From contig CBDFMP010000049.1 in NCBI GenBank assembly GCA_965249715.1, positions 8,547 through 72,546 of the forward strand: 64,000 bases of DNA, given 5' to 3'. Made by a program: the position numbers and the translations under genes. The stretch comes from Spirochaetota bacterium. GTDB taxonomy: Bacteria > Spirochaetota > UBA12135 > COTS27. Each line of letters starts with the position of its first letter. The first letter of the stretch is position 1. Below are positions 1 through 64,000 of this stretch, piece after piece. The notes beneath the pieces are model-generated. The model ran no database searches, was not told the origin of the DNA, and saw nothing but the letters and a program-made list of their open reading frames with translations.

Positions 1-2
1 AT

Positions 3-317
3 ATGTCCGCAAAAGCTGCTCACGCGCTTTTTACTAATGAAAATTTTTGGAAGTTATCGCGTAAGTGGTCAAGAGAAAGCTGGAATGATTTTGATAAGGA
101 AATGATTTCATTTGTTGGCGCTGATTGGAAGGAACGAGCAGATTGGGAGAATATATTTGAAAATTCAAACAGAAATCACGTGATGTTAAATATGGCGGCT
201 GAAGTAATTTTATCGTTTGATTTTCATGAAATTTCAAAAATGGATTTAAACGATGATGCCCTTGTTACTTTCTTTGGAAAGGCAATGGAGAAAGTGATAA
301 AACTAATTGAGACTTAG
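3..317 (+). CDS. AT-rich hypothetical protein, probably the 3' part of a gene starting before the window
   Basis: 104-aa ORF at the window edge; visibly more AT-rich than neighbours; convergent on murJ. Confidence 0.55.
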   Translation: MSAKAAHALFTNENFWKLSRKWSRESWNDFDKEMISFVGADWKERADWENIFENSNRNHVMLNMAAEVILSFDFHEISKMDLNDDALVTFFGKAMEKVIKLIET

Positions 318-361
318 GGTACTAAGCGGGTTGCTGGTTACGATAGCTGGGTTGTGACCGT

Positions 362-504
362 TGTTTAGGATTGTTTATGCTTGCCGCCGGAACGCAGCTT
401 GGCAATGAGCTCCAATGTCTCAGCATGACCGCTGAGTACCAGGCAGAGCAGCGTTAAAATCCCCAAGAACCCTGCGGTAACAAAGATGTCAGCCGTTTCA
501 AAGA
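362..504 (-). repeat. Direct copy of the murJ 3' end (copy of 617..759)
   Basis: 143 bp, identical by eye, offset 255 bp, includes the stop codon. Confidence 0.95.
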
Positions 505-619
505 ACTTTTCTGTACGGTGGCTGCCAGCACTACCACTTCTGCTGTCGCTGGTTATACGGATTAAAATCAGCTCGCCGCATTGTGTTAGCCGCGTAGCTT
601 GTGCTTGTGCTTGTGCTGT

Positions 620-2269
620 TTAGGATTGTTTATGCTTGCCGCCGGAACGCAGCTTGGCAATGAGCTCCAATGTCTCAGCATGACCGCTGAGTACCAGGCA
701 GAGCAGCGTTAAAATCCCCAAGAACCCTGCGGTAACAAAGATGTCAGCCGTTTCAAAGAGTTTTTGTAAGATAACCGAACTACTGGTGACACTGAGTGCA
801 TCAAGCGCAAACGCGATAGGCTGGCGCAGAAAGTAAGTACTGATAACTGGAAGACTGAGGCAAAACACTGTGCGGGTGACTTGTCTGAGAATGTGGCTTG
901 TAAGGGGAAAGCTGAAAGTGCCGGGAGAACGACTCATCAGCACAATGAAGACGATACTGGTGAGCAATGCGCCGCAGCTGGCACCAAGCGCGACCATTGG
1001 GATGGTCGGCTGAAACTGAATGAGCAGCAGCACACTGCCAATGCTGGCACACAATGAGCAGGCAGCCACAATGACCACACTGCGCCCGCGCGTGCGCGCG
1101 TAAAGTGTTTGTGTGAACAGGCGGTTCAATGCAATAAACGGCAGCCCCAGTAGATGGAAAAATAGGCAGCCAGCGGTGAGGACAATGCTAGCTGCCGTGA
1201 AGGCACCAAAACCAAAAACAAGCGAGACAATGCTCTTGTACGTCAGGATGCCGACACACAGGGCAAAAGACGTACTCAGCAGGATGAGTGAGAGACTTTT
1301 TTTAAATGCTGTTTCAAAGTCCTGCAGCTGGTTTTGGCTGTGGTAACGCGACAGATCTGGGAACGCCGCGGTCAGTACGGGATACACCAGGAGGGCAAGC
1401 GGGAATTCACTGAGACGATTGGAGAAAAATAGGGCGGTGACGCCGCCCGCACCCAGACTGAGCGCGATGGGGTCCAGTAATAAAATTTGCAGGTGGTGCA
1501 GCAGCGCACTGAGCGTAACAGGTGTACTGAGGCGGCGCATGACGCGCAGCCGCGCACGTGTGAGACTTTTTAGACTGAAGCTTAACCGTAGCTTGCTGCT
1601 GCGCAGCGCCACGCGCATGAGCAGCACTTGACAGCCGCCGCCGATAAGCACGGCAGCACTGAGGATAAATGTAGCCGTTTTGAGGTTTGTTTGCTCAGAC
1701 GGCGTCTGAAACATCACAATGCTGATGCCTGCGATCATCGCCAAATTTAGCACGATGGGAAGGGCGGCAGCAACTTTAAAGCGTCCTTGTGTGTGCAGCA
1801 GCGCCGCTATAAGCGTGGCTACGGCTATGGCGATGAGGTAAGGGAAGAGAATGATGATGAGGAAACTGGTGTGTTGGGTGATGGCACTGGCGGATGTGCC
1901 TGCAGGAAATACTGCCGAGTGGTAAAATGCGCGACTGAGCCAGGGCGCACAGAGAATGCCCAGCGCGGTTACCGCACTGCTGGCGATGACGGTGACGGTG
2001 AATAGGAAGTTGAAATTCTGTTGTGTGTTTTTTTGGGCAGCGGACTGGTTGAGAATGGGGATGAAAACGGCGCTGGCAGCACCCTCAGCCAGAATACCGC
2101 GAAAAAAATTCGGTAGCTTGAACGCAAGTGTGAAGCTATCGGCAATGGCGGAAGTGGAGAACAATGCTCCCATGAGCGTGCTGCGCAGCTGCCCCAGCAC
2201 GCGGGAGACGAAAGTAAGCGAGGAAATGGCGCTTATATTTTTCAGGCGGAAGCTTGTTGGAACGGACAC
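620..2269 (-). CDS. murJ: Lipid II flippase MurJ (MviN)
   Basis: SRVLGQLR, AFKLPNFFR..AEGA and NRLSEFP motifs; many TM segments. Confidence 0.92.
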   Translation of the reverse strand: MSVPTSFRLKNISAISSLTFVSRVLGQLRSTLMGALFSTSAIADSFTLAFKLPNFFRGILAEGAASAVFIPILNQSAAQKNTQQNFNFLFTVTVIASSAVTALGILCAPWLSRAFYHSAVFPAGTSASAITQHTSFLIIILFPYLIAIAVATLIAALLHTQGRFKVAAALPIVLNLAMIAGISIVMFQTPSEQTNLKTATFILSAAVLIGGGCQVLLMRVALRSSKLRLSFSLKSLTRARLRVMRRLSTPVTLSALLHHLQILLLDPIALSLGAGGVTALFFSNRLSEFPLALLVYPVLTAAFPDLSRYHSQNQLQDFETAFKKSLSLILLSTSFALCVGILTYKSIVSLVFGFGAFTAASIVLTAGCLFFHLLGLPFIALNRLFTQTLYARTRGRSVVIVAACSLCASIGSVLLLIQFQPTIPMVALGASCGALLTSIVFIVLMSRSPGTFSFPLTSHILRQVTRTVFCLSLPVISTYFLRQPIAFALDALSVTSSSVILQKLFETADIFVTAGFLGILTLLCLVLSGHAETLELIAKLRSGGKHKQS

Positions 2270-2363
2270 AAGCTGGGGCCGGTGCGCTGCGGTAATTAAC
2301 TAGGCAAATGCAATGAACAGACTGCTGCGGTAGGCTAAAACAAACGCAGCAATGCCCAATGGA

Positions 2364-3404
<1,041 letters not shown>

Positions 3405-3470
3405 TTAATTGGAATTGCGGGAGAATGTGTGTGCGGGTTACCTACGGTTGTTTATGCTTAACAAACGGAA

Positions 3471-3598
3471 ATGCCCAGCCGCCTTGGAAAAACGAAGAAC
3501 CTGCAGCGGGTAGGAAAAAAGGAGAGTACAAAAGTCATGAGCTACACAAAAAGCTGTCCATGATGGCGGAGCTAATAATGGAGCGCATACGCTCAGTC
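3471..3598 (-). pseudogene. Divergent relic of part of the adjacent YccA-family gene (homologous to ~3783..3914)
   Basis: Translates TERMRSIISSAIM...FFLPA..SFFQGGW versus the gene's TDRMRSTIVSAIM...FFLPAGSFSIFQSGW. Confidence 0.8.
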
Positions 3599-4342
3599 CC
3601 TTCTTAAAATACTGAGCAAGCGGAGAATTGAAAGATACAGCCATACAAGCGTGACCAACAAACTGAACGCACAGTACCATTCCATGTATTTGGGGGCATT
3701 GAACGTCTCAGCGCGTTCAATCATATCGAAGTCCAGCAGTAATGTAAAAGCAGCCACAACAATCACAACAACAGAAATACCGATGCCCAGCCAGCCGCTT
3801 TGGAAAATGGAGAAACTGCCAGCAGGTAGGAAAAAGTTGAGTATAAATGATATAAGATACAAAAAAAAGACGCCCATGATGGCAGAGACGATAGTAGAGC
3901 GCATACGGTCGGTCACTTTTACAATGCCGCTGCGGTAAAGCACCATCATGATAAAAAAGACAATGATGGTGCCAAGCACAGCCTGAACGGCGATGCCTGG
4001 GTACGAGGCTTCCATAAATCGTGAAATGCCGCCCAGTAGAACACCCTCCAAAACTGCATAAATAGGCGCAGTGACGGGTGCAACGGTGGGCTTAAACACA
4101 GTGACAAGGGCAACAATGAGTGCAGCAATCGCTGCCACAACTGTAAGTCCGCCCAAAGCCATATTCCAGCTGAGCACGGAAGTGGCGAAGACGATGCTGA
4201 TAAGCAAAGTGGCTTTATTGATGGCACCATTGGCGGTCATGACGCCAGCTGTGCTGTGTGCGTTGGCAGCATTGTGGAAGCGCTGCTCACTCATCATTGG
4301 GTTATTGCTGGTTTTGGAGTAGATTTTTGATTTTATAGTCAT
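3593..4342 (-). CDS. Bax inhibitor-1/YccA family membrane protein
   Basis: SNNP, YAVLEG, YPGIAVQAV, LLLDFDMIE, EWY.AF.LLVTLVWLYLSILRLL. Confidence 0.9.
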   Translation of the reverse strand: MTIKSKIYSKTSNNPMMSEQRFHNAANAHSTAGVMTANGAINKATLLISIVFATSVLSWNMALGGLTVVAAIAALIVALVTVFKPTVAPVTAPIYAVLEGVLLGGISRFMEASYPGIAVQAVLGTIIVFFIMMVLYRSGIVKVTDRMRSTIVSAIMGVFFLYLISFILNFFLPAGSFSIFQSGWLGIGISVVVIVVAAFTLLLDFDMIERAETFNAPKYMEWYCAFSLLVTLVWLYLSILRLLSILRRD

Positions 4343-4598
4343 AATAGGGGGTTAATTTGTTTAAAATAGCTATTTAATGGTTTTATTCGTAATTTTTTAT
4401 AAACGGAATTGAATTTTAATTGTGCGCATGTGCAGCGTATTAATAATATATAATGTAACATACTAAAGCGTATGTAAATAAAATAATTTTATGTGCGTGT
4501 TTTTAGGTTTTTTAATATTTAGGCGATACTTTATCTGTGAACAAAATTTGCAAACAAGTAGTCGCATGCAACAAAAAATCACGTAAAACAACAATTAA

Positions 4599-6371
4599 TT
4601 GAATATTTTTAACAGGCAGGGCTTTAGTGTGGAGACATATCAGAAAATAGTAGAACGGGTAGGAGTTATGATAACGGAGAAAAAAAGCGGTGGAACGCGA
4701 TGGTTTTTTGATAAAACCATCGATACACTGCAGTTATATCGCGCAGCACTTGGCGCGGAAAAGGAGAAAAATGAGGCATTGTGGGCTACTCTTGCAGGGG
4801 TTTTTATGTTAAAAAACAGAACACTCGTGAGAACGCGGGAGCGTCTGCAATATACAGCCAATATTTTTTACGATAATTTAAGCCATCAGTATGTGGCACG
4901 CGAAAGCGGATATGCCTATTACGATGAAGCAGAAGCTGAGGTGATGTTATTGCCATTTATTCATATCAATGTCATGAAGACATGCGCACAGCTCCTGGTA
5001 CCACCGCGCGAATTTCTTAGCGAAGATGTCAATTTGAAACTTCTCAAACAAGAATTGCAGAAATTGAACCTGAAACTGGACGATCATGAACTGCAAACTG
5101 GCAAGCTTGATAAGCTGTTCAACAGTACCGGGGGACGCCTCTTGCTTAAAGAGGGGATTTTGCCAGTGCAGCTGCAGGTGGGCAAGGTGATGTTGAATTT
5201 GCCGGGCATGGAACTGCAGCTGCTTAAAGAGCAGACGCCGTACGGGTTTTTAAATCCCGCACAACGCAAGTGTATGCTTCATGTTTATAAGGATCAAGCA
5301 ATCGGTAATTATGAATTGCCGATTGCACCGCGTGCCGGTAAAGACATTTATGACAAAATCATTCCAAGTCCTTCACGGGTTACAGCTGAACAATTTTTAG
5401 GTTATGGGCCGGGTTTGCATGTCGATAAAATAACGAAAAAGGTTTATGCCAGTACAGAAGGAAGCTTGCGGTTTGCTTTAACGCGTATTCCAATGGTAAC
5501 GCCGCTGCACACGCGCACACAAGACATCAGAGAATTTGTGATGAGCCAGCAGGACTTAGTGATTGAAGGCTCTGTTTTGACAAATGGGTTTTTGCAATGC
5601 AGCGGTAATGTGCTGATCCGTGGAAATATCCAAGGCGGCAAGGTTTTTGTTGATGGTGAGCTATTGGTGGAAGGCGGTGTGCATCATAAAGCCTATGTAA
5701 AAGTGGGCAAGGACATGGAATGTCAGTATGTTTCAGGAGCCACCATTGTTTCACATGCAATGGTGCGCGTACGTAAATATGTCGTGAATTCTCAGCTCAT
5801 CGCATTAGGCGGGTTGTGTGTAGAAGACCCGACAGCTGGGCGCATACTGGGCGGAGAGTGTTTTGTGGGCGGGGGAGTGGCTGCGGCCGTGGGCGGCTCC
5901 TTGCGCGGAGTGAATACGGCGGTGGAAGTGCTGCGCCATCCGCAGCGGTATTTGATTAAAATGGAGCTCACTGAATTAGTCCCGCGTAATGAGCTTTTAA
6001 CGAAACAGCTGGAACTCTTAAAACGCCGCCATGGCGCGCGCTGCCTGGATGAAACAGTGCCGCTTAGTGAATTTGCATCCGCTAAACATGAGGTAATTAA
6101 AGCGATGCGCAAACAGGTAAGCTATTTGTACAACGAATTAAAAAATTTGGAACGCCGGCAGCAGGAACTGGAAGAGTTATTGCGGCATCCAATTGCGGCA
6201 GCCAATCCCCCAACGCCGCCAACCGTGCGCTTCATGCGTAATGTTTTCCCAGGTCTGCGCGTCACCATTTGCAATTACAGTAAGCTGGTTCATCAGCACG
6301 GCAATGGTGTTGAATTTCTTTTTGATGAAAAACGCCGCAAACTGGGGCAACGTTCCATCGTTCCATTTTAG
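4599..6371 (+). CDS. FapA/DUF342 family protein (start uncertain)
   Basis: GKDIYDKII, Gly/Val-rich beta-helix repeats (GNVLIRGNIQGG), coiled coil, VFPGLRVTI C-terminus. Confidence 0.75.
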   Translation: MNIFNRQGFSVETYQKIVERVGVMITEKKSGGTRWFFDKTIDTLQLYRAALGAEKEKNEALWATLAGVFMLKNRTLVRTRERLQYTANIFYDNLSHQYVARESGYAYYDEAEAEVMLLPFIHINVMKTCAQLLVPPREFLSEDVNLKLLKQELQKLNLKLDDHELQTGKLDKLFNSTGGRLLLKEGILPVQLQVGKVMLNLPGMELQLLKEQTPYGFLNPAQRKCMLHVYKDQAIGNYELPIAPRAGKDIYDKIIPSPSRVTAEQFLGYGPGLHVDKITKKVYASTEGSLRFALTRIPMVTPLHTRTQDIREFVMSQQDLVIEGSVLTNGFLQCSGNVLIRGNIQGGKVFVDGELLVEGGVHHKAYVKVGKDMECQYVSGATIVSHAMVRVRKYVVNSQLIALGGLCVEDPTAGRILGGECFVGGGVAAAVGGSLRGVNTAVEVLRHPQRYLIKMELTELVPRNELLTKQLELLKRRHGARCLDETVPLSEFASAKHEVIKAMRKQVSYLYNELKNLERRQQELEELLRHPIAAANPPTPPTVRFMRNVFPGLRVTICNYSKLVHQHGNGVEFLFDEKRRKLGQRSIVPF

Positions 6372-6386
6372 CATAACAGCGGATGG

Positions 6387-7265
6387 TTGTTTGTGGAGAT
6401 GGGCCAGAACCCAAGCTTGCAGCATGCGCAGGCAGAACTGAGTAGCGCTATTCAGCCGCTCCTGCGCAGCGGACGTTCACAGTGCTGGGCGGCAGGCGGA
6501 ACATTGGTGCTGGTGGATCCGCCTTTGCCTGCAGCACTGAATATGGAGCGCGACGAAACCTTGTTTCGTTATATGGAGAATGTTTATCCAGCAGCTGAAG
6601 CTTCCCGCCAAACATTGTGGGACAGTTTTGTTTTTGTGCGCGTCTATCGCTGGCTGCGCCCGGCAATTACGCTGGGACGCCATCAGCTGGCTGCTGAAAC
6701 ATTCCTGGATATGAAACGTGTGGCAGCAGCAGGTATTCCCGTAGTGCGGCGCATTACCGGCGGACAGGCTGTCTTACATGTAGCGGAGCTTACTTATTCA
6801 GTAGTGGCATCGCGCCGCCACCCGCGCTTGGGCGGCAATATTCGTGCCAGCTATGAAGCGATTGCCGCTATTTTACTGCGTTTCTTAGCAGCCCTAGGTG
6901 CAGCACCTAATGCTGCTGCGGCTCACTTTGTTCAAACACAGCGCAGAACTGCCCATATTTGTTACGACAGCATTGGCTGGGCGGAAGTGACACTTGGCGG
7001 AAAAAAACTTGTGGGCGCCGCACAACGGCGCGGACGTTATGCCTTTTTGCAACACGGTTCCCTGCCCTTGCTGCATACGGGAATGACACTCAGTGACTGG
7101 CTGCTGCCGCAGCAAATTCCTCAGCAGCGCAGCAATCCCCATGCTGTGTTAAGTGAAATTACCGCTTGCGCACATGCTGCCCACCATGCACCACAGCAGC
7201 TGGCACAGCAGCTGGCTCAGTGTTTTTTTGAGACTTTGACTGAACCCCGCCCGGCAAATTGCTGA
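6387..7265 (+). CDS. Lipoate-protein ligase family (LplA/LipM-like)
   Basis: NMERDE, VVRRITGGQAVLH, KLVGAAQRR, LQHGS. Confidence 0.88.
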   Translation: MFVEMGQNPSLQHAQAELSSAIQPLLRSGRSQCWAAGGTLVLVDPPLPAALNMERDETLFRYMENVYPAAEASRQTLWDSFVFVRVYRWLRPAITLGRHQLAAETFLDMKRVAAAGIPVVRRITGGQAVLHVAELTYSVVASRRHPRLGGNIRASYEAIAAILLRFLAALGAAPNAAAAHFVQTQRRTAHICYDSIGWAEVTLGGKKLVGAAQRRGRYAFLQHGSLPLLHTGMTLSDWLLPQQIPQQRSNPHAVLSEITACAHAAHHAPQQLAQQLAQCFFETLTEPRPANC

Positions 7266-7350
7266 ATTTCCAAGATCTTACATTGTTAGTGGATTTTGAT
7301 GATACAATGATAATGGTTTGGGCAAAAATAACCAATACTGAACCAGTCTA

Positions 7351-8988
7351 ATGAACCCAACTAATACCGCAGCACCGCCTGCTGTCTCTTTGTACGATAC
7401 CTCCTTGCGCGATGGCTTGCAGGGTGAAAAAATTAAACTCAGCCTTGAAGATAAACTTTTGGTGGTTGAAGAGTTAGATAGTCTGGGACTGCACTACATA
7501 GAAGGTGGGTTCCCGCTGGCCAGTGAGCAGGAGTTGACTTTTTTTAAACGCGTCAAACAGCTTAAACTTAAACACGCAGCAATCGCAGCATTTGGCAGCA
7601 CACGCTCACCAAGTGAGCGTGTGGAAAATTCCGCGCATTTGCAGGCGCTCTTGCGCGCAGAAACATCAGTGGTCACAATCGTCGGCAAATCCTGGGAACG
7701 CCATGTACGTGAGGTGTTGCGAACAACACCCGCAGAAAATTTGCGTATGATCGAGCAATCGGTAGCCTGGCTCAAACGCCATGAGCTGGAAGTTATTTAT
7801 GACGCTGAACATTTTTTCGATGGTTATCAAGCTGATCCCGAACATGCTTTAAAAACATTGCGTGCAGCCTGCGCAGGTGGTGCCGATCTGGTGGTGCTCT
7901 GTGATACCAATGGCGGCATGTTCCATCAAGAATTGCTTGCTGCCGTGAAAGCAGTGGCTGCAGATGTTAACATCGCACACTTTGGCATTCATCTGCATAA
8001 CGATACCGGTATGGCTGTTGCTAATTCGCTGCTGAGCTTGGAAGCGGGCTGTACACAGATCCAAGGCACCCTCAATGGCTGGGGTGAACGCTGCGGTAAT
8101 ACGAATTTGGCACTGGTGATCGGCAATCTGCACTTTAAGTTGGGACGCAGTCCGCTGACCGCTGAACACTTGCGGCACTTAACCTATGCAAGCAGACGTT
8201 TGAATGAAATTGCCAATATTCCCAATGATGATAAATGCGGTTATGTGGGACGCAGCGCTTTTGCGCATAAAGCAGGACAGCATGCCGATGTCATTTTGAA
8301 ATCGGCTGAGCTGATGGAACATATGGACGCACAAGCAGTCGGCAATACACGACGCGTCTTATTATCGGAATTGGCAGGACGCGCCACAGTCGCCGTTAAA
8401 CTCAATAGGTTCGGCGCATTTGATAAAAATGCTGCCGAAGTCAAAATGCTGGTTGCCAAACTCAAACGCGCTGAACAAATCGGTTATGAATATGAGGCGG
8501 CAGAAGCTTCTTTCGATTTAATCATTCGCCAAACATTGGGGCAGTACCGTAAATTGTTTGAGCTAATAGAATACGGAGTTTCTATTGAAAGCGCACGGAT
8601 GGAGGCTGCTGAAGAAACAATGGTTCCCGAACGCACAAATGCTTTTGTGCGTGTGCGTGTGGCGGGTAAGGAACTTGCCGGCATTGCGGCGGGCAAGGGC
8701 CCTGTGGGGTCCCTGGACAGTGCCTTGCGTAAGGCACTGGTACCTGTTTTTCCCTTTATAGCCGAACTAAGTTTGTCCAACTATAAGGTGCGTGTCTTAG
8801 ATGGCCCTACAGCAGCCACCGCTGCAAGCACACGCGTACTCATCGAAACACAATCAAAAAATCCAAACTGGCCATTTAAACGTTGGGAAACTATCGGCGT
8901 TTCTGCTAATATTATCGATGCTTCATGGCAGGCACTTGTCGATTCTTTTGAATTTATTTACAATGAATTGGGAAATGGCATAAAATAA
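7351..8988 (+). CDS. cimA: Citramalate synthase
   Basis: DTSLRDGLQGE, YIEGGFP, DAEHFFDGY, LCDTNGG, HLHND, GERCGN, AFAHKAG. Confidence 0.9.
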   Translation: MNPTNTAAPPAVSLYDTSLRDGLQGEKIKLSLEDKLLVVEELDSLGLHYIEGGFPLASEQELTFFKRVKQLKLKHAAIAAFGSTRSPSERVENSAHLQALLRAETSVVTIVGKSWERHVREVLRTTPAENLRMIEQSVAWLKRHELEVIYDAEHFFDGYQADPEHALKTLRAACAGGADLVVLCDTNGGMFHQELLAAVKAVAADVNIAHFGIHLHNDTGMAVANSLLSLEAGCTQIQGTLNGWGERCGNTNLALVIGNLHFKLGRSPLTAEHLRHLTYASRRLNEIANIPNDDKCGYVGRSAFAHKAGQHADVILKSAELMEHMDAQAVGNTRRVLLSELAGRATVAVKLNRFGAFDKNAAEVKMLVAKLKRAEQIGYEYEAAEASFDLIIRQTLGQYRKLFELIEYGVSIESARMEAAEETMVPERTNAFVRVRVAGKELAGIAAGKGPVGSLDSALRKALVPVFPFIAELSLSNYKVRVLDGPTAATAASTRVLIETQSKNPNWPFKRWETIGVSANIIDASWQALVDSFEFIYNELGNGIK

Positions 8989-9054
8989 TAAAATAATATT
9001 GCCGCCGCGTGCATATTTTCAGGCTTTTACTTGTTATTTCACCGTTAAATTGCT

Positions 9055-9081
9055 TTAAGTTAAGCTTCAGGGTACCGATAA
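9055..9081 (+). promoter_or_regulatory. Sigma-28 (FliA)-type promoter
   Basis: TTAAGTTA-N11-ACCGATAA versus consensus TAAAGTTT-N11-GCCGATAA, upstream of an FlgM-like ORF. Confidence 0.7.
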
Positions 9082-9155
9082 TTAAAATAATGATTTTATT
9101 CAATCACTAAGCTATTTTATTGTGATTGAATTTTTTTTGTTTACACGGAGAGTCA

Positions 9156-9431
9156 ATGATGACAATTGATAAGTTGCCCGGCATTGGTCAGCAGTTGTAC
9201 GGGGCATCCAAAAGAATTGGCCAGCTTAATAAGCTGCCGCAGTCGCCGCAGGGCGATTCTATTAAAATTTCAGTTTCCGCACAAGCTAAACTAGACACTG
9301 AGCGGATGGCGTTGGCCAAAACACGCTTGGGACAGCATCTTAACAATGGTGTCATTGCTCCAGCTGTCCTTGAACGTGTGACTGATAAAATTGCCGCTGA
9401 ACTGGGTTATCAGCATGGTGTTCAATCATAA
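9156..9431 (+). CDS. flgM: FlgM-like anti-sigma-28 factor
   Basis: MTIDKL start, DSIKISVSAQ motif, small size, GGAG RBS, sigma-28 promoter. Confidence 0.6.
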   Translation: MMTIDKLPGIGQQLYGASKRIGQLNKLPQSPQGDSIKISVSAQAKLDTERMALAKTRLGQHLNNGVIAPAVLERVTDKIAAELGYQHGVQS

Positions 9432-9536
9432 GTTGTAAGTGTCTCAGCGCAGCTTAACTGACCAAACTGAAAAATGTAACTATTTTTATCATTCCTGGCG
9501 GCGGGATGAAAGCCGCACATTCCCAGTTCTTTAAAC

Positions 9537-11153
9537 ATGGTCATAAACACCAGCGGTAGCAGGGGAAGTTTGGGTGGCTTTTGGCAGTGCAGGTTCATTG
9601 CCTTACCGCTGCCGCTACCACTATTGTTATTGTTTGGCAGAACGGGTTGTTTTGTCCTGATCTTCTTTTATTGCAGTGTTGCAGGGCAGCTCTGGGGACT
9701 GGAGCGGCACCACATTGCGCTTGCTGAGTTCACGTTTAAACAGGAAAATATATTCACGCGTGCCGATGGCGTGCTGGTACTGAAACACACAACGCGCCTG
9801 CCGCAGCCAGGTGCCGTACATTACAATTTTTCAGCTCACCCGCTCTCGCCGCCTGTACACTTCAGTACTCAGGGCTACTTGGGCACGGCTGCCGTGTTTG
9901 CGCACGGTAGTGCGCCAGTGCCTGTGCCCGTTCCCCAAGCGTGGCGTGCAGCGCACTCCACAGGGTGGGGCCTGCGATTTTATTTTTTTCCACGCAGTTT
10001 GTCCACAGCTGATGTGTTATTGGAACAGGTCAGAATTGCCTGGCGCCATCCGGCAGCCGCCCCTTACAGGGAACGGTGGGCCTTGGAATTGGACAATGGC
10101 AAACCAGTTGTGCATTTGGAAAATTTATTTCATTCCGACACCCAAGAACAGTCGCTGCGCATCATAAGCTCCGTGATGGCAAAATTGGAGACCTGGAATA
10201 AACTGGAACTGAGCTACAATCCTGCAACAGGCCTTGTCACTCAGTGGTTGAATGGCCAGCTGGCGGGCAGTGCCGCTGCGCGTGCCGCTGAAACGGGACA
10301 ACTTTATGCTTTTCAGTTTGCAGCATTGCCAACTGCTCCAACGTTTATGCTGGGAACGCATTTTGATGGGCTTATCGATGAATTAAGCTTTTATCCTGTA
10401 CCCTTGGCGCCGCAGCTGGGACAAACTGCACTGGCCGAGCGCAACGCGCCGTTTACCGCTAGCTGGAGCAGTCATGTTTTTCGCTTGCAGCCATTTACGC
10501 GCATTAAACAGCTTAAGCTTATTGGCACAAACATTGCACCGCAGGCAGTGACTGTTGTTGTTTGTGCCAGCTCCGCCTATTTTTCTGCATTGCATTTACC
10601 AATGTTTGAAACTGCCGCTGCCGCTAATACACAGCAAAAAATATCCACAGCCGCTTCACTGCCGCAGGGGCTGCAATGTGAAGCGCAGCCCCTGCGGCAG
10701 GATTTCACCATGCCCGCAGACACATTTTATTACCAACTGTTCCTGCTGATCAAGCAGCGCGGGTACCCTTATGCCGAAATGACGGCATTGGAACTGGATA
10801 CTGAACACGATCTGCCGCCCTTAACGCCCGTCATGACAGCTGTTAAAAGCTTTCCACGGGCTATTTTATTGCAGTTTAATGCCGGCCTTGAAGACGACTT
10901 AGCGGGTTATACGCTGCGCTATCGCCATGAACGCACCCAGCAGGTTACGGAGCTGCAGCTGCCCTTAACAACATTGCAGGCGCAGCAGCAGAGCCCGCAT
11001 GAATATACGTATTTACTTAACGGTCTCAGCCCAGGATTGCTTTATACACTTGAACTACGCGCTTATGATCGGATAATGAACGGAACAACACGCGTTTCAC
11101 GCCGCGCGGCACGGACAACTATTGCCACACCCATACAGCCCGAAGCATTCTAA
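9537..11153 (+). CDS. LamG-like jellyroll plus fibronectin type III domain protein
   Basis: WLNGQ, F.GLIDEL (LamG); DLAGYTLRY, LNGLSPGLLY.LELRAYD (FN3). Confidence 0.7.
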   Translation: MVINTSGSRGSLGGFWQCRFIALPLPLPLLLLFGRTGCFVLIFFYCSVAGQLWGLERHHIALAEFTFKQENIFTRADGVLVLKHTTRLPQPGAVHYNFSAHPLSPPVHFSTQGYLGTAAVFAHGSAPVPVPVPQAWRAAHSTGWGLRFYFFPRSLSTADVLLEQVRIAWRHPAAAPYRERWALELDNGKPVVHLENLFHSDTQEQSLRIISSVMAKLETWNKLELSYNPATGLVTQWLNGQLAGSAAARAAETGQLYAFQFAALPTAPTFMLGTHFDGLIDELSFYPVPLAPQLGQTALAERNAPFTASWSSHVFRLQPFTRIKQLKLIGTNIAPQAVTVVVCASSAYFSALHLPMFETAAAANTQQKISTAASLPQGLQCEAQPLRQDFTMPADTFYYQLFLLIKQRGYPYAEMTALELDTEHDLPPLTPVMTAVKSFPRAILLQFNAGLEDDLAGYTLRYRHERTQQVTELQLPLTTLQAQQQSPHEYTYLLNGLSPGLLYTLELRAYDRIMNGTTRVSRRAARTTIATPIQPEAF

Positions 11154-11308
11154 GGCAGCAGTGCTGCAGGATTCAGTCAGTATGCTGCGTTATTCATTTC
11201 GTTTGCAGCCATTAACACAGCTCTTAGAGTATAATCATTAGGCAGAAGTGTCTTGTTGCCGTGCTGGCTTAGTGGGATAACATGTTATAGCAGCTCAGTG
11301 GTTTCAGT

Positions 11309-12814
11309 TTGAAAAAATATGCCCTTAATGTATTTGCGCTCAGTGTCCTAAGCGCATTCCTGTACACGCTCTCAATACCTGCGCTTTATGCACAGGATGC
11401 CGCACCGCTTCCAGCATCGGCACAAGTGCTGAGCCCCACGGCACCCGCACCAGCCCTTATCCAACGCTCGCAGCTTGCCATTACCTTCAGTTACGCTTTT
11501 ACTGAATTTGAAAATTCACTCAATCAAACCTTTCAAGACGTAATCTATGTAGATAAACGTTTTGAAGATAATAATTACGACTCGCTCACAGCAGAGGTGA
11601 CACTCAAGGGACCTATTAAAGTTGTCAGCCTGCCGCAAACACAGCAACTGCGCGTGACGCTGCCATTGCGCATCGATGCCGTGTATAAATTTGATGAAAC
11701 CATTAAGGGTAAATTTCTGTGGTGGGAGCCCAGCTTTGAACTCAGGGAACACCAGCCACTCGAATTTGATATTTTACTCAGTTTCACATTGACTCCGCAA
11801 CTGGATCAGGAGCTGAGGTTGCAGGTTCAGACAGCGGTGGATTTTGAATGGCTGACATTTCCTTATGTTTCCTTTTACTATTTTTTCAAATTTCGCGTTA
11901 CTGAACAGGTGCAGATAAAATTGCAGCGCACATTGCAGCGTTATGCCCGTGAACGCATCGATCAAGCATTGCACGAGCGCGTCGATGTTAAAAGACTCAT
12001 CACCCAATACCAATACCAGCTTGCAAACGAACCGTTTATCTTAAATGCCGAACAACAATTATGGGGCGTCGCTGATCACCTGAGCGTAGTGGTGGCGCCA
12101 TTGGAAGTGACTGAACAGGCACTTGTGATGCAAGCTACGTTTACGATGAATTTAGATCTGCTCTGGGATGAAGACGGTTATCAGCAGTTGCGTGCAGAAT
12201 ACCCGCGGCTGCGTTTTTACTTGCCGCGCCGCGGTGAGGCTGGGGAACCAACGTTTGCTGTCAATGCCTCAGTGCGCATCAGCCCGCAGGCATTGCAGAA
12301 ATTGATGGTCGTGCGGATGACGCGCGAGCCCATTTTCATCAGCCAAGGCAAAAATACTATGCAGGTGCGCGAAGTGTACTTTAAAGCTCATGAAAATCGT
12401 CTGGTTGTCGATGTTTACCTGGACATGATCAATCGCAACGATACATTTGAAATGCTGGCAACGCTGTTTGCGCGTCCCGAATATATCCATGCCACCGGTG
12501 CCATTGAACTCAGAGATGTGGATTATTCACTGCACTCAGAAAGCTTTTTACTCAAACTTTGGAATGCCGCCAATAAGGAGCGGCTGCAGCAGGCGATTAT
12601 TGACAATGTGCGCTTGCCCGTGCAAGACCTGGCAACAGAAGTGAAAGCGCTCACCGCGACTGCACTCAATGAATTGGAATTCGGCTCTTTTGGCGAGCTG
12701 GAAGTTCGTCTTCCAGCAGTCACCATTCAGGATGTTTTCATGGATGGCAATTATCTGGTGATGCTTGTCAACTTTAAGGGAACAGCAATTGTGAATTTAC
12801 ATCAATTGTTTTAA
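11309..12814 (+). CDS. Exported protein, DUF4403-like
   Basis: N-terminal signal peptide; LRVTLPL and IELRDVDYSL segments resemble DUF4403 (recognised by eye). Confidence 0.6.
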   Translation: MKKYALNVFALSVLSAFLYTLSIPALYAQDAAPLPASAQVLSPTAPAPALIQRSQLAITFSYAFTEFENSLNQTFQDVIYVDKRFEDNNYDSLTAEVTLKGPIKVVSLPQTQQLRVTLPLRIDAVYKFDETIKGKFLWWEPSFELREHQPLEFDILLSFTLTPQLDQELRLQVQTAVDFEWLTFPYVSFYYFFKFRVTEQVQIKLQRTLQRYARERIDQALHERVDVKRLITQYQYQLANEPFILNAEQQLWGVADHLSVVVAPLEVTEQALVMQATFTMNLDLLWDEDGYQQLRAEYPRLRFYLPRRGEAGEPTFAVNASVRISPQALQKLMVVRMTREPIFISQGKNTMQVREVYFKAHENRLVVDVYLDMINRNDTFEMLATLFARPEYIHATGAIELRDVDYSLHSESFLLKLWNAANKERLQQAIIDNVRLPVQDLATEVKALTATALNELEFGSFGELEVRLPAVTIQDVFMDGNYLVMLVNFKGTAIVNLHQLF

Positions 12815-14308
12815 TGTCCTGCATTTGCTGCAACAAGCTTTTTACTCAAACTTTGGAATGCTGCCAATAAAGATCGGCTGCAGCAGGCGATTATTGACAA
12901 TGTGCGCCTGTCGGTGCAAGACCTGGCAACAGCAGTGAAAGTATTCACCGCGACTGCACTCAATGAATTGGAATTCGGCTCTTTTGGCAAGCTGGAAGTT
13001 TATCTCCCAGCAGTCACCATTTCGGATGTTTTCAAGGACGGCAATTATCTGGTGATGTTTGTCAACTTTAAGGGAACAGCAATTGTGAATTTACATCAAT
13101 TGTTTTAATGTCCTGCATTTGCTGCAGCAAGCTTTTTACTCAAGCTTTGGAATGCCGCCAGTAAAGAGCGGCTGCAGCAGGCGATTATTGACAATGTGCG
13201 CCTGCCGGTGCAAGACCTGGCAACAGCAGTGAAAGCGCTCACCGCGATTGCACTCAATGAATTGGAATTCGGCTCTTTTGGCAAGCTGGAAGTTTATCTT
13301 CCAGCAGTCACCATTTCGGATGTTTTCAAGGACGGCAATTATCAGGTGGTGTTTGTCAATTTTAAGGGAACAGCGATTGTGAATTTACATCAATTGTTTT
13401 AATGTCCGGCATTTGCTGCAACAAGCTTTTTACTCAAACTTTGGAATGCCGCTAATAAAGAGCGGCTGCAGCAGGCGATTATTGACAATGTGCGCCTGTC
13501 GGTGCAAGACCTGACAACAGCAGTGAAAGTGCTCACCGCGACTGCACTCAATGAATTGGAATTCGGCTTTTTTGGCAAGCTGGAAGTTTATCTCCCAGCA
13601 GTCACCATTTCGGATGTTTTCAAGGACGGTAATTATCAGGTGGTGTTTGTCAACTTTAAGGGAACAGCGATTGTGAATTTACATCAATTGTTTTAATGTC
13701 CGGCATTTGCTGCAACAAGCTTTTTACTCAAACTTTGGAATGCTGCCAATAAAGAGTGGCTGCAGCAGGCGATTATTGACAATGTGCGCTTGCCTGTGCA
13801 AGACCTGGCAAGCAGTGAACGCGCTCACCGCGACTGCACTCAATGAATTGGAATTCGGATCTTTTGGCAAGCTGGAAGTTTATCTCCCAGCAGTCACCAT
13901 TTCGGATGTTTTCAAGGACGGCAATTATCAGGTGGTGTTTGTCAATTTTAAGGGAACAGCGATTGTGAATTTACATCAATTGTTTTAATGTCCGGCATTT
14001 GCTGCAGCAAGCTTTTTACTCAAGCTTTGGAATGCCGCTAATAAAGAGCGGCTGCAGCAGGCGATTATTGACAATGTGCGCCTGCCTGTGCAAGACCTGG
14101 CAACAGCAGTGAAAGCGCTCATCGCGATTGCACTCAATGAATTGGAATTCGGCTCTTTTGGCAAGCTGGAAGTTTATCTCCCAGCAGTCACCATTTCGGA
14201 TGTTTTCAAGGACGGCAATTATCAGGTGGTGTTTGTCAACTTTAAGGGAACAGTGATTGTGAATTTACATCAATTGTTTTAATGTCCGGCATTTGTTGCT
14301 GCAAGCTT
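12541..14308 (+). repeat. Tandem array of 294-bp units: the gene's 3' end plus five extra copies
   Basis: AAGCTT at 12541, 12835, 13129, 13423, 13717, 14009 and 14303; one unit is 292 bp. Confidence 0.98.
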
Positions 14309-14335
14309 GCGAAAATTGTGTTTTTATAATACAAT
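14307..14335 (+). promoter_or_regulatory. Sigma-70-type promoter for SRP RNA/dnaX
   Basis: TTGCGA-N17-TACAAT. Confidence 0.55.
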
Positions 14336-14363
14336 ACACTCAGCGGCTTGAGCAGCAGCACTC

Positions 14364-14452
14364 AGGGAGGCCCTTATGCAAGCGGCAAACTTAATCCCGT
14401 CAGGGTCGGAAGACAGCAGCGGTCGGTGTGTTGGCTTGGCGTGAGGATGCTT
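14364..14452 (+). ncRNA. ffs: Small bacterial SRP RNA (4.5S), boundaries approximate
   Basis: CCGTCAGGGTCGGAAGACAGCAGCGG domain IV motif with GGAA loop; flanking stem CCTTATGCAAGC/GCTTGGCGTGAGG; conserved position upstream of dnaX. Confidence 0.85.
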
Positions 14453-14517
14453 GTTTGGGTGCCGTTGCTTTAGCTGCGGGAAGTGTAGCAAGCTCATTAA
14501 GGCTCTCAGCACTCAGC

Positions 14518-16227
14518 ATGTACACTATTTTTGCACGCAAATATCGTCCCGAACGCTTCCAACAAGTCCTGGAACAAGAAGCTGTCACGCGTACACTGAT
14601 GCGTGCCATTGCTGGACAGAAAGTGGGGCATGCTTACCTTTTTTCAGGCCCACGCGGCGTGGGCAAAACAACCGTTGCGCGTGTTCTGGTGAAAACACTG
14701 AACTGCGCCGCTGCCACAGAAGACGGCACGCAGTGTTGCGGAGCTTGTGAATTTTGCCTGGAAATCACCAAGGGCATTTCCTTGGATTATCAGGAGATTG
14801 ACGGTGCCTCTCATCGCGGCATCGATCAGATCCGCGAACTGAAAAGTCAACTCCCGTATGCTTCCGCACGCAAAAAATATCGCGTGTTTGTCATTGACGA
14901 AGCGCATATGCTGACCACAGAAGCTTTCAATGCCATGCTTAAAGCATTGGAAGAACCGCCGCGCAAGGTCATTTTTATCCTTTGCACCACTGAAAGCGGC
15001 AAGATCCCGGTGACCATTCGTTCGCGCTGTCAGCATCTTCGTTTTCAATTAGTCTCCGGTGACCATTTACAGAAAATGCTGATGCAGCTAGCTGAGCGTG
15101 AAAGTATTGCTGTCACAGCTGATGCTTGTTTTTACATTGCCAAACATGCTAACGGCTCTATTCGTGACGCTCAGAATTTATTTGAACAGGTCTCAGCATA
15201 CAGCGGCGGTACAGTGACGCAAGAAACAACATTAGCAGCCCTAGGCGCCGTTTCAAAAGAACGGCTGCACAGCTTTATTGTCCATCTGCTTGCCAATGAT
15301 CTGCCCGCCAATTATCGCTTGCTTGAAGAATTGACGCAGGATGGCGGAACTTTTGCCGCTTTTCTTTATGAACTGGTGGAACTGTTTTCAATGTTCACCT
15401 ATTTGCAGGCAGGCGTCAAAGAAAGCAGCCTCTTAAATATGAGCCCCGCTGATCTTAAACAATTTCATGAACTCAGTACACGGTTTCAGCGCGACGAGCT
15501 TTATAAACTTTTGGATTGTTGTTTTGAATTTATTCTGGAACTCAAGTACAACACAGCTGAACAAACACTCAGACAACTTGCGCTCATTAAACTGCATCGT
15601 TATCAAACACTTGTCAGTAATGAAGAGTTGCGCGCTGGGTTGGAACTTTTGGCGAAAGCCGCCAACCTGGATGCCGCTCCCGCATCAGTGCCTCAGTCGC
15701 CGTCTCAGTTGCAGTCTCAGTCGCCGCCGCATTCCGCTAAAGCCAATCCCACTAACCCCACCAACCCTACCGACGACGCTGCTGCCAGTACTTCGCCGCC
15801 ACCGCCGCCCACACGCGCTAGTGCAACAGTGTCTTTGCCCCCGCAGCATAAACATAAACCCGCCACAGTAAAGGCAGAAGCTTTTAAGCTGGATACCTGG
15901 AATGAAAGCACTTATCGCCGCTTGATGACAATAGCCATGCGTGCCGAACATCGGTTGGCCCCAACACTTAAAAGTTATGCCTTTGTGGATTATGCACCCG
16001 CACAGGGCAGACTCAGACTTAAACAAGTGGAGACAAACACTGCAGCACCAATGAGCGCAGACGCACTCAGTCGTAATTTGTCCGTCATGCTGCAAGAGCT
16101 GAGTATACAGGGACGCATAGTATTGGCTGCACCCATTAGTGCTGTAATTGTGCTCCCGCATCCGCTGACAACCGCTACCGAACAGGTGATGACAGTTTTT
16201 AAGGATGCCAAACTAGTGCAGCATTAA
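14518..16227 (+). CDS. dnaX: DNA polymerase III subunit gamma/tau
   Basis: ARKYRP, GPRGVGKTT, EIDGAS, IDEAHML, LEEPP, SRC; start moved to the ATG at 14518. Confidence 0.97.
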   Translation: MYTIFARKYRPERFQQVLEQEAVTRTLMRAIAGQKVGHAYLFSGPRGVGKTTVARVLVKTLNCAAATEDGTQCCGACEFCLEITKGISLDYQEIDGASHRGIDQIRELKSQLPYASARKKYRVFVIDEAHMLTTEAFNAMLKALEEPPRKVIFILCTTESGKIPVTIRSRCQHLRFQLVSGDHLQKMLMQLAERESIAVTADACFYIAKHANGSIRDAQNLFEQVSAYSGGTVTQETTLAALGAVSKERLHSFIVHLLANDLPANYRLLEELTQDGGTFAAFLYELVELFSMFTYLQAGVKESSLLNMSPADLKQFHELSTRFQRDELYKLLDCCFEFILELKYNTAEQTLRQLALIKLHRYQTLVSNEELRAGLELLAKAANLDAAPASVPQSPSQLQSQSPPHSAKANPTNPTNPTDDAAASTSPPPPPTRASATVSLPPQHKHKPATVKAEAFKLDTWNESTYRRLMTIAMRAEHRLAPTLKSYAFVDYAPAQGRLRLKQVETNTAAPMSADALSRNLSVMLQELSIQGRIVLAAPISAVIVLPHPLTTATEQVMTVFKDAKLVQH

Positions 16228-16246
16228 TGGAACCCCCCGGATAACA

Positions 16247-16570
16247 ATGATGAATGATAATATGAATGAGCTTTTTAAAAAAGCACAACAATTACAGCAG
16301 CAGCTCCAGCAGCAACAGGCTAAATTGGCTGAGCAGGAGGTGGAAGGAAGTGCCGGCGGCGATATGGTGCGCGTGGTGATGCGTGGAAATTTCCAAGTCA
16401 CACGTGTGCACATTGCACCCGAACTGCTGCGGAAGGAAGACCAGAACATGTTGGAAGACCTCGTTGCATCAGCTGTCAATAATGCTTGCACGCAGCTGCG
16501 TGAGGCCTCACAAAAAGGTTTGGGCAGCATGGCAAGCGAGCTGGGACTCCCGCCCGGCTTCATGGGGTGA
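16247..16570 (+). CDS. ybaB: YbaB/EbfC nucleoid-associated protein
   Basis: EGSAGGDMVRV, MLEDLVASAVN; lies between dnaX and recR. Confidence 0.95.
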   Translation: MMNDNMNELFKKAQQLQQQLQQQQAKLAEQEVEGSAGGDMVRVVMRGNFQVTRVHIAPELLRKEDQNMLEDLVASAVNNACTQLREASQKGLGSMASELGLPPGFMG

Positions 16571-16586
16571 TCACTGCTGGTAAACA

Positions 16587-17192
16587 ATGAGCTCCGCATT
16601 TAAGGCAGCTTGTACAGCATTTGCCAAATTACCCGGCTTGGGCAGGCGCTCAGCAGAACGCTTGGTGTTTCATTTGCTCGCCCATAAATCGATGACAACA
16701 GAAGTGCTCACAGCACTCAAACGTGTCATTCAGGAAATGCAGCCGTGCAGCACTTGCGGGCTGATCTCCGAAACCAATCCCTGTAAAATTTGCTCAACGC
16801 CTACACGTGAACAGAAACTTATTTGTGTTGTGAAAACCGCACATGATGCGTTTAGAATTGAACGTTCGGGCGGATTCAATGGTTTATACCATGTCCTCGG
16901 CGGCTTGCTTTCACCACTGGCTGCGGTGGATGAACAGGATTTGACCATTGCGCAGCTCTGCACACGCGTGCGCGGGCAAAAAAAAGAACTCCTGCTTGCA
17001 TTTGAAGACAGCCTTGAAGGTGTGGCTACCGCTCAACTCTTGCGTGAGCGCCTGAGTAACGAAAACGGCTTGCGCTTTACCCGCATGGCTGTTGGGTTGC
17101 CCGTAGGAGCCGGTTTAGAACACATCGATAGCGTCACACTCAAACACTCGCTTGCTCAGCGTAAGCAGCTGGATGACCCGTTGACTCAATGA
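16587..17192 (+). CDS. recR: Recombination mediator RecR
   Basis: LPGLGRRSAERL, C4 zinc finger, YHVLGGLLSP. Confidence 0.95.
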   Translation: MSSAFKAACTAFAKLPGLGRRSAERLVFHLLAHKSMTTEVLTALKRVIQEMQPCSTCGLISETNPCKICSTPTREQKLICVVKTAHDAFRIERSGGFNGLYHVLGGLLSPLAAVDEQDLTIAQLCTRVRGQKKELLLAFEDSLEGVATAQLLRERLSNENGLRFTRMAVGLPVGAGLEHIDSVTLKHSLAQRKQLDDPLTQ

Positions 17193-17243
17193 AACATTGT
17201 TTAGTGCGAGCATTGCGAGCGCTTATGAAAGGCAAGCTTATTT

Positions 17244-18533
17244 GTGGCTGCAGCTGAACTTGAAACGTGTTTTCTTGCCGGTGCCAGTGGTTCCATCGGC
17301 AGCAATGTGCTCAGTGTTCTGGCGCATTTAAATGCACAGGCTGAGCAGCCTAAGCTGGCAATTAAGCGTAAACGTTATGTTTTAACGGGACTTGCTGTTT
17401 ATAAAAATACCGCCTGGTTAAAAGAAATTTTAAGCGCTCCGCAGTCAGCGCCTGCAGCACAGCCCGCTGTTGTGACGCCAGAACATTTGCAAACGCTTGC
17501 CATTGCCAATGCAGCCGCACGCCATAACTTCAAACAGTTTCTGGTTACCGTGCCCGCCTGGAAACAGCTGCGCGTTTATGCCAGTACAGCAGAAGCCATG
17601 GCAGCCAGTCCTGCCGACACCTTAATCAATGCACTGAGCGGCAGTGCCGGTTTGCCGCCAACCGTCATTGCCCTGGAAACGGGTATGCGCGTGTTGCTTG
17701 CTAATAAAGAAAGTCTTGTGATGGGCACCATGTTAATCCCTGAGCTCATCGCCCGCCAAAAGACAACACTCAGTGAGCGTATTGTTCCCATCGACAGCGA
17801 GCATAAATCCCTGCAAACACTTATGCGCGGCTACCAGCCGCATGAGCTCAGTCGTTATATTCTCACCGCGTCCGGCGGTCCCTTTTGGCAGCGTCCATTA
17901 GCAAATCCCAAACCAAGCGAAGCGCTAGCCCATCCCAACTGGGACATGGGCGCTAAAATTTCCATCGATTCGGCAACCATGATGAATAAGGGACTGGAAC
18001 TCATTGAAGCGCATGTCTTATTCAAAATCCCCTACACACAACTGAGCGCAATCATTCACAAGGAACAAATGATTCATGCCATTATTGAACTGGTTAATGG
18101 CGAACAGATAGCATTGATGGGCGCTAACGATATGCGTTATGCCATCCAAGGCGCATTCACTTATCCAGAGCTCAGCGCAGGCGCTTATAAATCCTTTAGC
18201 CTGAGCGAACACACAGCACTGAGTTTTCATCCCATCCCGGCAGGACGTTATCCACTTTTTGAGCTGGCTTGTGCCTGCGGCAAGGCAAGCGCCACCCTGC
18301 CCACCCTGTCCATTGTCATGAACGCAGCCAATGAAGCTTATGTTTATGCCTTTTTGGCGGAACAGCTTTCATTTAACGCTATGCTGAAAGGCATTTGCAC
18401 TGAGGTGGAGCTTTATGAACGCACAGCACACAGCGCTGACAGTATGCGCACAGCACGTTCTTTAAGCGCTATTATGGAACTGGATCAGGAAATTAAAACA
18501 CGCGTGCAAACACAGCTTAAGCGTAAACATTGA
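17244..18533 (+). CDS. dxr: 1-deoxy-D-xylulose-5-phosphate reductoisomerase
   Basis: GASGSIG, LANKESLV, PIDSEH, LTASGGPF, HPNWDMGAKISIDSATMMNKGLELIEA. Confidence 0.97.
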   Translation: MAAAELETCFLAGASGSIGSNVLSVLAHLNAQAEQPKLAIKRKRYVLTGLAVYKNTAWLKEILSAPQSAPAAQPAVVTPEHLQTLAIANAAARHNFKQFLVTVPAWKQLRVYASTAEAMAASPADTLINALSGSAGLPPTVIALETGMRVLLANKESLVMGTMLIPELIARQKTTLSERIVPIDSEHKSLQTLMRGYQPHELSRYILTASGGPFWQRPLANPKPSEALAHPNWDMGAKISIDSATMMNKGLELIEAHVLFKIPYTQLSAIIHKEQMIHAIIELVNGEQIALMGANDMRYAIQGAFTYPELSAGAYKSFSLSEHTALSFHPIPAGRYPLFELACACGKASATLPTLSIVMNAANEAYVYAFLAEQLSFNAMLKGICTEVELYERTAHSADSMRTARSLSAIMELDQEIKTRVQTQLKRKH

Positions 18534-18552
18534 ACGTTTTTTTTTAACCTGA

Positions 18553-20934
18553 ATGTGTTCCCAAACTCCCAGAAAATCGCGGTTGCGCGGGCAGCTGAGC
18601 CGCTTCAGACGTGCCGTCCTGCCACAATTAGCCAAACGCCCTGCAGCATTAGCATTGAAAGTGCCAGCAGTTGCGCCGTCGCCGCTAAAGAGCCTGCCCG
18701 CCAACTTGGCGCAAACCTTTAAGGTTTCGCTTGACCAGCTGAACGTGCTGCTGTCCCCTCAGTACGCAGCCCAAGTCCAAGCGGACAGCTTCACCCTGAC
18801 AGACAGCTTTGCCTGGACCGGCAGCCGTCAGACCTTGTGGCAGCTATTGGCTTATGGCGAAGTTCTGCTGGAACTTTTAAATATTGAAACGGTGACGCAG
18901 ACGGCACAGCTTACAGACTGCTGGGGCCGTGCCTTGCAACTCATGCGCGGCACTGGGGTGGCACGCACAGACAGCTGGGTGGAATTGCCGCGGTGCTGGC
19001 ACGATGATCAATTTGTAGTCTGGGAACGGCTTTATTGGCGCGGCCGCCTTCGTTACTTAGCATTGTTGTTTGGTTGCGAAAAAGATACCGTCACCAATTT
19101 ACGTGTGAACGTGCAGCTTACCGTCACCCTCGCCGCGCCGCGCATGCGGCTTTTATATGTTCCCATGTTAGAGCAATACATTGAAAAAATTAAGCTCTGC
19201 ATGAAACTCTTTGCCGCCAGTCCACTGGCAAACGAACTGGCGAGTAAAACGCGCAGTCCAGAGCAGTACCATTTACAGCTGCAGCACCACTGGCAACGCG
19301 AATTTGCCCCGCGGGCAGCCGCTGTGCGCCACAAGGATCCCAAACGTTATTACGACTTTTTGTTTCCGCGCCCACTTGCGCACACCATAAAACTTATGGA
19401 AACAACCTGGCGGGAACTGCAGCGTTTTCATGCCCACGCAGCCATAAAACCACGGCTGCCAAGCGGTGCAGCATTAACAGCCCCGCTGCCCGCCACACAA
19501 AAAACCCTCCAGGCAATACGCCATGCGCTGCTGCAGTTTTGCGCAGCATTGCCGCAGACCTTGCAATTGCGGCTGCCGCCGCGGCTGCTCAGTAACATAC
19601 TGTCAGTACCCGAGGATATTTTGTTGACAATTTTTGCCGAAGGCTGCGAATGTCATTTTTTTGCACTGGCACTGAGCGCCGTTTGCCCATACTGTTGCAG
19701 CCCCCTCGCCTTAAACACCGGGCTATTGACTGCCGTCACAGAAACGCAGCGCCTGGAGCTGCAGTGCCCGTTTTGCCATAATGCTTTTAACGTACTGACA
19801 GCGGATATTGCCTGCAAACTTCAATTACAGGCAGCCAATGTGTTTTCAGCGCGTCATGTTTTGCCGCGCGCAACGGGCCTTGCCCGCCAATTTGCCGCCA
19901 CTCAGCTGGAGCTGCAGCCGCTGCCCGCCCAAACGGTCATTGTTCAAGCAACGCTTTCAGCGAATGTGTGGACACGTGTGCTTACCTTGCCGCCAGGGCG
20001 TTATCGACTGCTCAGTCATGGACGGCACCCAAATAGCGGATTGGATTTTATCATGGAAGCCGCTCCGCCAGCGGCGGCAGCGCCGCCGCTGCCAACACTC
20101 CCGCTTATTCGCACACAGCAAGGACAGCTAACGCACATTGCCGCGGTGGATGAAGCTTCTTCGCCAATACCTGTTTTTATAGGGGCACAACTTAAGGTGG
20201 TGGTGGAAAACAACGTTTCTGTTACAGCACCGCCTGCAGTTTTACGCCTGCAAAAGGTCACAACATCGCAACCGCCGCCTGCTGCCCTGCCGCTGGCTGC
20301 AGACGTTTTATCACTGGAACATTTTTTCCCGTACTTGCTTAAACATGCGCCGCAAACGCTGCGAAACCTTTGTACGCAGGAAAACACCCCATTGCAATTT
20401 GCTTTTAAGCGGCTGCCGCTGCTGTTATGTAAAGGACTTCCTGCAGCCGCTGGCACCCCCGATTTTTTGGAACAGGAAGCTGTATGGACAGCGCGCTTAC
20501 GCGCTGAACCTGGTGTCACTTGGCTGCCCGGTTTTACGTACCAGTGGCTTTGTTTGCTGCCAAATGAAGTACTGGGTCTCAGGCTTGCATTGGAAACCTT
20601 TGCTTATTTCTATAAACGCGCCCTGGCTGTGAAGTTGGTGTATATTTCTGGTGCTGGCAAATTTTTTACAGAACCAGAGCCACAGACCACCGCTCAGCCA
20701 GGTTACCCTTATGGACGATTGCAGGGAGCGGTTTATCATGCAGCAACAGCCCTGCTTAAAGAATGTGACAGCAGCGGCTTAATCCTCAGTGCAGCCAGTG
20801 TGAGTACTCCGGTGATGGAAAAATGGCTGCGCACGGTAGAGCAGGTGGATATTAAACGCTTGCCGCTCAGTAAACAAATCCGCGCTGAACTTGGCGCAGA
20901 AACTTTTTACTGGCTTACGCCTGCGCGTTCATGA
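18553..20934 (+). CDS. Divergent DUF5939/adenylate-guanylate-cyclase-like protein
   Basis: W.E.P..W...ERLY.RG N-terminal block, CPYC and CPFC pairs, LPPGRYRL, cyclase-like tail with eroded motifs. Confidence 0.5.
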   Translation: MCSQTPRKSRLRGQLSRFRRAVLPQLAKRPAALALKVPAVAPSPLKSLPANLAQTFKVSLDQLNVLLSPQYAAQVQADSFTLTDSFAWTGSRQTLWQLLAYGEVLLELLNIETVTQTAQLTDCWGRALQLMRGTGVARTDSWVELPRCWHDDQFVVWERLYWRGRLRYLALLFGCEKDTVTNLRVNVQLTVTLAAPRMRLLYVPMLEQYIEKIKLCMKLFAASPLANELASKTRSPEQYHLQLQHHWQREFAPRAAAVRHKDPKRYYDFLFPRPLAHTIKLMETTWRELQRFHAHAAIKPRLPSGAALTAPLPATQKTLQAIRHALLQFCAALPQTLQLRLPPRLLSNILSVPEDILLTIFAEGCECHFFALALSAVCPYCCSPLALNTGLLTAVTETQRLELQCPFCHNAFNVLTADIACKLQLQAANVFSARHVLPRATGLARQFAATQLELQPLPAQTVIVQATLSANVWTRVLTLPPGRYRLLSHGRHPNSGLDFIMEAAPPAAAAPPLPTLPLIRTQQGQLTHIAAVDEASSPIPVFIGAQLKVVVENNVSVTAPPAVLRLQKVTTSQPPPAALPLAADVLSLEHFFPYLLKHAPQTLRNLCTQENTPLQFAFKRLPLLLCKGLPAAAGTPDFLEQEAVWTARLRAEPGVTWLPGFTYQWLCLLPNEVLGLRLALETFAYFYKRALAVKLVYISGAGKFFTEPEPQTTAQPGYPYGRLQGAVYHAATALLKECDSSGLILSAASVSTPVMEKWLRTVEQVDIKRLPLSKQIRAELGAETFYWLTPARS

Positions 20935-21629
20935 CGTTTATTTTGAGCCATTTCACTTGAGACGAGCAGCAGCATTGGCGATTGCTTGGTTATCGCGCAG
21001 CGGTACGATGCTCAAGCCTTTCGTAAAGACGCGCACGTTCAGTAAACAAGTCCGCGCTGAACTTGGCGCAGAAACTTTTTACTGGCTTACGCCTGCGCAT
21101 TCATGACGTTTATTTTGCAGCCAGTTTCGCTTGACGAGCAGCAGCATTGGCGATTGCTTGGTTGTCGTGCAGCGGTACGATGCTCAAGCCTTTCGTAAAG
21201 AAGACGCGCACGTTCAGTAAACATATCCGCGCTGAACTTGGCGCAGAAACTTTTTACTGGCTTACGCCTGCGCGTTCATGACGTTTATTTTGAGCCATTT
21301 CACTTGAGACGAGCAGCAGCATTGGCGGTTGCTTGGTTGTTGCCAATAAGCTGATAAAACTTGGCTGCCGCGCAGCGGTACGATGCTCAAGCCTTTCGTA
21401 AAGACGCGCACGTTCAGTAGACATATCCGCGCTGAACTTGGCGCAGAAACTTTTTGTTGGTTTACGCCTGCGCGCATGACGTTTATTTTGCAGCCAGTTT
21501 CGCTTGACGAGCAGCAGCTTTGACGGCTGCTTGGTTGTCGCCAATAAGCTGATAAAGCTTGGCTGCCTGTGCATAATCCTGTCGCGCAGCGGTACGACGC
21601 TCAAGCCTTTCGTAAAGACGCGCACGTTC
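20864..21629. repeat. Tandem array spanning the 3' ends of two convergent genes (three extra units of ~170-200 bp)
   Basis: Each unit is a deleted TPR-gene 3' end joined to the last ~70 bp of 18553..20934. Confidence 0.95.
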
Positions 21630-22625
21630 GTAATAATAAAGCGGTTCTTGCGGCGCGTTAAAAATTTCATCGCTGAGCAGCCGCAGACCAGTTTGATAAA
21701 ATTCATCAGCCGTCCGCAATTGCACGCGCATCAGCTCGCCAAGGAAATAATACCCCTCATAATCCAACGGATCCAAAATAAGCGCCTGCTGCAGAGTTTG
21801 CTCAGCTGCTTCATAACGCTGCAATTGCAACTGAATGCGCCCCTGAGTAATGTAGGCATTGTTTTCACGCGGGGCAATGATCATAGCCTGCGCAGTGTCT
21901 TTCAAGGCCCGCTCAGGATCATTGACTTGCATATAAGAAAGCGCACGACTGAGATAACCCTTGCTGATAAATTTGTTAAGCTTGAGCGCGTATGTGAAAT
22001 CCTTAATGGCTGCGTGATGATCATCGTTTAGCGCCTTGGCAACACCTCTATTGTAATAGGCTTTTTCATTGCTGGGATCATGGAAGATTACAGCGGAAAA
22101 GTCCGCTGTTGCTGCTTTGCCTTCGGAAATGCGTAAATAAGTGCTGCCCCTGTAAAAATAAGCCGTAGCACTGCGTGGATTTAATTCTATCCACTTGCTA
22201 TAATCCACAATGGCTGCACGAAAACGTTTTTGCTCCGAATAAAGCGAACCGCGATAAGAATACAACTTGGCACTGCGCGGATTGAAAGCCAGGGCTGCTG
22301 TAAAATCCGCTTCTGCACGCGGGTACTGTCTCAGTTGCATCCAGCTGAGCGCACGCAGCTCATAACCCTCCGCCAAAGAACTGTCCAAGGCAAGTGCCTC
22401 GCTGAGCTTAGCTATAGCTGTCCGATAGGCTTGATCCTTATAAGCACGTTTGCCCGTTGAGAACAGGCTTTGTGTTTGATAGCGGCGTTTATCAATGTCA
22501 CTTTCGCCTAAGGCAAGCTTAGCTTGCCCTGAAACAGCCGCAACTGCCACCTGCACACTTAACATCAGCGCACAGCCCAATAACAAACAATAACGGCGCA
22601 GCAAACTTATACGATATCCACACAT
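21483..22625 (-). CDS. Exported tetratricopeptide repeat protein
   Basis: Signal peptide; repeated AYFYRG/AYYNRG...A..DF..A..LNP motifs. Confidence 0.92.
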   Translation of the reverse strand: MCGYRISLLRRYCLLLGCALMLSVQVAVAAVSGQAKLALGESDIDKRRYQTQSLFSTGKRAYKDQAYRTAIAKLSEALALDSSLAEGYELRALSWMQLRQYPRAEADFTAALAFNPRSAKLYSYRGSLYSEQKRFRAAIVDYSKWIELNPRSATAYFYRGSTYLRISEGKAATADFSAVIFHDPSNEKAYYNRGVAKALNDDHHAAIKDFTYALKLNKFISKGYLSRALSYMQVNDPERALKDTAQAMIIAPRENNAYITQGRIQLQLQRYEAAEQTLQQALILDPLDYEGYYFLGELMRVQLRTADEFYQTGLRLLSDEIFNAPQEPLYYYERARLYERLERRTAARQDYAQAAKLYQLIGDNQAAVKAAARQAKLAAK

Positions 22626-22689
22626 ACCATTAGTATAAACTGAGCTTATAAACTTGTTTCGCTGATTTTTTCAAATTACCAGTGTACAG

Positions 22690-23909
22690 CGCGGCACTAT
22701 GGGGGAGCAGCACTTTCATGCAAACTAAGACAGAGACCCGCAGCAACGGTTTGCTGGTCTTGCAATGAGATCAGGATAAAACGTCCCATTGGTTTATTCT
22801 CCGCGTAGGTTTCCAATGGATACGGCGCCGAGAGCAGTAAACGCACGCGCCCAATACTGTTCATCTTGAGTTCTTTGGGCGCTGGTTCTTCAATGCCATT
22901 GTGAACGTTGAGCTGTGAGCTCGCGCAGGCGCGTTTTAATGTTTGCGCGGCACTATGCAAAGACCCGCAGCACGGTGCACTTTCATGCAAACTAAGACAG
23001 AGACCCGCAGCAACGGTTTGCTGGTCTTGCAATGAGCTGTCAGGATAAAACGTCCCATTGGTTTATTCTCCGCGTAGGTTTCCAATGGATACGGCGCCGA
23101 GAGCAGTAAACGCACGCGCCCAATACTGTTCATCTTGAGTTCTTTGGGCGCTGGTTCTTCAATGCCATTGTGAACGTTGAGCTGTGAGCTCAGCGCGTCA
23201 AGGCGCGTTTGTAATGTTTGTTTGCGTTTGATAGCGGCACTATGCAGGAGCAGTACTTTCATGCAAACTGAGACAGAGACCTGCGGCGGTTTGCTGGTCT
23301 TGCAATGAGCTCAGAATAAAACGTCCCATTGGTTTATTCTCCGCGTAGGTTTCCAATGGATACGGCGCCGAGAGCAGTAAACGCACGCGCCCAATACTGT
23401 TCATCTTGAGTTCTTTGGGCGCTGGTTCTTCAATGCCATTGTGAACGTTGAGCTGTGAGCTCAACGCGTCAAGGCGCGTTTATCGTTTTTCATGCAAACT
23501 AAGACAAAGACCCGCAGCAACGGTTTGCTGGTCTTGCAATGATATCAGAATAAAGCGTCCCATTGGTTTATTCTCCGCGTAGGTTTCCAATGGATACGCA
23601 CGCGCCCAATACTGTTCATTTTGAGTTCTTTGGGCGCTGGTTCTTCAATGCCATTGTGAACGTGAGCTGTGAGCTCAGCGCGTCAAATAAACGCACGCGC
23701 CCAATACTGTTCATTTTGAGTTCTTTGGGCGCTGGTTCTTCAATGCCATTGTGAATGTTGAGCTGTGAGCTCAACGCGTCAAGGCGCGTAGGTTTATCAA
23801 TATCACTTTTGTTCTTCAAATTGTGAACGTGAGCTGTGAGCTCAGCGCGTCAAGGCGCGTTTGTAATGTTTGTTTGCGTTTGATCTAATGTTGCCCTGAA
23901 ACAGCGGCA
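22690..23909 (-). repeat. Scrambled tandem copies of the cysN 3' end with fragments of the TPR gene 5' end
   Basis: About six full or partial copies of ~23903..24165 (LSSQLN.HNGIEEPAPKELKMNSIGRV). Confidence 0.95.
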
Positions 23910-25316
23910 CTATGCAGAAGCAGTACTTTCATGCAAACTAAGACAAAGACCCGCAGCAACGGTTTGCTGGTCTTGCAATGATATCAGAATAAAGCGTCCC
24001 ATTGGTTTATTCTCCGCGTAGGTTTCCAATGGATACGGCGCCGAGAGCAGTAAACGCACGCGCCCAATACTGTTCATTTTGAGTTCTTTGGGCGCTGGTT
24101 CTTCAATGCCATTGTGAATGTTGAGCTGTGAGCTCAGCGCGTCAAGGCGCGCTTGCAATGTTTGTGTGCCATGTTTGAAAAGATAAACATGCCCTGTGCG
24201 CAGCGCATGCTGACTGAGCGCACAGACAACCGCTGTGAATGTTGTGACCACGCGCGGCGCCGTAGCCGTGTCGGTGATAAGCTCGCCGCGCGCAGCGGCA
24301 ACCGCAGTATGCGCTTGCGTGGACGCGGTGGTTTCGTCGTGAAGTGTGAGTGTGGCGGCGCTTGGTGCGGTCAGCTCAGTAAAAGCTTGTGTGCCATTGT
24401 GGAGGGTGGCGATAACTGCCGTACTGCCGCTTGGCAGCAGCTTCACGCGCTGTCCACAGCTAAGCTTGCCGCTTAACAAGCTTCCAGCATAATGCCGCAC
24501 ACTGCGTCCTGTTGACGGTTCTGGCTGCGTTTTAAGGACCAGCTGAATAGGAAAACGCGTGTGTGGGACGGCTGTTTCCGCCGGCATTGTGAAATTGACT
24601 AGCCGCGCTAAGAGTGTGTGCCCGTTATACCACGGCATGGTATTCTTTGCAGGTCTGACAATGCCTTCGCCACGCAGTGCCGAACAAGGTAAAAAATCAA
24701 GTGTTGTGAAGGCAAATGGACGTAAAAATTCCTGTAATGCCGCTTTTATGTTAATGAAAGCGGTTTCGGCATAATCCACTAAATCCATTTTATTGATGCA
24801 GACAATGAGGGCGGGAACACGGAGCAATGCACTGATGATGGCGTGTCGTTTGCTCTGTTCGCTTAGCTGCGGAGGATGTTTGATGCCCCCAGCTAAGGCC
24901 TGCCGCGCATCCACTAACAACACGCCAAGTGAAGCAGTAGAGGCTGCTGTGATCATATTGCGAGTGTAGGCTGCGTGTCCGGGCGAATCGGCTAGAATAA
25001 ACGCCCGCCCGCCATATTGAAAATAACGATAAGCCACATCAATGGTAATGCCCTGTTCACGTTCTGCCTTAAGACCATCGGTGAGCTCGGCAAGCTGCGT
25101 TGCATTGGCGTTCCCTTGCGCGGTTTCTACGGAACGGCGCTGCTCGCTGGGCAGTACATTGGCATCGTAGAGCAGCCTGCCGATGAGCGTAGATTTGCCG
25201 TCATCTACGCTGCCGGCGGTAAAAAATCGTAAAAGTGTTTTATCAGCTGGGGCGGAAACGGACGCAGCGGCAGTACGCGCTGCTACTGCGGTTGGAATGG
25301 TGGAACTTTTAAACAT
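23910..25316 (-). CDS. cysN: Sulfate adenylyltransferase subunit 1
   Basis: GSVDDGKSTLIGRLL, AEREQGITIDVAYRYF, DSPGH, INKMD. Confidence 0.96.
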   Translation of the reverse strand: MFKSSTIPTAVAARTAAASVSAPADKTLLRFFTAGSVDDGKSTLIGRLLYDANVLPSEQRRSVETAQGNANATQLAELTDGLKAEREQGITIDVAYRYFQYGGRAFILADSPGHAAYTRNMITAASTASLGVLLVDARQALAGGIKHPPQLSEQSKRHAIISALLRVPALIVCINKMDLVDYAETAFINIKAALQEFLRPFAFTTLDFLPCSALRGEGIVRPAKNTMPWYNGHTLLARLVNFTMPAETAVPHTRFPIQLVLKTQPEPSTGRSVRHYAGSLLSGKLSCGQRVKLLPSGSTAVIATLHNGTQAFTELTAPSAATLTLHDETTASTQAHTAVAAARGELITDTATAPRVVTTFTAVVCALSQHALRTGHVYLFKHGTQTLQARLDALSSQLNIHNGIEEPAPKELKMNSIGRVRLLLSAPYPLETYAENKPMGRFILISLQDQQTVAAGLCLSLHESTASA

Positions 25317-25328
25317 GATTGTAAAAAC

Positions 25329-26276
25329 CTAAAAATAACCTTGTTTTTTGCGCTCTTCCATCGCCGTCGGTGAAACTTGATCGTCCAAACGTGAGCCGCG
25401 TTCGCCACTTGTGAGCGTGGACAATTCTACTAAAACTTCTTGGGCTGTGGCGGCAGCAGACGGAAATGCCGTACTGCAGCTCATATCGCCCAGCGTGCGA
25501 AAGCGCACGCGTTCTTCACTGACGGGGAAGTCCTTTAGCTCAGCGGGCAAACGGAAAAGCTCCGGGACGGGCAGATATTGATTTTTATAATGCAGCACCT
25601 TGCGGCGATGGGTAAAATACAATGACGGCAGCTCAATGGCGGTGGCTGCGATGTATTCCCAAACATTGTATTCTGTCCAGTTGCTGAGCGGAAAACAGCG
25701 CATATGCTCGCCTGGTTTAATGTTTGTATTGTAAAGGTCCCAGAGCTCAGCGCGCTGGGCTTGCGGTGTCCACGCACCAAAAGCATTGCGATGCGAAAAA
25801 ATGCGTTCTTTGGCGCGCGCTTTTTCTTCATCGCGTCTGCCGCCGCCAATGCAGGCGTCAATGTTTTGCGCATGAATAGTTTCTAATAACGTGACGGCTT
25901 GCGCGGCATTGCGCGACGGCATGAGTATGCCGCGCGTCTCGCTGGCACTGCCTGCACGAAGGCTGGCACTGACAGCGCCAATGATCAGTTTTAAATGATA
26001 ACGGGCTGCCAGCGCATCGCGAAAAGCTATGGTTTCGGCAAAATTATGCCCAGTATCTATATGCACTAAGGCAAAAGGAACGGTCGCTGGGTGGAACGCT
26101 TTGAGCGCCAGCTGGACAAGCGTGATGGAATCTTTGCCGCCAGAAAAAAGCAAAACGGGATTGCGAAAATTGGCTGCCGTCTCACGTAAAATATGAATAG
26201 CTTCACTTTCTAATAAACTTAAGTGCGGTGTTAAGTTTTTGGCGGGTGCCCTTTGGGTTGCAATGTCAAGTTTCAT
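25329..26276 (-). CDS. cysD: Sulfate adenylyltransferase subunit 2
   Basis: [43 protein letters not shown]. Confidence 0.97.
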   Translation of the reverse strand: MKLDIATQRAPAKNLTPHLSLLESEAIHILRETAANFRNPVLLFSGGKDSITLVQLALKAFHPATVPFALVHIDTGHNFAETIAFRDALAARYHLKLIIGAVSASLRAGSASETRGILMPSRNAAQAVTLLETIHAQNIDACIGGGRRDEEKARAKERIFSHRNAFGAWTPQAQRAELWDLYNTNIKPGEHMRCFPLSNWTEYNVWEYIAATAIELPSLYFTHRRKVLHYKNQYLPVPELFRLPAELKDFPVSEERVRFRTLGDMSCSTAFPSAAATAQEVLVELSTLTSGERGSRLDDQVSPTAMEERKKQGYF

Positions 26277-26288
26277 TCGCGCAAGCTC

Positions 26289-26690
26289 TCAGTTTACAGC
26301 AATTGTTGCGGGTTTAGCGGACGTTGTGCGAACTTCGTGTAGCCCGCATTCGCGTGTACCGCCCTGTTCCCACCACCAGCGCCCGGCGCGTGCAGTTTCG
26401 CCTGCGGTGACCGCACGCGTGCAGTAGGCACAGCCAATGCTGGGATAACCACGGGCATGCAGCGGATTGATAGGGAGCTGCTGAGTTTTGATAACGGTTG
26501 CTGGGTGGAACGCTTTGAGTGCCAGCTGGACAAGCGTGATAAAAGCTTTGCCGCCAGAAAAAAGCAAAACGGGATTGCGAAAATTGGCTGCCGTCTCACG
26601 TAAAATATGAATAGCTTCACTTTCTAATAAACTTAAGTGCGGTGTTAAGTTTTTGGCGGGTGCCCTTTGGGTTGCAATGTCAAGTTTCAT
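26289..26690 (-). pseudogene. In-frame CysD(N)-CysH(C) chimeric ORF, copy 2
   Basis: 133 aa: ...AFHPATV|[21 protein letters not shown]... Confidence 0.8.
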
Positions 26691-26702
26691 TCGCGCAAGC
26701 TC

Positions 26703-27104
26703 TCAGTTTACAGCAATCGCTGCGGGTTTAGCGGACGTTGTGCGAACTTCGTGTAGCCCGCATTCGCGTGTACCGCCCTGTTCCCACCACCAGCGCCCGG
26801 CGCGTGCAGTTTCGCCTGCTGTGACCGCACGCGTGCAGCAGGCACAGCCAATGCTGGGATAACCGCGGGCATGCAGCGGATTGATAGGGAGCTGCTGAGT
26901 TTTGATAACGGTTGCTGGGTGGAACGCTTTGAGTGCCAGCTGGACAAGCGTGATAAAAGCTTTGCCGCCAGAAAAAAGCAAAACGGGATTGCGAAAATTG
27001 GCTGCCGTCTCACGTAAAATATGAATAGCTTCACTTTCTAATAAACTTAAGTGCGGTGTTAAGTTTTTGGCGGGTGCCCTTTGGGTTGCAATGTCAAGTT
27101 TCAT
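26703..27104 (-). pseudogene. In-frame CysD(N)-CysH(C) chimeric ORF, copy 1
   Basis: 133 aa, same junction as copy 2. Confidence 0.8.
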
Positions 27105-27116
27105 TCGCGCAAGCTC

Positions 27117-27917
27117 TCAGTTTACAGCAATCGCTGCGGGTTTAGCGGACGTTGTGCGAACTTCGTGTAGCCCGCATTCGCGTGTACCGCCCTGTTCCCA
27201 CCACCAGCGCCCGGCGCGTGCAGTTTCGCCTGCTGTGACCGCACGTGTGCAGCAGGCACAGCCAATGCTGGGATAACCGCGGGCATGCAGCGGATTGATG
27301 GGGAGCTGCTGAGCTTTGATAAAGGCACTCAGTGTTTCAGCAGACCAATGATAAAGCGGGTGAAATTTGCTGACGCTGAGTGCTGCATCAAATTCAAGCG
27401 CGGCATGTGTCTTGGCGCGCGTTTGTGATTGTGTCTTGCGGATGCCGCTGAGCCATAGCTCTGCGGAAAAGTCTTTCAGCGCACGTCTTAGCGGTGTTAG
27501 CTTGCGGATGGCACAGCATTCCTGACGTAAGGCAACTGACTTTTTAAAACCATCACTGCCGTGTTGGCGTACATAAGTTTCAACGGCTGCTGTGTCCGGG
27601 AAATAGAGCTGAATAGGTTTTTTATAGTACGCTGTGGTGGCAGCAAGCAACGCGTAACTTTCCGCAAAAAGCCGCCCGGTGTCTAAGGTAAAAACAGTGA
27701 TCGGCAGGTTTTCCTTAAAAATAATATGTGTAAGCGCCTGATCTTCCTGCCCAAGACTGGTGGAGAAAACAATGTGTTTGAAATAACGCGTTGCTAATTG
27801 CAGCGTTTTTATAACAGCTGCTTGCGGATTGTCTGAAGCCGCGCCAGCAGGCATAACCGCCAGCGCAGCTGCAAAAGCTTGCTGTGTTTGGGGGATGTTT
27901 GAGGATGCTGCGGCCAT
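27117..27917 (-). CDS. cysH: APS/PAPS reductase
   Basis: [36 protein letters not shown]. Confidence 0.96.
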   Translation of the reverse strand: MAAASSNIPQTQQAFAAALAVMPAGAASDNPQAAVIKTLQLATRYFKHIVFSTSLGQEDQALTHIIFKENLPITVFTLDTGRLFAESYALLAATTAYYKKPIQLYFPDTAAVETYVRQHGSDGFKKSVALRQECCAIRKLTPLRRALKDFSAELWLSGIRKTQSQTRAKTHAALEFDAALSVSKFHPLYHWSAETLSAFIKAQQLPINPLHARGYPSIGCACCTRAVTAGETARAGRWWWEQGGTRECGLHEVRTTSAKPAAIAVN

Positions 27918-27919
27918 GG

Positions 27920-28255
27920 TTAAATGCTTTTTTTGCCGTAAGCAATTTTCAACCAGGCGCGTTCGTGGATGAAATAAATCACTATTTTTATAATAGCTTC
28001 CAATAATGTGACGCGAAGACTGATGGCTGTGGTCGTCGCAAGATCCAGATGATAGGGAGAGAGCTTTATGATGATAAACGTAACAATAAAGGTTGTCACT
28101 GAGGCGATAACACGCCAGGAAATAGCTTTCATCAGACTGCGCTGCAGCTTTTCTGTTGGCATTTTTGTTAGCTGCTGTTGCGATGTTCTCAGTGTTACGG
28201 GTGATTTTGTGTCCACAATGCCCGCGGATGCTGTGGTGAAATGGTTAAACTTCAT
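27920..28255 (-). CDS. DUF2061 family membrane protein
   Basis: RSLMKAISWR...YFIHERAW; heads the cys cluster. Confidence 0.85.
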   Translation of the reverse strand: MKFNHFTTASAGIVDTKSPVTLRTSQQQLTKMPTEKLQRSLMKAISWRVIASVTTFIVTFIIIKLSPYHLDLATTTAISLRVTLLEAIIKIVIYFIHERAWLKIAYGKKSI

Positions 28256-28448
28256 TAACTAAGTACCTTTTAATTCTCTTATATTAAATTCAATCGTCTG
28301 AGCTGTAAAGCTTTAAATACTTCAAATACTGTATTTTTTGTTGTATTTAAATATAACAAACATGGAATTCCAATTCAAACAATTGTTAGCGAGTTTATGT
28401 TTAGTTAAGGTATGATTAAAGATAAACTAAGGATAAGTTCGGTAAACA

Positions 28449-31400
28449 ATGCGCCATTTTAAATGGATACTGGCGGCTGATGCTGAAAGCTTGCAAACAA
28501 GCTTTGTTCAGACTTTCAGTGCAAGCCTAAACGAAGATATTGAAAGAGCGGTGCCGACGCCGTTTGGGCGTTATTGGGCGATAGTGGAGGGGGCAGCACA
28601 GGCGGAAATGCTCAAACAATGTTTGGCAAGAGACGCCAAACATGGCATAAACGCGGGATTGCAGTACGTTTATTTGCAGCAATGGGCATCCATGCTTGCT
28701 GAACTATTGCAAACACCAGCGGCTGCTGGCGGCACTGCCGCGGCAGCTCAGGCAGCTGAGCTGCTTTTATTGGAGAAAAACCCGTACACAGCTGCGCGGC
28801 TTCGCTGGCCTTTGTTTGCACTTTTGCGTGCAAATCTTACTACAAACGCGGCAGTATTGCGCCCGCTCCAACGTTACTTGCGGCGGCTAGGCAGCGCAAC
28901 CGCTCAGTTTCATTTTGCTGCGGCACTGGCTTATGTTTTCGAAAAATATGCCTTCAATCGTCCACAGCTGCTGCAAAGCTGGGAAACACCGGCAACTGAA
29001 CCGCTGCCTGCAGCTGAGCTCAGTGCTGCATTGGGTGTTACACAGGAGCTTGTGGGTACGGCACTGGAAGTGGCGCGCTGGCAGGGCTGGCTTTGGCGTA
29101 AACTGCGCATAACTGTGGGAGCAATGCCCAAAACACAAATTTTGGCGCGCATTGCGGAGTTGCTGGCACATTTGGATAGTACCACACAAAAACTTGTGCA
29201 GACTGTCATGCCGCGGCTTTTTGTTTACGAGCTGCAATATTTGCCGCCGCCGTACCTTCAGGTCCTGCATGCACTGGCGCAGGTGGTGCCTGTGACCATT
29301 TTTAAGTGGGATTTGGCAGCCTTAGCCCCTGCTGCAGAGCTGCCGTTGGCGGGATTGGCAACCCGCCGCACTGCGTTTTACAGCTGGCTGAGCACAGCGC
29401 CTGAGTGTCCCCCGCCAGCTGCCCTGCGTTTGGCCAGTCTGAAACCCGCTGAATCAGCAGCCCCCGCCCCCGCAGCCTTAGCAGCTTTGCAAAAACTGCT
29501 TTTTACAGCTGAAACTGCGCCCGCCGCTGCTGCAGCAACGTTGATGTCTGCACTTGAAGCGGAATGTACACAAACACAGCAAAACCCGCGCTCTTTGCAA
29601 TTTTTTTCCACAGTGACACCCGCTCAGGAAATTATGCAGCTGCACGCCCAGCTGCTGAGCCTCTTTTGCTCAGACCACACGCTGCGCCCTGCCGATGTGT
29701 GCATTGTGACACCGCAGCTGGAACGTTATGCACCGTTATTGCGAGCTGTTTTTACAGCAGGCGGAGTGTTTCCGCTAACATTGCCGGCTGTGGCAAGGGC
29801 GGTGAAAGCGGAAACTGAGGCTTGTTTGGCGATGACTGAGCTGCTGGTTTTTTGCGCTCAGTCTGCGTGGAGCTTGCGCGAGTGCCGGCGCGTAGTGGCA
29901 GCGGTGGTGCCAGTGGATGCACGCGTGCCAAACGGTGCGCGGCATTTTATGCAGGCACTTGGCCAGGCTTTCAAACTGCATGCTGCACCGCTTTTTGGAC
30001 AGTATACCGGTGTGCGGATGGCACTCACTGAGTTATGTGCCTTTACGCGTGCGTGGGCGGCAGGCTCGCCGCAGCTGGCGGCGGCTGAATACACTGCTGT
30101 TTTGCGCTGGGCGCAGCTGTTTGCCCAGCTGGCAAATTTGCAGGCAATGATGACACAGCGGGCACTAAATGTGTCAACGTGGCGGCGTGAGCTTTTACGC
30201 ATTGCTGCGGAATATTATGCCGCCTTAGGCGCAAGCGCAGCTGCCATGACACGTCTGCAGCGCGCACTTGAGCAATTTTTTGCAGAATTTTCCATTGCCA
30301 AACCTCAGCCTCAGCCCACGGCAGCTCAACCTGCACAGCAGCGTGAAGAATGGCGCATTGAGCAGTCAGTGCTGCTGCTGGCGCTCAGGCAGGCACTGCT
30401 CTGCACAGAGACCGTGCGCTTAACGTTGGCGCCTGCGCTTGCTGCAGGCATTCGCTGTGCAAGCCTCAAAGCCCTGCGCGGGCTGAGCGCACGCGTGGTC
30501 TGTGTGGTGGGGCTGGACGCAGGACAGTTTCCGCAGTCAGCCGTCAAACATGACTTCGATCTCATGAGCCATTTTCCCCAGCCAGCTGATAGAGACCCAC
30601 AGGGCGATGATGAACTGCTGCTGCTGGAATGGCTGCGCAGTGCACAGGCTGCTTTTTGGCTTAGTTTCACACAACCAGAACCGACAGCGCAAACTGAGGA
30701 TGAAATGTTGGCGGTGTGGCTGAGTGCTGCTGCCGAACCTGTTCAGAAACTGTTTTATTGGCTGAGCGCACAGCTGAAACCAAGCGGCATTGGTACTGGT
30801 ACTGGCATTGGTACTGAGCCTGTATTCAGTAGTGCCGCAGTGCAACTGCGTTTGTGGAAAGCTTTAACGGCTGCAACCCACCCGCCAGTAGTGCCGTACC
30901 CTCATTTGTCTGCGGTGCCACTGAACGCACAGCTCAGGAACGCAGCCAACCCATTTATTCAAACCGAGACGCAGAGCGTTTTAGCAGAACGTGTCTTTCA
31001 CCCCAGTGAACTGCGGTTATGGCAGCAATTTTCTGAGCAGGCAGCGCCCGCTCAGCGCAGGGCTGACAATGTTGACAATGCCAACAAAAGCAAGCTGTTT
31101 GCCGCACCGCTTGCTTTTGCAGCCCCCGCCCTGACTGAACGCCTTAGCTTGCTAGAGCCAATAATTGCCGCGCCGCAGACTAAACGCCTTGACAAACTTG
31201 CGCCGCTACTTGAGCAATTGGAACTGCCGAAATTTTATAGTGCCGCTGCCATTGCTGCCGCGCCGCCACTTGTGACACTAGCGGCGTTGCGGGCATTTTT
31301 TACGGCTCCGCTTGGCTGGTTTGTGCAGACACAATTTTCCTTGAATCCTGCAGCACTGAGCCAAACAATGGGAACGGCAACAGCTTCATGGCTGGAAACA

Positions 31401-32471
31401 TTTCAGGATGCCATTGCCGCGCCTAAACACACACAGCTTGGACGCAGCATGCAGGATGCTATTGCCGCTGAGTTTGCATGCGGCGCACTGAGCCAAACTG
31501 CCGCTGAATACAAAAATTCCGGCAAAAAACTCATGCAAGCCTTACAAACTGAGTCTGCTGTACCCGCCGCCGCTGCACCATTGCAAATGCCGGTGAGCGC
31601 CCAGGTCCTTGCAGCATTGCAGGAACTGAGCATGGAACAACATTTTACTTATATGCGGTCACGCGTTTTTTCTCTCCTGGAGCTTTTGCAGCCGCAAGCA
31701 TCACCCGCACCAGTAGAATATCCCGTTGTCCCAGCTAGCGGTACTGTGTCCTTAACGCTTGCCAAACAGCACTTTCGCCTCAGTGGCGCTGTTCCGTTAG
31801 TGGGTATTCATACTGGCGGCGCTGAGGCGCGTGTCCTGCTGCACATTGTGCCTGCTCCCCTCACTATGGGAGCCTGGCTGAGCTGGTGCCTTGAACTGCT
31901 GTTTGTTAATGCCTTGGCAACAACACCAGCGGCACAGCACGCGCGTCGCAGCTCACGTTATAGCGGCGCGTTGTTATGTGCCATCACGGATAGTTTTACG
32001 CTGGTTAGCTATTACTGCGCACCGTTAACGCAAAAACAGGCGCTAACCGGGCTTAAGCTTATGTTGGCATGGAGTGTTTATGGGGCAATGCTCCCGCTGC
32101 CGCCTGTCATCACCAGCGTTGCTGATTACATGACGCAGTGGTTTGGCATCACCCATCACCATAAGGGAATTGCCGCTAAAACAGCAATGCGGCAGGTGTT
32201 GCTGGAGGAAGAGCAGAAAGCCTGGCAGCAAATGTTTGCTCCAGTGGCATTAGCTCCCTATTCCGTACAACGGCAATATTTTCAAAGTAGTGGAAATTCC
32301 GAACTGGCGCTTGCCTGCAGTTTTTTTACGCCGCCGCTTGCCGCCGCCAATAACCCCCGGGCAGCTTCACACTCAGAAAATTTCTTTCGGCATACAAAAC
32401 TGAGTCATGATTACTGGGTAGAACTCTTAGCCACACTTGTTCCGCAGCTGCGCACGCAAATAGTGATTTGA
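28449..32471 (+). CDS. recC: Exodeoxyribonuclease V gamma subunit, highly divergent
   Basis: FEKYAFNRP, WQGWLWR, PADVCIVTPQLERYAPLLRAVF, RVVCVVGLDAGQFP, DFDLM; precedes recB. Confidence 0.8.
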   Translation: MRHFKWILAADAESLQTSFVQTFSASLNEDIERAVPTPFGRYWAIVEGAAQAEMLKQCLARDAKHGINAGLQYVYLQQWASMLAELLQTPAAAGGTAAAAQAAELLLLEKNPYTAARLRWPLFALLRANLTTNAAVLRPLQRYLRRLGSATAQFHFAAALAYVFEKYAFNRPQLLQSWETPATEPLPAAELSAALGVTQELVGTALEVARWQGWLWRKLRITVGAMPKTQILARIAELLAHLDSTTQKLVQTVMPRLFVYELQYLPPPYLQVLHALAQVVPVTIFKWDLAALAPAAELPLAGLATRRTAFYSWLSTAPECPPPAALRLASLKPAESAAPAPAALAALQKLLFTAETAPAAAAATLMSALEAECTQTQQNPRSLQFFSTVTPAQEIMQLHAQLLSLFCSDHTLRPADVCIVTPQLERYAPLLRAVFTAGGVFPLTLPAVARAVKAETEACLAMTELLVFCAQSAWSLRECRRVVAAVVPVDARVPNGARHFMQALGQAFKLHAAPLFGQYTGVRMALTELCAFTRAWAAGSPQLAAAEYTAVLRWAQLFAQLANLQAMMTQRALNVSTWRRELLRIAAEYYAALGASAAAMTRLQRALEQFFAEFSIAKPQPQPTAAQPAQQREEWRIEQSVLLLALRQALLCTETVRLTLAPALAAGIRCASLKALRGLSARVVCVVGLDAGQFPQSAVKHDFDLMSHFPQPADRDPQGDDELLLLEWLRSAQAAFWLSFTQPEPTAQTEDEMLAVWLSAAAEPVQKLFYWLSAQLKPSGIGTGTGIGTEPVFSSAAVQLRLWKALTAATHPPVVPYPHLSAVPLNAQLRNAANPFIQTETQSVLAERVFHPSELRLWQQFSEQAAPAQRRADNVDNANKSKLFAAPLAFAAPALTERLSLLEPIIAAPQTKRLDKLAPLLEQLELPKFYSAAAIAAAPPLVTLAALRAFFTAPLGWFVQTQFSLNPAALSQTMGTATASWLETFQDAIAAPKHTQLGRSMQDAIAAEFACGALSQTAAEYKNSGKKLMQALQTESAVPAAAAPLQMPVSAQVLAALQELSMEQHFTYMRSRVFSLLELLQPQASPAPVEYPVVPASGTVSLTLAKQHFRLSGAVPLVGIHTGGAEARVLLHIVPAPLTMGAWLSWCLELLFVNALATTPAAQHARRSSRYSGALLCAITDSFTLVSYYCAPLTQKQALTGLKLMLAWSVYGAMLPLPPVITSVADYMTQWFGITHHHKGIAAKTAMRQVLLEEEQKAWQQMFAPVALAPYSVQRQYFQSSGNSELALACSFFTPPLAAANNPRAASHSENFFRHTKLSHDYWVELLATLVPQLRTQIVI

Positions 32472-32791
32472 TGATGAAACCACTAGCTTCGCCTCAGGAA
32501 TTTGCCGTATCAGACTTTCCGCTTAACGGGAAAGTGTTGGTGGAAGCTGCCGCGGGCAGTGGGAAGACCAGTAACTTAGTATGGTTGTACTTGCGGTTGT
32601 TATTGGAACGGGCGGTCAAACCCACAGAACTTGTTGTTTTAACGTATACACGTAAAGCCGCAGCGGCGCTTGCCCCCCAGGCAGCTTCACACTCAGAAAA
32701 TTTCTTTTGTCATGCAAAACTGAGTCATGATTACTGGGTAGAACTCTTAGCCGCACTTGTTCCGCAGCTGCGCACGCAAATAGTGATTTGA
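32468..32791 (+). pseudogene. In-frame RecB(N)-RecC(C) chimeric ORF from a 320-bp duplication
   Basis: ...EAAAGSGKT...TYTRKAAA|ALAPQAASHSENFF...RTQIVI*. Confidence 0.85.
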
Positions 32792-32811
32792 TGATGAAAC
32801 AATAACAGCTG

Positions 32812-35800
32812 ATGAACCCACTGCCTTCGCCTCAGGAATTTTCCGTATTAGACTTTCCGCTTAACGGGAAAGTGTTGGTGGAAGCTGCCGCGGGCAGTGG
32901 GAAGACCAGTAACTTAGTTTGGTTGTACTTGCGGTTGTTATTGGAACGGGCGGTCAAACCCACAGAACTTGTTGTTTTAACGTATACACGTAAAGCCGCA
33001 GCAGAAATTCGCACACGGCTTAGCCGTGCCCTGGCAGAGCTGCGTGTTTGTTTGGAACTGACGGCACAGCAGCCCGCCGCTGCGGCAGCAGCGGCGGCGC
33101 TTGACCCTATGTTGGTGCAATTGACTGAACGGGTGACGCAGAACGTGCAGACAGCATTGAAATTGCAACCGGCAGCTGTTTATGAACTATTGCTGCGCCG
33201 CGCAACGGCGGCGGAAACTGAGCTTGCCGCCGGCAGCATTGGCACCTTTCATGGCTTTTTGCATCAACTTTTTACTGTGCATGCTTATGCACTGGGAGTG
33301 CCCGCCAACTTCAACCTCAGTCACCAGCAGAACCAATTTTTAAGCGAGACGCTTAGCGATTTTTTAAATAATGAATTTTATAACGTTCAAAAAAATCCCT
33401 ATTGTGCGTTTTTCCTTGTAAGCGGACGCGGGGTGAATGTTTTTAAAGAGGAACTGGAACCTTTTTGCAAACGCAGCGAGGCACAACCATTGAACCCGCC
33501 CGAGCCTATGCCTGCAGCTGAGACCATTACCACAGCCAGTAGCGCCGTCATGCAGGCAGGAACACGCCTGCTAACTGCTTACGATAATTGTTTAGCGGCA
33601 CATCCGCGCCTGTTGTCACTCAGTGCCGCGCTTATGGAAGAGCTGACGGCGCTAAAACTGAGCACCCCCAAGTGGCGCGCACAACGCCTTAACGCAGAAC
33701 CTGCTCCTGAAGTTTTGTCCGAACGCTACACCTTCCCGCCCACTACGCTGCTGTCTTATCGCGCAGCCGTTTTTATGCAAGGCATTAAACAGGCGCTTCA
33801 GTGGGTGCGTGAGCACAATCACCCAAACCAGCTGCCGCTGGCAGTGGGGCTTGCCGCCAAACACAGCACTTCCTTATGGACACAGCTTACCGCTTATTTT
33901 CATGGCGTGAAAAAACCCTTTGCAAATTTATTTGAACCTGCATTGTGTCTTCACTACACCGAAACACCGCAGCTTTTGCAAGAGGATTTCACCCAACACA
34001 TTAAACGTCTGAGCTCAGGCGCCAATGCTTTACTGACACCAGCACTCAGTCCTGAAGTGAAAACGCAGCTGCTAAACCTGCTCAGCCTGTACATGGAATA
34101 TCTGGCAGCAGCGCATTTACTGGCAGGTTATTACGAACGCGTTTATGCACATTTCCTTGGACGTGCCGTAAAAACCTTGCACACAAACCTTGCACGCCGC
34201 AGACTGGGCGCAGGCATCATGAGCTACGATGATCTGATCACCTGGGCTGAACGTCCCGCACAAGGCGGAACTTCATTGGCAAACCTGCTGCGCGGCCGTT
34301 ATCAGGCGGTGATGATCGACGAATTTCAGGATACCAATAGTCGGCTTTTTGCGTTAGTGCAGCAGTGGTTCAAAGATGTACCGTTGATGTTTTTTATTGG
34401 CGACCCCAGACAGTCAGTCTTCTCTTTCCAAGGCGCCGATCTCAGCGCTTATCTGAGTATGCGGACAAACATTGCGCGCCTCCCGGGCGGTGCCCTGTAC
34501 ACGCTCAATACAAACTACCGCGCCCATCCGCAGCTATTGCGTGTCATCAATGCCTTGTACCGCGCACCCAATGCTTTTTTAGCGGGTACGGAACTTTCTT
34601 ATAATCCGCTCAAGGCGCGCGCGCAGCCGTCTGTTAATCAAGGCTCAGCACTTCCCGCAGCAATAAAACGCCTCAGTTTACATTTGCTACAGGCAAGTGA
34701 CAACACACGCGCCAATGAACGGCCGCGCATTGCCAAATGGCTGGTACAGTTAGTGCAGACTTTCACAGCAGCAGAGCGCAGCGAGACAGCCGTCATTGTC
34801 CGCAATAATCCACAAGCGTTATTTTTGGAACGCGAGCTGACTCAGGCAGGCATTAGGGTGCAGCTCATGCGCAGTGAAAGCGAGCCAACCGATGCAGGTT
34901 TTTGTACGGAGGTTTTGCTGCACTGTCATATTTTTTTGTCGGCGGTTTTGGCTGCCGCAGAAACGCAGACCGCCGCACCGCGCCGCCAGACGGACACAAA
35001 CTCCCAACGGCACTCAAAAATGCTCCTTGCCCTCACAGTGCCGTTTTTTAACAATACTTATCCGCAGACTACTACCCTAAGCGCGCACCCGGCAGCAGTG
35101 ACAGCATTTTTTATAAAGTACTGGGACGCGTGGCAGCAGCTGGGACTTTTGACGATGCTCGAACAATTTTTATTGCGTCCCGTAACTCCGCTTACAGCAT
35201 ACATTGCCCCGCAGCCCGTTCAGCCTAATCCTCCGTGTACGCCGCTTAACAATATTTTCACACGTTTAGCCGCCAAACACTTGGCATTGCAATATATCCG
35301 TGAACTCTACGGTCTGCTCGCGCTTATTGGTGAATGCGCAGGGCGGTTGCAATCACTTCCAGCGGTGGAAACGCTCACATTTTTGGGACGACTTGCCGGG
35401 ACACAAACACCCGCTGCTGCGCGGCGGTCGGTGAAATTGAACTTGAGCGCACCTGAGAGCTTAAGTGGGACGGTGGGATTGAATGGCGCTGCCATAGCCG
35501 AAGAACTTTTAACCAATTTAGCCCTACCGGCGCGCTTGCGGCAATTGTATCAATCGCAACAACCGCAGCCATCGCCGCTTGCCGTTCACGTGCCTGTTAG
35601 TGGAATGAACGGAGCTCTACGCATTTACACCATGCACAGCAGTAAGGGATTGGAGTTTGCAACCGTGATCCTGCCTTTTTTAATGGATAAAGAACTGTTG
35701 TTAAAAGCTAAAAACTTGAAACGAACGCCTTTTAAGCCGGACGCGCAGACAACGATTGCCGCTGCTGCCGCTGAGGCTGCTGATGTTACTGAGGCTGCTG

Positions 35801-37740
35801 CGGTGCAGCCGTTGCCTGCGGGAGCAGACACTGCTTGGACTGTGGAATTGCAGCCGGCGGCTTTGCGCAGAGAAGTGGTTGTGGCTGCTGACCAGGAAAA
35901 TCGCAGATTGCTTTATGTGGCACTGACGCGTGCGCGTGAACGGATCATTAGTATTGTGCGGATAGCCGCTGCTGCGGAAAATAATCATTTGACATTTGCT
36001 GGAGCCGAAGCTTTGGGCGACCTTTCTTATCGTTCACAGGCTGAGCAGCTGCTGAAGGTTGGCGAACAGCAAACTGAGTATTTGCAGCGCTGTGCATTTA
36101 CGGAACTTTTGCGTGAGGGCTTGGCTGCTGCGGCGGCTGAACTGCAAGAGCTGGTGGAGGTCATTCCTATAAAAATAGAAGCTGATGATACAGCTGCGAC
36201 AATGCAACTTACACAAACTGCTGCTGAACTAACCGCGGTGCATCCGCTTGCAGCAACAGACACGGCAAGCTTGCAATTGCTTTCATTGACTGAGGCTGTG
36301 CCTGCACGGCGCGGTGACGATGCCTCAGGTGGTTACCTCAGCAGTTTTAGCGCACTGCTCAGACGCGGACTACTCAGAACAACAAAACGGACTGAGTTTG
36401 CCGATGCGGTTTTTGCAGAGCTCATTGCAAGCGAGCGTGCTGATGAAGGCCCGCAGCAAGCTGAACTTGCCGCTGCCGACGACGATGCACGACTACACAG
36501 CGCAGCATCCGATGAATTGGACGAATCCTACCCGCTCAATGAACTGGATGCTGCCGCAGCTGCCGAAACCAATGAAACCACTTTGGATATTGAAATACCC
36601 GCGTTCACGCCAGAGGCTACAGCGACTAGTGACACAACGGCAGACACTGAGGCTGACGCGCGTCAACCGTTGACCGTGCAGGCCTTGCAAACATTGTGGG
36701 CGCCGCTTAGCAGCGGCGGGGATGCGGGAATTATCTTCGGCACATTCTTTCATGCACTCATGGAGAACTTGCCGCTCCCGGGCGGGGCAGGCGGATTTGC
36801 GCTGCATACAGAAGCTGGGCAGCAGGCGCTTATGGGGCAGCTTGCCGAGCTTTTCACACAGGGTACTGAGACTGGGCAGACTTATGCTCATTTGCTGCCG
36901 TATCAAAAAAACATTGCGCGCCTTGTCAGGCAGCTGGTGACCGTACCGCTGAAGCTCCCCAATGGTACCACGGAGACCACACCCTTTTGTTTGGCAGCAT
37001 TGCCATGGCAGGATTGCAGTGTGGAAGTGGAGTTCATGTTGCCAACAGCTCTCAGTGAAACGCGGTTGGCGCGGGAATTGAGTGTTTGCGGTGCAGAGTT
37101 GTTTGCGGCGGCGGCGGCACCTGTAGAAACCGCGCAATCATCACAATTAGCGCAATCATCGCAGTCAGCACAATCATCGCAACTGGCGACTTTACCCGCG
37201 TTTTCACAAACCGCTGAGTCCGCCGCCATTTTTAAAGAGCTTCAACATGGTTTTGTCCGCGGGTTTAGCGATCTGTGTTTTGTTTGGCAGGGACGTTATT
37301 ATGTACTGGACTGGAAAACCAATGCCCTGCACCAGCCTACCGCAGCGGTGCCGCAAGCTGAACATCCTTTTGCGGCTTATCATCCATGGTCATTGCGCGC
37401 GCTCATGCGCGAATATGCTTATGACGTTCAGGCTTGCATTTATATTCTGGCTTTGCAGCGATATTTGCAGCAGCGTTTGGGGAGAGCTTATAACGCTGAG
37501 CAGCATTTGGGCGGTGTGTTTTATGTATTTGTCCGTGGCGTGGACAGCACGGGAACTTATGGCGTCATTGGCGCGCGTCCCACAGCACAGCTACTCACAC
37601 GGCTTGACAGCTTGTTTGTGCCGCAGCAGACTTCAACAACAACTGCAGCATTGCAATTAGTACCAGCGCCTGAGGGGATTTTGCAGCCAATGAATGGGAC
37701 TAGTGCGGGATTTAGCGCGCGGGCTTGGCCTTGGGACTAG
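32812..37740 (+). CDS. recB: Exodeoxyribonuclease V beta subunit (helicase-nuclease)
   Basis: AAAGSGKT, DEFQD, GDPRQS, TMHSSKGLEF, RLLYVALTRA, nuclease GFSDL...DWKTN. Confidence 0.93.
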   Translation: MNPLPSPQEFSVLDFPLNGKVLVEAAAGSGKTSNLVWLYLRLLLERAVKPTELVVLTYTRKAAAEIRTRLSRALAELRVCLELTAQQPAAAAAAAALDPMLVQLTERVTQNVQTALKLQPAAVYELLLRRATAAETELAAGSIGTFHGFLHQLFTVHAYALGVPANFNLSHQQNQFLSETLSDFLNNEFYNVQKNPYCAFFLVSGRGVNVFKEELEPFCKRSEAQPLNPPEPMPAAETITTASSAVMQAGTRLLTAYDNCLAAHPRLLSLSAALMEELTALKLSTPKWRAQRLNAEPAPEVLSERYTFPPTTLLSYRAAVFMQGIKQALQWVREHNHPNQLPLAVGLAAKHSTSLWTQLTAYFHGVKKPFANLFEPALCLHYTETPQLLQEDFTQHIKRLSSGANALLTPALSPEVKTQLLNLLSLYMEYLAAAHLLAGYYERVYAHFLGRAVKTLHTNLARRRLGAGIMSYDDLITWAERPAQGGTSLANLLRGRYQAVMIDEFQDTNSRLFALVQQWFKDVPLMFFIGDPRQSVFSFQGADLSAYLSMRTNIARLPGGALYTLNTNYRAHPQLLRVINALYRAPNAFLAGTELSYNPLKARAQPSVNQGSALPAAIKRLSLHLLQASDNTRANERPRIAKWLVQLVQTFTAAERSETAVIVRNNPQALFLERELTQAGIRVQLMRSESEPTDAGFCTEVLLHCHIFLSAVLAAAETQTAAPRRQTDTNSQRHSKMLLALTVPFFNNTYPQTTTLSAHPAAVTAFFIKYWDAWQQLGLLTMLEQFLLRPVTPLTAYIAPQPVQPNPPCTPLNNIFTRLAAKHLALQYIRELYGLLALIGECAGRLQSLPAVETLTFLGRLAGTQTPAAARRSVKLNLSAPESLSGTVGLNGAAIAEELLTNLALPARLRQLYQSQQPQPSPLAVHVPVSGMNGALRIYTMHSSKGLEFATVILPFLMDKELLLKAKNLKRTPFKPDAQTTIAAAAAEAADVTEAAAVQPLPAGADTAWTVELQPAALRREVVVAADQENRRLLYVALTRARERIISIVRIAAAAENNHLTFAGAEALGDLSYRSQAEQLLKVGEQQTEYLQRCAFTELLREGLAAAAAELQELVEVIPIKIEADDTAATMQLTQTAAELTAVHPLAATDTASLQLLSLTEAVPARRGDDASGGYLSSFSALLRRGLLRTTKRTEFADAVFAELIASERADEGPQQAELAAADDDARLHSAASDELDESYPLNELDAAAAAETNETTLDIEIPAFTPEATATSDTTADTEADARQPLTVQALQTLWAPLSSGGDAGIIFGTFFHALMENLPLPGGAGGFALHTEAGQQALMGQLAELFTQGTETGQTYAHLLPYQKNIARLVRQLVTVPLKLPNGTTETTPFCLAALPWQDCSVEVEFMLPTALSETRLARELSVCGAELFAAAAAPVETAQSSQLAQSSQSAQSSQLATLPAFSQTAESAAIFKELQHGFVRGFSDLCFVWQGRYYVLDWKTNALHQPTAAVPQAEHPFAAYHPWSLRALMREYAYDVQACIYILALQRYLQQRLGRAYNAEQHLGGVFYVFVRGVDSTGTYGVIGARPTAQLLTRLDSLFVPQQTSTTTAALQLVPAPEGILQPMNGTSAGFSARAWPWD

Positions 37741-39191
37741 TGGTAATGTTGTGGGAGGGACTGTGTGATGCAGCTCTTATGCGGCACAATGGTACAAATG
37801 GCACAGGACGAGAAACCTGCCGCCACAGCTGAGAGGGCGAGTGAAACGGAATTGCGATTGGCTTACCTTAGTTTATTGTTTCTGCATTTAGGCACGCGGC
37901 TTGGTTTGCCGCGTTTTGAGCTGCAACTTTGCGCAGGCAAAACCTTTACAGCTGCTGTGGCAGCATTTTATGCTGAGTGCAATGTGGATTTAGCGCGCGG
38001 ACTTGGCCTTGCGGCGGCGAAGCGTTTGGGGAGAGCTTATAACGCTGAGCAGCATTTGGGCGGTGTGTTTTATGTATTTGTCCGTGGAGTGGACAGCACG
38101 GGAACTTATGGCGTCATTGGCGCGCGTCCTACAGCACAGCTGCTCACACGGCTTGACAGCTTGTTTGTGCCGCAGCAGACTTCAACAACTGCAGCATTGC
38201 AGTTAGTACCAGCGCCTGAGGGGATTTTGCAGCCAATAAATGGGACTAGCGGTAATGGGATTAATGGGACTAGCGGGACTGTGGAAGGAACTGTATGATG
38301 ATGCAGCAGCAGCAGCAACAGTGGCAACGGGGGATGGCTGCCTGGCTGGGCGCCGATGAAGTTCTTTCACTGGTCTTTACCGAAACAGACAGGCGGCAGA
38401 GCGCGGCGCTGATGCAGCTTTTATGCGGTACAATGGTACAAATGGCACAGGACGTGAAACCTGCCGCCGCAGCTGAGAGGGCAAGTGAAACGGAATTGCG
38501 ATTGGCTTACCTTAGTTTATTGTTTCTGCATTTAGGCACGCGGCTTGGTTTGCCGCGTTTTGAGCTGCAACTTTGCGCAGGCAAAACCTTTACAGCTGCT
38601 GTGGCAGCATTTTATGCTGAGTGCAATGTGGATTTAGCGCGCGTCCTACAGCACAGCTGCTCACACGGCTTGACAGCTTGTTTGTGCCGCAGCAGACTTC
38701 AGCAACAACTGCAGCATTGCAGTTAGTACCAGCGCCTGAGGGGATTTTGCAGCAGTAAATGGGACTAGCGGTAATGGGATTAATGGGACTAGCGGGACTG
38801 TGGAAGGAACTGTATGATGATGCAGCAGCAGCAGCAACAGTGGCAACGGGGGATGGCTGCCTGGCTGGGCACCGATGAAGTTCTTTCATTGGTCTTTACC
38901 GAAACAGACAGGCGGCAGAGCGCGGCGCTGATGCAGCTTTTATGCGGCACAATGGTACAAATGGCACAGGACGTGAAACCTGCCGCCACAGCTGAGAGGG
39001 CGAGTGAAACGGAATTGCGATTGGCTTACCTAGTTTATTGTTTCTGCATTTAGGCACGCGGCTTGGTTTGCCGCGTTTTGAGCTGCAACTTTGCGCAGGC
39101 AAAACCTTTACAGCTGCTGTGGCGGCATTTTATGCTGAGTGCAATGTGGATTTAGCGCGCGGGCTTGGCCTTGCGGCGGCGAAGCGTTTGG
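37472..39191 (+). repeat. Tandem, partly deleted copies of the recB 3' end and recD 5' end (two extra units)
   Basis: Junction microhomology AGCGTTTGG at 37472, 38021 and 39183; MMMQQQ starts at 38295 and 38814. Confidence 0.95.
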
Positions 39192-41460
39192 CTCAGCTGG
39201 CACACAATGCGCCGCTGCCATGTTTGCCGCTGCTTGATAAGTGGCAGGCAACACTTATAAAACTTGCAGAGCTCAGACCTGAGCCTGTTTTACTGCCTGC
39301 CAATATGCCGCGCCGCGTGTTTTCGCAGGTCACGACACTGGAGCTTTCGCCCGCTGCTGAGCTGGACAAACAAATCCTTGCTGATTTGGGTTATGTGGTT
39401 TGTGTTGACGGACGCATGCTGATGACGCAGGAGCAGTACCTGCTTGCCCTGCGGCTGCGCCGCACGTGGACACAGCAGCGCAGCCGCAGCCCTGACCGCC
39501 AAGCTGAACCCAGCTTGTTTCCGCCCGCAAAACAAGCTGTTATGCTGAAGCTCATTTATGAACAGCTAGGTGCTGAGCAGCCCTTGCCTGACGCTAAAAC
39601 TGCCAATGCCCCCAATGCCACGCACCACCGCCAACACCAGCACTTGCAGCATTGACCGCCAATGCTGCCGAACAGCACTGGCACAGCACGTGGCAGACAA
39701 TGACAACAGCAGATGGTGTTTTAGCCAATACCGCCGCCTTGCAGCAGTTTTTAACGTGGTGGCAAACTCAGGCAGCTGTGGGTGGCTGGCAACTTATTTC
39801 TGCACCGACAGCCGGCGCGTTACATGCACTGCTGTTTGTTTTACATATTCTTACGCTGCTGCGCGCGGCTGCAGGAAACTGATGAACCCCTGCATGTATT
39901 GGTCATCACGCACACGGAGGGCGAGGCGGTGCAGTTAGGCGATTTTTTTGCGGGAAATCATCAGGCGGCTTACTGCAAGCTTAACACAGCCGCCGCACGC
40001 AGAGCAGCGTTTATGGGAAAACCTGCGCAGCGGACTTGCGCGTGTGCTGATCCACGCACCCATGACCGGTGCCCAAATAACTGCAGCACTTAACGAGCTG
40101 CAGCCGCTGCAGAGCGGTACTCCCGCAGCAGCAGCAGCACTGGCATTAGCCTTTTCAAAAACACCAATGATTATTCTGAACGGTGCAGCAGCCTTGCCCG
40201 TGCAGACATTTCTATCGCTGAGTGAACAGCGTGCGCAGGCAGGGCAAGCACCTGCACACTGGATTTGTTTGCAGGGCGTGCCCGCTGAAGCGCTCTGGCA
40301 GTCTCAGCAATATGCTGCAGGAGCGTTTTTTGCGCTGCTAGAAACGGCATTGGCCAATGCAGAAACAGTTGTGAAAAACAACGGAAATCAACCAACCAAG
40401 GTGCTGTCACCCAAACACCTGAGCACTGCTTGTTATTTGCCGCAAATAATGCCCGCACCCGGCGAGCAGCTTTCACTAAGTGCATGGCGGCATTTGCTGT
40501 TACAGCTGCTGCGTGCGCGTGTGCGGCTGATGCCCGGTGACAGCAGCATGGCAGCCCAGTATAAGGCACAGGCGCTTGTTTTTTATCGACGTTTGCAGCA
40601 AACCCCCCACACGCAGTCAGCGGCAGTTAGGGTACTAACTGCGAATACTGCCCGCACAGCAACGGCAGCACTTGGCGCACAGGTGCTGCAGGCCTGGTTA
40701 ACCTTGTACCAGCGTTATGCAGCGGCTGCTAACCTTGAAAGCCTCCCGCAGCTGCGGCGGTGGCTGGCAGCTTTTAGCGGACATGCCGTTTTACTCACAC
40801 GCAGCAGCGGCGGCGTCCTTGGCAGTCATTACTGGGCACGTGAGCTGGAACGAAAGTTGCTTGCAGACCTGCCTGAGCTGCTCACGCAACGCTGTCGTTA
40901 CCGCGCACAGCTTAGCTGGTATCCCTTCAAACCCGTTTGCAGCAGTCTTCGTATGAATGCTGTGTTTGCGGCTAAGGGCGTATGGCAGCAGGCACCGCTC
41001 ACTAATGGCGCCTGGGGAATAATCCTGCCAACCGTGCCGCAAAATAAGTCGCCTAAACCGCTACACGCGCGCGGCGGCGGACTTCCAGCTGGTTATACCC
41101 TATACTGGGAGGATGTTTCCTCCACGGTTTGCTGGCAAACCGTGCAAGAACTGCCTGTGTTAGAACCTATTGCGCGCGCGGGTTATGCAGCGGCTTTGCA
41201 CGCCCGCCCGCGTACAGCCGGTTGGGAGCTGGTGGCTGCCCAATTATTGCCTGCTGCCCAAACAACTGCAGCCGTCCCACTATGACTGCACGCCTTATAC
41301 ATTGCTGCAGCTCTTCGCGCGCACGCGTAAACAGCTGCTGTTGGCGCTCAGTGAAGACGTTTTCATGGATATGATGTTAGCGCCATTGCCGCCCTATGCT
41401 GCCCACACTGCCGCTTATACTGAGCTTGCCCGTTTTGAAAACAACCAAGACTCCCGTTAA
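38814..41460 (+). pseudogene. recD: Probable degenerate, multiply frameshifted recD
   Basis: Follows recC-recB with an ATGA overlap; split over at least five ORFs; LTNGAWGII and YTLLQLFARTRKQL recall RecD motifs; no intact Walker A. Confidence 0.55.
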
Positions 41461-42208
41461 AACTTCATGCGTTCAAACAAACGCGCCAGCCATACAAGCG
41501 CTCAGTCTTCAGCCGCTGGCTAAGCCGCAGGCAGTGGTCAAACAAGCTCAGCTTGCGCGTGTATGGAAGCTGCCGCCCCCATGCGGCGGCGGCAGACTTT
41601 TTCTGTATCGTAAGCTTGTTTCCACACAGACCCTGGTGCTGGATGAATTGCAGCGGGCAGCGATGACAACCGAACGTGGAACGGGCTGTTTTCACCATGG
41701 TGACGTTATTCTTGTTAGACGGCAAACTGCAGGTCGCGGCCGGCGCGCGCGCGCGTGGCTGAGCACGCCCGGCGTTTCGCTCACCATGTCACGTTTGTTG
41801 ATCCTGCCGCCGCAGCAAGAACATCATCGTTACGCACAACTTGCCAGCTTGGCAGTGGCACAGGGATTGGAACAATTGTCAGGCACACGCGCCCGCCGCA
41901 GCTTACCGCTTAGCTTGAAGTGGCCCAATGACGTGCTTTGTGGTGGGCGTAAATTGGCAGGTGTGCTGGTGAATGCATCCTCAGGACAAACCCATAACGC
42001 AGCAGCAACGCGCCAACTAGTCCTGGGCATTGGCGTTAACGTTATGGAAAGCCCTGCGCAGCTGGCGCATTATAACGCAGAGCTGCCATCGGCGAGTGCA
42101 GCGGAATCAGAACAAACGCGTCTGACAACATCGTTTTTTGCAATTTTTCAGCATAGAAAAACTTTATTTTGGCAAAAGCCGCGAACTTATCCACAATGCC
42201 TGGCATGA
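41396..42208 (+). CDS. birA: Biotin-protein ligase, C-terminus frameshifted by a deletion
   Basis: QTAGRGRRARAWLS, LKWPNDV, KLAGVL, LGIGVNV. Confidence 0.85.
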   Translation: MLPTLPLILSLPVLKTTKTPVKTSCVQTNAPAIQALSLQPLAKPQAVVKQAQLARVWKLPPPCGGGRLFLYRKLVSTQTLVLDELQRAAMTTERGTGCFHHGDVILVRRQTAGRGRRARAWLSTPGVSLTMSRLLILPPQQEHHRYAQLASLAVAQGLEQLSGTRARRSLPLSLKWPNDVLCGGRKLAGVLVNASSGQTHNAAATRQLVLGIGVNVMESPAQLAHYNAELPSASAAESEQTRLTTSFFAIFQHRKTLFWQKPRTYPQCLA

Positions 42209-42260
42209 ACGCAGCAATTTCCCCATGCAATTTGACCACTCAGCACGGTAGGGAGAGTGT

Positions 42261-42567
42261 CCCAATGACGTGCTATGTGGGCAAATTGGCAGGTGTGCTG
42301 GTGAACGTTTCCTCAGGACGCACCCATAACGCAGAGCTGCCATCGGCGAGTGCAGCGGAATCAGAACAAACGCGTCTGACAACATCGTTTTTTGCGGAGA
42401 CGGGACAACACATCGCACTCTTGCGGGTGCTGCTGCTTATTTGGGCGCAGTTTTTCAGCATAGAAAAACTTTATTTTGGCAAAAGCCGCGAGCTTATCCA
42501 CAATGCTGGCATGAACGCAGCAATTTCCCCATGCTTGAATTTGACCACTCAACGTTTCCTCACGTAG
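42261..42567 (+). repeat. Downstream copy of the birA 3' portion
   Basis: Repeats ~41924..42243 with a different internal deletion. Confidence 0.92.
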
Positions 42568-42642
42568 GTTTGACATCATTTGACGTCATTGCTGATAATC
42601 AGCACAAACTGCAGCTGATAAATGGGTTATTTTAAGGCTTCT

Positions 42643-42671
42643 TTGACTTTTACAGCAAATAATCGTATAAT
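42643..42671 (+). promoter_or_regulatory. Sigma-70 promoter of the nusA operon
   Basis: TTGACT-N17-TATAAT. Confidence 0.8.
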
Positions 42672-42781
42672 TAGTGTATTGTTTTTATGTTCACGCGTTT
42701 ATGTGACTTGGCATTAGTTTATGTTATGAGCAGTTTGCGCGCATCATGATTTTTTAACAGGAGTAGCCGCGTTAAATTGAT

Positions 42782-44278
42782 ATGGAAACGTTTCAGCTGA
42801 GAAGTGCTATCGAGGGCATTGCTGTTAGTAGTGAGATTGAAACTGAGCGCGTGATTGAGATCTTGCGCGAGGTTATTGGTGAAGAACTTGCCGGATATTT
42901 GAATATCCTTGAGGACAATGTGGTGGTGGAAGTGGATGAAGGCATGAATATGCAGCTTTATTTGCTTAAAGACGTGGTGGAGCAGGTGGAGGATAAACTT
43001 TTGCAGATGAGTGAAGCAGACCTGAAACTTAGCGAGAGAAAACACGGCCCCTTGCAGCGCGTAACAGGTAAGGTGCAGGTGCCCATTTCCTTAGATATAC
43101 TTTCGCGCAATAGTATTCGTTTGTTTAATCAGAGCCTGCTGATGAAACTGCGCAATATTAAAAAAGAAAGCATTTATCGTGAGTACAAAGCACGCGAAGG
43201 CACCCTGGCAACAGGAATATTTCTGCGCCGCGCAGGCCGCCACATTATTTTAAATTTGGGTAACGTCGAAGGCATCCTCCCCTATCGCGAACAGTGTTAC
43301 CGCGATAATTTTCGCCCAGGCGATACCGTCAAAGTTTATATCAAACAAGTAGAAATTGAAAATCGCGCTCACCCGCACATCGAACTCAGTCGCGCCGATG
43401 TTCACTTTGTCGTCAAACTTTTTGAACGTGAAGTGGAAGAAATGTCCACAGGCGTCGTGCGCGTTAAAAAAATTGTCCGTGAAGCAGGACGAAAAACAAA
43501 AATGATCGTCACTTCCACAAAAAGCGATGTGGAACCCGTAGGCGCTTGTGTCGGGCTTTACGGCAATCGCATTAAAGCGGTCATGAAAGAACTGGGCGGT
43601 GAACGCATTGATGTGATCGCTTATTCTGAAAATATTAAAGAATACATTGCGCGTTCACTGGACCCGGGCAAGGTGGTGTATGTACTGATCATCGATAAAG
43701 AGGCCCAAGAAGCTTTGGTGGTGGTGGAAGACGAATCTTATCCGCTTGTCATAGGCAAGGACGGAAGCAATATTAAACTTGCTTGCAAACTTGTCGGCTG
43801 GCAACTTTCCATTCGCGGTGAAAGTCAGGTGAAAGATCATCCTAAGATCCTGAGTGGATTTTCTAAACTGGAATCGCTTTTTCAGAAAGAAGAATCGGAC
43901 CTGGAGCAGCTTAGCGACGTCGGTGAAGAACTCCTCGTTAAATTAATGAACGCCGGTGTGGAAACGGTTGCTGAACTTTATGAAAAGAGCGAAGATGAAA
44001 TTACTTCATTGGAGGGTGTGACGCGCGAAGAGGCTAAACGCCTGCGTACCTTTTTGGATGAAATTGTTGAAGTGGTGGAAAATGAGGACGTTGCACGGGA
44101 ATTTCAGGAAACTTATCTGGATAAAGTGGAAGATACCATGGACGCCGGTAGCGCTGAAGAGGAAATGGAAGAGGAAATTCAACAGATTGAATACGTGGTG
44201 TGCCCATCCTGTCAGTTTGAATTTGAATATAAAGAACAGCAAAGCTGCCCTAGTTGTAAGGCTGAGTTTGAGGAGTAG
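42782..44278 (+). CDS. nusA: Transcription factor NusA with C-terminal zinc ribbon
   Basis: VREAGRKTK, PVGACVG..GNRI, ELGGERIDV, IGKDGSNIKLA; CPSC...CPSC tail. Confidence 0.96.
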   Translation: METFQLRSAIEGIAVSSEIETERVIEILREVIGEELAGYLNILEDNVVVEVDEGMNMQLYLLKDVVEQVEDKLLQMSEADLKLSERKHGPLQRVTGKVQVPISLDILSRNSIRLFNQSLLMKLRNIKKESIYREYKAREGTLATGIFLRRAGRHIILNLGNVEGILPYREQCYRDNFRPGDTVKVYIKQVEIENRAHPHIELSRADVHFVVKLFEREVEEMSTGVVRVKKIVREAGRKTKMIVTSTKSDVEPVGACVGLYGNRIKAVMKELGGERIDVIAYSENIKEYIARSLDPGKVVYVLIIDKEAQEALVVVEDESYPLVIGKDGSNIKLACKLVGWQLSIRGESQVKDHPKILSGFSKLESLFQKEESDLEQLSDVGEELLVKLMNAGVETVAELYEKSEDEITSLEGVTREEAKRLRTFLDEIVEVVENEDVAREFQETYLDKVEDTMDAGSAEEEMEEEIQQIEYVVCPSCQFEFEYKEQQSCPSCKAEFEE

Positions 44279-44359
44279 TGTTTGCTGGCTGTACTTTGGA
44301 AACAACGGTAAATGCCCACTACTCACTTGCGATTAAACGCTGAAAAGCGATGACAAGGA

Positions 44360-46594
44360 TTGACCATGGCGGAAAGCTCTGCAAATGTCTTTTTTAAGAA
44401 GACCTCCGACGGCAAGACCAAAAAGGTGCTTGTCCGGCGCATCAGAAAGACTATTAAACTAAAAAAAATAATGCCCAAACCGCTGCCAGTCGCCAATGCA
44501 GCTGTACCCGCTGCAAAATCGGCGGCACCCGCAACACCACAGCCCGCTGCTGCTAAAACGCGCCGCAGTTCTCAAAAACAGGCGAAAATTTTTATCGCCA
44601 AAAAAACAGCCAAACGCGGCGGCTCGTTCGAGCGCGCCTCGTCTAAACGCAAATTGAAACGCCCGGCACGTGTCATGCCTTATGATGGCAGACCCGAAGA
44701 AGAGCCGCGCGGATTTTTGTCGGAGCGTAGCGACGACGCAGCCGTTTATGCCAATGTTCCCAAGAAGATAGAGATCGGCGAGGTCATTGCCATTACGGAA
44801 CTGGCGCGCAAATTGAATTTGAAAGCGGCACAGCTGATCAAGAAATTCTTCTCGCTCGGCGTTATGAATTTGCGCGTGTCTGATAATATTGATACAGACG
44901 CAGCACGGATTGTTTGCAGTGAACTGAACTGTGAAGTCTCAGTCGTCTCACTTGTCGAACAGACTAAAGTGGAAGTGGAACGCGGCGCAGAAGGGGATTA
45001 TGAGCCGCGCCCGGTCATTCTCACCACTATGGGACATGTGGACCACGGGAAAACAACGTTATTGGCAGCGTTGACAGGACGTGAGCAGCTTGCAGAAGCC
45101 GGCGGCATTACACAGCAAGTGACCGCCCATACCTTAACGCGCGAGCGTAGCGCACAAATGGCAAGACGCCTGGTCTTTTTGGATACGCCCGGGCATAGCG
45201 CATTTTTTTCAATGCGTGCTAAAGGCGTCAAGGTAACCGATTTTCTTATTGTCATCATGGCAGTGACCGAGGGCGTGAAGCCGCAGACGCTGGAAGTGCT
45301 GACATTGAATAAGACTGCGCAGCTGCCAATGGTCATTGTGGCGACAAAACTTGATCTGTTGCCCGTAGCGGCTGAACGCGAGCAGGCGCTCACGAAATTA
45401 AAACAGGTTTTGGGCAAATACGAGGTAGCGCTTAAGGAATGGGGCGGGACAGTGCCATTTTTTGCAGTTTCTGCCAAAACAGGCGAGGGCATTCAGGAAC
45501 TCATGACGGGACTGGAAGCACTGGCAGAGGAAGCTCAGCTCACAGGCAATCCCAAGGTGCGCGCTTATGGCTACGTCTTAGAGACGCAGGTGGTGACCGG
45601 TGAAGGCAATGTCATCACAACCATCATTCAGAACGGCACTATGCGTGTGGGCGATGCTTATCTTTGTCATAAGGCGCATGGCCGTGTGCGCGCCATTTAC
45701 GATGAGACGGATGCGAAGGTGCAGACTGCAGGCCCTGGCGCGGTGGTGCGTGTGATTGGGCTGGCGGAGACCATTCCCTCGGGACAATTTTTTCAGATCA
45801 TGGAAAATGAGCGCGCCGCACGGGTAACCGCCGAAAAACGTTATGAATTGGAACAGCTTAAAGCCGCCTCCAATGTTAAAAAAATCACCGTATCCAATCT
45901 TTTTTCCACCATGCAAAAAGAACAGGTGAAAGAATTGCGTTTAATTGTGAAAGCCGATACTTATGGTTCGGCGGAAGCCATTAGCGAGACGCTTAAACAA
46001 CTGCGCACCGCTGAGGTCAGGACGCAGGTGATTCATTTTGGCGTCGGCAGTGTCACAGAAAACGAGATCCAGCTGGCCGTTACCACCGCCTCCCAGCTCA
46101 TCGTGTTTAAACTGAAACTGCAGCCAAAATTGAAAGTGTTGGCAGTGCGTGAGGGTGTGCGCGTGGATCAATTTTCCGTCATTTATGACATTATTGATCA
46201 GGTGAAAGAACAACTGACGGGCATGTTGGACAAGCGTGTGGATGAGCAGGTAGAAGCGCGCCTGGAAGTGCTTGAATTGTTCAAACTGGCTAAGCTTGGG
46301 CGCATAGCAGGCTGTAAGGTTTTAACGGGCAAACTGAGCGCCAAGCATCAGGTGCGTGTTTTTCGTGACGACGCACTGATCCATACGGGTACATTGGCGA
46401 CACTCAGACGTTTTAAGAATGAGGCAGCTGAAGTGGTCGTGGGGGACGAATGTGGGCTTACCATTAAAAACTTTGAAAACTTTCAGGTAGGCGACGTTGT
46501 AGAAGCCTTCACCACAAAAGTGACCAAACGCACATTGGAACTGGACGAGCCGACCGTGCCAACACCTGAAACCGTCTCTTCTGTAAAATCCTAA
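44360..46594 (+). CDS. infB: Translation initiation factor IF-2
   Basis: MGHVDHGKTT, EAGGITQ, LDTPGH, KADTYGSAEA, ECGL. Confidence 0.97.
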   Translation: MTMAESSANVFFKKTSDGKTKKVLVRRIRKTIKLKKIMPKPLPVANAAVPAAKSAAPATPQPAAAKTRRSSQKQAKIFIAKKTAKRGGSFERASSKRKLKRPARVMPYDGRPEEEPRGFLSERSDDAAVYANVPKKIEIGEVIAITELARKLNLKAAQLIKKFFSLGVMNLRVSDNIDTDAARIVCSELNCEVSVVSLVEQTKVEVERGAEGDYEPRPVILTTMGHVDHGKTTLLAALTGREQLAEAGGITQQVTAHTLTRERSAQMARRLVFLDTPGHSAFFSMRAKGVKVTDFLIVIMAVTEGVKPQTLEVLTLNKTAQLPMVIVATKLDLLPVAAEREQALTKLKQVLGKYEVALKEWGGTVPFFAVSAKTGEGIQELMTGLEALAEEAQLTGNPKVRAYGYVLETQVVTGEGNVITTIIQNGTMRVGDAYLCHKAHGRVRAIYDETDAKVQTAGPGAVVRVIGLAETIPSGQFFQIMENERAARVTAEKRYELEQLKAASNVKKITVSNLFSTMQKEQVKELRLIVKADTYGSAEAISETLKQLRTAEVRTQVIHFGVGSVTENEIQLAVTTASQLIVFKLKLQPKLKVLAVREGVRVDQFSVIYDIIDQVKEQLTGMLDKRVDEQVEARLEVLELFKLAKLGRIAGCKVLTGKLSAKHQVRVFRDDALIHTGTLATLRRFKNEAAEVVVGDECGLTIKNFENFQVGDVVEAFTTKVTKRTLELDEPTVPTPETVSSVKS

Positions 46595-46603
46595 GCTACT
46601 CCT

Positions 46604-46993
46604 ATGTCTGCCTTTCGCCGCAGGAAACTGGAAACACAATTGGCGCAACGCCTGAGCGAACTGATTCTGTTTGAATTATCTGACGCACAGCTAGGCACTG
46701 AAATCATTTCCATCACGCGCGTGGAGGTGACCCCAGACTATTTTAAAGCGGCAGTGTATTTTACATTGCTGCGCGCGGAGTATAAAAACCGTGTACTCAA
46801 AGCGCTTTACCGCGCTGCGCCGCGTTTGCAGCACTTTTTATACAAACGTATGCGCATCGGCAAGCTGCCGCAGCTGCAGTTTTTTTACGATCACACAACA
46901 TTGCGGCGGCAGGAACAGTTTGCTGCAGGCGGCAGCGAAGCAGAAGCTGCTGCGACTGAGATTATCGCAGAAGAACGCCGCCGCAATAATTGA
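46604..46993 (+). CDS. rbfA: Ribosome-binding factor A
   Basis: ISITRVEVTPD...A.VYF, P.LQFFYD; follows infB. Confidence 0.9.
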   Translation: MSAFRRRKLETQLAQRLSELILFELSDAQLGTEIISITRVEVTPDYFKAAVYFTLLRAEYKNRVLKALYRAAPRLQHFLYKRMRIGKLPQLQFFYDHTTLRRQEQFAAGGSEAEAAATEIIAEERRRNN

Positions 46994-48553
46994 CAATACT
47001 TTCGGACAACACTGGCGCAGCGCCTGAGCGAACTGGTTCTGTTTGAATTGTCTGACGCACAGCTAGGCACTGAAATCATTTCCATCACGCGCGTGGAGGT
47101 GACATCAGACTATTTTAAGGCGGCAATGTGTTTTACATTGCTGCGCTTGCAGCACTTTTTATACAAACGCATGCGCATCGGCAAGCTGCTGCGACTGAGC
47201 TTATCGCAGAAGAACGCCGCCGCAACAATTGACAACACTTTCGGACAACACTGGCGCAGCGCCTGAGTGAACTGATTCTGTTTGAATTGTCTGACGCACA
47301 GCTAGGCACTGAAATCATTTCCATCACGTGCGTGGAAGTGACTCCCAGACTATTTTAAGGAGGCAATGTGTTTTACATTGCTGCGCACGGAACATAAAAA
47401 TTGTGTAATCAAAGCGCTTTACCGTGAACGCCGCCGCAACAATTGACAATACTTTACTGGCGCAGCACCTGAGCGAACTGATTCTGTTTGAATTGTCTGA
47501 CGCACAAACTGAAATTATTTCCATCACGCGCGTGGAGGTTACCGCGCTGCGCCGCGTTTGCAGTTTACTTTTTATACAAACGTATGTGCATCGGCAAGCT
47601 GCCGCAGCTGCAGTTTTTTTACGATCACACAACATTGCGGCGGCAGGAACAGTTTGCTGCAGGCGGCAGCGAAGCAGAAGCTGCTGCGACTGAGCTTATC
47701 GCAGAAGAACGCCGCCGCAACTTTCGGACAAATTGACAACTGACTTCTGACGCACAGCGGACAACACTGGCGCATTGCTGCGCTTGCGCCTGAGCGAACT
47801 GATTCTGTTTGAATTGTCTGACGCACAGCTAGGCACTGAAATCATTTCCATCACGCGCGTGGAGGTGACCCAGACAGACTTTTGCTTAAGGCGGCAGCTG
47901 TATTTTATCGGCAAGCTGCTGCGACTGAGCTTATCGCAGAAGAACGCCGCCGAACATACAAACTGGCGCAGCGCCTGAGCGAACTGTGTAATTGTCTCAA
48001 AGGCACGAAATCATTTTACCGCGCTGCGCCGCGTTTGCAGCACTTTTTATACAAACGTATGTGCATCGGCAAGCTGCCGCAGCTGCAGTTTTTTTACGAT
48101 CACACAACATTGCGGCGGCAGGAACAGGCGGCACTTGCGACATTGCTGCGCATGGAACATAAAAACCGTGTACTCAAAGCGTTTTACCGCGCTGCGCCGC
48201 GTTTGCAGCGTATGTGCATCGGCAAGCTGCTGCGACTGAGCTTATCGCAGAAGAACGCCGCCGCAACAATTGACAACACTTTCGGACAACACTGGCGCAG
48301 CGCCTGAGTGAACTGATTCTGTTTGAATTGTCTGACGCACAGCTAGGCACTGAAATTATTTCCATCACGTGCGTGGAAGTGACTCCCAGACTATTTTAAG
48401 GCGGCAATGTATTTTACATTGCCGCGCATGGAACATAAAAACCGTGTACTCAAAGCGTTTTATCGCATTGCGCCGCGTTTGCAGCACTTTTTATACAAAC
48501 GTATGCGCATCGGCAAGCTGCTGCGACTGAGATCATCGCAGAAGAACGCCGCC
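46994..48553 (+). repeat. About six scrambled, deleted tandem copies of rbfA
   Basis: ACTGGCGCA-led restarts near 47011, 47250, 47456, 47766, 47963 and 48291. Confidence 0.95.
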
Positions 48554-48739
48554 GAACAGTGCGGGAACTGCTGCTGCAATCCTTACTATGATTCTTGTGG
48601 GATGGTTTAAGGTTTTTAAAATTTTTTATGTTTTTTTATGGCTATTGTCATACGTTTATTGTTATGTCATACTATAACAACAGATTCATTGTACTGTAAC
48701 AGGTCGTGTTGCAGTGTTTGAATATGGAGGGATTTTGTA

Positions 48740-49981
48740 ATGATGAAACAATTTAAACAGAAATTAAAACTGGTCATGGCGGTAGCTGTGATCATTCCCC
48801 TATTAGTGGGTTCAAGTGTTGCCAAAGTGGACGGCGATACCATTCTCTTAGGGGCTGCCATTTCCTTAACAGGGAAGTACTCCACTAATGGCAAACACAC
48901 TAAGAATGGCTATGATTTAGCAGTTCAAGTGCTTAATGAAAAAGGTGGGATTGTGGTGAATGGCAAACGTTATAAGTTTGCGGTTAAGTATTATGATGAC
49001 GAATCCACACCAGCGCGCGCAGCACAGCTTACAGAGCGGCTTATTAAACAGGACGGTGTGCAGTTTTTACTGGGGCCTTATAGCTCTGGATTGACGAAGG
49101 CAATGGCACCGGTAAGCGAAAAATATAAGATACCGATGATTGAAGCCAATGGTGCATCGCGTTCACTTTTTACAAAAGGTTATAAATATTTATTTGCAAT
49201 TTTAACATCGGCGGATCAGTATTTGTCTGTGGCGGTGGACGTATTGGCAGAGCAGGCAAAGGCGAACGGGAAGCGTCCGCGTGACATGCGCATTGCGATT
49301 GCAATGGAGAATGATCCCTTTTCACAGGATGTGCGTTTGGGAATTTTAGAAGCGGCGAAAAAATATAAGATGAAGGTGGTGATCGATGATAAACTGCCTA
49401 AATCATTAGACGATATGGCGGCAACCTTGACAAAAGTGAAGGCGCTGAAACCGGACTTGCTGGCGATCTCTGGACATGCAAAGGGTGCCGCAACAGCAAC
49501 GCGGCAAATTGAACAATATAAAGTAAACGTGGACATGGTTGCCATGACACATTGCGATTCGGCAGCGATTGAATCCAAATTCCCTGTGGGCGCTAATTAC
49601 ATTCTTTGCGCGTTGCAATGGCAAAAAGAATTGACTTATAAGGATGATGACGGAACGTTTGGCAATGGCGCGGATTTTGCAAAGTTATTTCAAGACACTT
49701 ATGGATACGCACCCCCTTATCAAGCGGCTGAATCAGCTGTCGCTGTACAAGTTTGGGCAGATGCTTTCAAACGTGCAAAATCTTTTAATCCACAGAAAGT
49801 ACGCAATGCAATAGCCAAGACTTCCATGCAGACTTTTTATGGCAATGTCAAGTTTAACAAGGCTGGACAAAATATAGCCAAACCAATGGTGTTGTCGCAG
49901 ATTGTTGATGGACAATATAAGGTGGTGGCACCGTTGGAGTGGGCAAGCACGCCATTAACATTTCCGAAACCTTCATTGTAA
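48740..49981 (+). CDS. Branched-chain amino acid-type ABC transporter substrate-binding protein
   Basis: Signal peptide, SLTG.Y, YDDES.P, LLGPYSS. Confidence 0.92.
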   Translation: MMKQFKQKLKLVMAVAVIIPLLVGSSVAKVDGDTILLGAAISLTGKYSTNGKHTKNGYDLAVQVLNEKGGIVVNGKRYKFAVKYYDDESTPARAAQLTERLIKQDGVQFLLGPYSSGLTKAMAPVSEKYKIPMIEANGASRSLFTKGYKYLFAILTSADQYLSVAVDVLAEQAKANGKRPRDMRIAIAMENDPFSQDVRLGILEAAKKYKMKVVIDDKLPKSLDDMAATLTKVKALKPDLLAISGHAKGAATATRQIEQYKVNVDMVAMTHCDSAAIESKFPVGANYILCALQWQKELTYKDDDGTFGNGADFAKLFQDTYGYAPPYQAAESAVAVQVWADAFKRAKSFNPQKVRNAIAKTSMQTFYGNVKFNKAGQNIAKPMVLSQIVDGQYKVVAPLEWASTPLTFPKPSL

Positions 49982-50135
49982 CAGCAGCATAGCAGCTGGC
50001 GGCTTGCTGTAAGTTTATTGGCAAGGTGTGCGAGCTTGCTGATTAAAAGAAGGCTTAAGCTTGTTTGTTTTATCCTGATGTAAATTTCATATCGCTGGCT
50101 GGTGGGGCAGCTGGCGATGTGGATGGGGAGCATGT

Positions 50136-51041
50136 GTGCAGGATCTGATCATTTTTATCACGAACCCGCCGCTTATGGTACAAGCGGTGGTCAATGGCAT
50201 TGTCATTGGCGGGTTATTTGCCGTAGTGGCGTACGGCTTTGCGCTGGTCTGGGGTGTCATGGGCATTATTAATGTGGCACAGGGTGAGTTTGTCCTGATG
50301 GGTGCTTATGTAACACTTTATTTTTCATGGCTAGTGCCTGGGGTTTCACCTTTGTGGAGCATTCCCCTGGCCATGGTACTAGTAGGCGTTTTGGGTTGGC
50401 TGCTCTACCATGGCATTGTGTTTAGAATTGTTGGGCGGGATCTGTTTACGTCGCTGCTGGCAACCTTTGGCATCAGCATTTTACTGCAGCAGCTGATGAA
50501 TTTAACATTCGGGGCGGATGTGCAGGCTGTGAATGCACAGTTGCCAACGTTGTTTATGCTGGAGCAGACGGTTGCCTTGCCTGTGGTGCGGTTGCTTGCC
50601 TTAGTGGGAGCATTGGTGATAGCAACTTTGATGGTGTTATTCCTGAGGTATTCGCGCATGGGGCAGGCTATTCGTGCAACGGCACAAAATGAACGTGCCG
50701 CTAAATTACTTGGTGTGAAGACACAGCGTGTCTATGGATTGACCTTTGCGCTTAATGCTTTTTTATGCGGAGGTGCCGGCGCCTTGGTTGCAATGACCTT
50801 TTCCATTCATCCTTATATAGGTTTGCCTTATACTGTGCGTTCATTTATGATTGTCATTTTTGCGGGACTGGGTAACTTTGCAGGTGTTTTGGTATCGGCA
50901 GTGACATTGGGGACATTAGAGGAAATAGCGGATTTTGTCTTGGGGGCAGAATTTAGATTGGCGTTTATTTTTTCATTTCTGGTGGCAGTATTAGTGTGGC
51001 GCAACTGGCGGCTGAAGCGCAAGCGGGAATACTTGAAATAA
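50136..51041 (+). CDS. livH: ABC transporter permease, LivH-like
   Basis: GVMGIINVAQGE, GQAIRATAQN, GLGN. Confidence 0.88.
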   Translation: MQDLIIFITNPPLMVQAVVNGIVIGGLFAVVAYGFALVWGVMGIINVAQGEFVLMGAYVTLYFSWLVPGVSPLWSIPLAMVLVGVLGWLLYHGIVFRIVGRDLFTSLLATFGISILLQQLMNLTFGADVQAVNAQLPTLFMLEQTVALPVVRLLALVGALVIATLMVLFLRYSRMGQAIRATAQNERAAKLLGVKTQRVYGLTFALNAFLCGGAGALVAMTFSIHPYIGLPYTVRSFMIVIFAGLGNFAGVLVSAVTLGTLEEIADFVLGAEFRLAFIFSFLVAVLVWRNWRLKRKREYLK

Positions 51042-51125
51042 GCTCAATTATGAGACGATGTAATGTTTAATGAGCTTTAACCGGCTCAGCAAACGCTGCA
51101 AATAAACAATACAAAAAATAAGCTA

Positions 51126-52160
51126 ATGACTAAACAGCGACGCGAATTGATTATCTATGGTTGCCTCTTGGCTATAGGATTGTTTGCACCTTATGTAGCT
51201 GCAAATTATGTAACGCAGCTTGCGTTTGCGTGGATTTTTATTGTGATGGCCCTTACCTGGGATTTACAAGGTGGACAGATGGGCTATAATTCATTTGGAA
51301 ACATCGTCTTTTTTGGTGTGGGCATGTATGCAAGTGCTGTCCTGCAGATTAGTCCGTTTTTTTCGTTGGCAGAATGGACGGAGGGCGGCGGGGAGAATAC
51401 GTTCACACATACACTTAGTCAATATTTCAGCGGATTGACGCTGGGAGTGGCGCTGAGTGGGTTTATTGCGGCGGCACTGGCGTGGCTGCTGGGTGCATTG
51501 ATCCTCACAATGCGTGGACATTATTTTGCAATCTGTACCTTAGCTTTGGGAGTTGCAGTTGGGGAAATGGCCTCAGGTATTGAAATTTTGGGCGGCGGTT
51601 CGGGACTTTCGGTGCCGGTGTGGCCGGATGCGGCTGGCAGTATTGACAGTCGTAATCGTTTGTTTTATTTTATAGCGCTGGGTATTTTTGCACTTGCATT
51701 TATTGTCATGCGTTGGCTTTTACGTGCGCGTTTTGGTCAAACATTGAATGCTATTCGTGATGATGAAGACAAGGCGGAGGCGATGGGTGTGCCGACTACT
51801 CGCTTTAAAATTCTCAGTTGGATGGTTTCGGCGTTTTTTTTGGGCATGGTGGGCGCGCTGACAGGCAACTTGGTCGGCTTCATTGATCCTATCGATGTAG
51901 CTTTTACAGGCGCCACCTACGGAGTATGGATGGTTTTAATGGTAATTTTGGGCGGTAAAGGCACATTGTGGGGCCCAATCATCGGTGCCTGCGTATTTCA
52001 TGTATTTCAAGAGCTGTTTTGGACCTACTTTTTGGGTTGGCAACGCGTAGCCCTGGGTTTATTAATTGTTGTGATTGTCGTGTTTTTTCCGCAGGGCATT
52101 TTTGGCTGGCTGCGTGCACGCAATAAACAACTGGAACAACTTAAAATGGCTAAAGAGTGA
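51126..52160 (+). CDS. livM: ABC transporter permease, LivM-like
   Basis: RGHYFAICTL, AIRDDEDKAEAMGV, ILGGKGTLWGPIIGA. Confidence 0.88.
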   Translation: MTKQRRELIIYGCLLAIGLFAPYVAANYVTQLAFAWIFIVMALTWDLQGGQMGYNSFGNIVFFGVGMYASAVLQISPFFSLAEWTEGGGENTFTHTLSQYFSGLTLGVALSGFIAAALAWLLGALILTMRGHYFAICTLALGVAVGEMASGIEILGGGSGLSVPVWPDAAGSIDSRNRLFYFIALGIFALAFIVMRWLLRARFGQTLNAIRDDEDKAEAMGVPTTRFKILSWMVSAFFLGMVGALTGNLVGFIDPIDVAFTGATYGVWMVLMVILGGKGTLWGPIIGACVFHVFQELFWTYFLGWQRVALGLLIVVIVVFFPQGIFGWLRARNKQLEQLKMAKE

Positions 52161-52200
52161 CCCCCAGCAATCAAGCTTCTGTGGAAACTGGTGACGTTCA

Positions 52201-52962
52201 ATGAAAAATACCAATGTTGAAACATTGCTTACTGTGCAGCAAGTAGTCAAACGTTATGGCGGCGTACTTGCCAATAATAACGTCTCGCTGTCGGTGCGTA
52301 CAGGGGAGATTGTTGGGCTTATCGGTCCCAATGGTTCCGGTAAAACTACGCTGTTTAGCTCCATTTGCGGCACACACCCCATAGATAGCGGAAGTATTGC
52401 TTTCAACCAAAAAGAAATTTCAACGTACAGCATTGCTGAAATTGCACGGATGGGGCTGGTGCGAACATTTCAGCATACGCGTATTTATGGCGGCATGAGT
52501 GTGCTGGAGAATGTCCGCATCAGTCTCCCGCGTAAACGCCTCCCAAGTCTGTTGGAAATCTTAAGCCCCTTGCCGCAGGAATTGACGCAGCGCGCAGAGG
52601 AACTCCTGCAATTTGTCGGTTTATATGAGAAACGTAAGTTGGATGCAGGTGACCTTTCTTTCGGTCAACAGAAGCTCTTGGAATTTGCTATGGCACTGAT
52701 GAGCGAACCAAAACTTTTGCTGCTGGATGAGCCCACCGCAGGCATCAATCCCACGCTCATCAATGGCCTGGTGGAACGATTGTTCGATATTAATAAACGT
52801 TTTGGTGTCACATTGCTTGTGATTGAACACAATATGCGTGTGATGATGAGTCTGGCGCAACGGGTTTATTGTCTGGCACATGGCGAGGTGATTGCCGAGG
52901 GCGCGCCGCGGGAAATGCAACGCTCGCAGAAGGTTATTGACGCCTACCTAGGCGCACGTTAA
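52201..52962 (+). CDS. livG: ABC transporter ATPase, LivG-like
   Basis: GPNGSGKT, RTFQ, LSFGQQK, LLDEP, AYLG. Confidence 0.92.
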   Translation: MKNTNVETLLTVQQVVKRYGGVLANNNVSLSVRTGEIVGLIGPNGSGKTTLFSSICGTHPIDSGSIAFNQKEISTYSIAEIARMGLVRTFQHTRIYGGMSVLENVRISLPRKRLPSLLEILSPLPQELTQRAEELLQFVGLYEKRKLDAGDLSFGQQKLLEFAMALMSEPKLLLLDEPTAGINPTLINGLVERLFDINKRFGVTLLVIEHNMRVMMSLAQRVYCLAHGEVIAEGAPREMQRSQKVIDAYLGAR

Positions 52963-52976
52963 ACTGGAATTGAAAA

Positions 52977-53924
52977 ATGCCCAAAACAAAAACAAACGCA
53001 AAAGTAAAAGCAAATACAAACGCTAAGGCAAAAACAAACACTAAGGCTAAGACCAGCTCTCCCACACGGCAGACTAAGATCAGCGGCTACGGAGCGGGTT
53101 CTGTTAAACACGTGATCTCTGTGGAGGCTATTGCGCGTGAGGTCAGCGCGCTCTCCGCTAAAGCACCCAGTCAAGCCGCATTGCAAGCGCTTACGGGCAG
53201 CGCCGATGAACCTTATTTGGTTTTTGAGAATGTGACCGCAGGTTACGGAAAAATGATGATCCTCAGAGATTTCAACCTGCGCTTGGCGCGCGGGCAATCT
53301 CTGTGTTTAATAGGCCCCAATGGCGCCGGTAAGTCAACCATTTTGCATACGCTTTATGGTTTCAATACGATTGAAAAAGGGCGCATTTTATTAAATGGCG
53401 TGGACGTTACGCATTTGGCGCCTAATGATAAACTTGCGCGTGTGAAAGTGGCATATCTATTGCAGGAAAGTTCTGTTTTTCCCAATATGACGGTAGAAGA
53501 AAACTTATTAATGGGCGGGTTTTTATTGAATAATCGCCATAAGGCAGCTGAGGCGACCAAACGCGTGCTGGAAAAATATCCGCGCCTGGCGGCGCGCCGC
53601 AAACAACCTGCCAGTGCTTTATCCGGTGGTGAACGCCGCCTTTTGGAAATTTCACGCGCACTCATTATGGACCCCGATGTTTTATTGGTGGATGAACCTT
53701 CTATCGGGTTGGAGCCGCGGTTTATTGATATGGTTTTTGAACTCTTGACTGAACTGCGCGACCGCGAAAAGAAAACCATTTTAATGGTGGAACAAAACGC
53801 CAAAAAAGGCTTAGAATTTGCTGAGCTGGCTTATGTCTTAGTCAACGGTCACACGGCGCTAGCGGGGCACGGTAATGATTTACTTGCCGATAAACGCGTC
53901 GGTAAGTTATTCTTAGGCGGATAG
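52977..53924 (+). CDS. livF: ABC transporter ATPase, LivF-like, with N-terminal extension
   Basis: GPNGAGKS, LSGGE, DEPSIGL, VEQNA, FLGG. Confidence 0.92.
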   Translation: MPKTKTNAKVKANTNAKAKTNTKAKTSSPTRQTKISGYGAGSVKHVISVEAIAREVSALSAKAPSQAALQALTGSADEPYLVFENVTAGYGKMMILRDFNLRLARGQSLCLIGPNGAGKSTILHTLYGFNTIEKGRILLNGVDVTHLAPNDKLARVKVAYLLQESSVFPNMTVEENLLMGGFLLNNRHKAAEATKRVLEKYPRLAARRKQPASALSGGERRLLEISRALIMDPDVLLVDEPSIGLEPRFIDMVFELLTELRDREKKTILMVEQNAKKGLEFAELAYVLVNGHTALAGHGNDLLADKRVGKLFLGG

Positions 53925-53971
53925 TACTGTGCTCCTGCACGGAATGCGGACGGGGGTTTAGCAGGCTGCAG

Positions 53972-54658
53972 ATGCGCATTCTTTTACAGCAGGTCTTGCG
54001 TGCCGCCGGCGCGCCGGCGCTTGCGCTCGGTGCGACTTTTTTTGCTTACGGGACGCAAACAAAAATTGCCGGCTTCTCAGTGCTGGAGGCCTGGTTGGCA
54101 CCGGCAGTTATTTATACCATCCCCGGACAGCTCATTGTTGTGGAACAGGCGGCACTCGCTGCCTCGTGGCTGAGTGTCTTGCTTTCCGTCTTCCTCGTCA
54201 ATACGCGCCTTTTGCCGATGACCATGGCGGTCATGCCGCACATTAAAAGTCGTTATCTCTTAGTCAATATCGTCAACGCCCACTTTGTCGCGCTCACCAC
54301 CTGGCTGGGATTTCTGAATGCGCTGCCGCAGCTTAAAGCCCATCCGCAGCTGAGCAGGAGCACATTTTATTTTATATTTGGCGGGCTGCTCTGGTGCATT
54401 GCCTGGAGCGCGGCGCTGTTAGGTTATTTCAGCAAGGATTTTATGAGTCCTGAGTGGCAGTTGGCATTGGTGTACGTGAACCCGCTTTATTTCCTGCTGC
54501 TCATTTGGGAGCAAACACAGCAGCCCGCCAACATGCTGCCTATTGTCTTAGGGGCTGTATTGCTTCCGCCGCTGGCGTTATGGAATGCCGAGTGGAGTAT
54601 TCTTATCGCCGGGCTGATCGGCGGCACACTTGCTTTTTGGCTGAGGCGCCGCAGATGA
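53972..54658 (+). CDS. azlC: AzlC family permease
   Basis: PGQL, VNTRLLPM, hydrophobic; coupled to an AzlD-like ORF. Confidence 0.8.
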   Translation: MRILLQQVLRAAGAPALALGATFFAYGTQTKIAGFSVLEAWLAPAVIYTIPGQLIVVEQAALAASWLSVLLSVFLVNTRLLPMTMAVMPHIKSRYLLVNIVNAHFVALTTWLGFLNALPQLKAHPQLSRSTFYFIFGGLLWCIAWSAALLGYFSKDFMSPEWQLALVYVNPLYFLLLIWEQTQQPANMLPIVLGAVLLPPLALWNAEWSILIAGLIGGTLAFWLRRRR

Positions 54659-54981
54659 AAGAAGTCAGTACCCTGACAATGATAGCCTGTGCCGTAGCGG
54701 CAACCGTTTTTTGGCGTGTGCTTGGGGTGTATGTTGGCAGGCGGTTTAGCGCCGATCATCCGCTTATTGGCTGGGCAAATGCAGTCGCTTACAGTACGGT
54801 GACTGCACTGACCGTAAAACTGTTAGTATTACCTGAAGGAGCATTGGCACTGACATCTGGTCTTCAGCGTTTGGAAGCGTTGGCAGTGGCAGTCGTGGTG
54901 TTTTATGTCACGCGCAGAAATGTCCTGCTTGCTTGTCTGGCGGGTGTAGCGGTTTTTGCTGTATTGCTTTCATGGCATTGA
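54655..54981 (+). CDS. azlD: AzlD domain protein
   Basis: ATGA overlap with azlC; ATVFWRVLG, TRRNVLLA. Confidence 0.75.
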   Translation: MKEVSTLTMIACAVAATVFWRVLGVYVGRRFSADHPLIGWANAVAYSTVTALTVKLLVLPEGALALTSGLQRLEALAVAVVVFYVTRRNVLLACLAGVAVFAVLLSWH

Positions 54982-55172
54982 CGTGACTTTGACTTATAGG
55001 GCATTCCGTCCCGGATATTGTTCCCTGCCGCTGCTGAGCTCATCGTAACCCATCGTAAAAACATCACGATGAAACAGATTTTATGGTAGAACTAAAGATA
55101 AGACATTTAACCGTGAATGAGAATGCGGCTGGATGATGAAGACTGATTTATACAAATAAGGGGGGTTAAGTA

Positions 55173-55955
55173 ATGTTTTACGCACTTAAAGAAGGCAAAT
55201 CAAAAAGGAATGAAGATACTTTAACTTCTTCAATTTTTGGTTTGATGCTGAAGCTACGAACCGAGAACCCACAAACCGATTTAATGTGGGAAATTTTATG
55301 TGCTGCTTGTTTTAATAAAGAGTTGAATAATAAATTTTCTGCTCCCGGTAAGCTGGAGGAGTTTGAGTTTTGGCCATGGTGGGAACTTGGAGCTACGGCT
55401 GCTAAAAAATATGATCAGCGGCACGTTGAACCAGATCTATTCCTTAGCTTTGAGAAGCTAGATGTTATTATTGAAGCTAAGCGATCGGATGCTAACCAGC
55501 AATATGAAGATCAATGGAAAAGGGAACTTAGCGGGTATTTTACTTCTGTTAGGGAGGGTAGAGATAAACCTGTTTGTATGTTTGCTGTAGGCGGACTTTA
55601 TTCTCATAAAACAAAGCCGATCGAGCTCACTGAGATTTTTATGAAGGCTGAAGTCGAGGCAGCTGTTTTTAAACAAGTTAAAGAGGGAAGTATTAACGTT
55701 TATAAATTTACGTGGGAGCGAATTTTAGAACAAATAATTAAACTTAAAAAGAAACAGGACTTTAGCCGTGAAATTGCTGATAGCGGGGGCATATTATGCA
55801 ATGTTTTAATCGACCTTATTGGGGCATTTGATTTGCATGGTTATATTGCTTATACATGGTTTGAGACACTGCCTGCTGCAAACTTTTCAGGTATTACAGA
55901 CATTAGCAGCCATGGAGCTCTGAATGCTTGGAATCCAGCTGCATGGAAAAGTTAA
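55173..55955 (+). CDS. PD-(D/E)xK nuclease-like protein
   Basis: EDTLTSSIFG, EPDLFL, IIEAK, Q...Q motifs; AT-rich. Confidence 0.7.
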   Translation: MFYALKEGKSKRNEDTLTSSIFGLMLKLRTENPQTDLMWEILCAACFNKELNNKFSAPGKLEEFEFWPWWELGATAAKKYDQRHVEPDLFLSFEKLDVIIEAKRSDANQQYEDQWKRELSGYFTSVREGRDKPVCMFAVGGLYSHKTKPIELTEIFMKAEVEAAVFKQVKEGSINVYKFTWERILEQIIKLKKKQDFSREIADSGGILCNVLIDLIGAFDLHGYIAYTWFETLPAANFSGITDISSHGALNAWNPAAWKS

Positions 55956-55968
55956 ATGGAGAACTTAG

Positions 55969-56712
55969 ATGAACGCAGAAAATAAGCCCAGCAGTGAAGC
56001 TGAAATAGAGAAATCTTTTATTGAGGTTAGAAAAGCATATAGGTTGCTTTTTTCATATCAAAAACGAGTGATTCATTTGATGAAATATATCGAAAAACAC
56101 TTAAGGAACAGCCTTGATTATTCTTTTAGGGAAGGCTTTCCGTTGTATCATGGAATAGAGAATATTGATAAGAGAAAAGTTTTAGATTATGTGGCTAGGT
56201 GGGAATGGTTAAAACTGTATTATTTTCAGTTTTGGTTTATGGGGCGTGCTAATATAGGGTATGGCAAAAGTGTCCCCAAAGCTGAAAACAAAGAAATTCT
56301 TTTCGGTGTTGCATTACAGAGTGACTCAGGCGCTTCCGACAAACACAAAAAAAATACACTCGGACGTTGGGATCCTAATGCAATGGAAGTAGAAAACTTT
56401 TGTCCTGCTGAAGGGGCAAAAACAAGATTAATTTTTGTGGTTGGCTCGTATGATGACTGGTGCGTTAAGGATGATTATTGGGGCATTAATGGTACACTCA
56501 GGTTGCTTGATAATAATAATTGGAAAGATCCAAAAGAGCACGAAGAGCCCGAATATGAATTGAATAAGATAAATGATAAGCCAGCTCGCATAATTGGCAA
56601 GGCTTACAACTTAGCCAGCTTTAGCAATGAAGAAAAAACAATAGCCAAGCTTGATGACTTTAAAAAACACTGCGAGGGAAAAGATTTTATGTTAGTAAAG
56701 GGAACTTGGTAA
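55969..56712 (+). CDS. Hypothetical protein coupled to the nuclease-like gene
   Basis: 247-aa AT-rich ORF, GGAG RBS, 13 bp after the previous stop. Confidence 0.8.
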   Translation: MNAENKPSSEAEIEKSFIEVRKAYRLLFSYQKRVIHLMKYIEKHLRNSLDYSFREGFPLYHGIENIDKRKVLDYVARWEWLKLYYFQFWFMGRANIGYGKSVPKAENKEILFGVALQSDSGASDKHKKNTLGRWDPNAMEVENFCPAEGAKTRLIFVVGSYDDWCVKDDYWGINGTLRLLDNNNWKDPKEHEEPEYELNKINDKPARIIGKAYNLASFSNEEKTIAKLDDFKKHCEGKDFMLVKGTW

Positions 56713-56816
56713 AGCAGTATTACCATTTCTTGCAAGTTTCCACATAAATAAAAACAATTTAAATTTGCGTGTATGCTGAGGGAGACTCGCCCTTAGCCAG
56801 AACCCAACACCCCCCT

Positions 56817-56883
56817 CCGCAATCGCCAGTGTGGCGTAAGTGATAAGAAACGCTGTCCCGCGGCGCGCTGCAATAATGTAAGC
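56817..56883 (-). repeat. Divergent hemB 3'-end relic 3; direct repeat with 58503..58572
   Basis: Near-identical to 58503..58572; minus strand reads GTAFLITYATLAIA versus HemB GTAFVITYAALTIA. Confidence 0.9.
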
Positions 56884-56936
56884 ATAAAAATAGAAGTTGA
56901 TGTAAAAAAATTAAATAGTTAATGTAGGGCAAGAGT

Positions 56937-58529
56937 ATGAGTAAGAGAATAACCCTATCAATACGCCTTTTGAAAGAAGGTGTTCCTCCTGAGGACGCGT
57001 TTAAAGAACAACCAGAATCGGAGTTGGGAAAGTATGATCAAATAGCTGAGGCTAAGTATTATATTGATAAAGGCTGGAGCTTCCCACCTGATTGGGTAAA
57101 GTATCTTGGTTGGGAAAAGCCGAAGGTAAGTACTGCAAGTGCTTTATTATTTATTCCTATAAGTGATAGTGGGGGCAATCACAGACATTTTGTAGTTAGT
57201 TTTGGTTATGGGTATGCCAAGCTAAATGATGATAGGTTAGTTAGTGACTTTGGGTTAATAACTGCATTAAATATGTTAGACAATGACGGCATCAAAAGCT
57301 CCAGTGTTTTTGCCCCTTCTGATCATTCCAAACAAAAAAAAACTCAAACAACTCGGGCATCGAGCTTAGTTGGGCATGATATGGACTACTATACCCAGAT
57401 TCTTAAAAATGTTACGGGAAGAGTAAAAGATAAATATGAAGTATTGTCTAAAAATATCACTGCTAGTTTACAATCTATTAAAATTAGTACAGGCGAAGAA
57501 GTAAAAAATCTTCCTGAGTTATGCCGTAAATTTTTAGAAATTTATCAGAAAGAAGATTATAAGGAGAATTTTAAAGATCTTTTTTATATCGAACGAATAA
57601 AAGAAAAAGATCTTTGTGAAAAATTAAATAAAAAACTGATCAAAGGCATTCAAGATAAATCAGATAATATTTATCTTGAAGTTCCCGAATTAATTGATTT
57701 TCAATCTGTAAGTAAATGGCAAATCAAGTTTAAAGGCAATAGATCTAAGAAAGAATTTGATGATGTTCCAACTATAAAAGAATTTCACGGTGCAATTTCA
57801 GAGTATTCTCATATAGGTGAAATTAAAGTTGAATCTCTAAAGAAGTGGGAGATTAATTTGTTGGATGAAAATGATACTTCGCAACACTCTTTTAGCATAT
57901 TTAAATGCTTGGTATTTGAAACTAATTTAGATGAAGAAACTTATTGTTTTTCTCATGGTTATTGGTATCATATTAATTCTGATTTTAAAGAAGAAGTGAT
58001 ATCTAAGACTGAAGAGTATAAGATTGAAAAAATTAATGGTAAAAGTATTCCGATATTTGCCCATCAAAACGAAGCTGCTTATAACGAAGACTTAGCAAAA
58101 AGTACAAATGGAAAGTTATTAGATAAAAATTGTATTTCAATGGGAGGGTACGATAAAATTGAGCTTTGTGATGTACTTTACATTTCTAATAACGGAAAAA
58201 CTACTTTTTTGCACGTCAAAATAAAACATGGCGGGTCCTCAGGATTAAGCCATTTATTTGCTCAGGGAGATAATTCTCTTACTCTATTGCGCAGTAAAGA
58301 TAGTAAATTTATTGAGGGCATTAAGGTGGTCACTAATTTGGGATTAGAAGATATTGATAAAGACGTTAAGGTTCATTTTCTTATTATAAGTAAGAATGGT
58401 AGAGATATTCCTTTTTTTGCAAAGGTTTCTCTTTTTAAAACAATAAAAGAAATAATATCTAAAAATTCCAAAGTTCAGTGGTCTGTTCAGTTAAATACAA
58501 TGCCGCAATCGCCAGCGCGGCGTAAGTGA
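56937..58529 (+). CDS. TIGR04141/DUF6119-like sporadically distributed protein
   Basis: LSIRLLKEG, PPDW, SFGYG, DFGLITALN, NEAAYN, IELCDV, HVK, LSHLFAQG. Confidence 0.8.
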   Translation: MSKRITLSIRLLKEGVPPEDAFKEQPESELGKYDQIAEAKYYIDKGWSFPPDWVKYLGWEKPKVSTASALLFIPISDSGGNHRHFVVSFGYGYAKLNDDRLVSDFGLITALNMLDNDGIKSSSVFAPSDHSKQKKTQTTRASSLVGHDMDYYTQILKNVTGRVKDKYEVLSKNITASLQSIKISTGEEVKNLPELCRKFLEIYQKEDYKENFKDLFYIERIKEKDLCEKLNKKLIKGIQDKSDNIYLEVPELIDFQSVSKWQIKFKGNRSKKEFDDVPTIKEFHGAISEYSHIGEIKVESLKKWEINLLDENDTSQHSFSIFKCLVFETNLDEETYCFSHGYWYHINSDFKEEVISKTEEYKIEKINGKSIPIFAHQNEAAYNEDLAKSTNGKLLDKNCISMGGYDKIELCDVLYISNNGKTTFLHVKIKHGGSSGLSHLFAQGDNSLTLLRSKDSKFIEGIKVVTNLGLEDIDKDVKVHFLIISKNGRDIPFFAKVSLFKTIKEIISKNSKVQWSVQLNTMPQSPARRK

Positions 58530-58677
58530 TAAGAAACGCTGTCCCGCGGCACCGCGCTGCAATAATGTAAGCTGCCCGCTAATGACGGCGTGTTCGGATC
58601 AATCCACCCATTAGCGCGGCGGCGATAGGAAGCGGCGGATTGAGGATTGAGCTGCTGCAGCATGGCGATAATGTCCA
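58503..58677 (-). pseudogene. Divergent hemB 3'-end relic 2
   Basis: Minus-strand blocks DIIAML, ANGWID and GTAFLITYAALAIA are colinear with the HemB C-terminus (61180..61381). Confidence 0.88.
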
Positions 58678-58731
58678 TTGTGCCGCCCAACTGTACGCGC
58701 GATGACTTTATTGAATGTATGGTCAATTAGG

Positions 58732-59634
58732 CTACTGTTCGCGTTTGTTTAAGACGGCTGAAAGACTCCCATCGATATTCGTTAACGTTAGTGTAACGGT
58801 GAAGTGACTTTCATTGTGATTGATAACATTGCCAGCTGTGTCGCGTTCGGCAATGCACAGCTTCCCCTCTTCTAATACTTCACGTAGATAATAACCTGTG
58901 TCGTCTTCGTCCGGATCATCAAAGGTGTATAAAGTTCCATCAACTGCGGTGGCGCTGTACCCAGCTGGGAGATCTTCTCCATTGGTGATCATCCCTGTGG
59001 CAGAAACAGCGTTCAGACCTTTGAGATGGAAGGTGTCGTTTAAGAACTGTACACTAATTTGGCGATTAGCGAAAGACACGTCAAGCAGTAATGTAGGATT
59101 AGGCTTAGTAACATGGCTGGTAGCGACTATTTCACTGACTGCTGTTCCATTGTAATTAATAGAAATGTCGTAAATGATGCTTTTGCCCGCATTATTTATG
59201 ATGACAACACTGTTTGCCAGTAAAGCGTTTGTACTTTTAGCACCTGCTTGATCTGGAATGTTAATGCTGATGTTGCCGTCTGCAATGGTGAACGTCTCCG
59301 CAACTTCTGTAATGATGAGCATGCCAATATTGTCTTCTACCGCTTCACACGGCGGCAGGGTACAGGCATTGGTGACCTCCGCTAAGACAATACGCGCATT
59401 GGTGAACTGAGCGGTGACGTCGGTTGTGGCTGGCAATACGTCAATGGAAACATCCGCTAATTCGGATGTGCGCAGATCGAAAAAACTGATAGCACTGCTG
59501 ATGCTGTATTCAAACTCAGGCACAAGCGAATGATTGGTAATTTCACTGGCGGCACAACTTGTGAAGAGCGGCAGCAAGACAATGAACTGCAGTACACCTA
59601 CGGTGACAGCAAAATACCCCAAAATTGCCCCCAT
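58732..59634 (-). CDS. Putative lipoprotein of unknown function
   Basis: Hydrophobic N-terminus ending LFTSC; AAGGG RBS; acidic, Thr-rich. Confidence 0.65.
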   Translation of the reverse strand: MGAILGYFAVTVGVLQFIVLLPLFTSCAASEITNHSLVPEFEYSISSAISFFDLRTSELADVSIDVLPATTDVTAQFTNARIVLAEVTNACTLPPCEAVEDNIGMLIITEVAETFTIADGNISINIPDQAGAKSTNALLANSVVIINNAGKSIIYDISINYNGTAVSEIVATSHVTKPNPTLLLDVSFANRQISVQFLNDTFHLKGLNAVSATGMITNGEDLPAGYSATAVDGTLYTFDDPDEDDTGYYLREVLEEGKLCIAERDTAGNVINHNESHFTVTLTLTNIDGSLSAVLNKREQ

Positions 59635-59919
59635 GATTTCCCCTTGGTTAGTAGTGGTTAGAGGACATCAAACACAAAACACTTGCTGTTATTATAACAT
59701 GTATTGCTACAATGAAAATACAGGGTTTTGAATTTAAACTTAGAGCCAGTTGCAGCTGTTGTGGCATTGTAGCCAGCTTGTAAATGCAGCCCGCCATAAA
59801 CTGGCGGGGGGGCAAAATTGGATGATTGATTGAAATGCGCTCAGCGCGGTGCTGAGTGGTTTTTATGTAGTTGGGAAAAGCGTTCTTTTGGAAAGGCTAT
59901 ACGCTCACCATTTACATTG

Positions 59920-60774
59920 TTAATGCAATGCTGCCCGTGCGGGTTCAGCTTGTGCAGCGGGTGAGTGATAATCGTACTGAGCCTGCGTTTTGTTTGCAGG
60001 CAGGCGATGTTCAGGAGCTATTTTTCCGCCAGTGCGGAGCCGCTGCTTGATCATTTTGTAGTACTGAGGATGCAGCTCAGCGCTGATAAAATTGCGTTCA
60101 AGACTCCGGCAGAGCAGCAGTTCATTGCCGCTGCCGCCGAAGAGAATGCAGCAATCATCGCCGCGCCGCGTGGCAGCTTGGATGAGCATGGTCACAAGCG
60201 GGAGGGGGATTTGGCAGGCGTGGAAAGTTTTATCTTTGTTGACGTTTTTCACAAGATTAAAATAAAACCAGTTATACGGCATCGCGCCTTTATGCCCGGC
60301 AGCCAAACGCGCCTGAATGCGTTTATCGTTGAGGTTTTTGTAGGGCACTGCAACTTGATTTTTATAAAAATGATTGTTTTTACTTTTAGTAGCGTGCAGA
60401 ATGGAGCGATGCGCAGTGGTGAAACGTTTGCGGCTGTGACCAACATTAGTATTGTAAACCCATGCGTAATCCTGTACGGCATGGGCGTTATTGTCTAAAT
60501 ACTTAACGCGCAGGTAGGCGTTTTGCTTGGGGTAATTGATGAGGAAGAGGTTGCCTGTGGGTTTGAGGACACGCAATGCGGCAGCTGTCAGCTCACAGTA
60601 CCAGTCGATGTACGCGTCCCATTTTTTATTGTAATGGCGACCTGCATAAGATACGCCGACATTGTAATCGGGGTCGCCGTAAATAAAGTCAAGCGATGCG
60701 GGCGGAAGCCGTCCCAGTAATTTAAGGATATCCTCTTGAAAGACCTGATTTCTAAAAGGCTTCAATGCGTCCAT
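59920..60774 (-). CDS. N4/N6 DNA methyltransferase, beta class, orphan
   Basis: DPDY catalytic-type motif, RVLKPTG, H.CQ.P, FGGSG SAM-binding motif after the catalytic motif. Confidence 0.88.
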   Translation of the reverse strand: MDALKPFRNQVFQEDILKLLGRLPPASLDFIYGDPDYNVGVSYAGRHYNKKWDAYIDWYCELTAAALRVLKPTGNLFLINYPKQNAYLRVKYLDNNAHAVQDYAWVYNTNVGHSRKRFTTAHRSILHATKSKNNHFYKNQVAVPYKNLNDKRIQARLAAGHKGAMPYNWFYFNLVKNVNKDKTFHACQIPLPLVTMLIQAATRRGDDCCILFGGSGNELLLCRSLERNFISAELHPQYYKMIKQRLRTGGKIAPEHRLPANKTQAQYDYHSPAAQAEPARAALH

Positions 60775-60825
60775 TGTAATGGCTTAGCGTACACCTCAGC
60801 CTTTATGTTGCATTGAGCAATTTTT

Positions 60826-60866
60826 TTCGGCGATAGTCAGCGCAGCCGTAATGACAAAAGCTGTGC
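60826..60866 (-). repeat. Near-identical hemB 3'-end relic 1 (copy of 61177..61220)
   Basis: TTCGGCGATAGTCAGCGCAGC---CGTAATGACAAAAGCTGTGC; two synonymous changes and a 3-bp deletion. Confidence 0.9.
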
Positions 60867-60886
60867 AGGTGTGTTGGATTGCCCCT

Positions 60887-61069
60887 TTATGCTATATCCT
60901 CAACATTAGCTATTGACGCATTTTCTTTTACAGATTTTATGCCGTTTTCGCAAGCTTGTTTGCTGCTGTATCCTTCAGAAGTAGCGATAATTTCACCATT
61001 TTTTGCCCTTAGCCTGAAACGATATTCATCAGCCCGATCTTTGAATATTTGAAATTTTGGATTTTCCAT
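60887..61069 (-). CDS. YegP/DUF1508 family protein
   Basis: FQIFKD..EYRFRLRAKNGEIIATSEGYSSK..CENGI.SVK.NA; GGGAG RBS. Confidence 0.92.
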   Translation of the reverse strand: MENPKFQIFKDRADEYRFRLRAKNGEIIATSEGYSSKQACENGIKSVKENASIANVEDIA

Positions 61070-61161
61070 TTTTGTGTCTCCCAATTGTTTTTACTAAACT
61101 GTAATTGTTGTTGAACTAATGCCCACCAATAGATTCTAATATAAGTAGCAATAAAATCGGG

Positions 61162-62199
61162 TTAAATTAATTTGTGTTCAGCGATAGTTAGCGCAGCGTA
61201 CGTAATGACAAAAGCTGTGCCGGCACGCTGAAAGGCGGTGAACAGCTCGGCGAGCGCGGCATGTTCATCGAGCCACCCCTTAGCAGCAGCAGCTTTAAGC
61301 ATCGCGTATTCACCCGAAACATGGTAGGCGGCGATGGGCAGCGGCGGCTTGAGCTCACGGTGTAACATCGCAATAATGTCTAAATACGGTGTGGCTGGTT
61401 TCACCATCAGCAGGTCTGCGCCCTCAGCGACATCGAGTAAAGCTTCACGTAATGCCTCACGGGCATTGCTGGGATCCATTTGGTAGCTGCGGCGATCGCC
61501 GAACTGCATCTGCGATGCCGCGGCAGTACGGAAGGGACCGTAAAATGCCGAAACAAACTTAACAGCATAACTCAAAATAGGAATTTGCGAGTACTGCTCA
61601 GCATCCAATGCTGTACGGATGGAAGCGACCATGCCGTCTAGCATTGCAGAAGGGGCGATAATGTCAGCGCCAGCTTGTGCCTGGATCACCGCTTGTTTGG
61701 CAAGCAATGGCAAGGTGGCATCGTTATCGACGGTTTGACTTCCAGCGGGTACAATGCCGCAATGTCCGTGTGCGGTGTACTCGCAAAAACAACAATCGGT
61801 GATAACAATGAGCTCAGGAAAACGCGCCTTAATGGTGCGGACAGCTTCGGCGATGACACCAGTGGCGCTGATGGCGTCACTTCCTGATGCGTCCTTGTGT
61901 TTGGGGATGCCGAAAAGGATAATGGCGCGGATGCCGGCATTGAGACAGCGTTCAATGTGCGGAAGCGCACGCGTGGCAGAGTATTGCGATATGCCCGGGA
62001 GCGCTGGAATGGCAGCCTCATGTTCCGGGTGGTGATGGATGAAAAAGGGCATGACCAGCTTACTGGGATTGAGCGCGGTTTCACGCACCAGCGCGCGTAA
62101 CTGAGGACTGCGGCGCAAGCGGCGCGGGCGGTGTTTGAACGGCAATGTCCGCTGTGACGAAGCTTTTAATATTGGCGCTGAGGTCATGGATGTTCCCAC
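61162..62199 (-). CDS. hemB: Porphobilinogen synthase
   Basis: RPRRLR, CFCEYTAHGHCG, FYGPFR, YQMDP, MVKP, AYHVSGEYAM. Confidence 0.98.
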   Translation of the reverse strand: MGTSMTSAPILKASSQRTLPFKHRPRRLRRSPQLRALVRETALNPSKLVMPFFIHHHPEHEAAIPALPGISQYSATRALPHIERCLNAGIRAIILFGIPKHKDASGSDAISATGVIAEAVRTIKARFPELIVITDCCFCEYTAHGHCGIVPAGSQTVDNDATLPLLAKQAVIQAQAGADIIAPSAMLDGMVASIRTALDAEQYSQIPILSYAVKFVSAFYGPFRTAAASQMQFGDRRSYQMDPSNAREALREALLDVAEGADLLMVKPATPYLDIIAMLHRELKPPLPIAAYHVSGEYAMLKAAAAKGWLDEHAALAELFTAFQRAGTAFVITYAALTIAEHKLI

Positions 62200-62225
62200 T
62201 ATATATACTATATATTTATATTCAG

Positions 62226-63593
62226 TTATGTATGAGCTTGGGTAGCAATGGGGGAAGTAAAAAAGGCAGTTGCGAATTGGGTTGCCGCTAAATGATCACT
62301 GAGTGCCATAAACTCGCGGATATTGTGCATGGAAAGCATGGGACTGCCAAGATCAATAGTCGGTACACCCGTTGTACTGGCGAGAATGGGACCGATGGTA
62401 CTGCCAGTGGGCAGATCGCCGCGCGTGCGGAAGTGTTGCAATGGAATTTTCGCCTGCGCGGCTATTTCTTTGGCAATGCGCTCAGTATGAGCATCGCTCA
62501 TGTAGCGCAGTTGGCTGTTGTGTTTGAGTACAGGACCGCCGCCCAATAGTGGTTTGCTGATTTCACTGTGGAAGTTGGGATAATTAGGATGCACGCCATG
62601 TGCCATATCGGCAGAAATAATAAATGAACGACTGAGTGCTTGCAAGAACTCCGCACGCGCAGCGGCTGCTGGACGATAACCTAAAATAATGCGCTCAAGT
62701 GTATGCAGAAATTGTTTGGAAGCGGCACCCGTGGCGCTTTGGCTGCCCACTTCTTCATGGTCGAAAATTGCAAAAACGGGAATATGCGGCAGACTTAACG
62801 GCGCCTTGACACTGGCAATGAAAGCGTTCATGCCTGAGTATGTCATCGCCAGGTTATCCAGCTTAGCAGCGGCTATAAATTCATGATGAAGTCCCAAACG
62901 CGCCGGCGGTTCTGCAGGACTGAAATTCAATTCAATGCTGCTGAGCTGTTTGCGGGTGACTTGCAGCGTTTGGGCAATGAGCTGCTGCAGGGCATTAGCG
63001 GCGGCTGCTTTGGGATTGGCTGCTGGTCGCGTGGACGGGAGCAGTCCGAGTACGGCGCGTAATTCCACCTCGGCATTGGGGATAGCGGATTTGTGGTCGC
63101 GATTGTGCTTGAAATGCACCGCCGCAGACGGAATGGTGAAACGATGGGATTGCAAATGGATAAGCTTAGGCTCAGCATCCCCTGTGATGAAACAGCGTCC
63201 CGCTAAATGAAGGTCGCGATTAAACCAGCTAGTGGCATTGAACCCACCATAAGGCTCAGTGAGGACGACTATGCAATTTTCCTTGCTGAGTGCTGTTGTG
63301 CTTTTAAGTTTCAGTACAGGAGAATCACTATGCGCCGCCCAGATAACAAAGGCTGCGCGCTGAGTGACGGGCGGCAATGCAAAAGCAATGAAACTGCCGC
63401 CCTGACTGTAACTGTACACACCGCCCGCTTCCAATGTCCACTCCGCAGTGGGAACTAACTCCCTGGCATTGGGAATGGCGCGCCGCAGCATGGTGCCAAG
63501 CTCTGCTGTTACGTGATACGGCGATGGCGTTTGGCTTAGAAATTGTAAGAAGCCATCAGCCGCTGCTGCCTCAGTAGCGGATTGTCCGTTCAC
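62226..63593 (-). CDS. M18 family aspartyl aminopeptidase
   Basis: AHSDSP, WFNRDL, LDNL, DHEEVGS, SADMAH.VHPNY, GSTIGP, LSMH.IRE. Confidence 0.95.
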   Translation of the reverse strand: MNGQSATEAAAADGFLQFLSQTPSPYHVTAELGTMLRRAIPNARELVPTAEWTLEAGGVYSYSQGGSFIAFALPPVTQRAAFVIWAAHSDSPVLKLKSTTALSKENCIVVLTEPYGGFNATSWFNRDLHLAGRCFITGDAEPKLIHLQSHRFTIPSAAVHFKHNRDHKSAIPNAEVELRAVLGLLPSTRPAANPKAAAANALQQLIAQTLQVTRKQLSSIELNFSPAEPPARLGLHHEFIAAAKLDNLAMTYSGMNAFIASVKAPLSLPHIPVFAIFDHEEVGSQSATGAASKQFLHTLERIILGYRPAAAARAEFLQALSRSFIISADMAHGVHPNYPNFHSEISKPLLGGGPVLKHNSQLRYMSDAHTERIAKEIAAQAKIPLQHFRTRGDLPTGSTIGPILASTTGVPTIDLGSPMLSMHNIREFMALSDHLAATQFATAFFTSPIATQAHT

Positions 63594-64000
63594 GCGGCGG
63601 CCTCGCTGAGAAAGGCTGCACCAAATACACCGGCACTATCGCCCCACTTAGGTTGTGCTATTTTTGTCGGAAAATACGTATTGAATGTGTGCCGCTGCAC
63701 AGCTTCCACGCCAAGCGTGGTGAGCTCAGTAATGTTCCCCACACCGCCGCCCAATACAATGATGTCCGGATCCAAAATATTCACCACTGCTGATATGCCC
63801 AAACCAAAAAAATAAATGAGCCGTTCTATGGTCTCAGTCGCAGACTTATCGTTTCCGCGTTTATACGCATTGTAAATTTCACTGAGCTTTTTTGTGCGCT
63901 TGGCATCGTAAAAACGCTCCAATGCAGGACCCGAGAGGATCGTTTCCACACACCCCACCTTCCCGCAATAACACTTTCCACCCGATAAGTCCAGGTAATT
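63590..64000 (-). CDS. ROK family sugar kinase, 3' part
   Basis: CYCGKVGCVE, LDPDIIVLGGGVGN, GDSAGVFGAA; runs off the window. Confidence 0.9.
   Translation of the reverse strand, partial: NYLDLSGGKCYCGKVGCVETILSGPALERFYDAKRTKKLSEIYNAYKRGNDKSATETIERLIYFFGLGISAVVNILDPDIIVLGGGVGNITELTTLGVEAVQRHTFNTYFPTKIAQPKWGDSAGVFGAAFLSEAAA

Follow-up and report, generated by a model that had tools for sequence, protein, structure and literature searches.

Downstream of the intact hemB gene of an uncultured Spirochaetota bacterium, the 3′ end of this gene recurs in three incomplete copies, all in the orientation of hemB, and each of these relics is placed exactly at a boundary between blocks of cargo genes. 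No recombinase gene was recognised in the array in searches with Pfam, NCBIfam and PADLOC. The explanation that we favour, tentatively and at a little under an even chance, is that the array was formed by insertions that carried no recombinase gene and that duplicated a long piece of the target gene end through host recombination or repair, the gap between hemB and azlD being a hot spot for variable cargo. On sequence grounds, the array may be regarded as a multi-step version of a known, mechanistically unexplained route by which defence genes enter genomes. Coordinates below refer to the window, a stretch of 64,000 nucleotides.

The hemB gene (porphobilinogen synthase; 61162..62199, minus strand) is intact: it matches Pfam ALAD at 5.4e-135 and the NCBIfam profile PRK09283 at 1.7e-135, and the latter match stops at residue 341 of 345. 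The sequence copied in the relics is the last ~220 nt of the gene (61161-61383). The conserved far edge of the variable gap is azlD (54646..54981, plus strand; PF05437, 5e-14), with azlC upstream of it (53972-54658; PF03591, 2.2e-15). The azlC and azlD neighbours recur in G001, the single-contig genome of a sister species in the same genus, where the hemB-azlD junction harbors other cargo, a DUF4145/HEPN gene, and no relic. The variable cargo that the sequence-only reading had envisaged downstream of hemB is thus found in a relative. No tRNA, tmRNA or Rfam family was detected in the array region. The source genome is a bin, 84.85% complete, and bins often miss mobile elements. Its GC content is ~47% (45-49% in the bigger contigs), and it is very repeat-rich, with 1942 direct-repeat alignments within 25 kb genome-wide. 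It encodes RecA, ComEC and DprA, which lends weak support to the favoured explanation, as most control genomes encode them too.

When the relics were locally aligned with the hemB 3′ region, using 300 shuffles per relic, all three outscored every shuffle. Hence, hemB ends are indeed stranded between cargo blocks, as had been noticed from the sequence alone within the slightly wider limits given here. Relic 1 (60819..60869, minus strand) is a copy of hemB codons ~327-341; its alignment (60869..60819 with hemB 61223..61169) scores 74, compared with a mean of 19.7 and a maximum of 34 among shuffles. Identity to the live tail is ~90%, with gaps of 3 nt and 1 nt, and the differences comprise two synonymous changes, one change at the 5′ edge, a one-codon (TAC) gap and the 1-nt gap; its initial description as near-identical was therefore generous. 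Relic 2 (58485..58678, minus strand), at first described as divergent, appears to be the decayed tail (~220 nt) of a different hemB allele. Its alignment (58641..58485 with hemB 61310..61161) scores 81 (shuffle maximum, 38), and under a gentler gap model it reaches 58678, opposite hemB 61383. It matches hemB at 133 of 179 aligned bases (74%), has a deletion of 39 nt as well as several small indels, and shows at least four frame changes.

Relic 3 (56816..56883, minus strand) duplicates 67 nt from the 3′ portion of relic 2, and both share the same frameshift, a +2 indel relative to hemB. Aligned with hemB (56873..56816), it scores 42 (shuffle maximum, 34), and it extends 2 nt further into hemB (..GCG GAG). 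Identity between relics 3 and 2 is 96% for 56817-56864 against 58503-58550 and 100% for 56864-56883 against 58553-58572, with one 3-nt indel; blastn gives 92.9% over 70 columns, and overall the two are ~97% alike. Altogether, the repeats measure 51 nt (live tail and relic 1), 67-70 nt (relics 2 and 3) and ~180-220 nt (live tail and relic 2). In all three relics the match to hemB ends within ~2 nt of codon 341, and this common 3′ boundary, a point against the favoured explanation, could be due to a preferred site and not to hemB conservation ending there. On its azlD side, the PDC-M15 block has no significant relic (score 41; shuffle maximum, 48), and a repeat around the pair (55057-55089 / 56663-56695) is likewise not significant.

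Four blocks of cargo are separated by the relics. The block nearest to hemB consists of a 65-aa YegP/DUF1508 gene (60887..61084, minus strand; PF07411, 2.3e-24; NF041908, 1.4e-21) that begins 77 nt past the hemB stop codon. Between relics 1 and 2 lie an orphan N6/N4 DNA methyltransferase gene (59920..60774, minus strand; PF01555, 1.8e-27; PADLOC MTase_II, 2.2e-109), beside which no restriction enzyme was recognised with Pfam or PADLOC, and a putative lipoprotein gene (58732..59634, minus strand) whose 300-aa product has a signal- or lipobox-like N-terminus and no Pfam or NCBIfam match. The family of the latter comprises four paralogous domains in the same genome (35-38% identity), and homologues were found in none of 400 other genomes of the phylum; a family seen in this genome only fits donors from related lineages. 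The third block is a TIGR04141/DUF6119 gene (56937..58529, plus strand; PF19614, 2.1e-110; TIGR04141, 5.6e-101). Its stop codon and last ~9 codons fall within relic 2, the TIGR04141 match stops at residue 514 of 530, and the 67-nt repeat made of relics 2 and 3 brackets exactly this one gene. The last block contains PDC-M15A (55173-55955, plus strand; PADLOC, 1e-52) and PDC-M15B (55969-56712, plus strand; PADLOC, 3.7e-38), a candidate defence pair.

Block sizes range from 0.3 to 2.1 kb, phage and conjugation genes are absent, and three cargo genes lie on each strand. GC content is 26-32% for the DUF6119 block, 35-40% for PDC-M15, 37-44% for the YegP region and 44-52% for the methyltransferase and lipoprotein block; the AT-richness first ascribed to several blocks is evident in the former three. 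The view that the cargo is defence-related holds for part of it, namely PDC-M15A/B and the type II-like methyltransferase.

The six cargo ORFs lack recombinase or transposase domains detectable with Pfam, NCBIfam or PADLOC. The genome as a whole contains two PF00589 genes, no PF00239, no rve and three short DDE fragments, and a genome-wide search for integrase remnants yielded none at E<=0.001. Judging by sequence and neighbours, both PF00589 genes are Xer-like and lie in an ordinary chromosomal context. G001, a genome in one contig, likewise has two Xer-like PF00589 genes and no PF00239. These data uphold the description of the array as integrase-free, and we infer that no element-encoded integrase was responsible for the insertions.

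Comparison of the tails provides information on their origin. Over the last 15 codons, 10 synonymous and 3 non-synonymous changes separate relic 2 from the live tail, synonymous sites making up 12.7 of 45; under in-situ copying and neutral decay, with an assumed non-synonymous share of 0.6, the probability of such a pattern is ~0.008. The synonymous bias suggests that the tails are alleles, each of which was once a coding end. The live tail and relic 2 thus look like alleles of different lineages, in which case the incoming DNA would have supplied its own hemB end. Against the favoured explanation, identity is 74% and no exact run exceeds ~9 nt, so that RecA-type recombination between the present live tail and relic 2 is implausible. 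The other pair appears to have a different history: relic 3 closely matches relic 2, down to the frameshift that both carry, which indicates that the DUF6119 gene entered a dead copy of the tail. The relic 2/relic 3 pair fits derivation of both copies from the recipient's own target, whereas the live tail and relic 2 point to two alleles.

The relic-flanked cassette most distant from hemB looks the youngest, and its deviant GC content also makes it look so. A ranking by GC deviation (DUF6119 < YegP < MTase/lipoprotein) agrees with the event order proposed below. Polarised growth of the array at the live gene end, in chronological order, had been suggested at the outset; it finds no support, given the resemblance of relics 2 and 3, their common indel and the location of the DUF6119 gene in an out-of-frame copy. 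Hence, the order of relics in such arrays is no clock.

A tentative reconstruction involves at least three separate insertions into the hemB-azlD gap. Each would be a single reciprocal join inside hemB-tail sequence, leaving the insert between two tail copies; hemB would retain a functional terminus whose last few codons are new and come from the insert, and the other tail copy would be stranded as a relic. Not all joins would have occurred at the live gene end. The first event may have been displacement of the beta-type tail (relic 2) by DNA with a different hemB-tail allele. The YegP block would have entered at the live tail, giving rise to relic 1, and the most recent event would be entry of the DUF6119 gene into the decayed relic 2, with duplication of 67 nt as relic 3. 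Incoming DNA may often have come from related lineages. The layout of the array, the way its relics relate to one another, the lack of recombinase genes and the recurrence at further loci of the genome are shown directly; the order of events and the enzyme or enzymes involved are what we infer from these patterns. If the target-gene end came in with the insert at least once, the conceivable mechanisms narrow to recombination within the tail, away from a staggered cut followed by fill-in.

The hemB locus is not unique in this genome, contrary to the idea of a special recombination site at hemB. Among 18 low-copy local repeat loci inspected, six show a duplicated gene end on either side of inserted genes, hemB being one of them. 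The five further targets bear no relation to one another: a type III-like mod gene, a MotA/ExbB gene, leuA, an AHSA1-like gene and a 213-aa ORF. At gene-end duplication loci the repeats are 40-99 nt long and 87-98% identical. The mod locus has three copies that read B-O-P′, P-O-P′ and P-O-B′, a mosaic of attL, attP-like and attR type, and the same 33-nt and 13-nt arms are found on two unrelated cassettes, as site-specific recombination predicts. At the five other loci, the repeats differ at too few positions to show whether a tail was imported or duplicated in place. For the res gene of the second array, G001 and another genome, G002, contain no match. An automated census of tail copies downstream and upstream of ORFs (291 vs 104 after filtering) was discarded, since tandem-repeat genes and spurious ORFs overwhelmed it.

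No close relative was found in the collections searched. A hemB gene was present in 20 of 41 genomes (40 relatives plus the source genome), and the relatives' identity was 39-61%; the best additional matches were 57% in metagenome contigs and 59% among 5.8 billion proteins besides the window's own. For DUF6119, the species genomes contained one distant match (29%) only. Among 94 further hemB loci followed by 300 nt or more of sequence, none has a tail relic (one 19-nt match was seen), so hemB is not a commonly used attB among the loci sampled. A search in reads covered four runs from one sample, with low-depth contigs. No contig joined relic 2 to relic 3, though all unitigs break at a 28-30-nt exact repeat, and an inserted DUF6119 gene and an empty site plus circle therefore look alike. 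In run X2 the depth of the DUF6119 unitigs was lower, 2.4-3.1 against 5.6 and 4.0, but does not count as evidence.

Alternatively, integrase-less cassettes might have been moved in trans by a site-specific recombinase encoded elsewhere, such as in an unbinned element or the host Xer pair, the tails being att sites like those of CIMEs or dif modules. This is what the shared 3′ end of the three relics and the mod mosaic, with identical arms on unrelated cassettes, would lead one to expect; a genome just 85% complete leaves room for such an element, and a review, in its available portion, describes integrase-less elements that accrete in tandem at a target gene's 3′ end (PMC5704250). We nonetheless consider it unlikely: at least six unrelated targets in one genome would require several specificities, the single-contig sister genome offers nothing beyond its two PF00589 genes, and the repeats are direct, not alternating. 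Moreover, the genome yielded neither an E. coli-type dif site (allowing 6 mismatches) nor a convincing dif-like palindrome to compare with, even if the lineage's own dif may differ, and exact matches in viral contigs numbered 0 for the relic core and 0 for the mod arm. An integrase-bearing element with the same att was sought in the source genome, G001 and the 94 other hemB loci, and was not found.

Ordinary att scars, left by islands or prophages that integrated at a hemB attB, provided a replacement end and later lost the integrase and most genes, would account for relic 2 as a displaced ~220-nt tail whose divergence from the live end is mostly synonymous, a hallmark of elements that bring a replacement gene end, such as e14 and phage 21 in icd. 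In addition, decay into a CIME is a documented route in the part of the review available (PMC5704250). However, a clean and independent loss of the integrase would be needed for each block here and at five other loci, and no remnant was detected genome-wide at the threshold given above. The small blocks devoid of phage or conjugation genes and the 0/94 loci with a tail relic are also difficult to reconcile with this scenario, and titles and abstracts of the literature yielded no report of hemB as integration site for an integrase or genomic island. For these reasons we judge such scars improbable. A history without import at the tails, in which local segmental duplication or rearrangement copied hemB ends and unrelated insertions landed between them later, seems highly improbable. 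The 1942 local direct-repeat alignments speak for it, as does at least one locus, C36, where two gene tails lie inside a simple tandem triplication, but the synonymous bias between live tail and relic 2, the location of relics exactly at cargo boundaries, the foreign GC content of the cargo and the exact bracketing of one gene by a 67-nt repeat all argue against it.

Insertion with long duplication of the target gene end, by host enzymes, can be extended into a bolder proposal, which we find distinctly unlikely: in this recombinase-poor lineage, a short copy of a host gene 3′ end would act as a portable attachment site, and small tailed cassettes would be captured and stacked at many gene ends by RecA/repair or by the Xer pair, with no enzymes other than those of the host. 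If true, it would amount to a platform for integron-like accretion that works without an integrase gene, and one genome would contain several nested examples of the unexplained long-target-duplication insertion.

Among known kinds, the array comes nearest to insertion with long target duplication (ILTD) and to accretion of att scars. The elements e14 and phage 21, inserted in icd, carry a replacement gene end, and the displaced end differs mainly silently. The hemB array resembles them in that the displaced end persists on the far side of the insert as a pseudogene fragment and the replacement differs mainly at silent sites; unlike them, it has no integrase or phage genes, its blocks are small and several events are stacked. 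Xer-dependent modules (IMEX or dif modules) are bounded by dif-like sites that bind XerC/XerD. Islands moved by their own integrase also have the 3′ end of the target gene as direct repeat and restore the gene, but here the window contains no integrase of the tyrosine or serine type. Arrays of the integron or CALIN type share the serial small cassettes, the short site-like repeats between them and the lack of an adjacent integrase. The integron analogy drawn at first does not hold further: no IntI integrase with an attI platform was found, the repeats are housekeeping-gene fragments, cargo orientation is mixed, and six relic or site sequences folded as single-stranded DNA showed no attC-like structure (z from -0.98 to +0.70 relative to shuffles).

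Long target duplication by restriction-modification units was reportedly described by Nobusato et al. in 2000. In the available part of a later study, Furuta, Abe and Kobayashi (2010) describe restriction-modification units and orphan methyltransferases that lack mobility genes and are inserted with repeats >30 bp, which often cover a stop or start codon (PMC2853133). As far as that part of the paper goes, several features are shared: the inserts here are small (<20 kb) and devoid of mobility genes, the direct repeats exceed 30 bp and vary in length, the target gene survives, and orphan methyltransferases and type III M genes are found among inserts and targets. There are also differences. At hemB, one gene has three repeats in a stacked, nested arrangement; the pair formed by the live tail and relic 2 resembles two alleles, not a duplicated target; and most of the cargo does not consist of R and M genes, with the methyltransferase alone recognised, even if orphan-M cases of ILTD are reported in the same part of the paper (PMC2853133). 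Besides, ILTD is defined by comparison with an empty site, while the likeness here rests on one genome whose nearest hemB relatives are 56-61% identical.

Accretion is known in CIMEs of the ICESt1 type, which build up in tandem at a target-gene 3′ end (PMC5704250), and the ssrA islands of Dehalococcoides are a comparable system (PMC3146451). In these systems, blocks flanked by att sites form arrays at one gene end, some without integration genes, and a newcomer can use an internal att copy instead of the live gene end, as the DUF6119 gene would have done. A cognate integrase, however, is always present there in a neighbouring or related element, and none was found here or in the sister genome.

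How defence and accessory genes enter genomes without integrases or transposases is poorly understood, and no mechanism has been published since 2000 for the long-target-duplication route. The genome studied here provides a stacked, nested case at a housekeeping gene, together with five sister loci.

Minor features of the tail boundaries were also recorded. Of the 40 occurrences of TTTTTATGCT in the genome, one is at relic 3 and two are at the distal mod copies; the remaining 37 have no common context, and the sequence was not accepted as a boundary motif. The continuations of the relics, among them ..IAEKNCSMQHKG and the relic-2 type of end, may once have been live C-termini. Finally, visual inspection revealed GTTAAAT 9-11 nt past the boundary of both the live tail and relic 2.

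The intact hemB gene (61162..62199, minus strand) is followed, toward lower coordinates, by a YegP/DUF1508 gene (60887..61084), relic 1 (60819..60869), an N6/N4 methyltransferase (MTase) gene (59920..60774), a lipoprotein-like gene of 300 aa (58732..59634), relic 2 (58485..58678), a TIGR04141/DUF6119 gene on the strand opposite to hemB (56937..58529), relic 3 (56816..56883) and the PDC-M15B and PDC-M15A pair, likewise opposite to hemB (55173..56712). At the far end of the array, beyond this pair, lie azlD and then azlC. Alignment of the relics to the hemB 3' region gave scores of 74, 81 and 42 for relics 1, 2 and 3, respectively, all above the maxima of 34, 38 and 34 found in 300 shuffles each. 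Hence, the sequence-only reading described the array correctly as cargo separated by hemB-end relics, and the structure is real and tidy. With gentler gap costs, relic 2 matched hemB 61383..61161 with an identity of 133/179 and a 39-nt deletion. The hemB match of all relics ends at codon 341, as does the hemB family profile. No tRNA, tmRNA or Rfam family was found in the array region. Each block lies between two gene-end copies, the arrangement that one reciprocal join within the gene end would leave.

Relic 3 duplicates 67 nt from the 3' part of relic 2 (96-100% identity, one 3-nt indel) and does not represent a separate old hemB end. Reading relic 2 as hemB requires at least four frame changes, and a +2 indel relative to live hemB, between the FQR and GTAF codons, is common to relics 2 and 3. 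The 67-nt duplication that brackets DUF6119 was therefore copied from an already out-of-frame tail, which means that a stranded tail copy was used and not the live hemB end. The DUF6119 ORF extends into relic 2, which supplies its stop and the ~9 codons before it; the family profile stops at residue 514 of 530. In other words, at 58503-58529 the ORF lacks a stop of its own, and its final codons and stop are antisense of relic 2. A related gene found in the reads (loose end at 58475, run X1) terminates about 3 codons past codon 513, where its surroundings differ.

Over the last 15 conserved codons, 10 synonymous and three non-synonymous changes separate the live tail from relic 2, with 12.7 synonymous sites out of 45. 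A copy made in situ and drifting neutrally should show mostly non-synonymous changes; if a non-synonymous share of 0.6 is assumed, the observed split has P ~0.008. The predominance of synonymous differences thus suggests that the two tails are alleles that evolved in different lineages, each as a coding hemB end, so that in at least one event the hemB body would have acquired an imported tail. Between relic 1 and the live tail there are two synonymous changes, one edge change, a one-codon gap and a 1-nt gap, too few differences to settle the matter.

An order of events can be proposed from repeat identity (74% for live tail and relic 2, ~90% for live tail and relic 1, ~97% for relics 2 and 3), cargo GC and the frameshift common to relics 2 and 3. 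These data suggest that the relic 2-type tail would have been displaced first, together with the arrival of the MTase/lipoprotein block; YegP would have entered later at the live hemB tail, and DUF6119 last, into relic 2. Such an order contradicts the strictly polarised, clock-like array proposed earlier, and the chronological reading should be dropped. For the lipoprotein, four paralogous domains were found in its own genome and no match in 400 other genomes of the phylum, a distribution that points to related lineages as the source of the block.

Gene-end duplications were also sought elsewhere in the genome. Among 103 low-copy local direct repeats, 18 loci were inspected, and six of them (hemB included) showed a gene-end duplication around inserted genes; one other locus has a 5'-end duplication, and the rest comprise paralogues, tandem repeats and unresolved cases. 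At C35:16348-17420, C35:33302-33955, C25:20524-23497, C49:98376-99611 and C42:93288-94667 (own-genome contigs), inserted genes are bracketed by duplications of 48-99 nt whose copies are 87-95% identical. Four involve 3' ends: those of a MotA/ExbB gene (99 nt, with a pentapeptide gene inside), a 213-aa ORF (63 nt), leuA (48-50 nt, with 2.9 kb inside, including an MTase) and an AHSA1-like gene (55 nt, with an ACR3-type transporter inside). The fifth, on C42, is a 5'-end duplication at a 137-aa ORF, glyoxalase-like by reading. leuA is read as a pair of overlapping ORFs (342 and 260 aa; C25:18908-20660) whose frames differ, owing either to a frameshift in the gene or to an error in the assembly. 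The genome is unusually repeat-rich (5995 self-alignments, 1942 of them local direct repeats within 25 kb); most repeats are internal to long repetitive ORFs, and contig ends often fall within such repeats.

A second tail-relic array is found ~7 kb beyond the window end, at a type III-like mod gene (C49:79523-86778). The last 40 nt of mod are present again at 82327-82366 (97.5%) and 83796-83835. The copies separate two sets of cargo, a DUF4411 and Peptidase_M78/HTH pair and then SocA/Panacea with a 147-aa ORF; the res gene lies beyond the cargo. Copies 2 and 3 have 66 nt in common, and arms of 33 nt and 13 nt are identical on both cassettes. The copies read chromosome-left/cassette-right, cassette-left/cassette-right and cassette-left/chromosome-right, and they form an attL/attP-like/attR mosaic. 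The 10-mer TTTTTATGCT is placed precisely where relic 3 borders its cargo (~56884-56893, minus strand) and at the corresponding edge of both distal mod copies (C49:82298 and C49:83770), each time on the promoter side of opposite-strand cargo. The genome contains this 10-mer 40 times, these 3 included, and the placement may be due to chance.

None of the six cargo ORFs carries a recombinase or transposase domain, in agreement with the integrase-free array initially described. The genome (2.42 Mb, 49 contigs, 84.85% complete) contains two PF00589 genes, both in ordinary chromosomal context and Xer-like by reading of sequence and neighbours. Neither PF00239 nor rve was found in this 84.85% complete assembly, and DDE is represented by three short fragments. 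The single-contig genome of a sister species of the same genus, G001, has two PF00589 genes and no PF00239.

Because the gene-end pattern recurs at unrelated targets and no more than two tyrosine recombinases, Xer-like by reading, are seen in the lineage, we tentatively favour host-driven insertion that needs no recombinase gene, with host enzymes as the presumed agents. An imported tail allele probably took part in at least one join, and the live tail and relic 2, at 74% identity, are too divergent for RecA. This low identity, the codon 341 boundary common to the relics and the att-like mosaic at mod keep two alternatives alive: a site-specific system acting in trans, which we consider unlikely, and decayed integrase-bearing islands, which we hold to be equally unlikely.

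Among published phenomena, insertion with long target duplication fits best. As described in PMC2853133, it involves restriction-modification units and orphan MTases without mobility genes, flanked by repeats >30 bp that often lie across a stop or start codon, so that the target gene survives. The hemB array is best seen as a form of a known phenomenon and not as a categorically new system. Integrase-less elements are also known to accrete in tandem at a target gene 3' end, always with cognate integrases (PMC5704250); the hemB array cargo has none. The integron analogy fails on the features tested: there is no IntI, the relics lack attC-like folding and cargo orientation is mixed. The literature searched held nothing relevant on hemB as an integration site or on DUF6119.

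In G001, the hemB-azlD junction contains one DUF4145/HEPN gene and no relic, and two GmrSD-type genes adjoin azlC (10852-18324 of the stretch L025). The different cargo makes this junction a variable, defence-flavoured spot in the genus; both species have a defence-gene hot spot in this neighbourhood, and they share none of the cargo. Identity of hemB was 39-61% in 40 relatives' genomes, at most 57% in metagenome contigs and at most 59% among 5.8 billion proteins, and no closer hemB was found in these collections. A tail relic was absent from all 94 hemB loci that had 300 nt or more of downstream sequence (one 19-nt match was seen); hence, among those sampled, hemB is not in common use as an attachment site. 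A single distant relative of the DUF6119 gene (29% identity) was found in the species-genome collection. The nearest RecA in the protein collection, labelled Spirochaetota bacterium, is 73% identical. Although the two genomes belong to the same genus, identity between hemB (61162-62199) and its G001 counterpart (L025 18384-19508) is only 51-61%, a level no higher than that seen for hemB of unrelated phyla (56-59%); horizontal replacement of hemB may have occurred in one of the two genomes.

Low-depth contigs carrying the locus, which differ at strain level, were also found in four runs of one sample, and the variants compared have the YegP-relic 1-MTase-hemB arrangement in common. Contigs break off at the 28-30 nt over which relics 2 and 3 match exactly, with none running across, so the reads neither demonstrate nor rule out a DUF6119 circle or an empty site. 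Certain contigs of run X3 match up to the azlD end (54977) and others begin at the hemB start codon (62197), with unrelated sequence thereafter in both cases, which hints at a co-occurring relative with other content at the hemB locus.

Follow-up and report, generated by a model that had tools for sequence, protein, structure and literature searches.

A relic of a diverged hemB allele within an array of defence-type genes in a Spirochaetota genome

The window, the whole stretch of 64,000 nucleotides analysed here, belongs to a Spirochaetota bacterium (assembly GCA_965249715.1, contig CBDFMP010000049.1) and holds a series of single genes set between hemB and the azlC-azlD pair. The live hemB gene (61162..62199, minus strand) encodes a porphobilinogen synthase of 345 amino acids (Pfam ALAD, E 5e-135; NCBIfam PRK09283 above cut-off). 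At the other end, azlC-azlD (53972..54981, plus strand; identified with Pfam) forms the conserved left border and converges on hemB. Read along hemB, the order is hemB, DUF1508, relic R1, a methyltransferase gene, a gene for a 300-aa protein, relic R2, DUF6119, relic R3, PDC-M15B/A and azlD. The three relics are 3′ fragments of hemB, co-oriented with the live gene, with inserted DNA in between.

On the hemB side, the first cargo gene encodes a DUF1508 protein of 65 amino acids (60887..61084, minus strand; Pfam PF07411) and is co-oriented with hemB; the G+C content between hemB and R1 is 34%. R1 (60819..60869, minus strand; delimited by blastn and codon register) starts about 20 nt past the DUF1508 stop codon and is a live-type tail spanning codons 328-341. 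Its 13 codons show two synonymous and no non-synonymous differences, and codon 334 (Tyr) is deleted. The possibility that R1 is a former C-terminus, which would add ten codons and reach a stop 21 nt short of the methyltransferase gene, was set aside because a 1-nt deletion fits equally. The next gene encodes a type II N6/N4 DNA methyltransferase (59920..60774, minus strand; Pfam PF01555; PADLOC MTase_II, E 2e-109), beside which no restriction partner was seen; a relative of the same family (G002) has a 69% identical DNA stretch for the methyltransferase region. The 300-aa protein (58732..59634, minus strand) belongs to no known family, having no Pfam, PADLOC or NCBIfam match, and offers a weak lipoprotein-like lead (Atlas matches under 0.9).

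R2 (58500..58678, minus strand) starts 54 nt past the stop codon of the 300-aa gene, at the point where minus-strand and plus-strand cargo genes converge. Beyond it lies a gene for a DUF6119/TIGR04141 protein (56937..58529, plus strand; Pfam PF19614; TIGR04141), whose last eight codons and stop occupy the opposite strand of R2; six homologues terminate at nearly the same point and have unrelated residues there. The DUF6119 protein had no match in eight other genomes of the order. A second DUF6119-like sequence, fragmented and distant, is found on the same contig (G000:C49:90242-90899). R3 (56815..56886, minus strand) is a copy of about 70 nt of the end of R2, with two differences in 48 nt. Since R3 has the 2-nt frameshifting insertion of R2, it was most likely copied from R2 when R2 was already dead. 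Between R3 and azlD are the candidate defence genes PDC-M15A and PDC-M15B (55173..56712, plus strand; PADLOC E 1e-52 and 4e-38), co-oriented with azlCD.

The arrangement has several regular features. Genes on the hemB side follow the orientation of hemB and those on the azlD side follow azlD, with R2 as the meeting point. The relics start at codons 273, ~320 and 327-328, each at most 55 nt from a cargo gene boundary, and the right ends of all three lie within a few bases of codon 341. Unlike in the usual tandem copies, the spacer downstream of the hemB tail is not duplicated. Promoter and terminator scans stayed at chance level.

How does R2 differ from the live gene? It corresponds to hemB codons 273-340 and carries five indels, namely 7 nt replacing codon 282, a deletion of codons 292-305, and three insertions (2, 3 and 2 nt); because of these, R2 is dead. 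Its alignment with hemB consists of six ungapped blocks (58504-58678; codons 273-281, 283-291, 306-311, 312-325, 326 and 327-340), the boundaries of which were set partly by eye. The 53 alignable codons comprise 21 identical, 16 synonymous and 16 non-synonymous ones, and the differences at first, second and third codon positions number 9, 6 and 29. This corresponds to a pS of 0.62 and a pN of 0.16, and to a dS of 1.3 and a dN of 0.18, with dN/dS of about 0.14. An earlier note on this DNA had named 175 bases (58503..58677), a stretch that exceeds the 14 codons counted in it. The count itself is exact: in window positions 58504-58545 (minus strand), aligned with hemB codons 327-340, four codons are identical, eight differ synonymously and two non-synonymously (V>L, T>A), and the positional differences are 2/0/10. 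The other 39 codons are biased too, less strongly (7/6/19; dS 0.92, dN 0.23), and the 14-codon stretch is the most extreme part of R2. The differences affect 6 of 45 nt in codons 283-311 and 38 of 114 nt elsewhere in the relic, which is a post hoc hint only. Identical R2 letters are present in Logan contigs of four runs, which come from one sample of one study, possibly the source of the assembly; these contigs are broken only at the R2/R3 repeat. The hemB-azlD stretch was found in this one sample only.

The earlier note had argued that neutral decay of a dead copy does not give a third-position bias of this kind, that the relic had been coding in another functional hemB allele, and that dN/dS would provide a check. 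Decay was modelled over a grid of settings, in simulations where the relic evolved neutrally and the live gene was held under strict purifying selection. The largest P obtained was 0.002 for the 14 codons, or 0.01 with free choice of the best 14-codon window. For the codon classes across all 53 codons it was 0.016. The positional pattern of R2 was reached at best in 1 of 4000 simulations, in 1 of 12 settings. These values are to be read with two caveats: amino-acid likeness guided the choice of the R2 blocks, which inflates the synonymous bias somewhat, and about 230 genes with such copies in the genome were all open to being noticed. Thus, neutral decay is rejected, as the note had it, but the proper null expectation for dN/dS is about 0.5 and not 1, because the live gene keeps gaining synonymous changes. 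The value for the full alignment is about 0.14, not near 1, and the claim of former coding in a different functional allele holds.

Copies of gene ends are a habit of this genome, and R2 can be compared with them. A copy of the last 90 nt is found within 8 kb downstream of 241 of 1383 long ORFs and upstream of 32, while copies of the first 90 nt lie upstream of 78 of the 1383. After removal of paralogues, 728 tail copies remain, spread over 222 of 1428 long ORFs, with up to 17 gene-end copies per gene; these are often internally deleted, and recA and mutS are among the genes concerned. Examples in the window are found at 46604-48560 (rbfA) and 26289-27917 (PAPS reductase). When one rule is applied throughout, sampling every third 20-kb piece of this genome yields a tail copy for 52 of 405 frames; the figure is 3 of 210 for 400 kb of a genome of the same genus (G001) and 1 of 1283 for the hemB loci of other bacteria. 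Copy-age polarity along the arrays is weak, the nearest copy being closer to the live gene than the farthest in 79 of 147 genes and the reverse in 55. A reverse-transcriptase origin of the copies was considered and rejected, the sole match being a broken LINE-like element that is probably host DNA. This element (L136; G000:C33:376-3852) is a broken eukaryotic-type endonuclease-RT retroelement beside a long microsatellite at a contig start.

Relative to the live genes, pN/pS is 0.20 for the youngest class of 78 copies and climbs with age, reaching 0.67 for the oldest. In their sequences, young gene-end copies look like other alleles of the population that decay afterwards. R2 lies outside the divergence range of these ordinary copies. 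In the 22 ordinary copies with an R2-like indel density (2-3 per 100 nt), pS is 0.10 and pN 0.05; R2, with 0.62 and 0.16, has therefore acquired most of its divergence before its death. The synonymous share of same-residue codons is 0.43 in R2, against a maximum of 0.36 among 419 comparison copies found by blastn with at least 25 same-residue codons, a set that favours young copies. When 1424 genes were scanned at the protein level, R3 took second and R2 fourth place among downstream rows, and the neighbouring rows look like low-complexity matches or paralogues. Taken together, the codon pattern shows R2 to be a dead remnant of the 3′ part of another hemB allele, one that was functional in a sister lineage.

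Where might this second allele, here called type B, have come from? Live hemB shares 37 of the 53 residues of R2, compared with 21 for the relative of the same genus and 23 for that of the same family. In a tree of 12 rows, which lacks relatives G003 and G006, live hemB and R2 are sisters (support 95/92), on branches that are 0.24 and 0.22 changes per column long. Their shared tail motif opens with a Thr that is restricted to this genome's own records (3 of 222 rows). This sisterhood and the private Thr point to a close relative as the donor, nearer than any sampled genome. The earlier note had treated a relic branching immediately next to the live 3′ end as evidence against a foreign allele. 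Such a branching is indeed what the tree gives, yet it is uninformative, because no sister species is sampled and both branches are long. Neither type B nor a close hemB was found in the genomes of 41 relatives or in nine genomes of the order, and nothing close to type B occurred among the best 80 loci of genome contigs. In a hemB protein search, the best other match among the 120 listed is 59% identical, and the exact degenerate tail pattern had no match in viral contigs and none in metagenome contigs. Because no donor or second allele was found, transfer is inferred from the divergence alone.

Which of the two tails is the newcomer? The earlier note had raised the possibility that the live gene is a mosaic with a swapped tail. 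It is plausible, with even chances, that the live 3′ part (type A) arrived later and that the live gene is such a mosaic. Any tail swap would span at least codons 273-341 and so reach beyond the last 14 codons. The position of the live-like R1 near hemB, and of type B far from it beside the old neighbour azlD, favours displacement at hemB. Within hemB, identity to ten relatives by segment falls at the tail alike in all, with no hemB-specific step that would mark a breakpoint. Third-position G+C along hemB ranges from 0.44 to 0.65 with no clear step, and in the last 14 codons it is 6 of 14 in the live gene and 9 of 14 in the relic, too few to judge. The searches yielded no third allele by which to locate a breakpoint, and separate trees of the 5′ part, the live 3′ end and the relics, as the note had envisaged, do not resolve.

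Two other loci of this genome offer precedents, and they point in opposite directions. At gdhA (L145:236-3385; G000:C46), the gene is followed by a foreign NYN gene, directly after it by a tail-plus-terminator relic of a diverged functional allele, and then by two live-like copies. The relic has seven identical, five synonymous and six replaced codons, with conservative changes only and positional differences of 5/0/8. Over 57 shared columns, the relic beside the NYN gene differs from the live gene at 14 and the farther copies at 7 and 5. The farther copies record the earlier resident tail, and the diverged relic therefore most likely came with the cargo. At a 2-hydroxyacid dehydrogenase gene (L157:1110-3815; G000:C43), four copies share about eight mostly synonymous differences in the last 14 codons and one copy is live-type, a patch that possibly represents a swapped tail, as far as these letters go. 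Across the genome there is no excess of synonymous patches (10 of 228 genes against 15.9 in shuffles), and stricter cuts give five genes against 4.2 for at least six synonymous differences (P 0.40) and two against 1.4 for at least seven (P 0.38). At L143:583-3101 (G000:C40), an HTH gene, a PD-T7-4-like gene, a tail relic of 370 nt (98% identical) and a HEPN gene follow one another, forming another small defence array, whose relic is young.

The hemB-azlD junction is a variable, defence-flavoured hotspot between converging genes. In the COTS27 locus L025, the best match at genome level, the order is M18 peptidase, hemB, one variable gene, azlD and azlC; the borders are as here, and the gene in the gap is PD-T7-4-like. 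Its hemB has a canonical tail, and cargo is present without a relic. The genome paper of L025 reports neither transposable elements nor prophages (PMC7444263). Three to four tandem repeats of about 17 nt each follow the hemB stop region in L025 (11050-11110), a cluster of methyltransferase- and restriction-like genes lies upstream, and two long ORFs lie past azlC. In a relative of the same order, hemB is in three pieces with stops (G005:C7:234417-235381), either a broken gene or a sequencing error. No cassette-skipping joint indicating excised or cargo-less forms was found in the contigs of the four runs. Contig ends in run X2 (56817-56864 and 58503-58550) imply a left flank joined to R2-type letters at R3, which fits conversion of R3 or loss of the DUF6119 cassette in some cells. 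Contig depth in this run drops from 5.6 on the left side of DUF6119 to 2.4-2.6 across the gene and is 4.0 on its right side, values too low to serve as evidence.

Which recombination machinery is available? The assembly contains recA, mutS and comEC. The only tyrosine recombinases found are two XerC/XerD-like proteins on other contigs, and the resolvase family (PF00239) has no match in the assembly, which is about 85% complete and may thus lack an integrase that the genome has. The hemB-azlD array itself holds no integrase or integrase remnant. There is no constant att core common to all junctions, the relic starts varying by up to 55 codons. No integron integrase came near the cut-off, the spacers are hemB fragments, and no long inverted repeat of attC type is listed at the junctions (judged without an attC model). 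By these tests, the array is neither an integrase island nor an integron.

We consider it rather probable that the array arose by gene capture anchored in homology and independent of an integrase, in which gene tails are either displaced or imported along with the cargo. The live and R2 alleles would have met by horizontal transfer at the hemB-azlD junction. Incoming DNA of a related spirochaete may have been anchored by RecA-type homology in the hemB 3′ part or in a copy of it, the other end being joined illegitimately or as a small circle. Every such event would add one cargo gene and leave a second gene-end copy. If the crossover fell at the near end of the homology, the live gene would become a mosaic and its old tail would be displaced; at the far end, it would leave the live gene intact and park the donor tail behind the cargo. 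In the probable order of events, the long type-B relic arose together with the methyltransferase block and then decayed. DUF6119 would then have entered this relic, duplicating 70 nt and so giving rise to R2 and R3, and DUF1508 would have arrived with the live type-A tail already present, as R1 suggests.

Homology-anchored joining, as opposed to a fixed att site, is suggested by relic starts that differ and that each lie beside a cargo boundary. Against this model, all relics end near codon 341, as a site-specific event would give. This common end fits an unlikely alternative, in which an integrase drove tail replacement by tandem elements bearing hemB 3′ ends of their own, in the manner of e14 at icd, and the recombinases were later lost, leaving CIME-like remnants. 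The gene-end direct repeats that bracket single cargo genes (live hemB and R1 around DUF1508, R2 and R3 around DUF6119) suit this alternative, as does the icd/icdC pair, which differs largely synonymously (PMC13626634). It is opposed by an array without an integrase or remnant in an assembly with only XerC/D-like enzymes, by relic starts up to 55 codons apart, by the frameshift common to R2 and R3, which indicates duplication of dead sequence, and by viral contigs without an exact match to the degenerate tail pattern. The capture model faces further objections: the R2 pattern recurs in only one (gdhA) of six other cargo-flanking relics measured, L025 has cargo without a relic, a genome-wide excess of synonymous patches is lacking, and homology-facilitated illegitimate recombination is described as rare (PMC5361080).

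Could R2 instead be a very old ordinary tandem gene-end copy, with cargo entering the spacers later and the bias resulting from drift of the live gene and block choice? Tail copies at 222 of 1428 long ORFs with a third-position bias at every age, about 230 loci open to notice and a codon-class P of merely 0.016 over 53 codons speak for such an origin. Nevertheless it is quite improbable, given a positional pattern seen in at most 1 of 4000 simulations, a synonymous share above that of all 419 copies, and 0.24 changes per column on the live branch, by which time a dead copy would be unreadable. It is very unlikely, too, that R2 began as an ordinary copy and the whole or a long part of live hemB was then replaced by two-sided homologous recombination, with cargo capture as a separate matter. 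Strain alleles of hemB do circulate (14 variant places listed within the gene across four runs), and in their last 14 codons the L157 dehydrogenase copies form two haplotypes. On the other side, synonymous patches are no commoner than in shuffles, R2 comes without a duplicated downstream spacer, and a dS of about 1.3 greatly exceeds what is seen within the species, where the youngest copies have a pS of 0.026. Divergence of this order would hinder two-sided homologous recombination.

What would homology-anchored capture mean for this genome? One assembly would reveal DNA exchange with an unsampled sister lineage across a dS of about 1.3, at a core metabolic gene, and defence-type genes accumulate at hemB with no mobile-element enzyme in sight. 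A bolder and rather doubtful extension is that gene-end copies serve as recombination landing pads for integrase-free movement of defence genes between sister species and, at the same time, form a dated archive of functional alleles. If so, allele swaps would be legible from one genome (hemB, gdhA and the L157 dehydrogenase), gene-end relics would become a tool for detecting them, and the renewal of defence genes in a host-associated genome in which no phage-type integrase was found would be explained. A variable defence locus in a competent bacterium is the subject of PMC5398294. Among the papers searched, none matched on gene-end duplication, and none was found on hemB as an attB, integration or genomic-island site.

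How does the hemB array compare with known systems? CIMEs and pseudo-SCC remnants are recombinase-less units at the 3′ ends of protein genes, bounded by gene-end copies and often carrying restriction-modification or defence cargo. In contrast to hemB, whose array shows neither feature, such units possess a short, invariant att core, and relatives carry the matching integrase. Ehrlichia ruminantium, another host-associated genome, is said to contain large tandem repeats with many intergenic copies, in work attributed to Collins et al. 2005 and Frutos et al. 2006. The likeness concerns the gene-end copy habit, with copies that here straddle gene ends, and not R2, which involves a foreign allele and unique cargo between the copies.

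The closest counterpart of the tail divergence is icd/icdC at prophage e14 of E. coli K-12. As described in PMC13626634, a live housekeeping gene is likewise accompanied by a displaced C-terminal pseudogene beyond an insert, the two tails differ largely by synonymous changes, as do hemB and R2, and recombination between icd and icdC yields a chimeric gene. The hemB locus shares a co-oriented tail relic, set apart from the live gene by inserted DNA, and tails that diverged as functional alleles. It differs in that e14 is a 15-kb prophage, whereas the hemB inserts are single genes of 0.3-2 kb, with three relics of differing starts and no integrase found.

Reports on C-terminal displacement in rhs genes (PMC2935791) and on sequential displacement of T6SS effector-immunity genes in Vibrio (PMC5361080) describe arrays in which, as at hemB, 3′ fragments differing in length follow a complete gene and no integrase is involved. 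They attribute these arrays either to circles that recombine by homology or to homology-facilitated illegitimate recombination, and limit the donors to close kin (PMC2935791, PMC5361080). At hemB there are likewise an intact gene, several same-clade 3′ fragments of variable length and no integrase found. The scar type is thus already known, and the hemB case is a clean further example of it. The two situations differ in what is gained: in rhs and T6SS loci the new tip is itself the selected novelty, a toxin, whereas at hemB a conserved metabolic anchor keeps the function of its tail and the payload is unrelated, defence-type cargo.
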